A DNA stretch of 63,810 nt, the filler included. It is 14 parts of 14 records of this genome, joined end to end, with 100 filler letters (N's around TTAATTAATTAA, not from the genome) between each part and the next. Parts side by side here need not be neighbours in the genome. Positions count along the whole stretch, not along the records: positions 46,856 to 56,542 come from SRR7504441_103062; 13 more parts are not named here. One strand, 5' to 3'. The stretch's first letter is position 1. The number at the start of each line of letters is the position of its first letter. A model generated the notes under the pieces. The model had not been told where the DNA came from. It saw nothing but the letters and a program-made list of their open reading frames with translations, and searched no databases. This document shows positions 1 to 63,810 of this stretch, piece after piece. Made by a program: the position numbers and the translations under genes.

Positions 1-478
1 GTCGGCCCGGAGGAAGGGCCAACTACAGATATAATTATTATATTCCAAATGTTTCTGTTCAAATAAAATATGTGTTTACGTAAGATACAATCATCTAAGT
101 TACGTTGATACAAATGGAACCCCCCCCACTTCCATGGAAGTCCCAAAGTGCGCTAAAAGTGCGCCGTTCTTACGTATATTAAATGATAGTCGTGTAGTGT
201 TCTTGAAACGCTATTACCTAGCTATTACCATTCGTAGAAAAAGCACCATTGTTTATAGTACAACTATGTTTAAAATTAATAGGCTAAGTATAATGGCTTA
301 GCTAAATTTATCAATCTAAATACTCGTCGGTGCCCAGCTAGAGTGCCGACACGTGTACAATCAGAGAAACTTTTGGGTTCACGAGGGCTGCTCGGATCTA
401 CAGGCTCAGTAAATACTAAGTAAAAGGGCTTAGCTAATGGCTGTAGCTTGCGACTGAGGCAGCGCAAGATACAGAGGC

Positions 479-2866
<2,388 letters not shown>

Positions 2867-3252
2867 CGCGCTCGTCCCGCGTCGAGGGTGGAGTCGCTCG
2901 TTGGAGAACGCCGTTCACAGGTGGCAACGGCGATGGCCGCTGGTGGGTCTGCGCGGCTTGCTGGGTGGCGGCCGGACTTGAAATCAGGGGCGGTGCGCCG
3001 AGTCGCAGGCAGGGTGCACCTGGGGTGCACACAATCATGATGAATGAGACATGAATTCTGATTTAATCGTGAACATAGCATCAATTGATCGCTATTAATT
3101 TGATCATGATTCAATGTGCATAGATTGTGCACGCGTTCAAGACTTCAAGCGTAAAGCATGTTCTTTTCGACAACAAGTATTTTAAAGGCAACACTTAAGA
3201 CAGTTGGTTGTCCTCAAACAGAGTGTACATGTAGTCGCCTCTAGGGGTCGTG

Positions 3253-3352
3253 NNNNNNNNNNNNNNNNNNNNNNNNNNNNNNNNNNNNNNNNNNNNTTAA
3301 TTAATTAANNNNNNNNNNNNNNNNNNNNNNNNNNNNNNNNNNNNNNNNNNNN
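3253..3352. other. Artificial contig spacer (first of 13)
   Basis: N-run + TTAATTAATTAA + N-run of 100 bp, repeated at 8070, 12156, 16442, 20679, 23833, 28568, 33800, 37496, 40677, 46756, 56543 and 60405. The 12-mer gives stops in all six frames. Confidence 0.99.
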
Positions 3353-3469
3353 GTGACGCCGTAGCGCAATCACTCTAATCTACGCAGTAACAGACTACAG
3401 AATATAATAAATTCATGCATATATATCGGCTGTACCATGCTTCTGCCAAACAATGGAGCAAGGCAGATC

Positions 3470-6380
3470 TCACAGATTCTCAGAGGCAGGAGCGGCACCC
3501 GACGCTGGGGCTTGGGTCAGATTTTGGTTACTGACTTGGTTGGCCTTGGAGAGCCTCTTGAAATTTTCGTCATTCGCCTGTGCATGCAGGTCGATTGTTT
3601 GAATGTGATGGATGTTCTCAGCAATCAAATCATCCATCTCTTCCCGTGCCTTCTTGGAGATGGTGGCAGTTTCAGCGAGGTGCTTGAGGACCTGTCCCTG
3701 CTCATGAAGTGTCTCCACTGCCAACAGCTTTGTTTGCAGCACTTCCACAATTTCGTACCCTTGTTTTGCACTTATCTCTGAGAATTTCTCCTGGGCAAGT
3801 GTCATCAGCCTTTCATGTGACTTCTTCAGTGACTTGAGGGCCTTCAGCGCAACAGCCTCCTTTTCTGTTGTGCACGTGGCCCCGACGTTCAGGGGATCAG
3901 GGGCCTGAGCAATACAGTCGCCACCCGAACCAGTACCGCTGGTTGGGGCCGACATTGGAACTCCGTTGTCATCACCGGGAGCATCCTCTCCAGCAGCGGC
4001 AACATCTTCAAGAGCAGCAGCCGCGGCTGCAGCTGCAGAACTGGCAGCAGTAGAGGATGGAACAGCAGCGTTCCCACCACTGAAGAAACCTATTTTAGAG
4101 GATGTGAATCGCGTCACAAGGTCCTCGAAATGCTCCATGGCATGCTTGTGGCCACGGACGTAGGCACACACAATATGCATGTTGCGCTCCTCCACTGTCA
4201 GTCGGCCAAACAAATGCATGATTTCAATGCATCGCTGAACATTGTCAAACGCACGATGGAACCAGTTGTCTTCCATGTCCTTCAAAATTTCGTGCCAGTC
4301 TTCAATGTCCATGTTGACTTCATCCTTTGCTACCTCGATAGACCCCAGTAAAATATCAGGTATCTTGGATGTGATTGGAATTGCCTGGTGCTTGATCATC
4401 CGCCAATACTCAGCGTTAACCATGTCCAGGTAGATTGTGCGAAAAACCATGAGAAATTCCTCCTCGCTGAGCTCGTCGCTGTCATTTGCCATCAACTCGG
4501 TCAGCTCGGCAGACTTTTTCTCCCTCATTTCTCTCCATGAATCACCTAGGACCTGAACCAAGCATTTTGCTTGAAGAGCATTCGCCTCTTGGAATTCAAG
4601 CTCACCTTTGGCATCATGCCTGCTGAGCAACATGTTAAACTGATTCAGCGTCTTCACATGCACCAGCCGCTCGGCTTCGTGATCGATGAACTTCTGGGCA
4701 GCAGGATCCTGAAGCATACCGAGAATGCGCAAGAAAAAGCCACACGTGGTGCCGTTGATGGCTAGTGTGAGCAACGTTGCCCCACCAATCAGCACGACGA
4801 ATGGAGCACCTTCATTATGGATGCTGTGGTCCTCGTCCACAATAAGACAGAGGATCAGTCCGACCGCACCACGAAGACCACCCCACACAGAGATGAAAGC
4901 GTCCTTCCAGCCTCGCTCAAACCCATACCCGGTGTTGCACAGAGGCCAGTAGAGTACAGCCATCATGACTGTCCTGATGATTATCATAAATAAATAGACC
5001 ACCACCATGTAGCCAAGGTAGCTCCAGGCCTCTGCAGAATCTTTTGAGTATTCATTATAAAAGTCGGTAGCAATGATGACTCCAGACAGGATGAAGATGA
5101 TGGTGTTGCCTACGAACTCAACTACGTGCCACACGTGATTCAACTCCTTGCGCGATGTGAGCAGAGGCCATCCAAAAGCCGCAATCATCACCCCAGAAGT
5201 GACACAGGCCAGCACACCACTCACCTGCACAGGCCAGCCAGTAAACACTGCATACACAAGCCAAGGTTGGCACAAACCTCGCACACTTCCTCGCCCACAA
5301 AGAACGAGAGATACGCCATTGCGAATGTGAGGATTGCCTGGTTGGCCAGGTTGTCTGCTTCCTTGCCCTCTGTCGAGTTTTTAATAATCATCAGGAACAC
5401 AATCGAGATGATGCCACACGCAATTCCGACTGCAGGTCCTCCTAACGCCACCTGGAACCAGGCCCGGTGAGCGAACCGCTGAAGCGCACGCCGACCTGAA
5501 ACAGGTATGCGATCACTTCCCCTGCAGTGTAGATCTTGCCCTGCACGATGTTCAGGAACAGCGTGAATCCGACAATTGCAATCCCATCGTTCATCAGAGA
5601 CTCGCCAGCAATCACCATAGTGAGCTTCTTGGAGGCACCCAGAGAGTTGAGGAGTCCGACCACCTGTCGCCTCTCAATCGTGCGACACGCGCGCTCAGTT
5701 GATACCGCCACTGGATCTGTGGCTGCAGTGATGGAGCCGAACAGCATCGACATGCCGTAGTTCCAGTGGTAGCTCGAAGGCAGCACCCAGCGAGCCACCA
5801 GGCCCATCAGCCCCGTCCCGATCACCACGCCCGGTCCGGCCAGCAGGAGACACTGCACAAAGCACCGCTTGACGAGGTGCCAGTTGAGGGTCATCGCATC
5901 TGCAGCCCACCGCTCGCGGCCGGTCGGCCGGCCAACCCACCGCCAAAGAGCAGCGCCGGCAAGAAGGCGTACATGAGCAAGTGAGGGTCTATGTGGTCCC
6001 AGTCCTCGATCGAGTCCGAGAGCACCCCGAGCCCTCTGTTAGTCCCCCGATGCAAAAATCCGATGCAGATCCCCACAATGATCAGCGCGACCGTGTACGG
6101 GAACGAGGGGATGAACTTATTCAGGAAAACGTGTATGACGAAGCCCACCGCCAAACAGAAGAACGGGAAGAGCTGGCGAAACACCCCCGCTCAAGCCTCA
6201 GGCGGGCGTCGCTCCCACTCACCACGTCGTAATACGCCGTGTCGTGCTCCGCGTGAGCTTCAGTGGCTGCATGCGTCACCTGGCTGGTCGCCAGCAGCGC
6301 CAGCACAGCGAGGAACAGCTTCTGCACACCCCAACGCACTCAGAACGAGCCCTCCCGGCCTTAGCGATGGGCACCGCCAT
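3470..6380 (-). CDS. CPA1-family Na+/H+ exchanger (SOS1/SLC9C-like membrane domain) with N-terminal signal peptide, about 6 introns
   Basis: Motifs FLPALLFGDAM, ATDPVAVV, GESLMNDG, SGVLACV, WGGLRGAVGL across three ORF pieces joined by 41-53 nt GT-AG introns. Spliced N-terminus MAKLFLAVLALLATSQVTHA. Confidence 0.92.
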
Positions 6381-6690
6381 CCTGCTGAGAGTCGCAAGTC
6401 GCAACTGTGTGATCTGACACCGGTCTGCCGGTAACCCAAGAGCGGTAAATCAAATCACAGTTGCGAGTGAATTAGGAGCGGTACGAAGAAACATAGGTTT
6501 TAATGATTAATTACTCTACTAAGCTGATTAATTCAGTCAAGCTTTCTCATGTACTCGCACTACTCGTAGTACTCGTATCGATGTCACTATCTACGAAAGC
6601 ATCATCACTCACGTCGCCCGCCAGCTCGCATGCCAGATCATCCTCTACAGACCAGCAAGCTCAGTGGGAGCCCGGGTAACCAATCAACAC

Positions 6691-7913
6691 CTAGACGCTC
6701 GGCAGGCTCCTCAAACCAAATCTCAGTGATACCAAAGTCAGTCTCTTTGGTGGGCTCTTCGGCCCAGACAAAGATGTAGCAATGGCAGAATCCGTCCTGC
6801 ATCTTGGGCTCAGCCAGATCAGGGCCAGGTACACCGTTAGTAGGGCTTCAGCCCCTGTGAGCGCAAACGGGACACAGGTGGCCCCGTCGTGCTGGACCAG
6901 CTGGCCGTCAAACTCAAAGCTCGCCTCAAACCTAGTCCAGTCCATTCGCATCGTCACCTACCCAACCGCTCGCAGCTGGCACCGCGGAGTGGCTCGCCTG
7001 ATGCCACTCGCCTGGCTGGCCCTCGAACGATTCGAGATCCTCTGCCTCCTGGTATGAGTCTGCGAGCCTCACGCTGCGGCCTGACGGGAGCCAGACCATC
7101 AGGTTATCTGGGTTCTGCGAGCCCATGAGGAATGTAAACGTCTCAGGCGGGTCGGGCGGGGTATCGAGCCAGAAGAAGCGGCGGTCCTTGTACAGTTCGG
7201 GGGATGCCGAAAGGAACAGGTTGCAGTAGCTACGGACAGCAGACTGCTTCAGAACTCTGAACTTGAAAGAGACCAGGTTCGGCCTAGCTGGAGACTCAAA
7301 GTGGTGGTAGATCCCGTTGAAGTTCATTTGGCAACCACCAGCCATCTGAAGCATACTGTCCGACCTGTCGCCCCGCCGTGACTGCCGGCTGCCGGCCCTG
7401 GGCGGCACACCACGGTGCCTGAATCGGCCTGAGGCACTCGGCCTTAACCTTGACCCCACGGACCGGCATCTCGCCGACCAGTTTGACCGCCCAGCGGTTC
7501 GACTCCGGCTGCCAGGCGAGCAGCTCGCCACGCTGACCGTTGAGGTGCGCCGCCTTGACCAACCCGTGCAGCACCACCAGGCTCCCTCTGCTCCAGCCGC
7601 TGTCCACCCGCAAAGCCGAGCTGTCCAGCGGGACGGCGTCTTTCACAAGATAGGCCGCCTCGGCGGAAGGGCCATCCTGCCAACGGTCGCGCCAGCCACG
7701 TCCAAAGTTCTCAAACAGGATGGCCCGCTCGACTCTGTCCAGCCGAGCCAGCGAGCTCCCAGGTGGGATCCCGTTGGCCACCATCACCGACCGATGCAGC
7801 TCGCGTACCAGCCGGTGCAGATTGATGCTCACAGCACTCACCCGGGCTAGGCTGCACGCTTCGGCACAGCCAAGTATCCGCTGGATCGTATCGTCCGCCA
7901 GGCCTCCGAGCAT
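6691..7913 (-). CDS. Hypothetical protein with F-box-like N-terminus and KOW/SH3-like segment, 2 introns
   Basis: LADDTIQRILGCAEACSLARVSAVSINLHRL resembles an F-box; VVLHGLVKAAHLNGQRG...RWAVKL...VKVKAECL is a small beta-barrel motif common in algal/protist proteins. One GT-AG and one GC-AG intron join three ORFs. Confidence 0.6.
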
Positions 7914-8169
7914 CGCCTGATATTGATTACGGCGGTGGCATTGGCCCCAGCCCCCAGCCCAGCTTGGGTTAGGGTGGGGTCTGAGCGCACATTAGACAAC
8001 GCGTACGGTGGCATACTGTTATAGCAGTTATACGCCTGGTTACAGCTGCGAGGCTGTACACTTGGTTTTNNNNNNNNNNNNNNNNNNNNNNNNNNNNNNN
8101 NNNNNNNNNNNNNTTAATTAATTAANNNNNNNNNNNNNNNNNNNNNNNNNNNNNNNNNNNNNNNNNNNN

Positions 8170-11100
8170 ATGGGCGCGTCGGTGGCCATCCACGGCACCT
8201 GGCTGGCGGCCGGAGCGCCGTACCAAAAGCTCACCCAAAGCCGCATAGGCAACGATCGCGCTAATGCTGGTGAGGTGTTCCTCTGGACGCTGAGCAGCGC
8301 TGGCGTCGCTACTTATTATGCGTCCGTTTATTCAACGACCGCTCCACTGGAGAACATGTACTTCGGGACAGCGGTCGGAATAGACGCCGGCAACGGATAC
8401 ATGGCCGTCGGAGCGCCGGGCGACGTGTACCAACCATCCTCCGCCTCAAGCTTCACTTCCGGTGCGGTCCACTTTTTCGAGCTCTCAAGCAGTGGCGCTT
8501 CACCCCTCAGTGGCGGCTCACAATACATAGGCAGTAACGCACAGGCGGATGAACTTATGGGGTCCAGCGTAGCCGTCAGCGGCTTAACGACCATAGTCGG
8601 GGCGCCTGGCCATGCGAATTCAGCTGGGACCGCGTATGTGTTTATCTACACCCCAGGCAACACTCCCCCGGTCGCCTGCTCCCACGCGTTGAGTGCGACA
8701 AATCCAGCTGAAGGCGCACGATTTGGAACGGCAGTGGCCATTGACGGGGACCTGGTGGTAATCGGGTCCCCGAACCTGGAAGTCGGTGGGGAAACCGCGG
8801 CCGGGGGGGCTCAGGTTTTCGAGCGCATTGCCTCCTCATCGAACGCGGCGTGGTATCAGAAGGCCGAACTAAATGATCAAAGCGTGGCAGCCAATGAACA
8901 GTTTGGACTTGCAGTCGCAGTATCGGGCAGCACGATCCTGGTGGGCTGCCCGTATTGCGACCACAATGGAAACGCCGATTGCGGCTCTGCTGATGTTTAC
9001 GTGTACGACTTCAGCACAAATACGGCTACTTTTCAGGCGACCCTCCAGGATGAAGTGAGTCGGCAGGCCGCTAACGACTACCTCGGGTTTTCCGTGGCGC
9101 TAGAGGACGAAAATACAGCCGTTGTGGGTGGCTATGGAGACGATACTAATCTCGGAGCGCTGTACGTATTCTCTCGCTCGGGCACGACTTGGACACTGTT
9201 TGAAAAGCTCACGAAAACAGGCCAATCAGCACTGTATATTGGACAACGCGTGGCGGCCACAAAGGGGTACTACGTTTCGGGCGGCCCGCAGGCCCAAGGC
9301 AATGGTGCCGCGACCTATGGGGGGAACGTGTGGTTCGGTCCGATTTTGCCCTGCTTCCCTTAGTGCCACCTGCCGCCCTAGTCCTGCAGTGCTTGTATCC
9401 TACTTCTTCAGCTACTGAGAGAGCTGTCTGGCAGGTCCCTCGGTCGCCACTGATGCACCCACTGGTGCACCTACGTCAGCAAGCGCTGGCACCACAACTG
9501 CGCCCTCGGCAGCCCCAACACCAGCACCTACAGCAAAGCCAGTCACTGGCGCGCCCACTTATGCGCCCACTGTGAGCCTTTTGACCGCTTTGAGCTTGAA
9601 ATACACCTCAGATGACGTTGAGATCGCCCTGACTCCAGCATTCAGAGCGGTGGAGCTCAACTACGGTCCAATAGCTCTCCGGTCCAGCAGCGCCTCGACT
9701 GAGGATGTGACGCTGACCTTTACTTGCGCATCTACAGTCACTGTAGCCTACAGGAATTCAGGTACAGGCCAGACATTTGTGTCAGCAGCAGCAACTACAA
9801 CAACTGCGGGACCAATTTCAATTCCACTGAATCAACAGACAACTTTACAGCTCACAGTGACACAGAGCTCTGCAACGAGGCTGTATACAATTTCTCTGAC
9901 GAGATCAACCAGCCCATGCACGGATGCAGAACTCTCTGCCTGGCAAAACAGCGATGAATGTGTCCAAAGCTGCACTTCAGACTATGCCTATGTGACCCAG
10001 ACCCGAACTGTGACCTCTGGCTCCGGATGTTCAGCCAAACTTTCACAATTGGTTTCTGTGTATTGCGGGAGGAAGTCATGCCCCAACATCGAGGTAGTGA
10101 CAGTCTCAATGAGTTTGACTGGCATTAGTGTGTACGAATTTACGACATTGTGCACCCTGGACGCGTTCCAAGCCACAGTTTCAACCATCACAGACCTGCC
10201 TCCAGGAGACGTCGAAGTAACAGGTGTTTCTGACACGAGTACTCGCCGTGCGCTCGGCATCACTGTGGAATACACATTGACCGTGGATTCTGCCAGCGTT
10301 GGCAGTACTGCGGTGTCCGCAATCAGTGCTGCTGCGAGCGATGGCTCTTTTGCAACACAGTATGCCTCGGATGTGGAAGCATATGGTGCATATTTTGTGT
10401 ATGTGGTGGTTTCAGTCCTCGCATCCTCGACTCTAGCCATCTCTGCGGCTGATGAAACCGACCTATCTGCTTCAGAGTCGCTCTACTATTCAATGATCGC
10501 GTTCAACGCAACAATTGCTGCGGGAATTCTATTGCTGTGGCGTCTGGGTGCCTGGAACTGCTGGAAGAAGAACTCAACTGACAAGCAGGGCGAATCACAG
10601 GGTTGGAGCTGCTGGGAAGAGCACCCGTCTGAGGAGATAAATCAGTTTGAGTCTCCGGCTGCCGCCCCAGATGAAATGCTGCCATCTGAGGAGGGAGATG
10701 CTGCAATAGAACTCAATTCATGGTTCGCACCCGGGCAGAAGCCAGGGCCCGAAGCGCCTGCTTTGCTGTCGGAGCCAAAGGGTGCAGCAGCAGCAGCAGT
10801 AGCAACAGGACTAGTCTTGGACGGATCTCTGCATGATGTGCAACAGGCTGATCAAGCTAGCTGGGAGCGAGCGCTGCAATCTGACCTAGCGCTGGCTCTT
10901 CAGACCCGCGAGGAGCGTATTAGAGTGAGCTCACTGACCCCAGGTTCCATTGTTGTGCACTTGGAGCTGCTTGCTGGGGAAGGAGGTGAGCCTACAGCAG
11001 ACCAACTCAGAGATGCGCTCCTAGCATCGGTGGCGGATGCTTCGAGTTTACTTTACCAGGGTCAGATAACCCACGCAGTCAAGCAGGAGGAGACGCTCTG

Positions 11101-12155
11101 TATGGTTTCCGAACTCAGTGCTGATGCTCAAAAGGATGTGCCGCAAATTGTAGTACCCCCAACAAGGAAGGGACTGGGCCATTCTCAGCCTGAAGAGCCG
11201 ATTGAAGTCCAGAGAGAGAAAGTAAAACATGCAGTGATGTGCTCTGCACCAGCTTTGGATGTCGTCCTACAACTGACTGAGGCAGACACACATGCTTCAG
11301 AGACAAGCAGGGCTTGGTACCCTCAGCAGCGATACGGACTAGGAGAGCGGCGCAAGGAAGAAAAGGCCGATGTCGAGCTAACATACATGGATATTACATG
11401 GTCCTGCTGCCTATTCCTGGCAGTGGCAGGATGGTTGCTATTATCGTGTACGTGGTTTCCAGATCAGACAAGTCATGTTATTCAAAACGTCACTGTTGCA
11501 ATGCAGTGCCAGGCACAGAGTCAGGCTCAGTTGGCCACGGCCCGCCTACTGAACGACATGATCGACACCACAGAGCGTAATGTCAACATGTATATGACTC
11601 CAGCAGGAACCCAAGTCATGACATGGCAGGGTGTGAGTGTATATGCAAATGATCCTCTCACGACTAGCACCATTTACACAGATAGTTTGCCTGCAGTGAT
11701 GCTTGGGGTTCTCAATAGTACCACCGCCCTGCAATCAATCTACGCAGTTATACCAGATGGTGCCAGTTGCTCTGTCTTCAGTGCGGAATGGATAAATGAC
11801 ACCATCACCCCACTTGTTGGCAGGATGTATGACGCTACCGGTTCGTCATGTTGGCAAGCAGCATATAGTTCGTCTTCTGGCTACGGTTTATGGACTGAAA
11901 CGACGAGTACCAGTGGAATCGGGCCGCTAGCTAGCACGTGCAGTACAATCACATCTCAGAATTGGTTCAGTACAGCCTGCGCACTGGGTATCTCATCGAC
12001 GAATGTTGCAGTGACTTCAATCTCCAGTGGGACTTTGGGGACTGGTGTGCGATATCTGCAGAGAGGATCGCAAACCACCTACCCCACATTTGGTGCTGAA
12101 ATCAGTGGTTTGACTTTAGCCTCTCACATCCAAGAAGGCACACCAGCAAAGGGAG
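8170..12155 (+). CDS. Large cell-surface protein, partial: FG-GAP propeller, Thr/Pro linker, cadherin-like beta sandwich, TSP1, SEA-like, TM, SEA-like, second TM
   Basis: Repeated FGxAVA...VGAP motifs (8170-9330); TDAPTGAPT...APTPAPT linker in frame with ORF 9572; WQNSDECVQSC...QTRTV TSP1-like motif; two hydrophobic helices. Needs an intron in about 9330-9435. Both ends hit spacers. Confidence 0.75.
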
Positions 12156-12255
12156 NNNNNNNNNNNNNNNNNNNNNNNNNNNNNNNNNNNNNNNNNNNNT
12201 TAATTAATTAANNNNNNNNNNNNNNNNNNNNNNNNNNNNNNNNNNNNNNNNNNNN

Positions 12256-13046
12256 CCGCGGATCGCGCTCAGCGGCTGCCAGTGCCGCGCCGTGTCCATC
12301 ATCAGCCCGCGGTGCTTAAACCTGGGCGCGTCGCTCACATTGACCGTCGGCACCGTGTAGCTCTGGCTGTCAAAATCAAATTTGACCAACTGTGAGATCG
12401 TTTCCAAAGCACGGAGGGCCCCGTATATCGTGACAGCTTGCACACGGCACCCGCTTCCAGGCGCAATCAGCAGTTGGTAGCTCTCGTCCGTCTCCAGCTG
12501 CGGGTGTGATTCGTCCACCGGTCGGCTCAGCCGGATCGCACAGCCACTCAGCCCGCCGCTGGCTCCGGCTGCCAGATGCGGGAACAGAATGCTGTTGTAC
12601 CGTTGATAGGCCGCGGCCAGAGTGGGCGAGCTCGGCCCGTCGAAGCTGAAGTTGGACGGGTTGACCGGAATGCTGCTCGATCCGTTGCTGAACGAGGCTG
12701 GCAGCGGCCAGATCGGCGGCCAGTTGGTGGCGGGAGGTGGCGGCGGCGGCTGGGGGGTGTGCTGCAGCAGGTACAGGTCGCATGCTGGCTCGGCGGCTAC
12801 GTGGTCGATGCAGTCGGTCTTCTTAATCACACCGTTGGTATTGAACCCGCCGCAGCCGGCCGTGGCAGCGCAGCACTGTTCCAGCGCCGAGACGTTGCCC
12901 TTGTTGGGCCGCCCGCAGGCCGGTGCGGGGTCCACGTCATCGTAGCCGCAGTCAGACCGCTGGTATTTCCACCAATAAATCTGGCCGGTCGGCAGCCCAG
13001 CCGCCAGGCAGAGGAGGAGCGCGCTGCAGCACAGCTGGTGTCGCAT
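12256..13046 (-). CDS. Beta-hexosaminidase (GH20), 5' part only
   Basis: Signal peptide MRHQLCCSALLLCLAAG; IWPLP, TDESYQL, TIYGALRALETISQL, DAPRFKHRGLMMDTARH. Truncated by spacer. Confidence 0.93.
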
Positions 13047-13759
13047 TGCTCGGAGTTTATAACGGCAAGTAGATGTTTGCCGGGCGATCACAAAAGTGCA
13101 TTGTCTATCATGTACATTGAAAACATGTATGCTCAGCCCCGGTGCTCTAGCGCATGCAGCCGAGCCTGATCCTCGATCCTTTGGTACTCAAAACTCTGAC
13201 ACCTCTGACACACATTCATGGTGCTACTCGTACGAAGGTGACCCGAGCATCGTAAGCTTACACCCGAGCTGGCCGAGCAAACGGTTGCTAACCGACAATG
13301 CGGTGGTGGGTCGCTCGACTTGTGCACTTGAACGGGGTCAAGATCGTGCGCTCGCCAGTGCCGGATGGACTCAACATTAAAGATGCGACCCACGAGTTCA
13401 ATCACCCCGACCGGTGCGCCCGTGCCCCGTGGTGGATGCAACTTCATGCGGTGCGCGTGCTCTATCTCGAGTTTTGTACGATGTAGAGTTCTCTAATTTG
13501 CATCACATGGCACACGATCGAGAGTATGCCTGTCTAGTCTACACACCAGCCAAGCTACTCGCCCTGCGGCTGCACCGGCCGCTAGACGCCTCTCCAGCGC
13601 CGCACATCCAGTCCCATATCACCCGCCTCGGCCCGCCCTGTGCCCCAGCGTCGAGCATCGCTCGGCATCAGCCCAATAGCCATTCCTTCGCCCGGGCTGC
13701 ACCAGATCGCGTGGCCCAGAGCCCCCACGGCCGACGCTGCTGAGCCGCTCTCTCGCAGC

Positions 13760-14076
13760 TTATGCCGCGTTGCCATTCCCTACGGCGGCGAGCAGCTCGG
13801 CTTTGGCCGCCTCGGCTTCAGCCTGCACGTGCGGTGGGGGTAAGGCATGGGGGGTTGCGACACCTGGAGCTTTTCTATGAGCTGATCGGCGTACTCCTCC
13901 AGCTGCTGGGTCTGCTTCTGGTGCTTCTTAGTCAGAAACTCCTCTACCTGCCCGCCAGAGCTTACCGAACCGCAGACCCAGCGCTGTGACACCGACAAAT
14001 CGTCGTCCCTCGCCGCGGAGGTCTTGGGCCTGCCCAACACCGCCTTTGGGGTGGCCGCAGCCCCTCTCTTTGGCAT
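13760..14076 (-). CDS. 76-aa protein, 2 introns; candidate helix-only Survivin/Bir1/BORI-like protein
   Basis: Removing GT-AG introns 13948-13992 and 13823-13863 gives 77 codons: MPKRGAAATPKAVLGRPKTSAARDDDLSVEEFLTKKHQKQTQQLEEYADQLIEKLQAEAEAAKAELLAAVGNGNAA*. Gene model is solid; family call is by resemblance only. Confidence 0.55.
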
Positions 14077-14111
14077 GGTTTCAAACTGAGCGAAAGTCTC
14101 CCCAACAAAAG

Positions 14112-16166
14112 ATGGCCGCCGGTGCTGTGGTGGAGCGGGGCGGGCTCCGTATCGGGTTTGACTCCAGGGGATTCATGGCAGAGGAGTGCGACTGCTACTT
14201 CCTGAGCCACGCGCATGCCGACCACCTGTGCGGGCTGGGCCCCAACTGGCGCAGGCCGGTCTACTGCTCCGAGCAGACCCGCCGGCTCATCACCGCAGCC
14301 GCCGACAGCTCAATCGAAAAGTACGCAAAGCACTGCCCCTCAGACCACCGCCTGCTGGTGGCAATAGAGGAAGGGTGCGCCGGTCCTGCCCGCCGTGCGC
14401 TCCAGACTGCGGTGGGCAGGACCGAGCAGAATTTCGGCAGCTTCAGCGTGACTGCCCTGGACGCCGGGCACTGCCCAGGCTCGCTCATGTTTGTGATCAA
14501 CGGTCCCCCCCGTCCTGCCGCCCTCAACCGCGTGTGTGATCCAGGCGGGCACGGCCGGGCGGGATGGCGGGACATCTACACTGGGGACATGCGGCTGACA
14601 AGCGCTCAGTTGAACCAGCTCGCAGAGGAGACTCTCGGCGACGGGGTCGCGATCCCGCCAGCCTGCCGGGACTAGCTAGCGGCAGGTTCCGGTGGACACG
14701 CTGTACCTGGACGATACGTTCTGCGACGAGGCCCGGTGGCGATCGATCCCATCGCGAGAGCAAGCCCTCGGAGAGCTGTGCAGCACACTCAACACCTCCG
14801 ACTCGCCCACGGTGCTCGTGGACTGCACCATGGTGCGCCCGCCGGGTCGCGCTCGCTGTGAGCTGTGGACCAGTTGGGCACGGAGCCGGTGCTCTGCACT
14901 CTGGCGGATCAGGAGCTTGCGGCCGGCCGGCGGGTGGGGCTGCCCCAGGAGCGCATGGTTGAAATGGAGGCGGTGCGTGCCATATCCAGCGGCCGAGGGA
15001 GCCTGATGGGTGCAGCTGTATGGGTCGGAGTTTGTGGCTGCTCGGTTCAGCTCTGGGGCTCAGAGAGTGCAGTGCATCTCAGGCACTGCCAAGCTGCAGC
15101 TGGCTGGCTGACTGTAGGCCAGGTGGGGGCGGGCACCACCCGTCAGCTCCGTGCTGCACCTGCCTTACGTGTTGTGGTACTGGCATATCGCCGACCCCTG
15201 TTCTGCTCAAACCATCGACCCAATGGTCAGTTGGCTGCGCTGCTGGCTCTGACAGGTGTCACTTTCAGGTTTGGTACGGCCCACGCGTCGCTCTGTGCTT
15301 CTCACCAGCCATTTCAGGACCGCGACACACGGATTCACCACTTTTGCTATTCGATCCACTCCAGCTTTGAGGAGTTGAAGGCCTTTGTGCGGTGCGCGGC
15401 TGTGTTTGATTAGCTCAGCATAAGAGCATGGCTCAGGGCCGTCAAGCCACGAGAGCTCCAATCAGTTAATGCACCCGACAAGGTGCAGCTGCGCAGCTTT
15501 CAGTTGCGTGTTGACCATGCGGTGCAGGCGTCGGATAGTCTGTTGAAGCTGCTTCCAGAGGGGGCTGTTGTGCACAAGGCTGCGAGATCCAGGCCACCCG
15601 TTAAGCAGCAGCCGCAGCCGCGACGGAGGGCGCTGCCTCGACCAAAGCCCCCTGTTCGACCCAGCGCAAACTCCTCAGTGCAGCCTGGAGGGCAGATCCC
15701 GAGGGTAAACCCTGTACGACCAGAGCAGCAGAACAGTAGGACAACAACCCAGCCGGCCCGAAGCAGTGATGGTCGTGTCAACGGGGAACCTGAACACATA
15801 AAGCGAAAGCGGGAGCCTCTCAAAGCGGCGAATGGCACGGGGATGGCTGATCCGGACAAGCAGAAGGCAGAGGGTGACAGCAAAAGATGTACAGTTGGCA
15901 AGAGTAACGAAGCAAAGGAAGCGAAGGTTGTGAGTGTTAGTAGAACTGAACCCACAAATGGCGAGGCTCTCGATAAGGCATGCGATAAGGAGGATGACAG
16001 CGACACCGATAATGACTCGATTGACATTTTTGATTTGATGGAGACAACAAGAGGGGAGGCTACAATGTCATGTAGTGTTCACAATATCTCTCGCATCCGC
16101 CAAAATTGTGGCTTGGATTCGCCAAACCAGGGTACTGTGAAATTCATAAGCTTAGACTCATTATGA
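14112..16166 (+). CDS. SNM1/Apollo/Artemis (DCLRE1) family metallo-beta-lactamase/beta-CASP nuclease, multiple introns
   Basis: YFLSHAHADHLCGL, LDAGHCPGSLMF, YTGDMR, LYLDDTFC, YSIHSSFEEL in order, joined by about 40-45 nt introns; disordered C-terminal tail. Confidence 0.9.
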
Positions 16167-16362
16167 CGAATGATTCATATGAGTACCGAAATATTGCAAA
16201 TTCACTTTTAATTAATGAGCGGCGGTATGCTTTTAGAATTTAGACCTGCTTTATACGTACTGATGTTTTGCCAGGGTCTCGTGACCGGAGGTTCTTTGGG
16301 TTTCGTCTGATTAGTTCTACGTAGAAGTGTCACATGAGTACTCGTATAGTAAGTACACCATA

Positions 16363-16441
16363 TTACTTGTCGTCGGCTGCTCCGCCTTCGGCTGCTGCCA
16401 TATCAGTCTCAGCTGCTGCCACATCAGTCTCGGCTGCTGCC
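16363..16441 (-). repeat. 21-bp coding tandem repeat at the 3' end of a truncated gene
   Basis: Minus strand reads AAAETDV-AAAETDM-AAAEGGAADDK-TAA; contig ends inside the repeat. Confidence 0.6.
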
Positions 16442-16641
16442 NNNNNNNNNNNNNNNNNNNNNNNNNNNNNNNNNNNNNNNNNNNNTTAATTAATTAANNN
16501 NNNNNNNNNNNNNNNNNNNNNNNNNNNNNNNNNNNNNNNNNTGCCGTCGACAGCATAAAAAGGCTGCCTTTTTCCCAACATCACTCGGACCCTCTACCAC
16601 GGCCTTTGCGGCTGAGAAAGCCAGCCGAGGTGTCGGACGTG

Positions 16642-19600
16642 ATGGAGGAGGAGGAAGAGGGAGAGGCGTGGGGTACCCGGTCCAGAGGCAACGCCTACTG
16701 GAGCGACGCCGAGCTGTTGGAGTCGCCGACGAGCGACACGCTGCTCCGGGAGATCCTGAACGAGACGGATGAGGAGGTCACCCCCATCATGGGGGTGCCC
16801 GCCCCTCGGGACGGGGACATCCTGCATCGGATCCTCGCCGGTGCCTCCGAACAATCGTCCGAGCTCTTGGCCAGCCTTGCCAAGCTCCCGGAGCTCCCGT
16901 CCTCGTCGGCCGATCTGTCGCAGCACGAGGCCAACCAGCGGGCAATCCAATGGCTGGACGCGCTGCTGGCCGCGGACAGCCACCCTGTGAACGAGCTCCC
17001 ATCCCTGGCCCGCCCTCGGTCGCAGACCAGCACAGCCGAGCTGCTTAAAGTAGACTTGTTTGCCTCACGGCAGGAAATGAACGAGGGGGTGCCGTCCGCG
17101 CTGAGCGTGCACAGCAAGTTCGTGGCTGTTGGGACTAACACCGGCTGTGTGCTGGTGTTTGACTACTTCCAGGCCGAGCGAGCCAGGCTGATGACGCCCC
17201 TGCCGAAGGCGAAGGAGGAGCGGGTGCCAATCTCCACTGTGGCGATCAGCGAAGCAATCCCGGACTGGTTGATGGCAGGCCAGGCCGACGGGACGATGCT
17301 GGTTTGGCACTGGCCGACCCTGGAGCTGATCCAGACCATCAGCTCGGTCCACCTCACCACTGTGGTGCACGGGCTCTTCATCAGCCAGACGGCATTTGAT
17401 AAAGGCCAGTCAATCCTCTCAGGAGACCAGGCGGGAGCTGTCCAGCTCACCAGGGTGGAGAAAGCCTTCTTCCGGGGATTTAAGCATGAGAGCCGAACTG
17501 TCATGGATGGTAAAACCACTGGGCATGTCCTGGCGATGGCAGTGGTGCCTGAGCTAGCTGATAGCATAGTAATGCAGCAGATGAGCGTGATGGCGCTGTG
17601 TACTGAGGATCCTCACCGTGTGACCGAGCTCGGGCCGCAAACATATATTATGCAGCTGTGCCCACACACCAAGATCGTCAGGCAGGCACCCTGCCCGTCT
17701 GGGGTCCGTGAGGGTACAGTGCCCTACCTCTCCTGGATGCAGAGCCCCGCGCCAGCAGATAGTGACGCTGCAGTGTACCTCGGAATTGGCTGGGGACCGG
17801 CATTAGATCTAGTTCAGCTTATTTGCAGCCCACAGGCCAAGCTATCCTTTAACCTAGTAGCCCGAGTGCATGGCGGCTGGCATCTTTGTGGACTCTCGTT
17901 TATTTCACTAGATTTGATTCTGGTCATGAACACCAAGAAGCAGATCAGGCTGCTCAGCTTTCGGCCAAACCATCCTGTAGACGAGCGGCGGCTTGCCGAG
18001 CTTGAGCCGATGGACGCGCCAGCCATGGTTGTGAAGCATCCTTACTACGTGAACGTGTATGGAGAGCCACAGCACTCGTTCCATAACTCGTTGGATGGAC
18101 GCGACAACAGGCTATTTATGCTCGGCTTTGACCAGATCGTCTCGATTAAAGTGCTTCCATGGAGCGTGCGGGTCGATTCGTTGGTCGCGGCTCAGAAATG
18201 GGGGGAGGCAATCAGTTTGCTGATTGAACTTTACGAAGCCGCTGCTGATTGCAAACATTCTGGTACAGTGGTAATTGGGCTGGGACTCAACAAGACCTTT
18301 AAACAGCAAGATATCCGCGCGTTGGCGCCTTCAGTCGTGGATCAATATCTGCTTGCCCCAGAAACCCGGGAGTTACTGCTCAAATCCAAGCACGCAGCTG
18401 AGATAGTCATCACAGAGACAATACAGACTTGCCTGAGCTTGCAACTAACTGAATTCCTCTTCAACGAAGCCCTTGAACGGTTTGAATCCTGCGGTCGTTC
18501 GATGCTCTTTCTCCAACTGCTTGGGCCCTTTGTTCTCAACCAGATAACTACTGTCCTGCCCCTGCATATTATTGAGCTGTTGGCCAAAGCCCCACAGTTG
18601 CACCATCTCGAACTTCTTCTTCTCAACATGACTGTGCCTGCAGAAGACCTCCCTGTGCTGGAAAAGCTTTGCGTGGGTCTCCACATGCACGCTGCTTTGC
18701 TGCACGTGTCTGTTCACCACCCAGCGCGAGCTCTGGGCTTGCTACTCGATGGCATCCGGACCCATCTAGCAGCTGCCCATGATGATGGTTGGACTCCTTC
18801 CGAGGCCTGTAATGCAGCTCAGGTGGTGCTCAGGTGGCTTGAATTTGCGTTCAGCGGGTTGCAGTTCCCGTCAGGCCTGCCTTGTGTCAGTGCTGAAGCA
18901 CCAAACAAGCAGCCGAGTCAGAAGCTACTGAGATCAGTCGACATTATCTCACATCTCTTTAGTTCTGCTGAGGCATGCAGTGAAGGGCCCCTCGAAGTGG
19001 AGGTGCTGCTGTATATCGACGGTGAGCGTACTTTCCATATTCTGAGCAAGGCAATAAAAATCCTGAGCGGATTAAACTCATTCCATTGCCGTCCAACACT
19101 GCAATGGTGTGTGGACAAGCTGATCGAAACATTGAGTTGTGCCAAACTGAGAAGTTTGCTTTGGGACATGTCAGCGGACTTGGTAGTTGACGGTCTGGTG
19201 GTCCTCTCATACAAAAGCAGTTGTGAGCTGTTGGAACACTGCGCTCGAGCCCAAAACTCACCAGTCCTTGTCAAGATGCTCAGCTTCCTGCCTCCTGATA
19301 GCTATGATAGTGACGTGCTCCTCCCATTGCTAGAAGAGGTGCGCTGCTTTGACGCTCTTGCAGTTGCACATAAAGCTGTATCAGAGCCAGCCAAGGTGAT
19401 TGACTGCATGTTAGCGAGGTCTGATCAGACCGAGGAGAGTCGGGCACAGCTTTTTGGGTACATGATGGAGTTAGTAGATTGCTCCTATGATGCCGGCAGC
19501 CCACAGAAAACTGATGATGTGCAGTCGATTCTGAATCAGCACTGGGGTAGGCTAATCGAGCTGGACAAGTCCGCGTTGGCACGATTCGTGCTACTGCACT

Positions 19601-20678
19601 TTTGGGAGGAGCGGTTTAGATTAGGCGAGAGTGTGCGCAAGGACAGTGAAGACTTAGAGTTTGACTACCTTTGGGCGATGGTGCAAGTAAGTCCCGAGTT
19701 GGCAGAGGAGGATCCGAGGAAGGCCAGTGTTCAGGAGATTTTGAAGCCTGTGGGTGTAAGCCGGTTTCTGGAGCTTCTCGCACAGCATTCACCTTGTGAA
19801 GTCTATCGATTCTTGACTGACCATCCAGACACATACGAACTGACTGTGGCTCTCAAAGTTTGCCAGGAGCATGGTCTGCTTGATGCGGAGGCATATGTGC
19901 AGGAGCGAGTTGGCAACCTGTCGCAGGCTCTCCAGCTGCATCTCAAGGCTCTGCAACGCTTGGTCCTCTCTTTAGTCACGCAGTTGGGCAATCGAGTGCT
20001 CAGCCCAGAAGGCGAACCAAAACTTGAGGATGAGCAAGAAGCTAAGATGATCCGAACTTTACGGGGCTCAATGGCAGCAACAATAGCGCTTTGCCAGCAC
20101 ACCTCACAGACCGAGCCTGAAAAGGTTGTTGAACACTGGTTTGCACTGCTTGACGGACTGATCTCGATGGAGCAACCGAATGGAACGCACGAGGGGGAAC
20201 ACGCTTTCAGCATAGTGCAGAAACTGGCAATGTCAATCATTGTCGAGCAGATGGACCATCAAGGCATCGAGGAGGACGAGCAAGGCACCCAGCTGCTGTA
20301 CAGCGTATTTAGACGGATTCTCGTTAAGTACTGTGAGCTGCCTATGGAGCAGTACGTGTCATTTATAGTGAGGCTTTTAGAGCACGTTCAGATGGACCTG
20401 GAACAGAAGACCGGGCTTCTGCAAGTTGAGGCCCACGCTGCTGAACGGGACTAAGCCGCCTGCAGGTGCTGAAGCAGAACACGTTTGATCTGCACCACAA
20501 GTTCCTGAGCGGCTTCAGGAAGGGAGCGTATAGGTCTGGCGGCAAAGTAGACACTATTGATGCTGGCTTGAACCGATCTTCAGAGCACTCGGGGTGGGTG
20601 TCATCATCAGGATCAATTCAAGCAATTGTTAATTCTCATGATACTGAGGACCATGACTTGATTGATGAGTCTCAGGGC
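16642..20678 (+). CDS. VPS8: Vps8 (CORVET subunit), 3' truncated
   Basis: N-terminal WD40-like propeller (FVAVGTNTGCVLVFD), Vps8 central region (W..RV..LV....W.EAI; FL.LL.PFVLN), clathrin-repeat-like LELLAQHSPCEVYRFL...HGLLDAEAYVQERVG; intron near 20427-20465. Start codon uncertain. Confidence 0.85.
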
Positions 20679-20778
20679 NNNNNNNNNNNNNNNNNNNNNN
20701 NNNNNNNNNNNNNNNNNNNNNNTTAATTAATTAANNNNNNNNNNNNNNNNNNNNNNNNNNNNNNNNNNNNNNNNNNNN

Positions 20779-20999
20779 CCGGTCGCCTGCCGGCCTGGTG
20801 AGCCGGCGGTGGGCAGGGTGGGGGGTACTCAGTTTGCCCGAGGCGGTGACGGCCAGCTCCTCCGGGGCCAGGCCTTTAATCACATTGCCATGGATGTCGT
20901 GCCTGCGGTCGGATCGGATCGGCTCCCCGGGACCCGGGCGTGCCTGCCGTTGGCGGCGGCCAGTGCGAGGAAGCTCAGTGCCAGCAGTGCAGACCGCAT
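20779..20999 (-). CDS. 5' end of a secreted protein (truncated), 2 introns
   Basis: MRSALLALSFLALAAANG signal peptide, 41-nt GC-AG intron, RHDIHGNVIKGLAPEELAVTASGKL, then a GT-AG intron before the spacer. Confidence 0.6.
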
Positions 21000-21114
21000 T
21001 GCTCGAACTTGTGGCTTCTCGGCACTTCTCACGTGTGCAGATTCGGTATAATATAACGGACTTTATAACGGATCGTGTGCCAGCATCACTCCCCACCAAC
21101 CCTGCTCTCGTCAC

Positions 21115-21912
21115 ATGGGTCTCGCACTGCTCGCGCTGCTCGGGCTGGCCAGCGCCGCGCTCCCCCCACTCTCGCCTGCCGACCAGCAGCGCGCCCGGGA
21201 CCGGGTGCTCGTGGGCACCGTCACTGCGGTCCACGGCCAGCTGTCCGGGCCGCCCGAGCATCAGGACACTCAGTACACGGCCACCATCAAGACGATCGAG
21301 CAGAACGAGCTCGTCAACGTCACGTACTGGCGGGCCGCCCACCGCCCCGACCACTGGGTCGGCCACTCTGGCCAGAGCCAGCTGCCCGAGCCAGGCCAGC
21401 GCGGCCGGTTTCACCTGAGCGGGGGCCGGCTACTCGAGCCCAACGGGTGGGAGCCGTTGCCCAGCCCGGACCGGCTCACGATCTGCCGGGAGGTGGGCCC
21501 GGGCGAGTGCCCCTGGCTGGACCAGACCATCGAGCCCGGCCAGCAGTACTGGCGGTGGCACGGGCACGCCTACGGGGTGGTCAGCCCGGACGGCGTGGCG
21601 GTCTCGGATAAGTGGGGCGAGCCGCCGTTTTTCGAGCTGCCGCTCACCGCGGTGTGGTGGCGCGGGGACGGCCAGGAGGGCTTGCCCAGCCGGTGGGGCG
21701 ACCCGCCGACCGGAGGTCGGAGGGATTACGTGGAGCTGCCGCTCGGGCTGGGATATGGGAGTTCATCTGTCCGAGGCTGGGTGCTAGGGAAGCTGGCCGG
21801 CGAGTGCGGGGTGCCGCCGGCGGGGCACGCGCTGCGCCGGTCGACTCGGTTGGTGCCCGGGGATCTAGAGGAGGTTGTGTTGCCTGGGGGACCGCAGGAG
21901 GACGAATTGTGA
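21115..21912 (+). CDS. Intronless secretory-pathway hypothetical protein with C-terminal EDEL
   Basis: Signal peptide MGLALLALLGLASA; 265-aa ORF with strong GC3 bias; ends QEDEL*. Confidence 0.75.
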   Translation: MGLALLALLGLASAALPPLSPADQQRARDRVLVGTVTAVHGQLSGPPEHQDTQYTATIKTIEQNELVNVTYWRAAHRPDHWVGHSGQSQLPEPGQRGRFHLSGGRLLEPNGWEPLPSPDRLTICREVGPGECPWLDQTIEPGQQYWRWHGHAYGVVSPDGVAVSDKWGEPPFFELPLTAVWWRGDGQEGLPSRWGDPPTGGRRDYVELPLGLGYGSSSVRGWVLGKLAGECGVPPAGHALRRSTRLVPGDLEEVVLPGGPQEDEL

Positions 21913-22025
21913 GCCACTCCGGATCAACACGCGTGTATTGGCTATCATAAATCAGCACCGCGTGCTGCAGTATATAAATCTAGTCACGATATGCTATAGC
22001 TTTGGCCAGGCCAGAGCTGTCTAGC

Positions 22026-22547
22026 TCAAGCGCCCGGGTTGTTGTTGCGCGACTCGCGCGCTCGATGCCTCTCGAGATCGGTGTGCTTGCGCAGCACCCG
22101 GGACACCCGGCTGTGCTCGTGCGCCTCGGCCCGTTTCAGCGCCGTGTGCCCGTTCTTGTCCTTCAGGTCGGCGTCCGCCCCGGCCTCCAGCAGCGCGATG
22201 ACTATGCCCTTGTGGCCCCTGGTGGCGCTTAGAATCAGCGCGGTCCGGCCGTCGGCGTCGGCCTTGTCCGGATCGGCCCCGGCCTGGAGCAGCAGCTTGA
22301 CCGCCTTCTCCTGCAGGCTGTCGGCGGCCACCATCAGCGGGGTCATCTCGTCGTACGGCCGAGGCTTGTCGATCCTGCCAGTCCCGACTGCCGCTTGCAG
22401 CACCGGCAAATTGCCACATTTGGCTGCCTTGTACAGGTCTCCCCGTTGCGCCCGGCCCACCGCCGCCAGATCCGCCTCCAGCGCCCCCAGGTCCGGGTCG
22501 GTCCTCCTTTCGACGACTCTGCGATCACTCGACGCCTCATTCCCCAT
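22026..22547 (-). CDS. Ankyrin-repeat protein with N-myristoylation-like start
   Basis: MGNEASS start; TPLMVAA...LLLQAGADPD, GRTALILSA...LLEAGADAD, GHTALKRA repeats. Confidence 0.88.
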   Translation of the reverse strand: MGNEASSDRRVVERRTDPDLGALEADLAAVGRAQRGDLYKAAKCGNLPVLQAAVGTGRIDKPRPYDEMTPLMVAADSLQEKAVKLLLQAGADPDKADADGRTALILSATRGHKGIVIALLEAGADADLKDKNGHTALKRAEAHEHSRVSRVLRKHTDLERHRARESRNNNPGA

Positions 22548-22577
22548 TTTGTCGTTACTGTGTGGCGGAGTCAGCGA

Positions 22578-23111
22578 ATGGATCAGGTCCAGGCGGAGGT
22601 GCGCTGGGGCTGAGGGCTGGGCAGGTGCTGCCGCTGCTGGCGGGGCAGCGGTCCGGGCTGGACAAGTCGGTGGTGTTCCACACCCGTCTGGTGCTGCTAG
22701 TCCAGGCCGTCTTCCTGCTGATGCTGGACGGCTCGCTCGCCCACCTGCTCCTCCGCGGGCTGCAGCTGGTGCCTCCGCCGCCGCCAGGCGCCCACCCGGC
22801 CGGCAGGTCTTCCTGGCGCAGCCGCGCAGGTTCCGGCAGAACCCGACTGTGAGTGTGATGGTGCTTGGAGTCTCCACCTTCCCAGGCGCCCCCGCGCTGC
22901 CCGAGGCCGAGGCTTACCGTAGCCCGCAGTGCTGTGGGGACATCTAACAAGCGACTGGGGCCCGCCAGTGGCAATCCTGTTCGCCGCCCGGCGTGAGTGG
23001 CCGGCCGGCTCAGGCTGACCGGGTGGGGCAGCCACCCAACCTCGCTGGTGGCTCGCACTGCTCACCGATATGGTTGTGCTAGCCCTGCAGTTGTTCCTCC
23101 TTAACTCCTAG
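22578..23111 (+). CDS. 124-aa membrane protein, 4 introns; DUF1746/Dsc4-like
   Basis: Introns 22587-22624, 22769-22806, 22886-22929 (GC-AG) and 22993-23031 leave exactly 125 codons, including LLMLDGSLAHLLLRGLQL and LALLTDMVVLALQLFLL. Not visible as a single ORF in the track. Confidence 0.65.
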
Positions 23112-23932
23112 CACATGCTGCATAAACCCCGAAGAAATCTACAGCTTGCATGGCTCGCGGGCTTGAGGCCCTCGCACCGGATCAATCCGGTATGTGGCTA
23201 TATATAACCTTGAGCCCTCGTTGCGAGCCTCGTTTGCTTGATCACGACAATAACATTACTCGTACGGGTAGCTAGATATAATTATACCGAGTCGCAGCCA
23301 CAGCGGCATTTCATCCGCCGCCGGTGTGCCACCGCAGCCAGCCAGCCCACCAGGGGGAGCCGCGACCGCGCCCCCGCGCTTGAATGGCTATGACTAACTG
23401 GACTGATCGTGAACGGAAGCCCTCGAAATAGCTGGGATTGTCGGATGGGGTGCGCGGTGTGCAAGCTCGAGACCCTGAGCGACAGATTCACCCTGTATGG
23501 GGACGCACACCCGCAGGAGCGCGGGGAGGGCGATCTGGTGGCGCTCGGGCAGTGCTCCGAGCAGGCGCCCAGCCGGTTTGGCGGGGCCACCTGCAACGAG
23601 CTCTTCTCCAAACACGCGCCAAGCTGTGCACCTTGGCAGAGGCAGACTGAACGCGAGGCTTTGGCTTGTTAGCACAGGGTTGCGTAGGATCTTCCCCCAA
23701 CCCTGGCTCGACCCGAGCCCGGGGCTCCGCCGGCTGCTTCTCCGCCGATTTGCCGCGCCGGCCGCCAGCCTCCGACTGGTTGGTCTCGAGGGCAGCCGCC
23801 AACTCCGCCTTCAAGGCCGCCGAGTCAACAGCNNNNNNNNNNNNNNNNNNNNNNNNNNNNNNNNNNNNNNNNNNNNTTAATTAATTAANNNNNNNNNNNN
23901 NNNNNNNNNNNNNNNNNNNNNNNNNNNNNNNN

Positions 23933-24125
23933 ATATCCAGAGCGCAGAGTCTGCGAGGCACAAGGCGAGGCATTCGTCCCCGATCGAGACCTGGATGACC
24001 GTGACCCGGGGAGCCGGGGCAGGGTGGGACCGACTGCTCCAGGTGGAGCTGGAAACCGTCCATCGAGGTGAACGCCTGCGCCCGCAGCTCTCTCAAGGCC
24101 CAAGGCGTCTCTTCAGGCTCACCAT
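23933..24125 (-). CDS. Probable 5' end of a truncated gene with an intron directly after the ATG
   Basis: ATG|GTGAG...GCGCAG (24076-24122, 47 nt), then AFTSMDGFQLHLEQS and a second 40-nt GT-AG intron. Confidence 0.4.
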
Positions 24126-24147
24126 CCGGTTTCTTCCGTTGATCTCA

Positions 24148-24813
24148 ATGGAGCTGCATCCCGACGGAAGTCTGCGTGAGAGCCGTCCACTAGGGAGCAC
24201 CGCTGACGTGTCCAACAGCACTACGAGCGACGAGACGGTTTGCTTCTCGGCAGTACTGAGCATCGACCCGAATCCGGGCGGCAAGCAACTGCAGGCGGTC
24301 CACCTGGTCACTGGGGACGGCGCAAAGTATATCATCGACTACCGAGCCTCGGCGCACTGGCTGTCGTTCGATAACGCGGCAGTGAATGTGACCGGCAGAG
24401 AGTACTTGCCTGCCGAGGAGGCGCAGGCGGTCGACTGCGACCACTTCATGGTGCACAGCATAGCGGTGGAGGACCGGTTCGCGCACGACGGGCAGCTGGT
24501 CGCGCTCGGACCGGAGGTTAGACGGAGAGGCAGGATGGAGAAGCGGCGGGGTAAAGAGGGGAGTAAATCCTGTGGGAGTTCGTGGGATGTGTTTGTTGAC
24601 AGCCAAGACGGGCTGGAATACCTGCTCGCCAATGCTTCTCCTACTGAAGCCGAACAGGAGATCGAGCTCTTGTGTAGAGACGCCGAATTAAGTCCGATGG
24701 TGGCGCACATGGAGGGGCCGACGGTGTGGGCGCTGCAAGCTCGAGTTATCGGTCCAGCTGCGCCACAAACCGTCCCGGGGGGCAAGAAAGTGCCCAAAGC
24801 TGGCAAATGCTGA
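24148..24813 (+). CDS. Intronless hypothetical protein
   Basis: Long ORF with protein-like composition and GC3 bias, followed by an AT-rich 3' region; no family recognised; start uncertain. Confidence 0.65.
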   Translation: MELHPDGSLRESRPLGSTADVSNSTTSDETVCFSAVLSIDPNPGGKQLQAVHLVTGDGAKYIIDYRASAHWLSFDNAAVNVTGREYLPAEEAQAVDCDHFMVHSIAVEDRFAHDGQLVALGPEVRRRGRMEKRRGKEGSKSCGSSWDVFVDSQDGLEYLLANASPTEAEQEIELLCRDAELSPMVAHMEGPTVWALQARVIGPAAPQTVPGGKKVPKAGKC

Positions 24814-25255
24814 CTGTAATGTTAATTAAAGCGCTACGTACGAGTAGCCAAATAAGCCAATCATAAAAGTATCTACCAGTTGTATGGTCACGACTAGGCG
24901 CAAGGTCCTGATCGCGGGTATCCTGTGGGCGGCCGGGGCTGATGGCAGCTATGCGGTAGAGTTGAATGTAAAGTACGTGCCTTGTCTGCACTAACCTCGC
25001 AACTGCTGCACAACCTCAAGCCGCGGGTTCAATCAATCGGCAGAGTAGTCTTGTTGCACGGGGCTCAATGTTGTCTGCAGATAGATTAATCGTTGATTGT
25101 TCTAATGTATGAGCAACCGAGTCTAAACAGAATCTATCTCTAGAGATGAGGATTACTTTCTCAAACCCAACAATCCGCTTAGTAGCAGCCTCCATCTCGC
25201 CTTCTCGCTATGATTCCAACAAGAGATCTCGACCCAGTTGCGCTTGAATGCGAGT

Positions 25256-26137
25256 CTATTTGGCCGGCTTCTTCTGCGTGGCCGCAAACTCTTTCATGCC
25301 CTCAGACACTGTGTTCTTGGCAATTGCCTTTTGCAGCAGCGGCTGGATCAGCTCCTCGTCGGTTGGCGGCTCCTGTCCCGGCAGCAGCACGTGGATGTTC
25401 TCCGTCTTAGTGGCCTTCTTCACATAGTGCGCGATCTCCTCAGACATCCGCTCAACACTCTGGGCACCCATGGCACGTTCTTTGATCTCTTCATTCGCCG
25501 CATGCTCTTCCGCTTTCCTGGCTGCGGTCAGATGCCGAATTTTATCGTCCACGGCCGCCTTTTGCTCGGCTGCCCCATCCTGGTCAGCCCCACCGGGCAG
25601 GCCGGGCAGCCTACCGCACGATTGGACGTTGCAGCTTTTCTTATCCTCCAGATGGGGGCAGGCGTCACCGCCATTGGCATCATATTTGAGCACGCCTCGC
25701 TTGCGGCTCATGACGCCGCCGTCGCATTTCTTGGAGCATTCGGACCAACCGGACCACTTGCCCACCGAGCAGTCCACCCTCTGCATGGCCTCGGTCTCTT
25801 CTTGCACTGCCTCCTTGGCTTCAATCATCTTCATTTCATTGGCCATGTCCTTGTCCTGCTGGTGCTGAGACTCGCCCATGTCTGTGTCCATCTCGCTCTT
25901 CATCGCCGACTTGATCATCGAGTCCATCGCATCCACATTTCCCACCGCTTTGCCAGCTTCCACTGCCCCCGAGTCGGCCCGGCCCTCCCGGGGGCTCTCA
26001 CCTTGAACGAGTTCTGTCTGGCCGGGAAGCTCGTCCCACGCCATGCAGGCCGCGAGCGCAAGCACCAGCACCCCCAGGCTTCGCACCACCTGCCCCCAGC
26101 CATCAGCCCCCGCCGCCGCCCTGCGGATCTGCACCAT
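25256..26137 (-). CDS. Secreted TSP1 (spondin-type) domain protein with helical flanks
   Basis: VDCSVGKWSGWSECSKKCDGGVMSRKR...GGDACPHLEDKKSCNVQSC. ATG followed directly by a 45-nt GT-AG intron (26090-26134) gives signal peptide MVVRSLGVLVLALAACMA. Confidence 0.85.
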   Translation of the reverse strand: MVQIRRAAAGADGWGQVVRSLGVLVLALAACMAWDELPGQTELVQGESPREGRADSGAVEAGKAVGNVDAMDSMIKSAMKSEMDTDMGESQHQQDKDMANEMKMIEAKEAVQEETEAMQRVDCSVGKWSGWSECSKKCDGGVMSRKRGVLKYDANGGDACPHLEDKKSCNVQSCGRLPGLPGGADQDGAAEQKAAVDDKIRHLTAARKAEEHAANEEIKERAMGAQSVERMSEEIAHYVKKATKTENIHVLLPGQEPPTDEELIQPLLQKAIAKNTVSEGMKEFAATQKKPAK

Positions 26138-26218
26138 GACGAGATTCCTGATAGATCCGTGTCCGTTGCTGATTTTGCAGCACCGCCTGCAGTGGCCCAC
26201 AGCAGCAGCAGCACCGGG

Positions 26219-28428
26219 ATGGCGTCGGGGGCGATGACTCTGGACACCTCGGTGTCGCTGGACGCGCTGCGCGAGTACGCCCGGAAGGAGCTGGTCGACC
26301 TGCTCAACGAGGCGCCGCTCCCCTCGCCCCTGGGCCGAGCGGGGGCCGGCAGATGCGGGGAGGCAAGGTGCTGGTACTCGACCGGCAGTTCGCAGCGGCG
26401 CTCGGGCTGTTCGCTGAGATCCAGCTGCTCAAGGACCACGGGGTGGAGAAGCTTTACTACCTCGAAGGCGAGTTCGAGGTCACTTGCCAGCACGTGATCT
26501 TCATGGTCCGCCGCCGGTTCGGGCTGTCGGCCGAGGCGCTGGGCGGGGCAGGTGCGGCCCCAGCTGGAGCTGATGGAGAGGATCGGGGCCGTTATCGACT
26601 ACCACCGACGTCGGAATATCCGGCGCGACTACGCGATCATTTTCGTGCCGCACCGCACTGTCATATGCGAGCACGTGCTGGAGCAGCAGGCGCCCCACCC
26701 GGCGCTGCAGGGCCGAGCCCCCGGCACAGGGATTCCTCCAGCCCAACGTGTCGCTCTTCGACTACCAGCTCGACCTGATCCCGTACGACGCTGACCTGCT
26801 CTCCATGGAGCTCCCGCATAGCTTTGCTGACCTGAACCTCAAGGTGGGTCGTGCAGCTGCTGGCGCGCGAGCGGTGCGGGGGCAGGGCGACCACACGGTG
26901 CTGTACCGGATAGCGTGCGGGATCGCCAAGCTGCAGAACCTGTACGGGATAATCCCGAACATTAAAGGAAAAGGCCACCACGCGCAGGCGGTCGCAGACA
27001 TGCTGCTCAAACTACGTCGAGAGAGCTTCGCCGACGGGGAGGAGGCGGTCATTGTGCCCGAAATAGATCAGCTGGTGCTGATAGACCGGCGGGTGGACCT
27101 TGTCTCTCCGATCTGCACGCCGCTCACGTACGAAGGCCTGATCGACGAGCTTTTCGGGATCAAATGCTCGCAAGTCGAAGTGAAGCTCGAGACGTCTGAA
27201 ACGAGCGACGGGGCGCCCGGGGAGAGTGAGCGCAAGGTGACTCAGAGCCTCAACTCGAGCGACGACCTGTACCACAAGGCGCGCAGCCGGCTGGGCCGGG
27301 GGCTGAGCGGGTGCAGGTGAGGGACATGTATTTCATGAATTTAGGCCCGAATTTGACTCAAATCGCGCTCGACATCAAGCGGACGTACGAAGAGCGAGGC
27401 AACATGCGGCACAAGAGCACCGGGGAGATGAAGGAGTTTGTGCGCAAGCTCAACGTGCTCAAGGTGCCCAGCGGAGGACAGCTGGCCCCCGATTGAGCAG
27501 TGAGTGCAGGAGGACCACAGGTCTTTAGAATTCCACACAAACTTAGCCAAAAAGATCGAGGCCATGACCCACGATCCGAGCTTCCGCCAGCGGATCCACG
27601 TGGAGCAGGGGCTGCTCCTCGGGCACAACGAGGTTAAGCGCGCCTTCCTAGTAAGGAAATAATCTGTTAACAGGAGGCGAACGACCATCTCGAGATGAGG
27701 ATCAACCGACAGGAGCCTCTGGGCAAAATGCTCCGACTGCTCTGCCTCAAGAGCCTGTGCTCTAACGGCATCCCCAAGAAGGAGCTCGACTTTTTCCGGC
27801 GGGAGCTGCTGCATTCATACGGGTACGAGGCGATACTGACGTTGATGAATCTAGAGAAGCTGGGCATGCTCAAACAGACTACGGACCACGGTTCGTGGAA
27901 GGCTATCAAGCAAGCATTCCGGCTGATAGTCGACGTGCGCCGGCTGAGCTGGTCGGGTGCCAGCCGGGCGGCAGGATATAGACGAGAAGAACCCTCAGGA
28001 CATAGCATACACGCATTGCATGTACGCCCCGCTGTCTGTCCGACTCGTCGAACGCGCGGCTAAGGGGTGCTAGCGGCCGGCCGGCCGGGGCTCATCGACC
28101 GTACAGGCAATGGTCGGACCCGGCCACCCGCAAGGCGCTGGCGATGCTGCCAGGGCCGACTGTGGAGATCCGTCAGGAGGGGACAGTGCCGATCCCACAA
28201 GGTGGACTGCGCTGGCGTGGCCGGTTTGCTCAACTGTTTGGGTCAGGCGCGAACAGAAGGCCGGTGTCGTTGGTGTTTTTCATAGGTGGCTGCACGTTTG
28301 CGGAGGTGACGGCGTTGCGCTTCATGGGGGAGAGTATTGGGCACGAGTTTATTGTGGCGACCACTAAGCTGATCAACGGGGACACGCTGATGGATTCTAT
28401 AATCGAGGTCGGCGACATGGATAGATAA
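26219..28428 (+). CDS. VPS33: Vps33 (Sec1/Munc18 family, HOPS/CORVET), about 10 introns
   Basis: LREYARKELVDLL, GGKVLVLD, LIPYDADLLSME, IDRRVDLVSPICTPLTYEGLIDE, RELLHSYGYE, VFFIGGCTFAEVTALRF. GC-AG introns at 26312-26352, 26690-26729, 27279-27316. Confidence 0.95.
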
Positions 28429-29009
28429 CGATCAAAGAGGCCGCTCGTGACGAAGTGCTCTATATAAACTATTTAAACTATTTACTCTAGCTCTCCCTAG
28501 CCAGAATGGATTTGACATTAGATTGCCCGACGTCAACAACAATTACAACATTGTTGAGTCCCCGGCCNNNNNNNNNNNNNNNNNNNNNNNNNNNNNNNNN
28601 NNNNNNNNNNNTTAATTAATTAANNNNNNNNNNNNNNNNNNNNNNNNNNNNNNNNNNNNNNNNNNNNCGGCGGGCCCGCAGATGCACCACCAGGGTCCGC
28701 TCTGGAAAACGGGCAGCGCTGTTTCTCCATCCCCAGCCTCAGAAAGTTTCTCCAGTTTCTTCATTCAGTTCAGGAATTCGAACTGCAGACCCCGCGGCCA
28801 TCGCATCTCCTCTCCTTTAATTTGGGCGTCTTAAGCTATACTGAGGGTCTGCCTTAGTCTGTCTTGAGGAGAGCTGTGAGGCCCTCCATAGCTAGTACGT
28901 ATATGAGTGGGGATTTGTATCGATTTATTAGTATGGATTTAAAACTTTCAAATTTGTCTGACACTATCTGTCAGACACCTGACACCTGATTACACTTGAT
29001 AGTTTTCTT

Positions 29010-31158
29010 TCAAGAAAAGAATGTTTGATGCCACCGGGTTCGCATAACTGGGGTCGAGTCGCGATCACTATCCACGTGCTGTGGACTGGCTTGTTTCAAA
29101 CGAATGTGTATCTCTTGGCTGGAATCTTCAAGCTTGCTGAGGTCTTGATTGCTCATTGTCATTGGATGAGCTAGCCCCAGGAATTTTTCCATTTCCAACT
29201 GCTGCGCTGCAAGCACATGCCTGGGCAGCTGACTCTCATGGCGCTTTTGAAAAATCAAATACGCTTTGACGTGCACGCTCAGTTGTGTGCAAAATCTCTC
29301 GATTTGCCTGATTGATTGTCGGGCCAAGTCGTCCAAATCATCTTCTTCCAGAGCTCGCGCTTGCAGCCTGGCTGCTTCTGAAGCCAGCTGGCCAACCGAC
29401 AGCGCCCACACGTGTACTGCCCAGCTGTCCGAGAGTCTCAGCGACAAAGTGAGGGGGCGGGGGTCACCTCGAGGCGTGCTTGAACTCTGTCGCGCTGAGT
29501 AGCTGAGACAAGGCCGCGATGTTGTCTCCAAGTGAATTGCTGGCAGCTGAGCCGCTCTTTTTCACCGCCTAGCCCCCAGAATCAGTACTACAGCCCAACT
29601 AGGCTGTCACCGTGACAGCAGCCTTCCAGGGCCGCATGATGCAATCGATGCTGCGTCCATGGCCTTCGGCAACACCCAGTGCAGCCGAGGGCACTAGTAC
29701 ACCAACCAGTGCAGCAACAACCATCCCCAGCCTCTCACAGCCTAAGCCTAATAGCTGATCTGACCATAGATGCTTGGATTCGCTCCCGGCGAGCGGCCTC
29801 GGCCCACCCCGACTCGAAGGCAGCTCGCCAACCAACATCAGAGTCAACCGAACCACTCCCAGCCTCACTTTGCGCGCTTGCTCCACAACTGCTTGCCAGC
29901 ACCCGAAACCGTACCGGATCCAAAAACCCGCACAGAGCAGCCCCCAGCGCCGCATCGCCAGCGCCATCCGGTCCACACTCCACAGCAACGCCGCTCTGTC
30001 CTCCAGCTGCCCCGCACCGGATCGACTCTGTACAACCCACTGCCACTGCTGCATCGCCAGCGTCATCCGCCTCACAGCCCAAAGCAGCACCGCCCGCCAG
30101 TGCATCTCGAGCCGACTGGCCTGGCTCTGCTGTTGTCCGACGAGCATGCGCCACCGAGCCACTGCCCCAATCAGCCGGCATGCCAGCCAGTGAGTCTCCG
30201 CGTCCAGCGCCTGCAACCGAGCCTGGCGCCTCCGGAACCTTTTCCATCCGCGGTGCAGCTGCACTACGCACCAGTGCACAGCAGCCCGTGTTTCATGCGC
30301 CTGCACAGCCCATACCGACCAGCAGGCCGCCAGCTGGTTGAGTCGCCGTCTGGCGAGATGAGTTTCGCTCGCCCGATCGAGCCCGCCGGCAAGCTGTGCG
30401 CCCACCCACCATTGATCCCAGCACCTCTCGACCGCCCAGTCCCGCCGGTCCTCACGGTGCCGGGTGACCAGATCGTCTCGCGCTGCGCCGGCCTCAGCCT
30501 GGTCGCGCCAGGAGTCCCATCCGCGCTGGCATCGCCGATTGCGCGCCCTTGACAGTTGATGCTCGCTCAGACGATCCAGAATGCTCTCGTCACGCACACC
30601 CGTCCGCCATAGCGCCAAGTACCGGCGCCACCTCTTGGTCCGCGCCCGGCCTAGTTGCCGCTCGCACCAGCCCCGGCGCTCCGCGCGTTCGACCGCCCTT
30701 TGCCAGGCCGTCCAGCTGCCGCGGAGCACCGTGCGACGGTAAGTGAAGGTCCCGAGCCAGACCCGGCGCAGCTCCTCGGCCAGCTGGCAGCTCCACTCCC
30801 GCCAGCCCCGGAGCACCGTTCGGAGAGTCCCGTCCGTCACACAGATCTCCGGCTCTAGCCACAATGGCGGAGCCGCCGGCCCAAACTGGCCCTCTGCAAG
30901 GTACTGGCGGGCCAACGGGTCCCCGGCCTCAGCGGCGGCCCGGTAGCACTGGCCGGCCTGGGCCAGGTCCCGGGGCACCCCGCGGCCCTCCTCGAGCATC
31001 AGGGCCAGGTTGACTAGTGCCGGCACGTGCCCCAACCCGGCCGCCTGCCGGTACAGACGGGCTGCCGCCGGTGCATCCTCCCGCCCCGCGAACCCGCGGG
31101 AGCCCGGGTCCAGCGCCCGCCCCCGGAGGAATAGCTCTACCCCGCTCGGAGGTACCAT
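29010..31158 (-). CDS. Protein with N-terminal Sel1 repeats followed by Trp-periodic Sfi1-like repeats
   Basis: AARLYRQAAGLGHVPALVNLALMLEEGRGVPRDLAQAGQCYRAAAEAG (Sel1), then more than 10 periodic W motifs (LRGWREW, RGSWTAWQ, RGWDSWR, LAMQQWQ). 3' exons (29010-29800) are not precisely resolved. Confidence 0.6.
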
Positions 31159-31222
31159 GCTACGCCCCCACCAGGCGTCCTAGCCTCGCCGTGTCGGTTG
31201 GTGAGCCGCCGCAACGGCCGAG

Positions 31223-32203
31223 TTCATCAGTCCACGGACGGCCGCGCTGGCTGATCAGTTGAGCCAGGCCGACCAGGAGGTCGAGGAGGCCTCAGCTGAG
31301 CTCGAGCAGCAGCAGATGGAGCAGCAGAAACAGCGTGCCGTGCTCGAGGAGGAGCTGCGCGAGAAGGTCGAGGGGCTGCTCTCCCAGCTGAACGTGTCAC
31401 GGAGGGAGCTGGCCGCCGCCAGGGAGCAGAATGCCGAGTGGAAGCAGAAGCACCTGGCTCTGCATGAGCACTGCATCCAGCTGACTGAGCAGCTCGAGGC
31501 GACCACCGTGGAAGCGGCCGAATGGGAGGCCAAGTGCTCCTCACTCAGGGTGATGTACGAGGCGGCTGATGCACGGGCAGGGGAGTGGGAGGATAAGTGC
31601 GACCACAGCAAGGCAGACCATGCAGATCTGGCAACCAGTCAGGCGGCAGTGTGGAGGAGTAAGTGCGCAGAGCTTGAGCTCCAGCTTCAAGAGGCGCGGG
31701 ATGCGGGCGAGAATGATTCAATGCAGTGCCACGACACAATACGGGAACTGGAGGGTAGGCTGCGGACTGCAGCAAAGGACCGGATGGCTGAACTAGACCA
31801 GTGGGAGCGCGAGGAGCGCAGGGCTAGCACGATGGAGAGCAAGATCGCTGAGCTGACGAGCGCGCTCGGTGACGCTGAGCGCCAGAGCGTACATGCGGAT
31901 TCTAGTATAAATGCGCTGCAGACCAGGCTTGTTTGCGCGCTCAGCTCGTTAATGGTCTCTCTGAAGCTGTTAGTCAGGCTGGCTGTCAAAGTCAGGCAGA
32001 TGCTCCCTTCGATGGGCGACTCTGCTGTGTTGTTGGGTTTCATGGTGAACTCGTTCGCTGGCTGTGTTGAGAAGCGCGAAGCTCAGATGGAGAGTGCGCC
32101 GCTCTTCTGCAGCAAGATAGGCCTTGTGGATACACTGCCGGACGAGGTTTTGTTAGCGATCGACTTAGTCGACACAATTGCCGGAGATTCCAACGAACAC
32201 TAG
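31223..32203 (+). CDS. Coiled-coil protein, start unresolved
   Basis: E/Q/A/L-rich heptad ORF of more than 300 aa; an in-frame TGA at 31202 and no nearby ATG imply an upstream exon. Confidence 0.7.
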   Translation, partial: FISPRTAALADQLSQADQEVEEASAELEQQQMEQQKQRAVLEEELREKVEGLLSQLNVSRRELAAAREQNAEWKQKHLALHEHCIQLTEQLEATTVEAAEWEAKCSSLRVMYEAADARAGEWEDKCDHSKADHADLATSQAAVWRSKCAELELQLQEARDAGENDSMQCHDTIRELEGRLRTAAKDRMAELDQWEREERRASTMESKIAELTSALGDAERQSVHADSSINALQTRLVCALSSLMVSLKLLVRLAVKVRQMLPSMGDSAVLLGFMVNSFAGCVEKREAQMESAPLFCSKIGLVDTLPDEVLLAIDLVDTIAGDSNEH

Positions 32204-32391
32204 TTCTAATCGATCCCGCGATCTTACGCTAATCGGAGAGATTGCAATTTTAAAACACACTATATAGATCCATCAACAGAAGTCGAGGAGTAGTAGTCGA
32301 GTCTAAAAGTCTACTTACAATCGTACATACTCGTAATAATTGTTGGTCAACGGCTGTCCGCTCTTACGTCGGTTACCGGTAACTGACAGTC

Positions 32392-32883
32392 ATGTCGGGC
32401 CTCGGGTGTGCGATTCCAACTAGCTGGCGGACCGGGGTCTCGCCGGCTCCCGGCTGCGGCCCGCCGGAAGTGGCGCCTGACCAGCCGCCCGAGCTGGAGG
32501 ATCTAGCGGTGGATCTTGACCCCCATGTGGAGGAGCTGTCAGACTCTGTGATCGGGGAGAGCGAGCTGGCCGAGCTGGAGGGTGTGCAGCAGCTCACACC
32601 GGCGGAGGTAGAGGCGCTATCAAACCCGTTACCTGAGCGGTCCGGGGAACTGCCCGTCGACGAGGACCCGGCTCTGGCGCGAGCGCTGACCACCAGTGTT
32701 GTAAAGGCGCTGGCGGCGGATCTTGATCTTCAGGAAAGTAAAGCTCGGCTGTGCGATTCATCGGCCAGGGCGCTGGCCGCAGAGCTTGAGCTGGCCGACT
32801 CGGAGGCGGCACTCACGCGGTCGGTGAAGGCCAAGGGCTTGGCGGCCGAATTAGAGAGGACGGATGCTAGGAGGGGTCTATAA
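32392..32883 (+). CDS. Acidic hypothetical protein with UIM-like motifs
   Basis: 163-aa ATG-initiated ORF flanked by AT-rich DNA; DEDPALARALTTS and related helical repeats. Confidence 0.5.
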   Translation: MSGLGCAIPTSWRTGVSPAPGCGPPEVAPDQPPELEDLAVDLDPHVEELSDSVIGESELAELEGVQQLTPAEVEALSNPLPERSGELPVDEDPALARALTTSVVKALAADLDLQESKARLCDSSARALAAELELADSEAALTRSVKAKGLAAELERTDARRGL

Positions 32884-33443
32884 GTGATCGAGTCTGTCGC
32901 GGAGTCGCGGCTGATCTCGATCACAGCACATAAAGTCATTTTACATAGGCAGGTGCCAAACAGACCTCGCTTTTTATAACTTGGAACTTGAACATTTATT
33001 CGATTGCTTGTTGTATATGAATTCCGGAATTCATTCGACGGCTTGTTGTAAACACCGTCACACCGATACACCCCTTCTAAAGTTTGCAACAGATACGTCA
33101 ATTCCTACATCATCAGTGCAAGATAGGTGTGAGAATGGGCGGGTCGAAAACTTTTGAGAAAGCTAATTGTACGTAAGAGGTTGGGTAGATAGTCAGCTGC
33201 TCACTTGTGTATCGAGAATAGGCCATAGGCAAGTTGGATCTGGACATCAACGCTGGCGCTAGTAACTGGACCCAGTCGACCATCGTTCGACCATCATGTC
33301 TGGGCAGAACCCTAGAGCCTCAGCTACAGGCACGTTGTGGGCACAACGTGGCTTGCCCCCTTGCTCGGGCTTTGAGGAAAACGTCTTCACGGCACACTCG
33401 AGCAAACCCACACGGGAAGGTTCGCCGGTCCCAGCGGAGGGAG

Positions 33444-33799
33444 CTACGGGGCCATTGGGTGGTGGCACAGCGGGCAGGTGTCCTTTTTACAGAGCCACTG
33501 TTCAATGCACGCCTTGTGAAACAGGTGAAAGCAAGCCAATCGCGCCACCTGGTCGCCCGGTTCGTAATCGCCAAGACATACCGAACAGTCCCGCTGGTCG
33601 GCAGGCAACTGACAGATCGAAGCCTGGTCGAGCACGCTGCAGGCTGCCAGCTGCTCCACGCTGCGCGCCCGGCCATGTGCCTGTGCGGGCGCCGGCTGGG
33701 CGGGCACCGCGGCGGCGGGGGGGTGGTGCGGGTTGTGCGCCGGGCCGCTGGCCATGGCGTGCTCCCGGCAGCAGAAGTTATGAAGGACCCCACGCTGGA
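33444..33799 (-). CDS. RING-H2 E3 ligase, 3' part
   Basis: CSVCLGDYEPGDQVARLACFHLFHKACIEQWLCKKDTCPLC is a canonical C3H2C3 RING. Confidence 0.88.
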
Positions 33800-33967
33800 N
33801 NNNNNNNNNNNNNNNNNNNNNNNNNNNNNNNNNNNNNNNNNNNTTAATTAATTAANNNNNNNNNNNNNNNNNNNNNNNNNNNNNNNNNNNNNNNNNNNNT
33901 TATTTCTCTATACTCAATCGCATGATTCGGTACTAAATTAATACTTCATGATCTCATTACGCAATGC

Positions 33968-36900
33968 CTATTCATCGCGAGGAAGCCCAATTGCCTCTTG
34001 TTGTATCCTCATTGTTGGCTCAAGCGAGCCGTCATCTATTTCGAGCCGAGAGAGTGCATCTAGCAATTCATCTCTGTCAGTAGACGCGGCTTCGGCTTGC
34101 GAGCCTTGCTCCTCCAACGGTGGTAACGGGCATCCAATATAGCCGCCATGGTCACGGCAATGTCTGAGCAACGCTCGCCAGTTGGGCTCTGTAGCAAGCA
34201 CTACAGGACTTCCGACCACAATCAGCAGTGCCTGTGCCCTCGTGATGGCTACATTGAACCGCTTCTCATTGCACAGAAAGCCAAGTGAGTGTCTAGCGTC
34301 AGCCTCAAGAAACTCACTGTTGGCCCGCACAGTGCTCAGAATCATAACACGCCGCTCGCCACCCTGGAATTGTTCAGTCGAACCCACCATGATCCTTCTC
34401 GCGTCTTTCCCATCGACCTCCCCTAGGACCTGCAGAGCAAGCCTGATCTTTTGTACTTGCTTCTGATATGGAGCAATGATTCCGATTTGGTCAGGTTGCA
34501 GCGGGTTACGGCGGGTCTCCAAGAGCCTGCAACCAATGAAACTTAGATATTGCACAGCACAGTAGTGTTCAAACCTTTGCACATAGTCTCGGACTATCTC
34601 GACTTCATGGCGGTTGAACCACGATGGCGAATTTCTGTCCCCATCTCACTCAGTAGCTGCCCAGGGCAGATGCTGTCACCCTTCGCGCTCGTCTTTGCCT
34701 TCAATCCCATGGAATATCATCGGAAACCCTGCCGAAGGAAGGTGCTCCCAGTCCACCATTGCGTGAGAGACTAGCTCATCGGCGCAAGCCTGTAGCTCAC
34801 TGTCATAGAACAGTCTATCCGGAAGACTGAGGATGTGATGGTGCGAGCGGTAGTTTCTGATCAATTTTGTGATCAACCGCCGATCATACCCACCAGGCTG
34901 CCGTTGGTAGGGCTCTCTTAGGCTCATGCGTTCCAGCAACGACTTGTCAAGGCCGAATCTGCCGCCTAACGGCGACAGAATAATTGGTCCAAGCTGTCTG
35001 GGATCTCCAGCAAGGACCAACTGCCCGCCCGCGTGTGGATCCAACATATTGGCTACTACAGAGATAGCCTCTGGCTCAGGGGCTTGTCCCGCTTCGTCGA
35101 TTGCCACCATTTGGAAATCCCCAGGATTTAAGCCGAGTTGGAAATACAGCTTTGAAGCTGAAGCTAATGTCGCCACAACGACTGACTTTGACATCAGCTG
35201 CTCGACGGTGGGCAGCATAAAATGGTCGGACTCTTCAGGATCCTCTATGCAGTACTTAATCACATCGGAGTCGACATCATGCTTGCTCCTGGAGTATGCC
35301 ACCACACGCATGAGCGTTGATGGCGACATGTGACAACCAAGGCGTTTACAGATCATGTCAGCTGCTGTGTTCGACGGCGCGCATGCTAAAACTCTGAAAT
35401 TGTGACCAAAGAGGCGGTGAGCCTGCACAATAGCCTCTACAAATGTGAAGGTCTTTCCCGTACCAGGTGGGCCAAAGATGATGTATGGAGCAGGCCGCCC
35501 ACAACCTTCGAGGATACACTTCACTGCTTCGCGTTGCTCAATATTGAGCTGCCGGTTCTGGAATTCAACATTCTCAGGGATTGTGCGCGGAGGCTGACAA
35601 CAAAATCCCGGGGAAGGGAACAGCAGGTGCGTGGTTAGATGGTGTGCTGCATCCTGCAGTGCCTCGTGCTGGATCTGGAACATCGTGCGCGGCAGGCTGA
35701 ACTCAACATCGACTTTGAGCCCGTGCATCCAACTCTGGTGAAATGATGGATGAAAGCGAAGCACAACCCTATCGCGCTCAATCCTGTGTGCGAATCCTAT
35801 GTGCTTCCTCGAAGCGGCTTCTGAGGGGACTCGCACATACACTCGGTCACCACGAAGGACAGACGGTCGATTCTCAGACAACCCAGGTACCTCAAGCGCC
35901 AGCTCACGGGCTGTGACCAGTGCCAGGACAGTGCCATCCATGTCAAACTGCCGAATATCAATCAGCTGTTGTACCTCCTCGCCCCAAAGAAGCTGCTTGA
36001 AATACTGGGCATAATTACCAAACTCAAGCCCTTGTTTCAACTGACGTTCCACTAGTCCGAACTGAGAACGAAACTCTGCTGGAATTGAATGCTTGTCGAC
36101 GCTCCTTGCCCATCGAAGCTTGCTCGTGTTGCCGGCCGGCTGCACGCCTATTGTAACCTCCTCATGAGCAGCACGAGGCTTGCGGGGTGGTCGTTTGGCG
36201 TAAGGCTTGACCGGCTTCAGAACATCATGCAGATCCGAATCGCCTCCAGCAATCTCACAGAATCGTCCAATCGAGAACGCGCTAGTTGCAGCTGGAAATT
36301 GAAACCTGATTTCGAGCAAGCCCCGTGTGATCCCCTGCGTTGCTGTGCATTTGATCATGACGTCTGTCGAATCAGCTGGTCCCATCAAGTACGGCAGCTC
36401 TTCTGTACAAAACGCCGTCAAGTCTCCCATGGCGGATAGCCAATTCAACGCTGTGAGCATCACACGCTGACCAGATCTGTTCTCCACCCTCATTCCTAAC
36501 ACCACTGGCTGGCCTGGCCGGTAGCAGTCGGCTGTGTCAAGAGGTTCGAGCTCAATGCCATTCTTGTCGGCCTCCATGATGGTCCGATTCTGCTTGACCC
36601 TCTCGGAGACCGTTGTGCGCTGAGACTGTGCACTCACCCCAGGCTGGTCGTCGATCGCCCAAACCACTACTGACGCCGAATCCTGACGCTTCTTCTTCCT
36701 GATCTTTTTGGTCTGCTGAAGGTGCCTAAACACACGCGCAAACGACCCACGGTGCGAAGTTGTATCCTTCCATCGATTGTACAGCACCCTGAACACATCA
36801 CGATCCTCGCATTGCCTCCGCAGCTCCGCGTCCACTCGGATCTTTGTATAGAACTCCTCGGCCGCCGCCTGCGCCGGATCCACCTTCGGCGGGGTGGCCA

Positions 36901-37300
36901 CAGCACGGCGGGGCTCTCCGACCGGAGCCTCGTTCCCATCAATCTCCTGGATCTGGAGCACCTGCACCTGCGAGGCCCGCAGCACGCACCACTCCATATT
37001 CGGGGAGACCGAGGTCTGGTCAGTCCGGCACGCATCGAACCCCTGCTGCTGCCAGCTCGCGTCCCCCGCCGCGCAGTACTTTGGCTTGACGAACGTGATC
37101 AGCACCGAGATGAGACCTCCCGTGGTCCCGCCGTGCCGCTCCAGATTTGCGGCGAACCGGCGCGCCTTATCCTCACGCGCAACGTACACCCCGGGGCCGA
37201 GCAGCCCGTCTTCGGACGTCTTGAACCCGTCATGCAGGATCTGTACCGCCGAGTCCCACGAGGTTCCGTGGTACATCTTGAGCGTGGTCAGCGGCGGCAT
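33968..37300 (-). CDS. Gig2-like ADP-ribosyltransferase domain fused to a MOV10/SDE3-type SF1 RNA helicase, 2 introns near the 3' end
   Basis: N-terminus MYHGTS...GFKTSEDGLLGPGVYV...EWCV. Helicase motifs LEVPGLSENRPSVLRGD, GPPGTGKT, CAPSNTAAD, DEAGQ, GDPRQLGP, NYRSH, spliced EGNSPSWFN, EQFQGGER, RFNVAITRA. Confidence 0.92.
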
Positions 37301-37722
37301 GTTGCGTCGTCGGCAGTGTGAGAGGCCTCTCTCACGTCCGTCTGCAGCCGGCGTCTCTCAGCGTGCTCAGCACGCGTGCTGAAGTTCGGGCTGAGCTGTC
37401 CTGCCGTTTTAATTGTCGGGAAGCAATGCATGCAGGCGCGCATGCAGGCGAGCATGCGAACGAAGCAGGCGAAGGGCGCGGGGCTGATAGAGGGCNNNNN
37501 NNNNNNNNNNNNNNNNNNNNNNNNNNNNNNNNNNNNNNNTTAATTAATTAANNNNNNNNNNNNNNNNNNNNNNNNNNNNNNNNNNNNNNNNNNNNCGCGC
37601 GCTTCTGCTTCAGCCATCTTCGGAGCTGAGCGGTTGTGGAGCACAACGGCCGGGTCTGTGCAGAGCATAGGGACTCCCCTGTGCTCTAGCAGCGCTATGC
37701 GTACGTAGCTGCTCTTGATCTA

Positions 37723-37756
37723 GCCTACGCGTAGGCCCCTACGCGTAGGCCCCTAC
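37723..37756. repeat. Tandem palindromic 14-bp unit
   Basis: GCCTACGCGTAGGC is a perfect palindrome; unit CCTACGCGTAGGCC repeats about 2.4 times. Confidence 0.8.
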
Positions 37757-37931
37757 TTCGAGAGTACAGGCATACGCATTATATTCGAGGCACCGCTGTT
37801 AATTAACGTTGTGCACCGTGATTCGGATGCTTTTTAGCAAATCGAGCCCAATTTTGTCGCGTTACCAGTGAAACTCGTGCAGCCACATGAGTTCATGACA
37901 GCAAGTAAGTTTGTACTGGTACATGCCTCGG

Positions 37932-40379
37932 CTAAACCTCGGCCTCGTGCATCTCACGCTGTTCCTCCAGCGCGGCTTGCTCGTGTTGTTGGGGCAGCGG
38001 CTCTGCTCCAGCCGGTCCGATCGAGCTGGGGGGGGCATATGAGTACAGCAGTTTGCCAGTCACAATGTCCTGTGGCTACTGTCAGCCTGCAGTCATCAAG
38101 CCAGTAAAAGGCACCTTGAGCACCAACCTCGCAGCACGCGACTCGTCAAGTCTGCCACTCTTAACGTGAAACCCCCGCAGTCTAGCAAACTCTTGGATAA
38201 AGCTCTCTGGGCTAAGCACAAACTCGTCCAGCAGCACGCCTGCTTGGCAGTCAAGCCAAGCCGATACTGCAGCTACCCTCCGCCTGAGCACCGCCATACA
38301 CGCCGGCCTCTTCGCGCAGCTCGCCGTCATGTTCAAGAGTGACCTGCGAGCAGTGAGCTGCGGCAGGCGATTGGGCGAGCACCCCATACACGGCCTGAAG
38401 CACGCGGCTCGGGATTCTGCGGCAGACCTGCCCGCGCTTGATCGGCCAACGCTCGGGAGGCAGAGAGGGACCAGCCGGATGGCGTCCATGTGGTCACGCA
38501 TCTGGTCGATCGGCAGCACCCCGTTGCACAGCATATCTGACTTGCTCCCTGACAGCGAAGGGAACACCTGCCGTGCCAGTTCCTGCCAGGCTTGGGGCGC
38601 GCTGGTGTACCAGCCCGGGGCAATCGCAGAGCATGATGCTCTGGTCTAGGTTTATTGTCTGGAAATGGCGTGTTTTGCCCGGGCGCGAGGCCACTCCAAC
38701 TTTCTTTTCCTGTGCAGACCGGTCAAATGAGCACCGGGCGGCGAGGCCAGTATTGACTCGTGAGAGAGGATTGGGCCACCTGACATATAGCATTGATGGT
38801 CGAGCTCTTGCCCACGTTCGGGTACCCGACCATCCCCACAACCACTTGCTCCTCAGCCGGGACCTACCAGCCTGCTCAATGCTCTCTAGCCCAGCACTAG
38901 CCACGTTGCACAGGCGCCGTGCAGTCTGCTCGAGCTGAGCGATCAGCTGCTCCCTTGAGAGCACGTCTCCCGCCACCTGCCCTCCACCGTCGGCCCCGGC
39001 CTGTCGCCGCCCCCACCGAGTACGGCCCTTTAGCCACAGGCGCACTGCTCCCGCCGTCCTGCGCCTAGTCAGACCAGCAGGCTGCACAGCCGACCTCGGC
39101 ATCAAGCGCGGCGTTGGCCGACCAGAAGACGCTCTGTATGGAGCGGGCCGCAAACCAGTCAGCCCACCTGCCAACGGACTCATGAGCCAGTCTGTCGGTT
39201 GCAGCTAGGCGCTCACTGTGCACGCTGGTCTGGGCTGAGAAGATCAGCTTTGTTGAGCAAAAGCACGCAGTGCTTGCTAGAGTCGACCTGCAGGCATCAA
39301 TTAGACAGGCCTAGCCTAGCGCTATTTCATACTATATTAAATGCACCTCCTTGACATATGCTTCCAGATCCGGGCAACGGAAAAACAGAGGGTTGCGCGC
39401 GTCCACGATCTGAGCCCTGTGAGCCAAGAACCATCAGCGACTGACCTGCACGATCAGGTGGCTCCGCTCCACAACTCGCCACAGCTGCTTCCACACCTGC
39501 CTGCCCTCTCAGCTAGCTCCCCCCGTCTTCGAATGCGACCTCCAGGTTCTTTTCGAACGGTGAGAGCACCAGCCGCGGATCCGCCTCAAGAGACGCCAAG
39601 TCCCTCCTCCAGCTGAGGAAATCCTGTTCCCAGTGTGAACCGTCCCGCCCGCGGCACCCACCGAGCGTTCCATCTGGTCCAGCTCCTCCGGGGTGGTCGC
39701 CGCGTCCCACTTTGGCCGCCGCGGCACCGTCAGCCTGTCCTCGGGGCTGGCGGGTTGCCCGAGGGCACCGGAACCTCTCCTGGTGCGCTTCCCTGGCCGC
39801 GTCCAGCTCGTCCGGGCTGAACTCGCCCTGGGTGAGCACTCCGCTGCTGTCCTGGACGATGCTAGCCTCGTATCGGTCGGCCTCGAAGTTCCGGTCTGCC
39901 AGCTCCGCGTCGTACCTGCCCTTCGCTCGGGCCAGCCTCCCTTTGGGCGGCACATGAGCTCCTCCAGGTCGGTCATGTCGAGCTTGGACTCGATCGGGCC
40001 GCGCCCGGGCAGCCGGAGCCCGGAGCCGGCCTTGCGCTCATCCAGCAGCGCCGCCTCTCCGTTCATCCCCATCGCCAGGGCTGACTTGAAGATCACCTGC
40101 CGGCCGCTCGCTGGGGCCCGCCCCCTCCCGGCTGCGTGCACCTTGCTCTCCTCCGGGCCCTGCGCCCCCCAGGCTCACCCGGGCAGCTCGGCGAGGCACC
40201 TCAGACTCGCCGTTCCGCCGGCCGCGGGCGTCTTTGCGGGCCTGGTTCCGGTTGCGCATCAGCGCCCCGCCCAGCTTGGCCGACCCCTGCCCCGCTGCTC
40301 GGCCGGCCAGCCAGCTCAGCCGGCCGGCCTTGCCCAGCTTGCGCCCGTGGCCCACTGTGCTGTTCCGGTGGCTCGGCAT
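37932..40379 (-). CDS. LSG1: Large-subunit GTPase LSG1, intron-dense
   Basis: LTVPRRPKWD, FLSWRRDLA, SPFEKNLEVWKQLWRVVERS, VDARNPL, NKADLL, GYPNVGKSSTIN, PGKTRHFQT, CDCPGLV, GVLPIDQMRD. More than 10 short introns and an 18-nt microexon (40142-40159). Confidence 0.93.
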
Positions 40380-40488
40380 TTTCCCCTAGGGGTCTGCGCC
40401 CGTGAGCCGCAGCTTTCTTCCACGGCGTCCGTCCGTTGTCCAGCTCCCCAGCGGCATGGGCCACTGTCTTCCCTGACGCAGCCTGGCC

Positions 40489-40676
40489 ATGGGCGAGTCG
40501 AGCTGGATGCCTCCACTCAACCCGACCAGCACCGCCCCTGCCCACCGTGTCAGCCAGGAGGCCGTAGCTGAGCCGCCCAGGCAGCCGTCCAAGCCGTTCA
40601 TGATCGTTGAGCCGACGCAGCTCGACGCGGAGCAGATCCGTCACATGTTCAAGACGATCAAGACGCTGGGCAAGGG
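40489..40676 (+). CDS. 5' end of a probable protein kinase (truncated)
   Basis: ...FKTIKTLGKG at the contig end resembles entry into a kinase glycine-rich loop. Confidence 0.45.
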
Positions 40677-40776
40677 NNNNNNNNNNNNNNNNNNNNNNNN
40701 NNNNNNNNNNNNNNNNNNNNTTAATTAATTAANNNNNNNNNNNNNNNNNNNNNNNNNNNNNNNNNNNNNNNNNNNN

Positions 40777-41171
40777 ACCGCCAGCTTCTGGCTGGCCACC
40801 GTGGCCTCAATCCCGTTGAGCTGCTGCTGCAGCTGTTGCTCCTTCTGCTCGCTGGCGCTCACCTCCCGGGCCTGCGCCGCCGAGTACTGCTTCAGCTGGC
40901 CGGCGTGGTGCAGCCCGAGCGCCGACTCCTTCTCGGCCGCGTGCAGCTCGGCCGTCTGAGTCCGTTGCCGGGCCAGAAAGTAGGCCCGTTGCTCGGCCGC
41001 GGTGGCCTCCTCCTCCCGCCCGGCCTCCGCCTGCTCCTCGGCCGCCACCGCCTTGGCCGCCACCGCGTCCGGGTCCTGCAGCTGGACCACCTCCGCGCCC
41101 AGCACCGGCGGCACGGCCAGCACCGCCGCCAGCACGGCGACGGCGGCCCACCGCAGCGTCAGGTTCGCCAT
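40777..41171 (-). CDS. Secreted coiled-coil protein, 5' part
   Basis: MANLTLRWAAVAVLAAVLAVPPVLG signal peptide then an A/E/Q-rich helix; truncated by spacer. Confidence 0.7.
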
Positions 41172-41264
41172 GAATTTTGCTTGAAGAAGACTCAACCACC
41201 GGAAATATTATTCTTTTCGCAGCTGCCCCCCACGCCCCAGCGGCACGATCCCAGCCCGAGCCCG

Positions 41265-42119
41265 ATGACGACCGTGGTAGAGCGGGCGGTGTACCGGGCG
41301 CTGCTGCGGGCGGGACGGCGGGTGGAGCGGCGTCCGGCACTGCGGTCGCTGATCCGGCCGCACCATGAGACCGACCGCTGGCCGCTCGGCTCACGGGAGG
41401 CCTCGCTCTGGCAGGCGCTCTGCCAGCCGCACTCGGGCCCGGTCGCCGCGGTGGCCCGTTCCGGGTTCGAGGCGGCGGCGGGGCTGGAGGGGCTGGGGCT
41501 AGAGGCGCTGCGCGAGCTGCAGGACGCGCTGGCGATGGCCGACGCTGTCGGGTTCTGCGAGGCGGCGGCCGGGCGGCTGGACGAGGCGGCCGACCTGGAC
41601 GAGCGGGATGAGGGCCCGGAGCGGCGGGACCCGAGGCGGGCCAAGGCGCTCAAGTACATGGCGATGGCCACGCTGCGACGGACCGAGCAGGAGGAGTATC
41701 TGCAAAAGTCGATCGGCGAATACCCGACTGGGGAGGCCTGGGTGCGGCTGGGGGTGCACTATCGGGAGCAGGGCGAGCCGGGCAGGAGCAAGCGCTGCCT
41801 GGAGCAGGCGATCCGGCTGGACCAGGACTACGGCGACGCGCACAACGAGCTCGGTTGCTTGCTGCTGCTCGAGAACCGGGACGAGGAGGCAGCGGTTAGC
41901 TTTGGCACGGCCAAGGATTGCTCGCGGTTGACAGCTAGGCACACGCCTGCAATGAACCTGGGGGCGCTGTGCCACGCTAAACAGGATTTTAAAGGCGCAC
42001 TGCGCGAATATCTGTCAAGCCTGCACCTGCTGTTGCGGCGTCCAGAGTATCAGAAGGATTTGATCGTGTTGCGGCGAGTGGTACAGGATTTGCTAGACAA
42101 GGTAGGCGAGACCACTTGA
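41265..42119 (+). CDS. TPR-repeat protein with LYR-like N-terminal motif
   Basis: VYRALLRAGRR near the start; EAWVRLGVHY...LEQAIRLDQDYGDAHNELGCLL and MNLGALC TPR pattern. Confidence 0.8.
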   Translation: MTTVVERAVYRALLRAGRRVERRPALRSLIRPHHETDRWPLGSREASLWQALCQPHSGPVAAVARSGFEAAAGLEGLGLEALRELQDALAMADAVGFCEAAAGRLDEAADLDERDEGPERRDPRRAKALKYMAMATLRRTEQEEYLQKSIGEYPTGEAWVRLGVHYREQGEPGRSKRCLEQAIRLDQDYGDAHNELGCLLLLENRDEEAAVSFGTAKDCSRLTARHTPAMNLGALCHAKQDFKGALREYLSSLHLLLRRPEYQKDLIVLRRVVQDLLDKVGETT

Positions 42120-42149
42120 TGACATGCATAATTATCTATACAATGCGTT

Positions 42150-43351
42150 TTAATTGTGCGAGTCTGTGTGGTGTTGCCTCTCGACGTCCCGTCCATGCCA
42201 AGCCAACGGCTTGTCCTCTTTTGCCCAGAAATGGTGGTTCCGCTTGCCCTTCTCGTAATCGTGCAGCTCCAGGCTCGAGGCCCCATCCAGGTCCAGCCCG
42301 ACTGGTATCCGCCGCCGGGCTCCGGTCTCGTCCAAATTGGCCTGCCGCACCAGCTCAGCAGCCCGGGGGCCCGGGGCAGAGCGTACCACCATAAAGTTGC
42401 CACGGTGCGAGTAAACCGTGGCGCCCGGGTCTGCGATCTCGCCCTGCGAACCGCCGCGGACGATCTCGACCCGGACCTCCACGTGGACTGTGTACTTAGT
42501 GACGTCTGCCCCCGGCTCACGGCTGCCAACAGCACGGGTAACTCACAGAGCACTTGCGCGAATAGCTCGATCAAGTCACTGGGGAAGATCGGCTGATAGA
42601 AGAAAAGCCGCCCGACCGAGACCGTGACCATGTGCGGGTTCCGGGTGAAGTTTGAGGCGCAAAAGCTCGCGCTTCTCTCCATCCATAGCAAGAGCTGTCC
42701 ACCAAACACAGAGCCGGAATGATTCACGTCCTGCGGAAAGAAGGTCTTGCGCAGCTGTATGGCCGTATCCCGGATCGGGACCCACTCGCTCTTGCTCCGG
42801 TTGATCTCATCGTCAACCACCTCCCGGGTTAGCAGCCCTGCTGTGTGCTCAGCCCACACCTTGGCCTTCAACTGCCTCCAGTCCCGCGCAAGCCCAGCCC
42901 GTTCGCTCAGGTACGTAGCGTAGCTGGCACACAGCGCCTGGTCCGCCAGTGGGGGTACCCGGGTGGGCCGACCGCCCTCCCCGAGCGCGGCAAAGGTGAG
43001 CATAGCTGCGTGGGTCGGAATCCAGCACCGCCCGAGTACATCTCGCTTCTTCCCGGTGACCTCGACAGTGACCGTCACCCGGCCAGTGGCCACCACCTGG
43101 CTGTCCATGTGCACCAGCTCGCCTGGCACCACCGGCACACGCAGGTCCACTCTGTCCAGCGAGACTGTAGCCATCTGGGCGGCCTGACAGTGCGAGTGCG
43201 CCGCGCGGGCGGCCACAACGTCGACTAGCTTGAGCAGCTCGCCGGCCGCCAGCCGTGACGACTGCCCGGGGTGGCCCATGATCTCGGCCAGCCACGAGGT
43301 CCCCCGGGTCCGGGCCCCGCTGCACATCCCCCGGCGCAGGCCGTGCAGCAT
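42150..43351 (-). CDS. Double hotdog-fold acyl-CoA thioesterase, 2 introns
   Basis: AGELLKLVDVVAA...VSLDRVDLRVPV and PQDVNHSGSVFGGQLLLWME; possible mitochondrial transit peptide MLHGLRRG. Confidence 0.88.
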
Positions 43352-43449
43352 GCCGCTCTCTACCTTCAGTCCTTGATAACGGAAAGAATGCTGCTGTGAA
43401 GACCAGGACCGGGCTAGGCTCGCAGTCGGTGTCGCGTGATTCGGGGCGC

Positions 43450-44887
43450 ATGGCCGAGCCCAGCTGCTGTTCCATCTGGTATCCGAAGCCGACGGCCGGC
43501 CTTCAGGCTGTGGGGCAGCATGGCGGCCCCGCTGGACGCCAGGCTGGGCTGCGGCCACACCTTCTGCCGGGACTGCATCACTAAGTGGAGCCAGAGCGCC
43601 AACGCCTGCCCGCTCTGCAAGGAGCGGTTCAGCGCCATAATCTCCCCGGTCTGCGCCCCCCGCTGTTGCCGGCTCGCTCAGCTGTCCGGGGCAGGGCGGC
43701 ACGCAGACGGCGGTGGAGCACAGGGATTTGCCGGCCGACTACCCACCGGCCCTCGAACGGCCGTGCGCCCGGTGCGGCTCGGACCGGGACGAGCATTTGC
43801 TTTTGATCTGCGACGGGTGCGAGGGTATGTTCCACACGTACTGCCTCCAGCCGCCGCTGCAGCAAGTCCCACCTGGCCGCTGGTTCTGCCGGCACTGCGC
43901 CCGGCCGCGCGACAGCGCCCGTCGGCCGAGGCTTGCTCGCCCCGCGGCCTCCCCTGAACCCGAGGCCGACGGGAGCCAGGCGCTGCGGCTGCGGCTGGAA
44001 CTCGCACGCCGGCAGGCGCCGCGGGTGTCAGAGTCCAGACAGCGGCTGCAGGCTGAGATACAACGGCAGCGCAGGAGGCCCGCGGGTGGGCGGGCAGCAG
44101 CCCCGGCCAGCCGCGGGCCGGATCGGGAGTGGCGGGCCACAGATAACCGGTCGGTGCTGCCGCGTGCGCACCGGCAGGAGCAGCGCTCTCGCCAGGCGGA
44201 GCACGACAGGGAGTGGCAGCTGCTAGATAAGGCACAGCCCCCCCAGGCTGCGGCTGACCGGCTGGGCAGCTCGCCACAAAGCGGCAGAAGCAGCAGCCGC
44301 GTTGCACTGGCCCGCCGCGCAGAGCCCGCCCCGGGCCGGCGGGAGCTCGCCCCAGGGGAATGTCAGGCCTGCCCGCTGCCAGCCCGTGCGAGCCGGCCCG
44401 TCGGTTGATGGCGGCAGCTCAGCCGGCGACGGTGGTCGGCGGGAGTGTGCTCGAGATGACGGGGCGGGCGGCACCACCTGCTGAGTGGCGCGAGCTGCTT
44501 GGGTTGGTCGACCATCAGTATGGTTCTATGCTTAGGGACGGTCGGGCCGTGGCTGGGCTTGCGGAGGCCGTTGCAAGTCTGGCGGTCATGGAGCCGGATG
44601 CGTTCATGCAGGCGGTCAAGCAGGCCGCAGTTAGCGAGCTCAAGGGCTATAAGCTGCATAAGGCGAGGGCGTGCGGGCACGGGGCATGAGCTGGGGGACA
44701 GGAAGCGTTCAGTGCACTGTACAAGCAAGCAGTCAAGGGTCTGTGGAGCATGCGTGGGTCGATGCCCAGAGAGATGGTGGATCAGGCGGTCAGTGAGACG
44801 ATCCGCAAAGTGGCCAAGATCCAAGGGGTTGCATTGCACAGCCGAAGTGCAGCCAAACGGCATGCCAGTGCGATGCACCCAAGCTAG
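43450..44887 (+). CDS. RING + PHD finger protein (PHRF1/SCAF11-like architecture), several introns
   Basis: Spliced CSIC...CGHTFCRDCITKWSQSANACPLCK RING; CARC...LLICDGCEGMFHTYCLQPPLQQVPPGRWFCRHC PHD; helical C-terminus after a GC-AG intron near 44662-44701. Confidence 0.85.
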
Positions 44888-45110
44888 CAGTCCCTATGCA
44901 AATAAACTAATAAGGCAGTAAAACTACAGAACCGTGTAATCAAATAATGACGACAGTCGTAGTACCGACGCCACTAGTTACACGTAGCTAAGTATGAGTA
45001 CCGAAGCGCATGGCACTGTTGTGCACTTGCTGTCTTTGGATAATTTTGAGACATTGCCTATCTTGAATAACATGCTGGCTCTCGCGAGCCTCGCACCACC
45101 ACTGGTCCCC

Positions 45111-45777
45111 TCACTCGAGCTCGGCCGGCTCGGCCTCCTCGCCCGCTGGCGCCTCGCCCTTGAACCAAGGTGATTTTCGACCCCTCGAGCCTGACCTCGG
45201 CGCTGGCTTCTCGTCACTGGGGGGGTGGGCAGCCAGCTGATCTTCCGGGGTCATCGGCATATCGGGCAAGTCGTCCCGGCACTCGAGGAACGACTGGCAG
45301 TTCTTCTTGAACGCCTGAAGAGCCTTGACGTGCGCAGCGATCGAGGCTGCCTTCTCCTGCAGGGCGTCCCTCTCGGTCATTACTTCCTGGTTCTGCTGTC
45401 CGAGCTCCCGGGCACGGATGGTCAGGTCGTTGATCGTCTGCTCCACCGACGCAACCTTCATCTCCAGGGTTTCCACCTGGTCCGCCGGCTCGCCCCGGCC
45501 CCAGCCCGGCAGCCACCTCGTGCATCTTCTTCTTCCCGAACGCGCGGGTCTGTTTGTTCTGGGTCTCCAGCTCGCGAACCCGCTGGGCGAACGCGCTCTT
45601 GAGGATCTCGAGCCCGCAGTCCAGCTGATCTGCTGGGTCTCGGGGCAGGCTCTCTACCACCCCCTCCAGAACCGCCGGGTCCACCGCGGTCTTGGGAGCG
45701 AGCTCCTCGACGTAGCTCCGTCGGCGCTCGGCCCGGCGCTCCTGGGCTTGCTGGCGCTCCACGATCGGGAGCGGCAT
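45111..45777 (-). CDS. Coiled-coil protein resembling the At4g15545-like family, 1 intron
   Basis: LPRDPADQLDCGLEILKSAFAQRVRELE N-terminal motif and LQAFKK end of coil; a 40-nt GT-AG intron joins two ORFs. Confidence 0.65.
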
Positions 45778-46103
45778 GCTAGCGCTGGGTGCCTACGGGA
45801 GCCGCGCAACTAGGCCCGCTGGCTGTGCCTCACCTCGGAATGCCTAAATATAGACAAGTGTTCCGTTGACGTCATGTGAGTCTGGAACAGAAATCTACAG
45901 CTGCATGTAGTCGTGCATCATTCTAATAAATCTGCAGAAACTCTATCTCTGTATATCAACGCTATTGAAGATCTATCTCTACTGTGGGCCTACCGCGACC
46001 GCGGCGATACCAAAGGAAACCACCGGTCTGGCACACGGTCGCGACGGCCTTGTGGTTTGCCACGTCCACCACGTGAATTAATATTTGGCCTTTGGACCAT
46101 ACA

Positions 46104-46755
46104 CTAGACTGGTGGTTCCCTTGGTATCGCCGCGGTCCTTGTCTGGCGGTACGAAGGGAACCTCCGGTCCAACACCCGGTCCAGCCCGGGCGGCGAAAGA
46201 GCATCCGGCTCTCGATTTTGTTGAGGGTCCGGCGACGGCCCGGCTGGTGCCGACTCTTGCCCGACACAGCTTTGTGAGGAGAAATTGGGGGATCGAAGCC
46301 GGGGAAGTGGAGCTCGAAGCTCCCTAGTACTGTGGAGCGGGGAAGTGAGCAGCGCGTCCCGAGTGTGGGAGCCCTCTGCTCTCAGAGTATCCTGCACCGC
46401 ACCCGAGCAATCAGCACAGCCCAACTGCATCCACTCAGCACCTGAAGGGAGTTTAGGCGTATTTGCACTCGATTGGACTTCATTGCGAGCGCCGCACGCG
46501 CCATTGCCTGCTGGTACATTCTGTCGTACGGGTCTTGGGCGTCGGCCGTCTCGTTATGCTCGTGCAACTCCTTCGCTCGCAACTCTGCAGCTAGCTCCTC
46601 TTTCCTCTCAGCATCTTCCGTTACCTTCTTGGCCTCCTCCTCCTCTACTCTCCTGGCCTCCTCCTCAGCTGCCACTCTCCTGGCCTCCTCCGCTAATCTC
46701 CGAGCCTCTTCCTCAGCCCTCAACAACTGAGCCACTGCTATAAAGTCACTAATTG
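46104..46755 (-). CDS. 3' part of a charged-helix (EEEARR repeat) protein
   Basis: AEEEARRLAEEARRVAAEEEARRVEEEEAKK; an intron near 46400-46442 joins to ORF 46104; 5' truncated. Confidence 0.55.
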
Positions 46756-46855
46756 NNNNNNNNNNNNNNNNNNNNNNNNNNNNNNNNNNNNNNNNNNNNT
46801 TAATTAATTAANNNNNNNNNNNNNNNNNNNNNNNNNNNNNNNNNNNNNNNNNNNN

Positions 46856-49800
46856 AGTGCCAGGCATCACGGGGGTCCAGCCCACGCGGTGCTGCGCGAT
46901 GTAGGTGCAGGAGGCGGTGGGCCAGGAGCGCTCCGAAACAGCTCTGTGCCTGGGTGTACGAGGAGACGTACCTACATTCGACCTTTGCGGATCAATTGGC
47001 CACCATTTGAATGCTCTCAACTGATACTTCGGTGTCACTTTCTGCCGGACAGAAAGTTTCGCTAGAGTTAGCGCCCTCGATGAGAGAATCGCGTGGGCAT
47101 TTGTTCCAGACATGCCAAAAGAGCTGACCCCAGCACAAAGCTTGATACCAGACTCAGAGGACCTCGGCCTGGACTCTTTCGTCACAGCACTAGAGGGAAA
47201 CACCACCTGAAAGCTGTCCAAGTCTAGCTTTGAGCTAACCACACAGAAGTGCAAATTCGGAGACACGCTTCGGTAACTAACCGAAAAGAGCGCTTTAAGA
47301 ACTCCCAAAATTCCAGCTGCACCCTCACTGTGACCAGCGCATGTCTTCAGTGCTCCAAGAACTAGCTGATCGTCACCAAAGGTCTTGTGTCGAGGGAGGG
47401 CTTTTAAGGCACCTGCCTCTATGGGATCACCCAGAGAGGTACCAGTTCCGTGCGCCTCGATGCTGATCCGAGTCGTATTTTCCAAATCTCGCCAGACATC
47501 AGTGAGAAGTGACAATTGCGCCAAGCCATTGGGGGCTGTCAGGGAAGCGCTTGCCCCATCCTGATTTACCCGTGTTGCACATACACTGAGGGCTGCGGCC
47601 AGGCTCGACACACCAAGGAAAGCAACAGCGACGGCTTCACCTCGTACATACCCATTAGCTGAAATGTCGAATGTCTTGCACCTGCCATCAATCGCCAATG
47701 CATGCATGCTGCACATAGCCTGGAAAGCTTCTGGACGCAGAAGGACGTTGGTGCTTGCTACAACCGCACTTGAGCAGCGGGCGAAGTTCAGACTTTGGAC
47801 AGCCGCATCTAGTGCCACGAGTGAAGAGGAACAAGCCGTCTCTACAGTCAAAGAAGGTCCTTGCAGTCCAAACACGTACGAAAGGCGCCCGGAAACAAAG
47901 GGACTACCAACACCGCTTGCCGAAAAAGCCGATATTGGGCGTGGAATAAGCAGCCATTCTACCGCAGTCAGCATGCCAATGAAAACGCCAATGTTACTAC
48001 CCTGAAGAGATGATCGTGACATGTTGCCTGCACTGAAAACGTCATGAGTACTCTGCAACAGCAAGCGCTGGTGTGGATCAAGGCCAGCTGCTTCAGTTGG
48101 CGAGACATCAAACAGTGCCTGATCGAATTGCTCTACCTTGTCCAAAAAGTACCCTTGCTTAACATAAATATCTGATGGGTCGAGTCCAAAGTCGCATCTT
48201 GGTTCTGGGAAGTTCTGTGCGCATTCGCTGCCGTTTAGCAGCAATGGACCCAGCTCTCTTCCAGAATCAAATGAAGAAGGCACGGGCATGATGCTCGCAG
48301 TGCTGATAACGAGTACGCTGCAGTTTGCGGAGCAAGCTGTCGCAGGTGGAGTCGATTGTCTTGTTTTGCAAGCGTGTCTGTCAAATGAACAGACAAATGC
48401 AGCTATGTCATCGATGCAAGGGTAGTTGAACACAAGAGTTGGTGGCATCTTAATCGCAAATGTAGTTGACAGAGACTTACTCAGGTGCACAGCTTGTATG
48501 GAGGTCATGCCTGCCGCAAAAAGACGGGACTTTGATCCAATTTGTGGATGTTGCAGCAGACGTTTTACTTCCTGTGTCACAGCTGTACGCACATGACCTC
48601 GATCCCCGAGCAGAGGAAGGCACATCTGCCTCTCTCTGTCACCGTTCAGAGCCGGAGCGCTTCTCGGCCTCTGGTTACCGGCTTGGCTGAGGATGAGGTG
48701 AACATTTGGTGCTCCTCCAGCCGCATGACCATGCACGGATCCAATCTGGGAGTTTGGCGGTCCTACCAGCTGCTGCCCTCTGGTTGGCACTGTGAGTAAG
48801 CCTGGGGCTCCCTCGAGTAGGTCGATGGGGGTGGTATGATGCACGACTGGTGTGGTGCAACCATGCTCAAGCTGAAGAACTGCTTTGATCAGCGCAATGA
48901 GACCAATTGTGAACGAGGCATGTCCTAAATTTCCATTGAAACCCCCAATGACAAGTGGTGAAGAACGGTCGTGACAGAGTGTTGCCAACATTGCCGACAG
49001 TTCTATGTAGTCACCAACAGGGTCCCCATTCGCGACCATTTCGACGAAATCGATGTCACCTGGAGCCATTCCGCAGACCTCAAGAGCATTGTGGACTGCA
49101 CACTCTTCCGCAGACTGGTCTGGAAAATTAGTAGGCATGTCTTTGTCGTTGTAAGAGATGGCAGACCCTTCGATTAGTGCACGAAAAGCCAACGAAGAAA
49201 CACCTTGCATGTGCAAGACTACGGCAGCACAGCCCTCGGCAAAAACTAGCCCGTCTGCATTTACGTCGAAGGCACGAACCGTCCCTGACTTTGATACTAA
49301 ACCGGAGTGGTCTTCCCACCAACAGCTTTCAAATAACGAGGCTCCGGCAACAAGGGCCCATTGACAGCTTTGGCTCGTAATCTCCTTACATGCTGTGTGC
49401 AGAGCAAGATGTGACGCCGTCGTACCACAGTTAAAGTGCTTCCATACCTTGCAACCAGGTAAGTCCAGCTTTTTAGCTAGTTCCAGAGCTAGTTGATCTC
49501 CGGTATGGTGACTGGCTGTAAATACACCACTGTCTCCAGGAAAGTTGTAAGCTTCACTCGAAGCCAGCACCTTCTTTGCAACATTGAGCATGCACTTGGT
49601 ATGGGTACCGTTCCTGTCAACGTGTTCTTCAAGGTATCCGCCACAGCCGGCTGTGGGCATAGCTTGGGACAAACAGTCTGGAGGCTGAGTTGCGATGTAG
49701 CTATCTTTATTGACCAGTGCTTGCCATAGCTCGTCGGGTGAATGTATGCCTCCTGGAAGATGACAGGCCATGGAAACAACGCCGATCGACCCGCATCTCA

Positions 49801-52800
49801 GCCTCATCATTTCCGCTGACTTGGCATCTACGTTCAAGTCTGTGGATGTTGTACTTAGAGCCTCTGCTTGCGTAGCTCCATAGGATCCTCCACAGAGCTC
49901 ATCTAACTTGGAAGTCAGTGTATGAATGGTAGGGTGGTTAAATATAATCGTTTGCGGCAGCTTTGGTCCGATCTTCTTTTGTAGTATATAACGGAGCCGA
50001 ACTGCACCCAGTGAGCTCAACCCAGATACCATTAAGTCGTTGTCGACACCAACAGGGGACCCGATCAGTGTGGCGAGCGTTTTCATCACCAGCGTAGCTA
50101 AGCTTTGCGTGGCCCCTAGCTGGCTCTGCTCAGCTTCGGTATTTGCCTGACACAGGTGAGCCAGTCTCGATCTGTCTATCTTGCCTGCCGAGTTGAGCGG
50201 CCATTGTGCCAGCATGGTGACCACTGTTGGTACCATGTACGCAGGTAGCATAGACTTACACTCCTCAGTAATAACATGCCCACAGTTCCCATCTGAGAGT
50301 ACGTAAGCAGCCAGCTGATCAGTGCCTTTACGCATGACCAGTGCATCCTTGACTCCGCTAACTCGGTTGATAACTGCCTCGATTTCACGTACCTCTACTC
50401 TCTGACCATTAAGTTTGAACTGGTAATCTAATCGGCCGAGAAATTCGACAGAACCACTGGCTAACCAACGAGCACGGTCTCCGGTTCTGTATAAACGTTG
50501 CCTTCCGTTGTAGACAAAATTTTCGAGGGTGAGATCCATGCGCCCGATGTACCCACGTGATAGCTTAGGGCCTCCCAATAGGAGTTGCGCAGGAACTCCA
50601 AGAGGGACAGGCTGATTGCGTACATTCAACACGTAGGATACAGAGCCTGGCATCGGACTACCTATTGGTACGATTGACCAGTCCTGCACACCCTGCCTTC
50701 TTGGCAGAGTGCATTTGAACATGTGCGTGTCAACTGTGGATTCCGCAGGCCCATATCGATTAAACACTTCCACATGCGGGTGGTCTATTCCAATCAGCTC
50801 AACGAGCGCAGATGGCGGCGTCTCTCCACTAAGATAAAGCATTCGTAGTGTGAGCGGCAGGGCTTGCCCTCCAACCACTTCCAAGTAGACAGCCAGAGGG
50901 CTAGGCACAAGATGTGTGAAAGTCACCGACTCCGCCTCCATGAGTTCCTGAAGATACGATGGTTGTACCAAAGAAGTTGGTTTTGCTATCACCAGAACAG
51001 CACCAGAAGTTAGAGTGAACCAGACCAATCCAACAGAGGGATCAAAGGTGAACGAAATGCTGTACAAGACAGAGTCTTCGTGCAAAAGATCGAGCTGTGC
51101 GTTAGTAGATGCCACCAAGCAGACCAGAGAACCATGTTCCACCATCACGCCCTGCAGAAACAACTCAAATTACAGTGTGGCCAGACACAAAGAGGGACGT
51201 AGATCTACTATTCGCAAGTACAATCACTATCCAGGGCAAAGGTTGTACATGTGCTGTGTTACCTTGGGCACCCCGGTGGACCCAGACGTAAAGAGCACAT
51301 ATGCCAAGCCGTCGGGAGCTCCGGGCAAAACTCTACTTAAGTCTACATCTTTGCGCTTAGGAATCCGGCCTACAGCTGTATCTTCTACAGTCATCCATGG
51401 GATAGAGAGCCTTTCCGTCCACATCGACACTCGTGCAGAAAACCTGCGCTGCGTGGCAATACTGAAACACTGACATTGTACCAGCAAATAAAGAATGCGC
51501 CCATCCGGCAGCTTTGGGTCAAGTGGCATATATGCGGCTCCAGCTCGCATGACGCCGACCATTCCACAGACCTCTTCGGTGGACTTCTCGATACACAAAG
51601 CTACTATCCCGTCTCGAGGAATCACACCATCCTGCATGCAACCCTCCAAGTCGCGTGCAACGTATGAACTTCGAGTGTCAAGGTCGCAATAGCTCACTCT
51701 TTCGCCTTCAAACCCTAACGCAACTGCATTACAGGTTACAGAGGAGTCCATCATGGTGAGTACTGTGGACGACGTGGTGCTTGGTGCTGCTGTGGCATTC
51801 CATCGGTGGACTACTTCGAGTTCTAGCGAGGGTTGGCAGAGCAGAGAGGTCAGCCCAGAAGTGCTAGTTCCAACCGTCTCCATCAGCTGTGAAAAGTATT
51901 GAAACATTCTCGACCCAGAGATACCTCCAAACACAGCGCTGTCCATGTCCCAACCAAATTGCAATGTTCCATTCCAGTCGTTGAACTGAAAATCCAATGC
52001 CACGTGTGTTGTGGCACTCTGCACGTGAACGATTCGCGATCTAGTGCTTCCTAGTAAGGTGCGGTCGTGAGCCGCGGCAGATCCAAGCATGGGTGCGACC
52101 ACCACAGAGAAATGCAATTTTGAATCTTTGTGGAATTGTCGTAGCTGATTGATCACAGCAAGGCCTCCAATTTGATTATGAGCATTGTTGGTTACCCTGC
52201 GCTTAGCAAGCTGTCCAACTCGCTGCTGTATGGTTATGCCATCTGAACCATAGGATTCCAGGAGTAAGATTTCGTGGAACTCCCCAACCACTTCAGCCAT
52301 CTCTGGCGGCCTCTTGCTGCCTACCACATTGAGCGTGAAATCCTGGTCCTCCACATGCGCACGCAAGGCCTCACAGAATAATGCAATTATCAGGTCGCAG
52401 GACAATACACCACACCGCTTAGCAAGCAACTGTATTGTCTGCCATTGCTCAGGACTCACAGAGCTGTCATGTCGGGTTACGCCAGAATCAGCTCCAGTGA
52501 TCCAGCACTTTGGAAATGATGGTGGTGGTGGAATGACCTCGAGCTTGCCCTTCCAATATGCTTCTGATGAGTACCAGTCGGCACTGTGCTGTCGAGAGAC
52601 GCTGTCGTTGCAAAAAGTGCGGAACGTCGACAATACAGGGGGAAGAGACGCTGTGCCGTGAGTATAGAGGGCTGCAAGGTCGCGCGCAAGAACCTCTAGG
52701 CTGTTTCCTGTGGTGACACAATCGATGTCTATATGAAATCTCACAGTTCCACAAGGCATTCGTGTGGCCTGGACTGACCATCCTGGAAATTGTTCCACGT

Positions 52801-55800
52801 CGTATGGATACGGTAGGCTGTGAGCATTCAAACGACGAAAGTGGAGATAATCTGCACACTGGCGAGCATCTTCAAACGAAGTGATCGCAATAGTGTAGCG
52901 AGGGACCTCTGTCAACACTTCTTGGGTTCCGTCGGCACACATGCGAGCCCTGAGCATATCGTGACGCTTCACAAGACAGTCTAAGGCATCTTCAGCCAGC
53001 TTGATGTCTACGATCCCGTCTGCCTCGACTTCTATGTACATATGGGATGCCACTGTCCCTGTTCTACCAACGAGATACCCCAGCTGCAATGGAGTGAGTG
53101 GAAATTTGGGATTCTCCCACTGCATCTCTACTCCTGCTGGATCCAGGCCCTTAACAACATGTTCTGGGTGAATAGCTGTGCCCTTACCTTCACACCTGCC
53201 ACTCTGAATTTCGATACTGTCTCTCGACGGATCCCTTGAGGACTTATTATGGTCTCCTTGGGGCAAATGTGCTTGACTGAGCACAAATGCATCATCTCGG
53301 TCTAAAGCTCCAAGGTCAGCTGTTGGATGGGCGGCAAGCAGCTCAATGAGGTGCTGAAAATTAGATGCCATTTGGAATGCTTGACCTCGTGTGAACAGCT
53401 CACTGCAGTACACTAGTTGACCAACCAACCCCCCCGCATCAGTTTCGGACACGAGTAACTGGAGGTCAGTCTCGACGCCAATGTATTTATATATGTTCGA
53501 TACAACCGCCTGCACCTCGTTGGTCGTAGCGGTCACATATGGAGTTTGCATGTCGAGCGGGAGTAACTGGACAACTGTTTGGCATAACGGAGCTGCACTT
53601 CGATCGTGAGGAACACCCCTGACACAACTGACAGCTTTGACAACAGATGGCCAGGATGCATGGCGGTGCTCCAGAGCTTGCAATAATACGTGCTCAATGT
53701 GATTGATCACTTCACCCAGCAACATGTTACCACGTGAACGTATTCGAAGCGCTACCATATTGCTTAAGTTTCCTACAGTGGCTCGGAACCAGGAATTGTG
53801 AATTCGCTGATCCACCGGTACAAGAATCATGACTTCTTCTTGTTCCGTGTAATTTCGTAGCAACAGATACCATATTGCATACAGGCAAGATGACGCCCCA
53901 CCTTTGGCTTCCATGCCATGATGTTTCAAGCTTGTCCACGCTTCAGCACAGACAAACAAAGGACAGCTGCTACCAGCGCGACTGAATTGTTCTGGTCGTC
54001 TAGGGCGCCAGGGGAAAGAGAGCAGGCTCTGAGAATACTTGAGCTGCTCCTTCCAGAAAGATAAGGATCGCTCTGCCAGATACCCCTGTGCATTTTGCCA
54101 GTTGGTATAGTCAAGCTGTTGTAGCAGTGGCGGATCCCACTGGCACCTCTTTCCTGCGGCATGGACTTCGAGCGCCAGATTCAACTCACGCCGTACCATT
54201 GAAGCCGAGGCCCCATCGAATGCAACATGATGAACCACTAGAAGCAAATGGGGTGGCGTCGATGTTACTACGGTTGCACGCAGGGGAGGTTTTCCGGACA
54301 GAAGATCAAAAGAGCGGCTAATTACTTCGGAAGCCTGCTGTGGAGAGCATTCCGTCAGCTCCAAGTTCCATGATTTTAAAACCTGTTGAATGACACCCTG
54401 TGTTCCAAGTGTATATGCAGTCCGCAGGACGTCGTGGCGCTCGACGATAAATTGCACTGACCTACGTATCGAAGTCATTGTATGACGATGACCCAGGTTA
54501 TGAATCCACACCGGTATATTAAAAGCGCTCGCATCAGGTTCTGAAGCTTGCAACGTGAAGAACTGCTCTTGCTCGTCTGAGAGGGGTCCTATGCCTTCTG
54601 TGTTTCGTATCCTTTCGAATTCTTCCACCGGTGCAACAGAAGATTCCAACAACGTAAGGCCATAGCTGTGAGCATCCGACATGATTGGATGCTCTGTCAG
54701 TGCCGCATTGACATCGGGCAAATTGATGATGTGGGCAGCAAGCTGCCCCAAGGTTGGGTAATCGAACACAAGAAGTGCTGAAAGGTGCATCTTTAACGCC
54801 TTTGAGACCGCTTGAACAAACCTTGCTGCCATTGCAGAGACGAGGCCCATGTGTGCCAGAGAATCATCCAATTCTACAAACCGACCGGTTTGTGCCTTTA
54901 CTTGTAAAATCAACAGAGCGTGGAGTGCTGTTATTGCGTTTTTGGGTGAGTACACCTTCAACAGCTTGCTCAAGGTAGCTCTACGCTCATCAGTTTCGCT
55001 GACAGAACAAGTCGCATGCTCCAACGACTGGCTTGAACGCATCTCCTTCTGAATTGTATCAGGTCGCTTGCTTCTGCAATCTGGAGTGCGTCGGCTAAGT
55101 CCCTCCGCCTTAAGCTGCATGTGGTTGCGTGGTGTACATTTTGCAAAACCCTGCTGTCGAAGAACCAAGTGCAAATTATACCCACTAATGGAGGTACCAC
55201 TGATGCTGCCCCAGCTCTTTGCATCATTAGATGGTAGGTGCATTATTTCAGACGTGGGCAGGCACAGGCAGGCCGTGTGTTCTATTACAGAAGCTGACTT
55301 GGTCACATTCACATGCCCAGGTACTGAGCAGTGCTGCATGAGCAGACAAGTGGTGACTAGTCCTGTGAACCCGGAAGCATACTCACTATGTCCAAAGCAC
55401 GACTTGTGGTTGGCTAAGGCTAGTTGGCCTGGCTTCTCTTCGTGTGCAAAGGCCTGGACGATGGCGTGCAGCTCCGGAATATCGCAGGGTGGGTTACCCA
55501 TGCCATGTACATGGGTCACGGCCACCAGATTAGGTTTTATGCCGGCAAGTGACAGCGCAACTGAGGCAGCATAAGCCATTGCGTTGGGGTCAGCAAAGCC
55601 AAGCGGGAACTTTGTATCAGTTCTGGTGCTTGCTGAACCCACGAGACTGATGTTCTTAGATGCTCCTATCATAGCTCCTCCTTGCAGCACCACAGCTCCT
55701 GCTGCTTCTCCAGCGATCATACCATCGGCAAGCGCCTGCCAACCCCCGTAAGTCACCGGCCGGAATGTTAACACTTACATCAAGAGGTTGCATTGATCCA

Positions 55801-56542
55801 GATCTGGATGAAAACGGCGAATGGACTCGTGGCCTGAGCAGTAATTGGACTCCACCCAAGACTGCTGCTTGGCACTGACCAGTCCTGATTCGCTCGTGCC
55901 CTTGATGTAATGCCAGATATCCACTGGAGCAGGCTGCATCTATATTGCCTAGCTCACAGTCGATGCCCAGCTGCTTAGCCAGCACACGTGGCACATAAAA
56001 TGATCCCGCAGGTGGCATTGCAAATAGTCTCACATCAACAGCTGTGAATAGACAGAGGTGGCGTTTCCTGCACGCGTCCAGGGTCCAACCTGAATTTGCA
56101 ATCGCCTTTACGGTCACATCGATTAGAACTTGCATATGCGGGTCGAACGCAGATTTGCTGTCCTGACTCGGGCTTGCGAAGGCAAAGTTAGGCAGAAATG
56201 CTCCCACTGTAATCCCTTCAGAACTCACAGCCTTGTGTCTGTAGTGTTGCGGGATAGCGTAGGTGATGCAACAGCGTTGTGTTGATAACGTACGCCACAA
56301 ATGATGAAGACCAGTGCCTTCTCCTGGGACCATACAGCCCACCCCGGCGATAACACTCAAACTTTCAGTTGGACAGTGCCTTGTTATAGAGTCCACTGCA
56401 GCATCTAAGCTGCTTCCACCTTGCATACCTCCTGTCTCCTGAGCCAATGATTTGAGAAAGGCTGTCAGCTGAGAAACTGTCGGGTGATCAAACAAGAGTA
56501 GTGACGACAGCGGCACTTGGAGGGCTTGCGATAGTTGACTCC
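46856..56542 (-). CDS. Hybrid modular PKS-NRPS, internal fragment: (ACP)-KS-ACP-C-Cy-A-PCP-KS0-ACP-KS-(DH); no AT domain; 2 introns
   Basis: KS DAACSSG/HGMG/GHSE; ACP GLVS; C domain HHVAFDG (about 54230); Cy FPLTPLQLGYLVGR (about 53100); A domain YVLFTSGSTGVPK, NRYGPAE, YRTGD, NSAGKIDR; PCP GLSSL; KS ETACSSSL/EAHGTGT/GHSEGAAG; DH HRVGWTPVMP. Introns 55736-55778 and 51152-51262 join the three ORFs. Confidence 0.93.
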
Positions 56543-56838
56543 NNNNNNNNNNNNNNNNNNNNNNNNNNNNNNNNNNNNNNNNNNNNTTAATTAATTAANN
56601 NNNNNNNNNNNNNNNNNNNNNNNNNNNNNNNNNNNNNNNNNNATTAAACTAATGATTTTTCGCAAAAAAAAACCACAAGCACTGGTCAGTTAACCAAGGA
56701 CATGGAAACCAACGGTTACACAACAGATTTCATGCCGTGAACGTGAGGTAAAAACAAGTCACACCAGTTAAACGCAAATGAAACTGGGGCAACCAGCCGC
56801 CTTCTCCCGCAGGTGGGCCCGTACTGCCCGTCACCAGC

Positions 56839-57990
56839 ATGCTGCTCCACCTGCTGCTGCTCTCCAGCCTCCCCCTGGCCGCCCCGGTGGCCTGCCCGCT
56901 CCCACCGACGCTCTGCCTCGAGAACGCCACCCGGTCCGACTGGGGGCCGGTGCCGCTGGCCACCGGGCTGGCCTACCTGCGACAACTGCTGCAGCAGGCA
57001 GTGGTGGTGGAGCATAGCACTATCCCCCTGTACCTGACCGCTCTCTATTCGATTCACAATGGCTCGTCCCCAGCCGCCGCGGCCATACGAGGGGTGGTGA
57101 TCGAAGAGATGCTTCACATGACTACCGTGTGCAACTTGCTGAACGCGGTGGGCGGTTCACCTGCAATCGATACGCCCGAGTTCATACCGCGCTACCCTGT
57201 GGAGATCCCGCTGATCAAGCAAGTTGCCGGGATCAGCAGATTTGACCGCCAGTCAGTCCGGCAGTTTGTGCAGATAGAACTGCCGCCAACCGGGCACAAG
57301 TCGATACTGGGCTGGTATGAATACTGCGCAATGCTGCTCAAAGCGCTTTGTGTGGAGCACGGCGAGGCGCGCGTCTTCACTGGCAACTCTGCTCTCCAAG
57401 TGAGCATCGCTGCTCATGTGAGCTCTTCGAGTGAGCTCGCTCAGCCTATCCTTGGGCTGGATCAGGCGGTGGCAGCCTTGAATGGCGTGGCCGAGCAAGG
57501 AGGCGGCTGCCCGGTCCCAGGCGACAAGCAAGACGCCCAGCCTGATGCTGGGCCGCTAGGAGGTGGTCTGGCACATTTCGCTAGGTTCACTGAGATTCTC
57601 GAAGAGAGAGAGTTTGCACCCGGCGACACTGCCAGCACCGGCCCCACAGGTCGGGCCCGGCCGACCGATTGGGAGCATGTCTATCGGTTCTCTCCAAACC
57701 CGCGCCTGGGAGCGTTGGAGCCTGGCACGATCGAGCATAGGCGGAGCCTCCTTTTTGCCTCCAATTACACCCAACTGCTGGTGAAGCTGCACACGGCCTT
57801 CAACGGTGCGCCAGAGACAATCATGCAGACAGTGGGTCAAATGTACGCACTGCGGGGTCTGGCGGTGCAACTGATGCAAACTCCAGACCCTCGGCGACCT
57901 GGTTGGGGCCTCGGACCACCTTGGGAGTATGTGGCTCATGCGTCTGAGTTTGCAAGGCGATCCGCTCGGCGATTAGATGGGTCGCGATAG
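56839..57990 (+). CDS. Secreted ferritin-like protein of the VioB/iminophenyl-pyruvate dimer synthase C-terminal type
   Basis: LQQAVVVEHSTIPLYLTALYSI...GVVIEEMLHMTTVCNLLNAVGGSP, F.QIE.P, EQGGG, AHFARF; N-terminal signal peptide; intronless. Confidence 0.85.
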   Translation: MLLHLLLLSSLPLAAPVACPLPPTLCLENATRSDWGPVPLATGLAYLRQLLQQAVVVEHSTIPLYLTALYSIHNGSSPAAAAIRGVVIEEMLHMTTVCNLLNAVGGSPAIDTPEFIPRYPVEIPLIKQVAGISRFDRQSVRQFVQIELPPTGHKSILGWYEYCAMLLKALCVEHGEARVFTGNSALQVSIAAHVSSSSELAQPILGLDQAVAALNGVAEQGGGCPVPGDKQDAQPDAGPLGGGLAHFARFTEILEEREFAPGDTASTGPTGRARPTDWEHVYRFSPNPRLGALEPGTIEHRRSLLFASNYTQLLVKLHTAFNGAPETIMQTVGQMYALRGLAVQLMQTPDPRRPGWGLGPPWEYVAHASEFARRSARRLDGSR

Positions 57991-58205
57991 TTGTTGTGCT
58001 CAAGTACTTATGGATCCGGGCGAGAGAGTGAAGTCACCGAAAATCGAATATATGAGCTTAATCTAAAGTTCCCGACTGCCGTTCAACTAATTACTTGGCA
58101 TATTCAAATCTATAACGATTTTAACTCTCTGTTTCAATTACAAGTCATGCTAGTTCAGTTGGTAGCTCGGTGATTCGGCTACAGGCGGTCCATAGGCGGG
58201 CCAGG

Positions 58206-59976
58206 TCATGAACGATTCACTAGTCTACACTAGTCAGATGCTATTGCCTCTGCAAAACCGGTCGAGAACTTTGTCAGCCGCCACCCTCGGAGAGGCGTCG
58301 CCATGCCATAGTTGCGGCATCAGCCCCTCGAGCACCTGGCACGAGCGTAACGCACTAGCCGCCTCATTAATGATTCAAAATGCCTTGTTTTGCTCGATGA
58401 AAGCCAACAGCCTGCGCCACAGCCTTTCAGCGCCGAAGGTCGGTTATCATATTAGTACAACTATACATTAGCACGAACCGGTCGGCCACGCCACTTTCGA
58501 GCTCTCTGACCAGCCAAGCCTGAGACGGAAGCCATCAGAGCGCTACATGTTTCAGGCTCACCCTGAGCTGCTGCTGCCGCCGCTCATCCCATGCCCCGCT
58601 CTCCTGCCGGCCAATCAAGGCAGCTGCTAAGGCCGTTAATCGACGGCTGTGGTACACGAAAGCCCAGCCGGCACCTGGCTGCGCTGCTTGAACCTCAGCA
58701 TCGCCTCCCAGGCCGCCTAGCAAGCCCAAATCAGACAGCCATACATACTACTAGCTCGGCAGCATGGCGGACCGCTAAAGTATATTTAGACTGCTTGCAG
58801 CCCTTACGAGGCACCTCCGTGCTTGTCTCCTCTGCCTCTTCCCCCCGCACGGTCGTATGACCCCTCACCTCTGCCTAAAGCCCCAGCGCTCACTCGCCCG
58901 CCAGCCGATCACACACCTGCCAGAAGCTGTGCTTGGGCCGGTGCAGCTGCAGCGCCCGCGTCAAGTCAGCCTGTCACAAGTCAGCCCCAACCGCCACCGT
59001 CCACGACCACTGCGTGGCGGGCAGGCCGGGCCAGCGTTCCGTCACATTTGGTCACCAGCACCTGGACACGCCTGAATTGCCGTTCTGATAATAGCGCAGG
59101 GCCGCACCAGGTCCGCAACCTCCATCACTCCCCGCTTGATGCCCTGCAGTTCGTCGCCCGCGCCCTGCATTAAGTCTCGAAATCACCCAATCAGAGCACG
59201 TGACCGGAGGGTGGAGCAGCACAAACATGTCCGTGATCCCCTCGGCCACCAGCTCGCCTGGGACTATTCAAATCGGCCATTTGAATTCGAATTCACCTTG
59301 GCCGACTCCCACAGTCTCCACCAGAACCACATCATACCCCCTGGCGATGCAATCAAAACAAACCATAACCACCCCCACCCGGCCTCGCACAGCCCTATCG
59401 TCTCAAACGTGTGCCGGACCACCCCCCCAGCCTCCTACCACGCGCTCGGTCACCCAACAGCGGCCGGTGGTGTTGCGTCACCCCGCGGCTGGGCGACGGC
59501 CGGACGTACGCCGCCGGGTTGACGGAGAGCCTGGGCATCCGGGTCTTGTCGCCCAGGATGGAGCCCCCGGTCCGGGCCGAGGACGGGTCGATCGCCAGCA
59601 CCTGACCGTTGGAAGCTAACCCGCCGCCAGCCCGACCCGGACCGCCAGTCGGTGCCCGCGCCCGGTGAGCAGCCCTCCGAGCGCCTCGATGAACGTCGAC
59701 TTGCCGGCCCCCGGTGGGCCAGAAATTCCGATCCGGAAGGTTCCGGGGGCTGCCGCCCGCCGCTCCCGGGCCGGGGGGCCGTCGGACACCTCGGCCGGCG
59801 CCGCCCAGCTCGGCGAGTAGCGCCGCGGCCTGCACCGGCGGCTGGGGGCGGCAAAGGCAGGGGCAGACCTGCTGCCGGTGTGCTGGGAGCGCCGATTCGA
59901 TCAGGGTGATCGCCTGAGCCAACGCCCGCCGCCGTCCCGCCCGCAGCCCTGCAGCGAGTCCTGCCACTCGGTGCAT
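58206..59976 (-). CDS. MMAA: MMAA/MeaB GTPase chaperone of methylmalonyl-CoA mutase, many introns
   Basis: [13 protein letters not shown], spliced [67 protein letters not shown]. Confidence 0.93.
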
Positions 59977-60055
59977 GACCGTGATTGCCCGTTGATTTTC
60001 CCCGAGCCAGCCTCTCCCAAGAGCCTTCAGAGAGCCTTCTGCGCTTTCTGATGGC

Positions 60056-60103
60056 TCGTGTGACCCCCCCTGTCCGGGCGTCTAGACAGGGGGGGTCAGA
60101 CGA
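60056..60103. repeat. Inverted repeat/hairpin upstream of MMAA
   Basis: TGACCCCCCCTGTC (60061-60074), 10-nt loop, GACAGGGGGGGTCA (60085-60098): perfect 14-bp stem, extendable to 19 bp with one mismatch. Confidence 0.85.
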
Positions 60104-60584
60104 CGAATATGTGGTTGGGGCTATATACGTAGTTGGAGAGCGAGTGTTGCCAATTAAGCGGTGAGGTGCAGCATAAGGTCAAGTGGAAGGGCTATTGTAT
60201 GGAGATTATAATTAAATGGAGAATAGGCGTGCCTTTCACTAGTAAAGGAATAATAAAGGAATAATAATTGTGCCGTTGTGCTAGCGGGACGGCAAACTGT
60301 ACCGGTGTCTGCTAATGCTACCTCGGGCGACTTGGACAAATGGTGATCAATCTAAAGTATACTAATCAGTGTATGAATCAGTACGAGAAATGTAGATGTC
60401 TAAGNNNNNNNNNNNNNNNNNNNNNNNNNNNNNNNNNNNNNNNNNNNNTTAATTAATTAANNNNNNNNNNNNNNNNNNNNNNNNNNNNNNNNNNNNNNNN
60501 NNNNTTGTATTCATGAGCTATCTATAAATCATGAGCATTTAATCATGTGAGTCATCAAGCCACGACATCATATCAGTCAATTGC

Positions 60585-62192
60585 TCAAAGCTTGCTCCGC
60601 CCGGTGGTTTGGATCACCTTGGCTTTGAGCTCTTTCTTCCTGAGCTTGCCCGCCTCGGACCTCGGGAACTCCTCCGCGTGGAAGCTCACTTCCTTCTCCC
60701 TCGGAAGCTGAAACTTGCCGATCTTCCCATCACACCATCTGAGCAGCCCCGCGGCATCGAGCGTCTGTCCGCTGGCCAGTTTGACCGCGGCGTGCACTTT
60801 CTCGCCGTACTCGGGGTCCGGCAGGCCAAACACGGCAACTGCAGCCGTTTGTGAGTGGGCGAGTCATGAGTGGGGACACCGTCTTCAATCGCCGGGTGCT
60901 GGTGAAGGAGCTCCTCGACTTGGGCGGGGTATATGTTGACGCCTCCGGACACCACCTGCCGCCCGATCAGAGGCAGCCCACCGGCCGGGTACCATGTCGA
61001 TCTTTCTGTCAGATATATACAAGAAGCCGTCTTGGTCAAAGTAGCCTACATCTCCGACTGAAAAAAAGTCGCCATGCATGGCCTCCTTGGTCTTCTGGCC
61101 AAGCTTATGGTACCCATCGATATTAAACCCGCGTGCAAAGATCTCGCCGGCCACCCCCGGCTCGGTCACCCGCTCCCGGTTGTCGTCGAGAAGAATTACC
61201 TCGGTGCCATAGGTAGGCTTGCCACACGACAGCGGCTTTTCGATTATGAACTCGGGTGGCATCACAGTGACAGCTCCGAGCTCAGACGCGCCGTATATCT
61301 CGTGTAGCACAGGCCCAAACAGCCTGGTGATCCCCTTCTTAACCGCCGTGGGGCAGGCCGCTCCGCCGGACATGATTGTCCTCACGCTGGCCAGAGAGCG
61401 CCCTGAGAGCGTCTGGCCGGGGAGTTGCAGGATTCGTTTTAGTAGAATGGGCGGCATATAAAACCCGTTGACTTGATGCCGCTCGATCGCGTCGAGCGCC
61501 GCGGCCGCGTCGAATTTGGGCATCAGCACAAACGTGGTGGCCAGATTCTGGCCGATCGAATAGAAGGCCATTGGCATTGCATGATAGAGCGGGGCGGCCA
61601 CCAGCTGAACCGGCTGGGGCATCATCCGGCCGAGCCCCCACTCCTTGACCGTGGCCATCGCCCGGGCTGGGTCGGGTTTGCCTCCCTTGCGGACGGCGCC
61701 CTTGGGTTTGCCGGTGGTGCCACCAGTGTAGCCCACCATGCCGCCTGGCCTGTTGTGCGGGGGCGGGACAGACCCTGGGGCCGCCTCGGCCACCAGCTCG
61801 GCTAGACTCAGGTAGCCCGGCAGCCCGCCGTCCATGCAGACCCAGTGCTTGACCTTTGAGCACCGGGCCCGCATCCCGGCCACCGCCGGCCCGAACTCGT
61901 ACCCGAAGAAGACCACCTCGGCGTCGCAGTCGTCAATAATGTAGGCCACCTCCGGGACCGCCAGGTGCCAGTTGACTGGCGAGAACCGCAGCCCGAGCGC
62001 GGCGCACACCTGGTGGGCCAGTAGCCACTCGGGACAGTTCTTGCCGTAGATCGCCCCAGCCACCCCCGACGGCGACAGCCGGCCTGAGAGCGCCCAGGCA
62101 GCCCGGTCGCGCTGGGCGCGCATCTCACCGTAGGTCAGCCGGTTGCTCCCATCGGCCGTCACCGCAAACACCCTGTCAGCCGGCGCTTGCAT
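60585..62192 (-). CDS. AMP-binding acyl-CoA synthetase with peroxisomal PTS1, 2 introns
   Basis: [56 protein letters not shown]; ends in SKL*. Confidence 0.92.
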
Positions 62193-62294
62193 CGAGGTCC
62201 GCCGTCGAGTGCCCGATCGTCCACGGTCGTGTCCGTTATTTTTATGGCTAGATCTACGCTGTATGGGACAACAATGACGCTGGAGCGGATTACA

Positions 62295-63721
62295 ATGACG
62301 CTTTGGGTCGTCCTATGGCTCGCGGCAGCCCCTTGCGCCGCCCGGAGCGGGACGCTGGGTCGGCTGCCTCCTCTGGGTGACACCGAGCTAGGCCGACGCT
62401 CAGGGCGGGCGCAGGTTGGAATTCTTGGTGCAGCGGCGGGAGTCGGTGCGGGCAGCAGGCTCGCCCGATGCATCTAGACAAGTACCACGACGTCTGCCAC
62501 GAGGACGAGGTCAAGGCCGTGGCCGACGAGATCATCCGGAACGGGATGCAGCGGGCCGGGTATACATACATTAACCTGGACGACTGCTGGATCGACCCGC
62601 ACCGCACGGCGGCCGGTGAGCTTCAGCCGGACCGTTTCCGGTTCCCTTCCGGATTCGGCGCCCTGGCCGACTGGCTCCACGCGCGCGGCTTTCTTTTCGG
62701 CGTGTACACCTCGGGCGGGCGGACCACGTGCGCTAATGGCGGGAAAGACCCCTGGGACTGGCACCGGTGGGGAAGGTCGATTCCGGGTTCTTACCCGGAT
62801 AATTATCAGACGGACGCCAATACGCTGGCGGGTTGGGGGGTGGACTATCTGAAGATGGACTGGTGCGACACCAAGGGGCTCGATCCACAGAACATCACGA
62901 TGACGATGGCGCACGCGCTCAATGCCACAGGCAGGCAAATCTGGTTCAACTTTCATTGCTTCCACCCGGGTGCTAACAACACCCCCGACACCGGCTCGAT
63001 CCCAGCCTGGTGCCCGGCGGCCGGCAACAGCTACCGCATCGGCACGGACCACAACGACTATTGGGAGGGCTCTTATGGCACCGGGGCGGTGATCGAGGTG
63101 CTCAAGCGCGGGGCAAGCTGGAACGCCACTGGCCCCAACTCGGCCCTGACAGCGTTCAACGATCCGGATTTCTTGATGACGGGCGGAGCCGGGTGCGACA
63201 ATGCCAACGGAATGGAGCATTGCCCGGGCCAGACCAGCACTGAGTACAGGACTGAGTTCTCACTCTGGTCAATGGCGGCTGCCCCGCTGATTGTGGCGAC
63301 TGACCCTCGGAACCTGTCCTCCTCGATGCTTTCGATCCTGCTCAATTCGGACCTGATCGCGCTGGACCAGGACCCGCTCGGGGTGCCCGGCGGGCTGGTG
63401 CAGGAAAGCTCAGGCGACCCGGAGCTGCAGGTTTGGGCCCGGCCGCTGCACGACGGCAGCATCGCAGTGGCGCTGTACAACGCTAAGAACTCGTCCGCTT
63501 CCATTCGGGCCGATTTCTCTCAACTGCCAGCACCGCAGGTGATGCTGTCCGAAGGGGATGCTCCGTTGGCTGGTGAGGCGTGGGGGAATGGCACGCGTGT
63601 GGCCGTGTATGATATGTGGCAGCACAAGCAAACTGGCGAGAGCGTGGGGCACTTTGAATCAGAGGTCGAGGCCCATGGCACTGTGGTGGTCAAGCTCAGC
63701 GAGAAATCTGGCGCCAATTGA
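62295..63721 (+). CDS. Secreted alpha-galactosidase (GH27), 1 intron
   Basis: Signal peptide; spliced PPLGWNSW, YINLDDCW, WGVDYLKMDWC, FNDPDFL, EFSLWSMAAAPL, melibiase C-terminal domain. Alternative in-frame ATG at 62274. Confidence 0.94.
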
Positions 63722-63810
63722 TTGCTGTCCTAAAGATTCTCAATTGGCGGGCATAATTATGTAGTGTTACACGTGCGCATCGAGGACATCGATCCACGTT
63801 CATCTCATAC

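Follow-up and report, generated by a model that had tools for sequence, protein, structure and literature searches.

The question that this locus raises is whether an ADP-ribosyltransferase (ART) akin to the Gig2 proteins of fish is truly joined, in a single polypeptide chain, to a helicase of the MOV10 type and, if so, what such a protein would do. MOV10-type helicases restrict viruses and retroelements, and to our knowledge the way in which they hand over their targets to effectors is only partly known.

The gene, its introns, and its junction

In the window (the whole stretch of DNA that was analysed, 63,810 nucleotides), N44-TTAATTAATTAA-N44 linkers connect 14 short contigs. One of these, a 3596-bp contig at 33900..37495 with such an artificial linker at each end, carries the gene and originates from the binned metagenome assembly of an uncultured marine protist. 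Since the stretch is composed of joined short contigs, the sequence beside 33900..37495 provides no genomic context, and on its own contig the fusion gene stands alone, with no neighbouring gene.

The gene occupies 33968-37300 on the minus strand (as do all features described below) and is made up of three exons and two GT-AG introns (45 and 48 nt), yielding a spliced product of 1079 aa. An open reading frame of 874 codons (34676-37300) begins at the ATG at 37300; in the 195 nt between this start codon and the contig end (37301..37495), an in-frame stop is found 19 codons 5' of the ATG. This single unbroken frame encodes the ART and the MOV10 N-terminal modules as well as RecA1. Exon 1 (34680..37300) comprises codons 1-873 plus two bases and encodes the ART, the linker, the MOV10 N-terminal modules, RecA1, and the beginning of RecA2. 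It is followed by intron 1 (34635..34679), which brings an in-frame TGA if read through, and by exon 2 (34575..34634, 60 nt), which codes for the conserved NSPSWFN segment of RecA2. Splicing out intron 2 (34527..34574) makes the protein colinear again with its closest relative (P0156), and exon 3 (33968..34526) completes RecA2 with motifs V and VI (AAA_12, E 7.7e-26) and ends, after an acidic C-terminal tail, at the stop codon (33968-33970). Colinearity with P0156 thus extends over both exon junctions. The initial annotation had the ART running, with neither stop nor intron, into a complete helicase. That description stands for the frame as far as RecA1, whereas the helicase is complete only once the two short introns (34635-34679 and 34527-34574) are taken out.

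With a source of this kind, one has to consider that the fusion is an artefact of assembly or gene modelling, in which metagenome assembly brought together two genes of separate loci or organisms, one for a stand-alone Gig2-like ART and the other for a MOV10-like helicase. The short contig in a binned metagenome assembly speaks for this reading, as does the third-position GC content (GC3), which falls from ~0.85 in the ART codons to ~0.55 in the helicase. In addition, a scan of the metagenome_contigs collection with residues 1-300 gave 55 pattern matches and four confirmed loci, in all of which the similarity is confined to the ART part (52-56% identity, reaching query residue 155 at most), with no second copy of the full length or of the junction. 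The fusion protein itself is also absent from the protein-collection matches listed.

Against this, however, the 874 codons are open across the junction, and a contig from another study (X4 record 8; 36762-37000) spans the ART-helicase boundary with zero mismatches. A second one, also from another study (X1 record 2; 36825-37067, one mismatch), covers the linker and 29 nt beyond it. We do not take the shift in GC3 to indicate a chimera, because the same 5'-to-3' gradient recurs in other open reading frames of the bin (for example 16543-20451, with values of 0.80, 0.81, 0.81, 0.67, 0.56, and so on). Moreover, MOV10 homology begins at residue 135-150, at most ~25 residues past the end of the ART and at the place where relatives swap their N-terminal modules, and the same N-terminal arrangement is found in an independent protein (P0158) and in two fragments (P0042 and P0044). 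Neither the contigs nor the GC3 comparison gave any sign of the chimeric junction that would have undone the initial annotation, and we regard an artefact as very improbable.

Contigs from four runs leave gaps at 36543-36643, 36015-36321, 35062-35418, and the contig ends, and such a gap proves nothing. Two contigs from an RNA library cover only 36322-36472 and 36644-36794, both downstream of the ART domain, and may derive from DNA carry-over. They stop short of the ART codons, span neither intron, and speak neither for nor against expression of the fusion. It is confirmed that 33968-37300 is a genuine gene, encoding an ART and a MOV10-like helicase as a single chain.

The ART and helicase parts

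The N-terminal domain (36929..37288, residues 5-124) is predicted to adopt an ART fold. Its AF2 model has a mean pLDDT of 93.1, and a Foldseek comparison of this model with the PDB returned PARP4, PARP2, and tankyrase as best matches (E ~1e-6, TMq 0.61-0.72). An independent VIA scan of 48,161 chains placed tankyrase 2 (Z 11.1, with 121 residues aligned at an rmsd of 3.0) and PARP1 (Z 11.0) on top, and its best 30 rows are all PARP-type domains or ADP-ribosylating toxins. The ART assignment made earlier from the first ~120 codons, with its H, Y, and E intact, is well founded in this respect. The key residues are H11 (37268-37270), Y39 (37184-37186), F49 (37154-37156), and E103 (36992-36994), where H and Y are aligned by profile to PARP residues and E103 is placed by motif only. 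H11, G12, G32, G37, Y39, A46, A50, and E103 are invariant in 30/30 family sequences, and H, Y, and E also in a larger alignment (77/77).

At the sequence level, the relationship to the PARPs is weak but real. The query alone scores 15.8 bits against Pfam PARP (PF00644), below the cut-off of 26.7, and a single-sequence search of PDB sequences at E<=10 found no ART, giving only two matches at chance level (HisF, 0.35; a lipase, 1.1). Two family members, by way of their tandem units, do exceed the PF00644 cut-off (P0081 with 96.5 bits and P0094 with 115.6 bits). A profile of the family, which supersedes that uninformative search, recovers 19 PARP sequences among solved structures at E<1e-3, headed by PARP12 (E 9.1e-5), PARP3 (9.6e-5), and PARP10 (1.2e-4) and including PARP15 and PARP14, and in it HG[TS] and GxGxY line up with the catalytic His and Tyr of PARP12 and PARP3. 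Taken alone, the domain retrieves 446 cluster representatives at E<=1e-3 (60 of them at E<=1e-30).

By sequence the domain is a homologue of vertebrate Gig2, as the pattern noted in the initial annotation had indicated. A 140-aa query matches P0056 (E 8.7e-32) and P0081 (E 8.5e-28); the latter is named 'GCRV-induced gene 2o' (NCBI), and the cluster of the former includes a member named 'GCRV-induced gene 2e'. A local ART HMM matches each tandem unit of these two proteins over at least 95 positions, and homology spans the whole unit of ~115-120 aa. The HGT[ST], LGxGVY, KA..[FY], and ME.C motifs are shared, being present in all helicase-linked units and most vertebrate units. Gig2 proteins consist of stand-alone or tandem units (PMC3617106), whereas here one unit is followed by a helicase of 950 aa. 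Their hosts differ as well, being fish and amphibians in the case of Gig2 and a protist in that of the fusion gene. The abstract of PMC3617106 describes Gig2 as a large interferon-stimulated family, a zebrafish member of which protected cultured cells from virus when overexpressed, and the paper names a few homologues from algae and marine metagenomes. No report of an enzymatic activity, mechanism, or substrate was found in the passages on Gig2 that were consulted.

At pI 5.9 the domain is slightly acidic, and no surface stands out as one that would bind nucleic acid. As a pointer to RNA binding by the ART, its pI is uninformative: the family median is 7.9, with a spread of 5.6-9.5 over 178 domains.

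The fusion could be real without the ART being an effector enzyme, in that the domain could be a regulatory or pseudo-enzyme module, sensing NAD+ or ADP-ribose, switching the helicase by auto-modification, or serving as a protein-protein adaptor (in the manner of the inactive PARP domains of ZAP and TASOR). Inactive PARP-like domains reach similar scores in the VIA scan (PARP13, Z 9.6; the TASOR pseudo-PARP, Z 8.0), the domain is minimal (~120 aa vs ~200 for the Pfam PARP profile), and in one version of the fusion it is inserted between RecA1 and RecA2, a place fit for allosteric control. Nonetheless, H, Y, and E do not vary among the 30 and 77 family members and are retained in every helicase-linked copy, which is what selection on an active site would leave behind and is unlike the pseudo-PARPs. 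We hold a purely regulatory role to be rather improbable.

A Pro/Ala-rich linker (36854..36928, residues 125-149) connects the ART to the MOV10-homologous region, and from residue ~135-150 onward the protein is a Upf1-like SF1 helicase of the MOV10/SDE3/Armitage type. The MOV10-family N-terminal region (35945..36853, residues 150-452) is homologous to the region that follows the exonuclease in P0156. Within it, the MOV-10 Ig-like (PF21633, residues 262-349; 18.9 bits vs a cut-off of 27.4) and helical (PF21635, residues 411-451; 21.8 vs 24.8) families give weak matches below their cut-offs, and this stretch nevertheless shows homology to the same region of P0156 and P0158. Next comes the MOV-10 beta-barrel (PF21634; 35699..35944, residues 453-534), with 73.6 bits vs a cut-off of 23.6 (E 9e-21), and then RecA1 (AAA_11; 34961..35551, ~residues 584-780; E 1.5e-26). 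RecA1 contains the Walker A motif GPPGTGKT (35450-35473), motif II DEAGQ (35084-35098), and motif III GDPRQL (34991-35008, residues 765-770). Because of the E values of the beta-barrel and AAA_11, this domain content is far above chance. The SF1 motifs that were checked (I, II, III, V with FQGGE, and VI with TRA) are intact and align to MOV10 homologues, in agreement with the earlier assignment to the MOV10 type. Among the best 120 helicase matches, the named proteins are MOV10, mov-10-B, or SDE3 (the best being animal MOV10 and SDE3).

Relatives and the recurrence of ART-helicase fusions

The fusion protein thus shares with MOV10, SDE3, and Armitage the beta-barrel, AAA_11, AAA_12, and motifs I, II, III, V, and VI, and it is 44-46% identical to vertebrate MOV10 across the core. 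It differs from animal MOV10 by its N-terminal ART and by having no match to PF21632, which most animal matches do possess (precomputed Pfam); in the tree, its helicase falls in a separate protist clade beside that of animal MOV10. The nearest helicase relatives are MOV10-like protist proteins that bear an exonuclease (P0156, P0161, P0162, P0186, P0198, P0172, and P0177), with 41% identity over 780 columns and 55-56% over the core. Past the N-terminal module, the order of domains is the same. In these proteins, however, the module itself is a 3'-5' exonuclease (DNA_pol_A_exo1, PF01612), sometimes with a DCD domain, and the three nearest (P0156, P0161, and P0162) have the exonuclease in place of the ART; sister helicases in general bear the exonuclease or DCD at this end. 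The ART takes the N-terminal slot that a 3'-5' exonuclease fills in the closest relatives, and no close orthologue shares the architecture.

More distant helicases do share it in varied forms. Seven of the best 120 helicase matches listed carry a Gig2-type ART, either N-terminally (P0158, which is 36% identical and lies elsewhere in the tree) or between RecA1 and RecA2 (P0159 and the P0077 group). Conversely, four of the 155 proteins in the ART search contain MOV10-like sequence, one of which (P0131) has its ART at the C-terminus. The fusions therefore occur in three topologies (N-terminal, between the RecA domains, and C-terminal), all in unannotated metagenome proteins. On the helicase tree the ART label has to change three times, and an AU test rejected a single clade of ART-bearing helicases (p 1.8e-59), for a group that was defined after the first tree had been seen. 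On this evidence the two families were joined repeatedly and separately.

In the full texts searched, no description of an ART-MOV10 or Gig2-helicase fusion was found (supplementary tables, such as Table S1 of PMC3617106, were outside reach). The architecture, presented in the initial annotation as undescribed, is so as far as print goes, but it is not unique, as a Gig2-type ART and a MOV10-like helicase are also paired, in varied positions, in no fewer than three further groups of metagenome proteins, all unannotated. Scans of viral_contigs gave four pattern matches with the single protein as query and 40 with an alignment of seven sequences, and none was confirmed in either case. A candidate lead from a protein atlas, namely clusters of ~100-aa PARP domains labelled Nucleocytoviricota (scores 0.94 and 0.93), likewise had no confirmed match in the viral-contig scans.

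Some known systems resemble parts of this arrangement. ZAP (PARP13) associates with MOV10, and its PARP domain lacks the catalytic triad, in contrast to the ART described here, which keeps H-Y-E. ZAP, PARP12, and SHFL/IRAV offer an RNA-binding module with a PARP-type domain and MOV10 as helicase partner; these are separate polypeptides in vertebrates, whereas here ART and helicase form one chain. Human IRAV is described, in the abstract of PMC5309953, as an antiviral, RNA-binding protein that interacts with MOV10. The likeness to SHFL/IRAV extends to the ART family itself, whose fusion partners include CCCH, CSD, C2H2, zf-met, and JAZ-type fingers and UPF0515 (the SHFL/IRAV family). Mokosh, finally, a bacterial defence system, also has a helicase and an enzymatic effector in a single chain, as fused MkoA/MkoB is on record for some E. 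coli proteins (10.1101/2022.12.12.520048). The MkoA model (PDLC03920) matches our helicase over the core only (E 3.4e-17 in exon 1 and 4.6e-23 in exon 3). The Mokosh effector, however, is a PLD nuclease instead of an ART; no PLD nuclease of the MkoB type is found among the Pfam matches of the fusion protein, and the contig has no neighbour gene. Unlike Mokosh, the fusion gene is eukaryotic and has introns.

Predicted function and its alternatives

We favour, at somewhat better than even confidence, the reading of a nuclear gene, from a marine eukaryote so far uncultured, whose product mono-ADP-ribosylates the proteins of helicase-bound ribonucleoproteins, in RNA silencing or antiviral defence. 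The helicase would load onto a target RNA (viral, retroelement, or silencing-pathway transcripts) and translocate along it, while the ART, on its flexible linker of ~25 residues, would use NAD+ to mono-ADP-ribosylate whatever the helicase encounters. The likeliest targets would be proteins of the bound ribonucleoprotein, with phosphorylated RNA ends less likely, and the modification would mark or inactivate that ribonucleoprotein. The enzymatic activity, the substrate, and the role in defence, including the sensor-effector function against viruses or transposons put forward in the initial annotation, we infer only from the relatives.

An active ART might alternatively modify nucleic acid, placing ADP-ribose on the phosphorylated ends of RNA threaded by the helicase, as a chemical mark or a block in place of the exonuclease. 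PARP10, PARP11, PARP15, and TRPT1 can transfer ADP-ribose to phosphorylated RNA ends in vitro, and PARP10 and PARP15 are, together with PARP12 and PARP3, among the best profile matches in solved structures. The nearest relatives moreover fill the same slot with a nucleic-acid enzyme (the PF01612 exonuclease), and the partners of the ART family are mostly RNA-binding modules. On the other hand, the domain is acidic with no surface evidently suited to nucleic acid, and a passage of PMC5512222 places Gig2 among the protein-modifying ARTs. We consider a nucleic-acid target unlikely, if worth keeping in mind.

At a comparably low level we rate an active fusion working in the general upkeep of RNA (mRNA decay, biogenesis of small RNAs, or control of stress granules) or as an NAD+-consuming switch for abortive infection. 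By the abstract of PMC8799784, MOV10 also takes on general tasks together with Argonaute and UPF1, nothing on the contig ties the gene to viruses or mobile elements, and the two viral-contig scans provided no relative. What argues against it is that the fusions are separate and in three positions, with exonuclease, DCD, and ART swapped at the N-terminus of close relatives, a pattern usual for conflict systems. In addition, the known relatives are antiviral, namely Gig2 (PMC3617106) and the MOV10-binding IRAV (PMC5309953), both according to the abstracts.

Returning to helicase-guided ADP-ribosylation of RNA-bound targets, we offer it as a hypothesis, and unions of two families in single chains, here in three topologies, have pointed to functional partners in earlier cases. 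The fusions also suggest that some components of the antiviral repertoire of vertebrates (Gig2, MOV10, SHFL, and CCCH-PARP proteins) go back to far older, modular origins among protists. More tentatively, and with doubts outweighing our confidence, Gig2-type ARTs may have supplied the enzyme activity in an ancient RNA-surveillance toolkit common to eukaryotes. Its modules would be covalently joined in marine protists, where the ART has, several times over and separately, been fused to MOV10-like helicases, SHFL/IRAV-like domains, and CCCH or dsRNA-type zinc fingers, and would persist in vertebrates as separate, physically interacting, interferon-induced proteins. In this view the fusions are Rosetta stones, from which one would predict that fish Gig2 and MOV10 act jointly on ribonucleoproteins of viruses or retroelements, by helicase-guided ADP-ribosylation. 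Together with similar unions in other marine microbes, the fusion hints that ADP-ribosylation and RNA surveillance cooperate and, if true, helicase-guided ADP-ribosylation would be a mechanism new to both the Gig2 and the MOV10 families.

Gene structure and the helicase part

The architecture of the gene, in which an ADP-ribosyltransferase (ART) domain precedes a MOV10-type RNA helicase, is confirmed. On the minus strand, an 874-codon open reading frame (ORF) opens with an ATG at 37300 and ends in a TGA at 34676-34678; 19 codons 5' of the ATG, an in-frame stop bounds the frame. A second ORF of the same gene region spans 33968-34390 on the same strand. Reading of the DNA revealed two GT..AG introns on the minus strand, namely intron 1 at 34635-34679 (45 nt) and intron 2 at 34527-34574 (48 nt). 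The spliced coding sequence of 3240 nt (1079 codons plus stop) yields a product that aligns colinearly with its closest homologue, the metagenome protein P0156, over both exon junctions. The initial annotation had the ART running into the MOV10 part without a stop or intron; this holds for the ART, the N-terminal modules and RecA1, but the helicase is complete only once the two introns are removed.

The helicase itself is a full UPF1-like SF1 helicase of the MOV10 type, as proposed. Pfam recognizes the MOV-10 beta-barrel at residues 453-534 (E 9e-21), AAA_11 (RecA1; E 1.5e-26) and AAA_12 (RecA2) twice, at E 6e-7 in exon 1 and at E 7.7e-26 in exon 3; the MOV-10 Ig-like and helical matches are sub-threshold. 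Alignment puts motifs I, II, III, V and VI in register with their counterparts in vertebrate MOV10 and protist relatives. In a search with the whole ORF, 2366 of the 8000 scored candidates reached E<=1e-10, and the named proteins among the best 120 of these are MOV10, mov-10-B or SDE3. The helicase also matches the model of bacterial Mokosh MkoA (E 3.4e-17 and 4.6e-23), in keeping with the MOV10L1-MkoA relationship described in a portion of 10.1101/2022.12.12.520048.

The surroundings of the gene need to be read with care. The window (63,810 bases) consists of 14 contigs of 3.1-9.7 kb with a GC content of 0.51-0.67 and is not one chromosome stretch. The linkers between them (3253-3352, 8070-8169, 12156-12255, 16442-16541 and nine further sites) are artificial, each being 44 N, TTAATTAATTAA and again 44 N. 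Since the ART-helicase gene occupies its own 3596-bp contig (33900-37495), gene adjacency across linkers carries no genomic or biological meaning. The neighbouring contig at 28668-33799 holds an unrelated 103-aa ORF (33444-33755, minus strand) with a RING-H2-like Cys/His pattern, noted by eye. Among the matches listed (20 rows, 14 studies, best share 0.27), every public run that has words in common with the stretch is a marine, seawater or aquatic metagenome.

A Gig2-like ART domain

Taken alone, the ART domain stays below the Pfam thresholds for PARP (E 0.01; 15.8 bits vs a threshold of 26.7) and ART-PolyVal (E 0.069), and a single-sequence search of PDB sequences gave no relevant match. An exhaustive HMMER search over 1.84 billion cluster representatives uncovered a large family: 446 proteins pass E<=1e-3, of which 207 pass E<=1e-10 and 60 pass E<=1e-30, with lengths of 72-894 aa among the best 150 of the 446. 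Alignment with 29 short members shows H11, G12, G32, G37, Y39, A46, A50 and E103 to be invariant. With that alignment, AlphaFold2 gave a model of mean pLDDT 93.1 and pTM 0.85. Foldseek places this model next to the catalytic domains of PARP4, PARP2 and tankyrase in the PDB (E about 1e-6, TMq 0.61-0.72). In the VIA all-against-all comparison (48,161 chains), it scores Z 11.1 with tankyrase 2, 11.0 with PARP1, 10.7 with PARP2 and 10.5 with PARP3, the first 30 rows listed all being PARP-type domains or ADP-ribosylating toxins. The family profile, too, matches PARP12 (E 9.1e-5), PARP3, PARP10, PARP15 and PARP14, with HGT[ST] and GxGxY aligned on the PARP His and Tyr. Because the model, both structure comparisons and the profile all point to PARPs, the domain is predicted to adopt the ART fold, as first suggested, and the refuting outcome named in the initial annotation, a domain that does not model as an ART, did not arise.

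Its kinship to Gig2 shows in the multi-unit vertebrate proteins among the HMMER matches. The cluster of P0056 (E 8.7e-32) includes the 'GCRV-induced gene 2e protein' of Astyanax, and P0081 (E 8.5e-28) bears the name 'GCRV-induced gene 2o' (Mustelus). Through tandem units, P0081 (96.5 bits) and the amphibian PARP-domain protein P0094 (115.6 bits) pass the Pfam PARP threshold, and the motifs of the window gene line up with those of these vertebrate proteins. As described in part of PMC3617106, a Gig2 unit comprises a weak PARP-signature part and a conserved C-terminal part, proteins with 2 and 4 tandem units occur, and a handful of homologues come from marine metagenomes and two algae, one of them Emiliania huxleyi. 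PMC5512222, in one passage, groups Gig2 with protein-modifying ARTs akin to PARPs and cholix and diphtheria toxins. In a protein atlas, the language-model clusters nearest to 36911-37300 (minus strand) are PARP-domain proteins of about 100 aa labelled Nucleocytoviricota (scores 0.94 and 0.93); two scans of viral contigs confirmed no relative, so this lead is tentative.

Integrity of the junction

From N- to C-terminus, the ART ends at about residue 124 and is followed by a Pro/Ala-rich linker and then the helicase-homologous part, whose first residue is 150 in the comparison with P0156 and 135 in that with P0158. The third-codon-position GC (GC3) is chimera-like at first sight: over the first 130 codons it stands at about 0.85, and further along the gene at about 0.55. 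However, a 5'-to-3' fall in GC3 is common to other long ORFs of the bin: 0.80, 0.81, 0.81, 0.67, 0.56 and onward along 16543-20451; 0.84, 0.71, 0.61, 0.60 along 56782-57987; and 0.86, 0.79, 0.57 along 22000-22944. The gradient is thus a trait of these genes rather than of the junction, and as a sign of chimerism it was ruled out.

Logan contigs from four runs (four studies) were aligned to the gene's contig. Record 8 of X4 bridges the junction, covering 36762-37000 with 0 mismatches and taking in 72 nt of the ART on one side and 92 nt of helicase-homologous sequence on the other; record 2 of X1 covers 36825-37067 with 1 mismatch, and record 12 of X5 covers 36746-36896. The assembly itself may derive from one of the four runs, and coverage is patchy, leaving stretches such as 36543-36643 bare. 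A scan of metagenome_contigs for a second full-length copy found none, with 4 loci matching the ART part only. With the junction bridged and the gradient shared by other genes of the bin, we regard a chimera as very improbable and take the fusion as genuine.

Two of the bin's contigs deserve a word of their own. The 1303-codon frame at 16543-20451 (plus strand), with GC3 falling from 0.80 to 0.55 much like the ART-helicase gene, encodes a homologue of Vps8, a eukaryotic endosomal tethering protein (beta-propeller E 1e-24). The 9.7-kb contig at 46856-56542 (minus strand) carries two long ORFs end to end of a hybrid polyketide synthase/non-ribosomal peptide synthetase (ketoacyl synthase, condensation, AMP-binding and PP-binding domains), its GC3 being flat at about 0.5 in contrast to most other bin contigs.

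Recurrence, partner modules and meaning

The initial annotation knew of no described protein joining an ART to a MOV10 helicase, yet the same pair turned up in other metagenome proteins, with the ART in three positions. A local HMM found the ART in seven of the 120 helicase matches listed: P0158 (1279 aa) has it at 56-175, followed by a PDZ domain and a MOV10-like helicase; P0159 (1341 aa) has it at 941-1060, between AAA_11 and AAA_12; and the fragments P0077, P0167 (a cluster of 45 member sequences from many contigs), P0168, P0169 and P0171 are of this inserted type. Conversely, 4 of the 155 proteins from ART-side searches contain MOV10-like sequence: P0077 again, P0131 with a C-terminal ART (AAA_12 13-224, ART 336-468), and P0042 and P0044 with an N-terminal ART before a MOV10 N-region. 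All helicase-linked ARTs keep H, Y and E in the motif table. The window ART is 46-51% identical to the others and 57-61% identical to the ARTs of its best matches, proteins in which the helicase probe found no match.

In an IQ-TREE phylogeny of 31 helicase cores, the window helicase clusters with the exonuclease-bearing P0156, P0161 and P0162 (SH-aLRT 89, inside a 98* clade), P0158 clusters with P0186 and P0198, and proteins of the inserted type make up a separate clade. On this tree the ART label takes 3 changes, and well-supported branches impose at least 2 of these. A single clade of all ART-bearing helicases was rejected by an AU test (delta lnL 139, p 1.8e-59), the group having been named after a first FastTree was seen.

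Closely related helicases carry other N-terminal modules: a 3'-5' exonuclease (DEDD, PF01612) on P0156, P0161, P0162, P0165, P0172, P0177, P0186 and P0198, a DCD plus exonuclease on P0157, and a CSD on P0218. The helicase N-terminus serves as a swappable effector slot, filled by the ART in the window gene, and chains that combine helicase and exonuclease seem to be common among marine protists. The ART family is promiscuous. In the 77 members with a length of 280 aa or more, partners found at E<=1e-4 include UPF0515 (4), CSD (2), zf-CCCH (2), C2H2 fingers (2), the helicase (2), DCD (1) and PDZ (1); zf-met and JAZ-type fingers came from another search. UPF0515 denotes the C19orf66/SHFL/IRAV family, and human IRAV is described in part of PMC5309953 as interferon-induced, RNA-binding and interacting with MOV10. 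A local search found an SHFL-like C-terminal region in 7 ART proteins. In other metagenomes, P0309, P0075, P0030, P0022, P0095, P0063 and P0051 have the ART fused on its C-terminal side to a UPF0515-family region. RNA-binding modules accompany the ART in other family members: zf-CCCH in P0038 and P0048, CSD in P0005 and P0033, dsRNA-type zinc fingers in P0009 and P0314, and DCD in P0098. The CCCH-ART proteins resemble PARP12/ZAP in layout. Through these partners, the ART associates with RNA-surveillance modules that are separate antiviral proteins in vertebrates.

Because the ART sits among such modules, we infer that the tethered domain would modify parts of whatever ribonucleoprotein the helicase engages. 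Proteins would be the likelier substrate, with phosphorylated RNA ends as a real alternative, RNA ends being modified by some PARPs. The mildly acidic pI of the ART (5.9) gives no support for direct RNA binding by this domain. The architecture, with ART and MOV10-type helicase in one chain, is supported; its role as an antiviral or anti-transposon sensor-effector is a plausible proposal.

Full-text searches, covering the body of papers, turned up no account of a fusion between an ART and MOV10 or between Gig2 and a helicase. The nearest published case, from a portion of PMC8195603, concerns TRADD-N proteins of cnidarians and brachiopods, which can carry a fused Mov10; this is a different architecture. 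The component families are known already, and the fusion proteins sit in public collections without annotation. The value of the fusion is that of a Rosetta stone, in that it connects ADP-ribosylation of the Gig2 type with RNA surveillance of the MOV10 type.

Follow-up and report, generated by a model that had tools for sequence, protein, structure and literature searches.

We describe a contig whose coding sequence, of 3177 aa or more, derives with a probability of roughly 0.78 from the interior of a giant nuclear gene in a marine eukaryote that encodes a modular PKS lacking acyltransferase (AT) domains and carrying one embedded NRPS module, with the mechanism and host proposed below. The occurrence of a bacterial-style Cy-A-PCP unit within a protist assembly line appears to be new with respect to the literature searched. 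The hybrid line bears introns, is selectively maintained and recurs across several metagenome studies, and it has features of working trans-AT lines, namely an apparently non-elongating ketosynthase (KS) and a tandem condensation-type pair.

The window, i.e., the whole stretch of 63,810 nucleotides that was analyzed, consists of 14 contigs separated by spacers of 44 N, TTAATTAATTAA and a further 44 N. Positions 46856-56542 are exactly one 9687-bp contig, and the gene is indeed open at both contig ends, as had been claimed. It lies on the minus strand, to which all domain and intron coordinates below refer, in three open pieces totaling 3177 codons: exon A (56540..55779; 254 aa), exon B (55735..51263; 1491 aa) and exon C (51151..46856; 1432 aa). 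Apart from two introns, it is free of stops and frameshifts over its entire length. Pfam searches of the exons and of 18 overlapping 300-aa tiles, together with PDB sequence searches for C, Cy, KS1, KS2 and KS3, gave the order ACP0-KS1-ACP1-C-Cy-A-PCP-KS2-ACP2-KS3, followed in Pfam by a KAsynt_C_assoc fragment C-terminal to KS3. The original prediction of a hybrid PKS-NRPS in this domain order was borne out, as was its overall description of an intron-containing gene devoid of AT and KR.

Two GT-AG introns of 43 and 111 nt had been predicted, and both held up. Intron 1 (55736-55778; 43 nt, GTAAGT...GGCAG, 56% GC) is frame-shifting, and intron 2 (51152-51262; 111 nt, GTAACA...TGCAG, 44% GC) is in phase and contains in-frame stops. 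Once they are excised, the profiles of the KS and the A domain are recovered exactly: spliced KS1 shows no indel at the intron 1 junction when aligned to a KS HMM built within this analysis, and the Pfam AMP-binding profile is continuous over intron 2, exon B covering columns 8-178 and exon C taking over at 179 to reach 383. Judged by their GT-AG ends and the exactly restored coding frame, both interruptions are spliceosomal introns, splicing being deduced from the DNA sequence. The metagenome runs compared over the contig consist of DNA-type contigs. Intron 1 is present unspliced in metagenome contig X3 record 23 (55666-55821, 0 differences, with 70 and 43 flanking letters), and intron 2 is fully covered by metagenome contig X2 record 12 (51110-51271, 0 differences), which reaches just 9 letters beyond the 5' end of the intron. 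Summed depth in the coordinate bin 46856-47178 was 18.6-31.6 in X1, X2 and X4 (1.34 in X3), compared to at most ~6.3 in other bins. The last 79 nt of the contig are repeated in metagenomes, where position 46934 is the starting point of several distinct loose ends.

Within the contig, the architecture is of the trans-AT (AT-less) type by its domain content, with carriers following KS domains without an integrated AT. The claim that none of the three KS domains is followed by an AT was confirmed for the contig by several searches. Acyl_transf_1 (PF00698) matched 0 of 18 tiles of the whole contig protein at E ≤ 1; a phmmer AT query that matched 108 of 120 control PKSs did not match the spliced contig protein; a GHSxG scan of the 3177 aa yielded as the sole GxSxG the GHSEG of KS3 itself; and an AT queried by tblastn over the window, the other 13 contigs included, returned only noise (E ≥ 0.55). 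The gaps between KS1 and ACP1 (~125 aa) and between KS2 and ACP2 (~85 aa) are too short for an AT, and no AT start is visible in the 130 aa left between KS3 and the contig end. Tiles, phmmer and motif scan revealed no cryptic AT between the domains, a possibility that the original prediction had raised against itself. KR families likewise matched 0 of 18 tiles of the whole contig protein at E ≤ 1, in agreement with the reported absence of a KR from this stretch. The bracketed terminal DH of the prediction is a tentative call. Its sole basis, possibly the start of such a domain, is one short motif of 18 residues (HRVGWTPVMPGT), in which the Gly of HxxxGxxxxP lies one position early, within the post-KS3 linker (46856..47071) that contains a PF16197 (KAsynt_C_assoc) fragment below cut-off. 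The tiles gave no Pfam PS-DH match, and phmmer of the 75-aa contig tail against 120 PKSs found nothing better than E = 0.5.

The contig starts inside ACP0, the C-terminal end of an upstream carrier (56454..56537; exon A residues 2-29, PP-binding columns 40-67 of 67, E = 0.0055, below the Pfam cut-off). KS1 is divided by intron 1 into an N-terminal part (55779..56354; exon A residues 63-254), which matches ketoacyl-synt 5-216 of 252 (E = 5e-21) and contains the Cys in DAACSSG, and a C-terminal part (55088..55735; exon B residues 1-216), which matches Ketoacyl-synt_C at B32-144 and holds the HGMGN and GHSE histidines; the KS HMM envelope extends to spliced residue 470. KS3 (47072..48280; C958-1360) matches both ketoacyl-synt and Ketoacyl-synt_C as well as PDB entries, scores 335 bits against the KS HMM and has canonical TACSSS, EAHGTGT and AGHSE motifs. 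The Cys-His-His triad is kept in KS1 and KS3 only. KS2 (48644..49786; C456-836) is degenerate and matches its Pfam profile at 4-38 and 150-247 only. Both alignments, to MAS and to the KS HMM, place a Val where HGTGT has its His, and the N-terminal subdomain is some 50 residues short. The active-site Cys is aligned in the KS HMM alignment, with a 2-residue insertion, whereas in the MAS alignment a Thr occupies that column and the Cys lies 2 residues off. Because the HGTGT histidine and the N-terminal residues are absent, KS2 looks like a degenerate domain of the non-elongating type. All three complete carriers, each matched by PP-binding, retain their Ser: ACP1 (54728..54928; B270-336; E = 2e-7; Ser in GLVS), PCP (49913..50086; C356-413; E = 4.5e-6; Ser in GLSSL) and ACP2 (48392..48580; C858-920; E = 7e-10; Ser in GMTSI).

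The translation contains HHVAFDG, FTSGSTGVPKG, NRYGPAE, YRTGD, GKIDR and GLSSL, which we take to be the NRPS core motifs under their usual names; Pfam and PDB matches agree, and by these features C, A and PCP constitute an elongation module. The C domain (53306..54595; B381-810) covers Condensation 3-443 of 456, has an intact HHVAFDG and retains 41 of the 56 columns in which 80 C domains from the database show at least 90% conservation; its PDB matches inspected, among 27, are ordinary C domains such as fuscachelin PCP-C, Txo1/2 and TycC. The A domain is interrupted by intron 2, with an N-terminal part (51263..51736; B1334-1491; AMP-binding 8-178 of 384) that ends in the A3 motif FTSGSTGVPK and a C-terminal part (50180..51151; C1-324) that covers AMP-binding 179-383 of 384 and AMP-binding_C. 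Its code, DPGHYSRVDK, was read from columns validated on 36 Cy-linked A domains, which were read as DLYNLSLIWK-type. The best match, at 6 of 10 positions, is DVWH[FIM]SLVDK, a reference code that we presume to be Ser-type, and serine is the most likely substrate on the strength of these six positions.

Directly downstream of the intact C domain, without an intervening carrier, lies a Cy-type domain (51860..53104; B878-1292). All eight of its PDB matches at E ≤ 1e-5 are Cy domains (Irp2/HMWP2, FmoA3, BmdB, EpoB and PchE; best E = 2.5e-31). Across 37 Cy domains from the database, 69 columns are at least 90% conserved; those domains each retain 59-69 of them, compared to 42 in the contig domain, whose catalytic motifs are degenerate. 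In DxxxxD, the second Asp is replaced by Thr and one residue is deleted; NxTxF reads NVVGS, with Ser for the gating Phe; VFTS reads VVAP, with Ala for the dyad Thr; and GDFT reads GEFH. The dyad Asp and helper Gln are kept (residue roles as given in the available part of PMC9547227). The domain is thus a member of the Cy subfamily overall, but without an intact DxxxxD motif, an intact Asp-Thr dyad and the gating Phe. Cy and KS2 both look catalytically impaired.

We propose that a free-standing acyltransferase encoded elsewhere would load malonyl units onto the ACPs. KS1, with its Cys, His and His kept, would extend the incoming chain onto ACP1 and leave a beta-keto group, after which the C domain (HHVAFDG) would couple the acyl chain to a PCP-borne amino acid, most likely serine, activated by the A domain. 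Because the dyad Thr, gating Phe and second DxxxxD Asp are lost, Cy probably no longer cyclodehydrates efficiently and may have a structural or altered role, so that an N-acyl-seryl unit would be likelier than an oxazoline. KS2, given its absent HGTGT histidine, would not decarboxylate an extender unit and would serve at most in a pass-through KS0-ACP unit, and KS3 would resume elongation into modules beyond the contig. The amino-acid-containing polyketide anticipated earlier is, on this scheme, a likely product, while a heterocycle is doubtful given the apparent impairment of Cy and KS2.

The call of a nuclear eukaryotic gene as opposed to bacterial contamination is upheld by the GT-AG introns and the lack of a close bacterial relative. 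Were the contig bacterial, as contamination or through mis-binning, it would hold a pseudogene interrupted by insertions or by errors of assembly. All of the domain families are typical of bacteria and the top-scoring database proteins are bacterial, but the interruptions run GT...CAG and their removal restores conserved motifs exactly, the same interrupted DNA in metagenome contigs of other runs argues against an error of a single assembly, and purifying selection acts on the exon frame. In addition, the best identities among billions of proteins are 42% for KS3, 27-28% for KS1 and KS2, and 25-31% for C-Cy-A; because they amount to just 25-42%, the sequence is not that of a recent bacterial gene, and we regard a bacterial source as highly improbable. 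KS3 scored 246 bits to CurL and 229 bits to EryAIII, which are cis-AT KSs, compared to 177-204 bits to single-KS chains of trans-AT systems; its match of 355 bits to 7zma is a sum over two KS domains. In a KS tree constructed without named trans-AT references, all three KSs fell on long branches with no supported home, those of KS1 and KS2 being extremely long. Neither these per-domain PDB scores of KS3 nor the tree grouped the KSs with the bacterial trans-AT clade.

The gene could also be eukaryotic and intron-bearing, yet a decaying or partly inactive relic that no longer forms a product. Two of the 10 domains are degenerate (KS2, in which the His of HGTGT and a piece of the N-terminal subdomain are gone, and Cy, in which 42 of 69 conserved columns are kept and three cyclodehydration-linked residues are lost), and the very divergent KS1, like KS2, sits on an extremely long branch. 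However, there are zero stops or frameshifts in the 3177 codons outside the introns, and 24 of 40 listed population variants from the metagenomes are synonymous, where 24-34% would be expected (p = 7e-4 in a binomial test against 34%, the expectation for transitions only). Based upon the stop-free codons and the synonymous excess, the gene is under constraint in its reading frame. Moreover, ACP1, PCP and ACP2 keep their Ser, catalytic motifs are kept in KS1, KS3, C and A, and a non-elongating KS0 is normal in working trans-AT lines, eukaryotic ones included, according to the available text of bioRxiv 10.1101/2024.01.29.577497. A relic is therefore unlikely, though less remote than a bacterial origin.

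Elsewhere in the window, on contigs other than that of the PKS, lie genes for Vps8, a MOV10-like helicase, Sec1 and DHX15. DHX15 (contig 1) is 91% identical to EukProt EP00656_Telonema_subtile_P017700, compared to 75-78% identity to plants and other named eukaryotes, and has six introns of 36-43 nt that end in CAG and are 76-90% GC; because of this identity and these introns, the bin looks telonemid. The one intron of the MOV10-like gene is 45 nt, 60% GC and ends in CAG, and PKS intron 1 (43 nt, ...GGCAG) falls in the 36-45 nt size class of the DHX15 and MOV10-like introns. On this bin-level basis, which derives from the other contigs, the PKS host is probably an uncultured, telonemid-like heterotrophic flagellate, likelier than a microalga. 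The PKS contig may nevertheless come from another organism in the bin, because its codon usage and intron GC differ. GC3 is 0.49 in the PKS contig and 0.63-0.83 in DHX15, Vps8, the MOV10-like gene and others; RSCU correlations of the PKS with bin genes range from -0.13 to 0.27 (DHX15 ~0, Vps8 0.1-0.2); PKS introns are 44-56% GC versus 76-90% in DHX15; and the 111-nt intron is outside the 36-45 nt class. The gene would then belong to some other protist (e.g., a haptophyte, chlorophyte, dinoflagellate or other alga) mis-binned with the dominant telonemid-like genome, and AT-less multimodular PKSs are documented in algae in the available parts of PMC4661987 and of the PKZILLA preprint (bioRxiv 10.1101/2024.01.29.577497). 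Weighing against this, two ORFs without annotation resemble the PKS in codon usage (RSCU r 0.66-0.72) and share contigs with high-GC3 genes, one of them (9419-12154) adjoining an FG-GAP ORF, so the bin is heterogeneous within contigs. The MOV10-like intron (45 nt, 60% GC) is also close to PKS intron 1 (43 nt, 56%), many type I PKS genes were counted in Telonemia single-cell genomes in the available portion of a 2026 preprint, and an apparent affinity to Bathycoccus was rejected as an artefact of summed multi-KS scores, with 129-180 bits per domain versus 200-268 for bacterial KSs. We give another protist as the source a sizable, though minority, chance.

Slightly more tentative still, and less likely than not, is the most specific form of the telonemid assignment, in which a telonemid nuclear genome carries a giant AT-less PKS-NRPS whose Cy domain, without its cyclodehydration residues and fused behind a canonical C domain, has been given another task, perhaps as a structural element or a gatekeeper. 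If the telonemid assignment is true, complex PKS-NRPS chemistry extends to a heterotrophic orphan lineage, and this is its first glimpse in Telonemia, deep-branching marine flagellates with almost no genomic description. If the reuse is true, it represents a eukaryotic repurposing of a heterocyclization domain.

The NRPS portion resembles bacterial Cy-A-PCP modules (EpoB, HMWP2/Irp2, BmdB and PchE), with which it shares the N-terminal FPLTPLQxxYxxGR, the LDxQ Asp and Gln, and a Cy immediately followed by an A-PCP pair delivering to a KS. In contrast to bacterial Cy domains, that of the contig is without the second DxxxxD Asp, the dyad Thr and the gating Phe, and it is preceded by a canonical C domain with no carrier between. 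The contig A domain also lacks the Cys code, which almost every one of the 36 Cy-linked A domains used for comparison carries, either exactly or as a close variant. Among the best 150 database matches, 16 Cy-containing proteins included no convincing direct C-Cy fusion; two candidates were rejected, P0394 having a C domain, a 121-aa gap and then Cy-A-KS, and P0383 having 'Cy' matches of only 12 bits. The literature searched held no report of a Cy-A-PCP unit from protists or microalgae, and no Cy-family domain outside bacteria was known in the literature searchable here.

Dinoflagellate hybrid NRPS-PKS genes of Symbiodiniaceae (PMC6361889) are alike by description, being intron-bearing protist genes that mix NRPS and PKS domains. 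In the available part of that paper, many stand-alone trans-AT genes occur in the same genomes, and condensation domains are classed as LCL with no Cy type reported. PKZILLA-1 and -2 of Prymnesium parvum (bioRxiv 10.1101/2024.01.29.577497), which demonstrate that giant AT-less PKSs make major algal toxins, share with the contig a eukaryotic trans-AT architecture and GT-AG introns; between their elongating modules they have minimal KS0-ACP pass-through units, to which KS2-ACP2 may correspond. They differ in that their product is known and that the available text reports an ANL-ligase loading domain only and no C, Cy or PCP, whereas the contig is only 9.7 kb and its KS0-like domain is more degenerate, with a truncated N-terminal subdomain.

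The AT-less type I PKSs of chlorophytes and haptophytes (Shelest et al. 2015, PMC4661987, as far as its available text extends) are likewise giant nuclear genes with KS-ACP modules lacking an integrated AT, a presumed free-standing AT and no methyltransferase domains. Against the single chlorophyte protein retrieved (Bathycoccus, P0001), KS identity reaches only 36-38%. The KSs described here are no closer to bacterial trans-AT than to cis-AT KSs, which fits the proposal in that paper of cis-AT ancestors whose AT domains were displaced. NRPSs are rare in the algae surveyed there (7 of 32 species), and their PKSs contain no more than a few single C domains, whereas the contig embeds a full C-Cy-A-PCP module and its host is probably not an alga. 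The diversity of giant AT-less PKS genes in uncultured protists is barely charted, and the PKS-NRPS described here is a further variety of the already known protist AT-less megasynthases.

The contig at positions 46856-56542 is best read, from its sequence, as a real, selectively maintained fragment of a hybrid PKS-NRPS megasynthase gene with predicted introns from an uncultured marine eukaryote. The window is composed of 14 separate contigs of 3.0-9.7 kb each (GC 51-67%) with a spacer of 44 N + TTAATTAATTAA + 44 N between each and the next, so neighborhood across the spacers is meaningless. Positions 46856-56542 make up exactly one of these contigs, 9687 bp long. The original prediction of a single gene here holds for that one contig, with the correction that the gene lies on the minus strand. 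Three long open pieces were found on that strand, namely exon A (56540..55779, 254 codons), exon B (55735..51263, 1491 codons) and exon C (51151..46856, 1432 codons), and nothing else notable. Once both interruptions are removed, a single stop-free frame of 3177 codons remains. No internal DNA repeats were found within the contig, and Rfam and tRNA scans across the window returned no matches.

The two interruptions were described at the outset as GT-AG introns of 43 and 111 nt, and the boundaries agree with this. Predicted intron 1 (55778..55736, minus strand; 43 nt, 56% GC) starts with GTAAGT, ends with GGCAG, shifts the frame and splits the first ketosynthase (KS1). Predicted intron 2 (51262..51152, minus strand; 111 nt) starts with GTAACA, ends with TGCAG, contains in-frame stops and splits the AMP-binding domain. 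Exon B ends in FTSGSTGVPK and exon C begins with GVMVEH, which places the intron 2 junction within the A3 motif of the adenylation domain. The Pfam AMP-binding profile is matched from 8 to 178 in exon B and from 179 to 383 in exon C, with no position lost or gained. Likewise, spliced KS1 shows no indel at the intron 1 junction when aligned to a KS profile that we built from 60 database KS domains. Removal of the predicted introns thus restores both profiles.

Population data were drawn from small contigs of four coded metagenome runs (X1-X4), which belong to three studies with the labels aquatic, marine or seawater. Because these runs consist of contigs, gaps in cover and depth are uninformative on expression. 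The window itself may have been derived from the sample behind the best-matching run. Many of the small contigs match the PKS contig at >=99%. Record 23 of X3 (55666-55821) spans intron 1 unspliced with 0 differences, and record 12 of X2 (51110-51271), also with 0 differences, covers the whole of intron 2 and just 9 letters past its 5' end; at least two data sets therefore carry the interruptions at the level of genomic DNA. Of 43 variant positions, 40 were listed, and all 40 are exonic. Among these, 24 are synonymous and 16 non-synonymous, while the expected synonymous share is 24% for all changes and 34% for transitions only (binomial p = 7e-4 against the 34% expectation). This synonymous excess indicates that the predicted exon frame is under purifying selection. 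Inside the condensation domain, one 367-nt contig (X1 record 6) links 54339 with 54003 by a backward step of 337; as a single case, it may reflect looping in the assembly or a variant with a local duplication.

The domain map was based on Pfam searches of the exons and of 18 overlapping 300-aa tiles, together with motifs in the translations. The domain order predicted originally was recovered in this way: a carrier-domain tail, KS1, ACP1, a Condensation domain, a second Condensation-family domain, AMP-binding with AMP-binding_C, a PCP, KS2, ACP2, KS3 and a post-KS linker-family fragment. NCBIfam returned generic PKS/NRPS models only, all far under their cut-offs. The three carrier domains that are complete, ACP1, the PCP and ACP2, each retain the carrier Ser. 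The claim that the stretch contains neither an acyltransferase (AT) nor a KR was upheld. At E<=1, none of the 18 tiles matched Acyl_transf_1 or any KR family. When a cis-AT database match was used as the source of an AT query, 108 of the 120 control PKS proteins gave an AT domain, and the spliced protein gave none. The sole GxSxG motif in the 3177 residues is KS3's own GHSEG. The gaps between KS and carrier domains amount to about 125 and 85 residues, and no AT is encoded elsewhere in the window.

Past KS3, 130 residues remain, which contain a linker fragment and end in ...IAQHRVGWTPVMPGT. These terminal residues do resemble the start of a DH, as had been suggested, but the assignment has no statistical support: Pfam gave none, and a phmmer search with the 75-residue tail against 120 PKSs reached a best E of 0.5. 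The last 79 nt of the contig (46856-46934) have a summed depth of 18.6-31.6 in X1, X2 and X4, compared with at most about 6.3 in other bins, and several different sequences continue from 46934 on the upstream side. This suggests that the assembly broke here because other modules or paralogues contain copies of the segment. Such a repeat would predict a series of nearly identical modules that begin with a DH. The repeated end supports, but does not prove, the proposal that the gene is part of a much larger multi-module megasynthase.

All three KS domains expected were present, and they differ greatly in conservation. KS3 is canonical (TACSSS, EAHGTGT, AGHSE), with 42% identity to its best database KS. 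KS1 retains the Cys, His and His but is highly divergent (best identity 27%; 103 bits against the KS profile). In KS2 the His of HGTGT is gone, VEMVANGD being aligned to VEAHGTGT in two independent alignments; its N-terminal subdomain is about 50 residues shorter, and its Cys occupies the active-site column in one of the two alignments and is displaced by two residues in the other. Judged by these residues, KS2 cannot be an elongating KS, which corrects the initial reading; it is at most a pass-through, non-elongating KS (KS0) with its own ACP. KS1 and KS2 share 26% identity over 211 aa. A KS tree, built in quick mode and with no named trans-AT references included, gave no supported placement. 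KS3 formed a long branch next to a metagenome protein that lacks an AT, and KS1 and KS2 were paired (98) on very long branches, a pairing that may reflect long-branch attraction.

Cis-AT KS structures give KS3 higher scores than single bacterial trans-AT KSs do, the score for PDB entry 7zma being the sum of two KSs. Since KS3 is closer by score to cis-AT KSs, the gene does not belong to the bacterial trans-AT clade. The pattern agrees with the view, put forward in the available parts of Shelest et al. (PMC4661987), that AT-less protist PKSs arose from cis-AT ancestors. Kinship with Mamiellophyceae through the Bathycoccus protein P0001, which ranked top with 919 bits, was considered and rejected. 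That rank, obtained with the KS-ACP-KS part, comes from the summed scores of six KS domains; per KS domain, P0001 reaches 129-180 bits versus 200-268 bits for bacterial KSs.

The adenylation domain retains its core motifs, and its specificity code reads DPGHYSRVDK. The ten positions were read by hand with GrsA numbering, and the columns were then checked by alignment: 36 Cy-linked A domains nearly all read as the DLYNLSLIWK type (12 exactly), so the columns are right. The code has 2-4 positions in common with Cys-type codes. Its best match, at 6 of 10 positions, is DVWH[F/I/M]SLVDK, which we take to be a serine code.

In the first condensation domain the HHVAFDG motif is intact, and its PDB matches are ordinary C domains. 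The second begins with FPLTPLQLGYLVGR, and all eight of its PDB matches (E<=1e-5) are heterocyclization domains (Irp2/HMWP2, FmoA3, BmdB, EpoB and PchE). Membership of the Cy family therefore stands as predicted; the domain itself is probably impaired in catalysis, given the catalytic motifs it has lost. It keeps 42 of the 69 columns that are >=90% conserved in 37 database Cy domains, while the reference domains themselves keep 59-69 (median 68). Among the losses, Thr stands in place of the second Asp of DxxxxD, together with a one-residue deletion; VFTS has Ala for its Thr, NxTxF has Ser for its Phe, and GDFT reads GEFH. LDxQ retains both its Asp and its Gln. According to the parts of PMC9547227 available to us, mutating the Asp-Thr dyad, the helper Gln or the gating Phe severely affects cyclodehydration, and the DxxxxD aspartates are structural. 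By spacing, we infer that T1830 of HMWP2-Cy2 corresponds to the VFTS column and D1862/Q1864 to the LDxQ columns.

Direct fusion of C and Cy seems uncommon. No convincing case was found among the 16 Cy-containing proteins in the 150 best database matches; in P0394 a 121-residue gap separates the two domains, and the 'Cy' matches of P0383 reach just 12 bits. In VibF, labor is divided between two tandem condensation-type domains. The best identity to the C-Cy-A region was 26% among length-matched proteins. Among representatives of 15 billion proteins, the top 150 matches were all giant multi-module NRPSs at 25-31% identity, a ranking below which short high-identity fragments could fall. Scanning JGI metagenome_contigs with the Cy-A protein gave 23 pattern matches with no relative among them, and for C-Cy the ESM Atlas returned only bacterial condensation clusters.

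A working model for the fragment would be as follows. A trans-acting AT would load malonyl onto the ACPs, and KS1 would elongate the chain it receives onto ACP1, without any in-cis reduction. The intact C domain would then form an amide to a PCP-bound amino acid, probably Ser, and efficient cyclodehydration by the Cy-derived domain is probably absent. KS2-ACP2 may hand the chain on unextended or be bypassed, and KS3 would resume extension into modules outside the contig.

The rest of the contig set is eukaryotic, with genes for Vps8 (a single 1303-codon ORF), a MOV10-like helicase, Sec1, a PHD finger protein, a Na/H exchanger and DHX15/Prp43. The DHX15/Prp43 gene (497-2857, minus strand) is 91% identical over its last 352 residues to EukProt EP00656 of Telonema subtile. 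Its ORF shows 91-92% identity to two further database records and 75-78% to plants and other named eukaryotes; the ESM Atlas gives its taxon only as 'Eukaryota'. It has at least six introns; the six that were mapped are 36-43 nt long, with 76-90% GC and a CAG end in each case, and three of them start with GC instead of GT. The MOV10-like gene has a GT-AG intron of 45 nt (34635-34679, minus strand; 60% GC), removal of which restores ...DEREGNSPSWFN... and lets the AAA_12 profile continue from 79 to 82. PKS intron 1, ending in GGCAG, belongs to this unusual short-intron size class, and intron 2 lies outside it. Codon usage counts against a shared origin: GC3 is 0.49 in the PKS and 0.63-0.83 in DHX15 and Vps8, and the RSCU profile is uncorrelated with both. 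This objection is softened by two ORFs with PKS-like codon usage and no Pfam match that sit on contigs also bearing GC3-rich genes, one of 636 aa (3473-5380, minus strand; RSCU r 0.66 to the PKS, GC3 0.56) and one of 912 aa (9419-12154, plus strand; r 0.72, GC3 0.49). GC within those mixed contigs ranges from 0.47 to 0.68. On balance, we consider it about as likely as not that the PKS contig is of telonemid origin. The gene remains of eukaryotic, protist type, as proposed, with predicted introns and a eukaryotic contig set; the host is probably not an alga.

On other contigs lie a free-standing 475-aa ORF of the AMP-binding (acyl/aryl-activating) type (60888-62312, minus strand) and one in which two stretches match the 4HBT thioesterase fold (42053-43738, minus strand). 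Both may play accessory roles in lipid or polyketide metabolism, but no observation ties them to the PKS. The contig next in the join carries a 402-aa ORF (56782-57987, plus strand) with a Ferritin-like (PF12902) match at E=2e-41.

Overall, the AT-less hybrid PKS-NRPS first described was confirmed as an observation, and its interpretation is supported with the corrections made here. It is a fragment only, with a tentative host. Our searches found no published architecture-level description of a telonemid megasynthase and, among the papers listed on Telonema, none with a title that points to nuclear introns. Searches on NRPS heterocyclization or cyclization in protists, dinoflagellates and microalgae yielded, among the papers listed, no published report of a Cy-family domain in a protist gene. 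The available portions of PMC6361889 and PMC9547227 report no protist Cy domain, and those of PMC6722697, on saxitoxin, no eukaryotic one. Supplementary Table S6 of bioRxiv 10.64898/2026.04.17.719054, on PKS genes per single-cell genome, may bear on novelty. AT-less, multimodular, intron-bearing PKSs are established in chlorophytes, haptophytes and dinoflagellates, as far as the available text of PMC4661987, PMC6361889 and bioRxiv 10.1101/2024.01.29.577497 goes, and the general kind is thus already known. What is new is the embedded C-Cy(degenerate)-A-PCP unit, together with the strongly reduced KS2. In the sections of PMC6361889 at hand, the C domains of Symbiodiniaceae are of the LCL type, whereas a Cy-family domain is a feature of the present gene. 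Pass-through units of a KS0 with its own ACP are described, in the accessible part of bioRxiv 10.1101/2024.01.29.577497, for bacterial trans-AT lines and the PKZILLAs, and KS2-ACP2 is at most alike to these.
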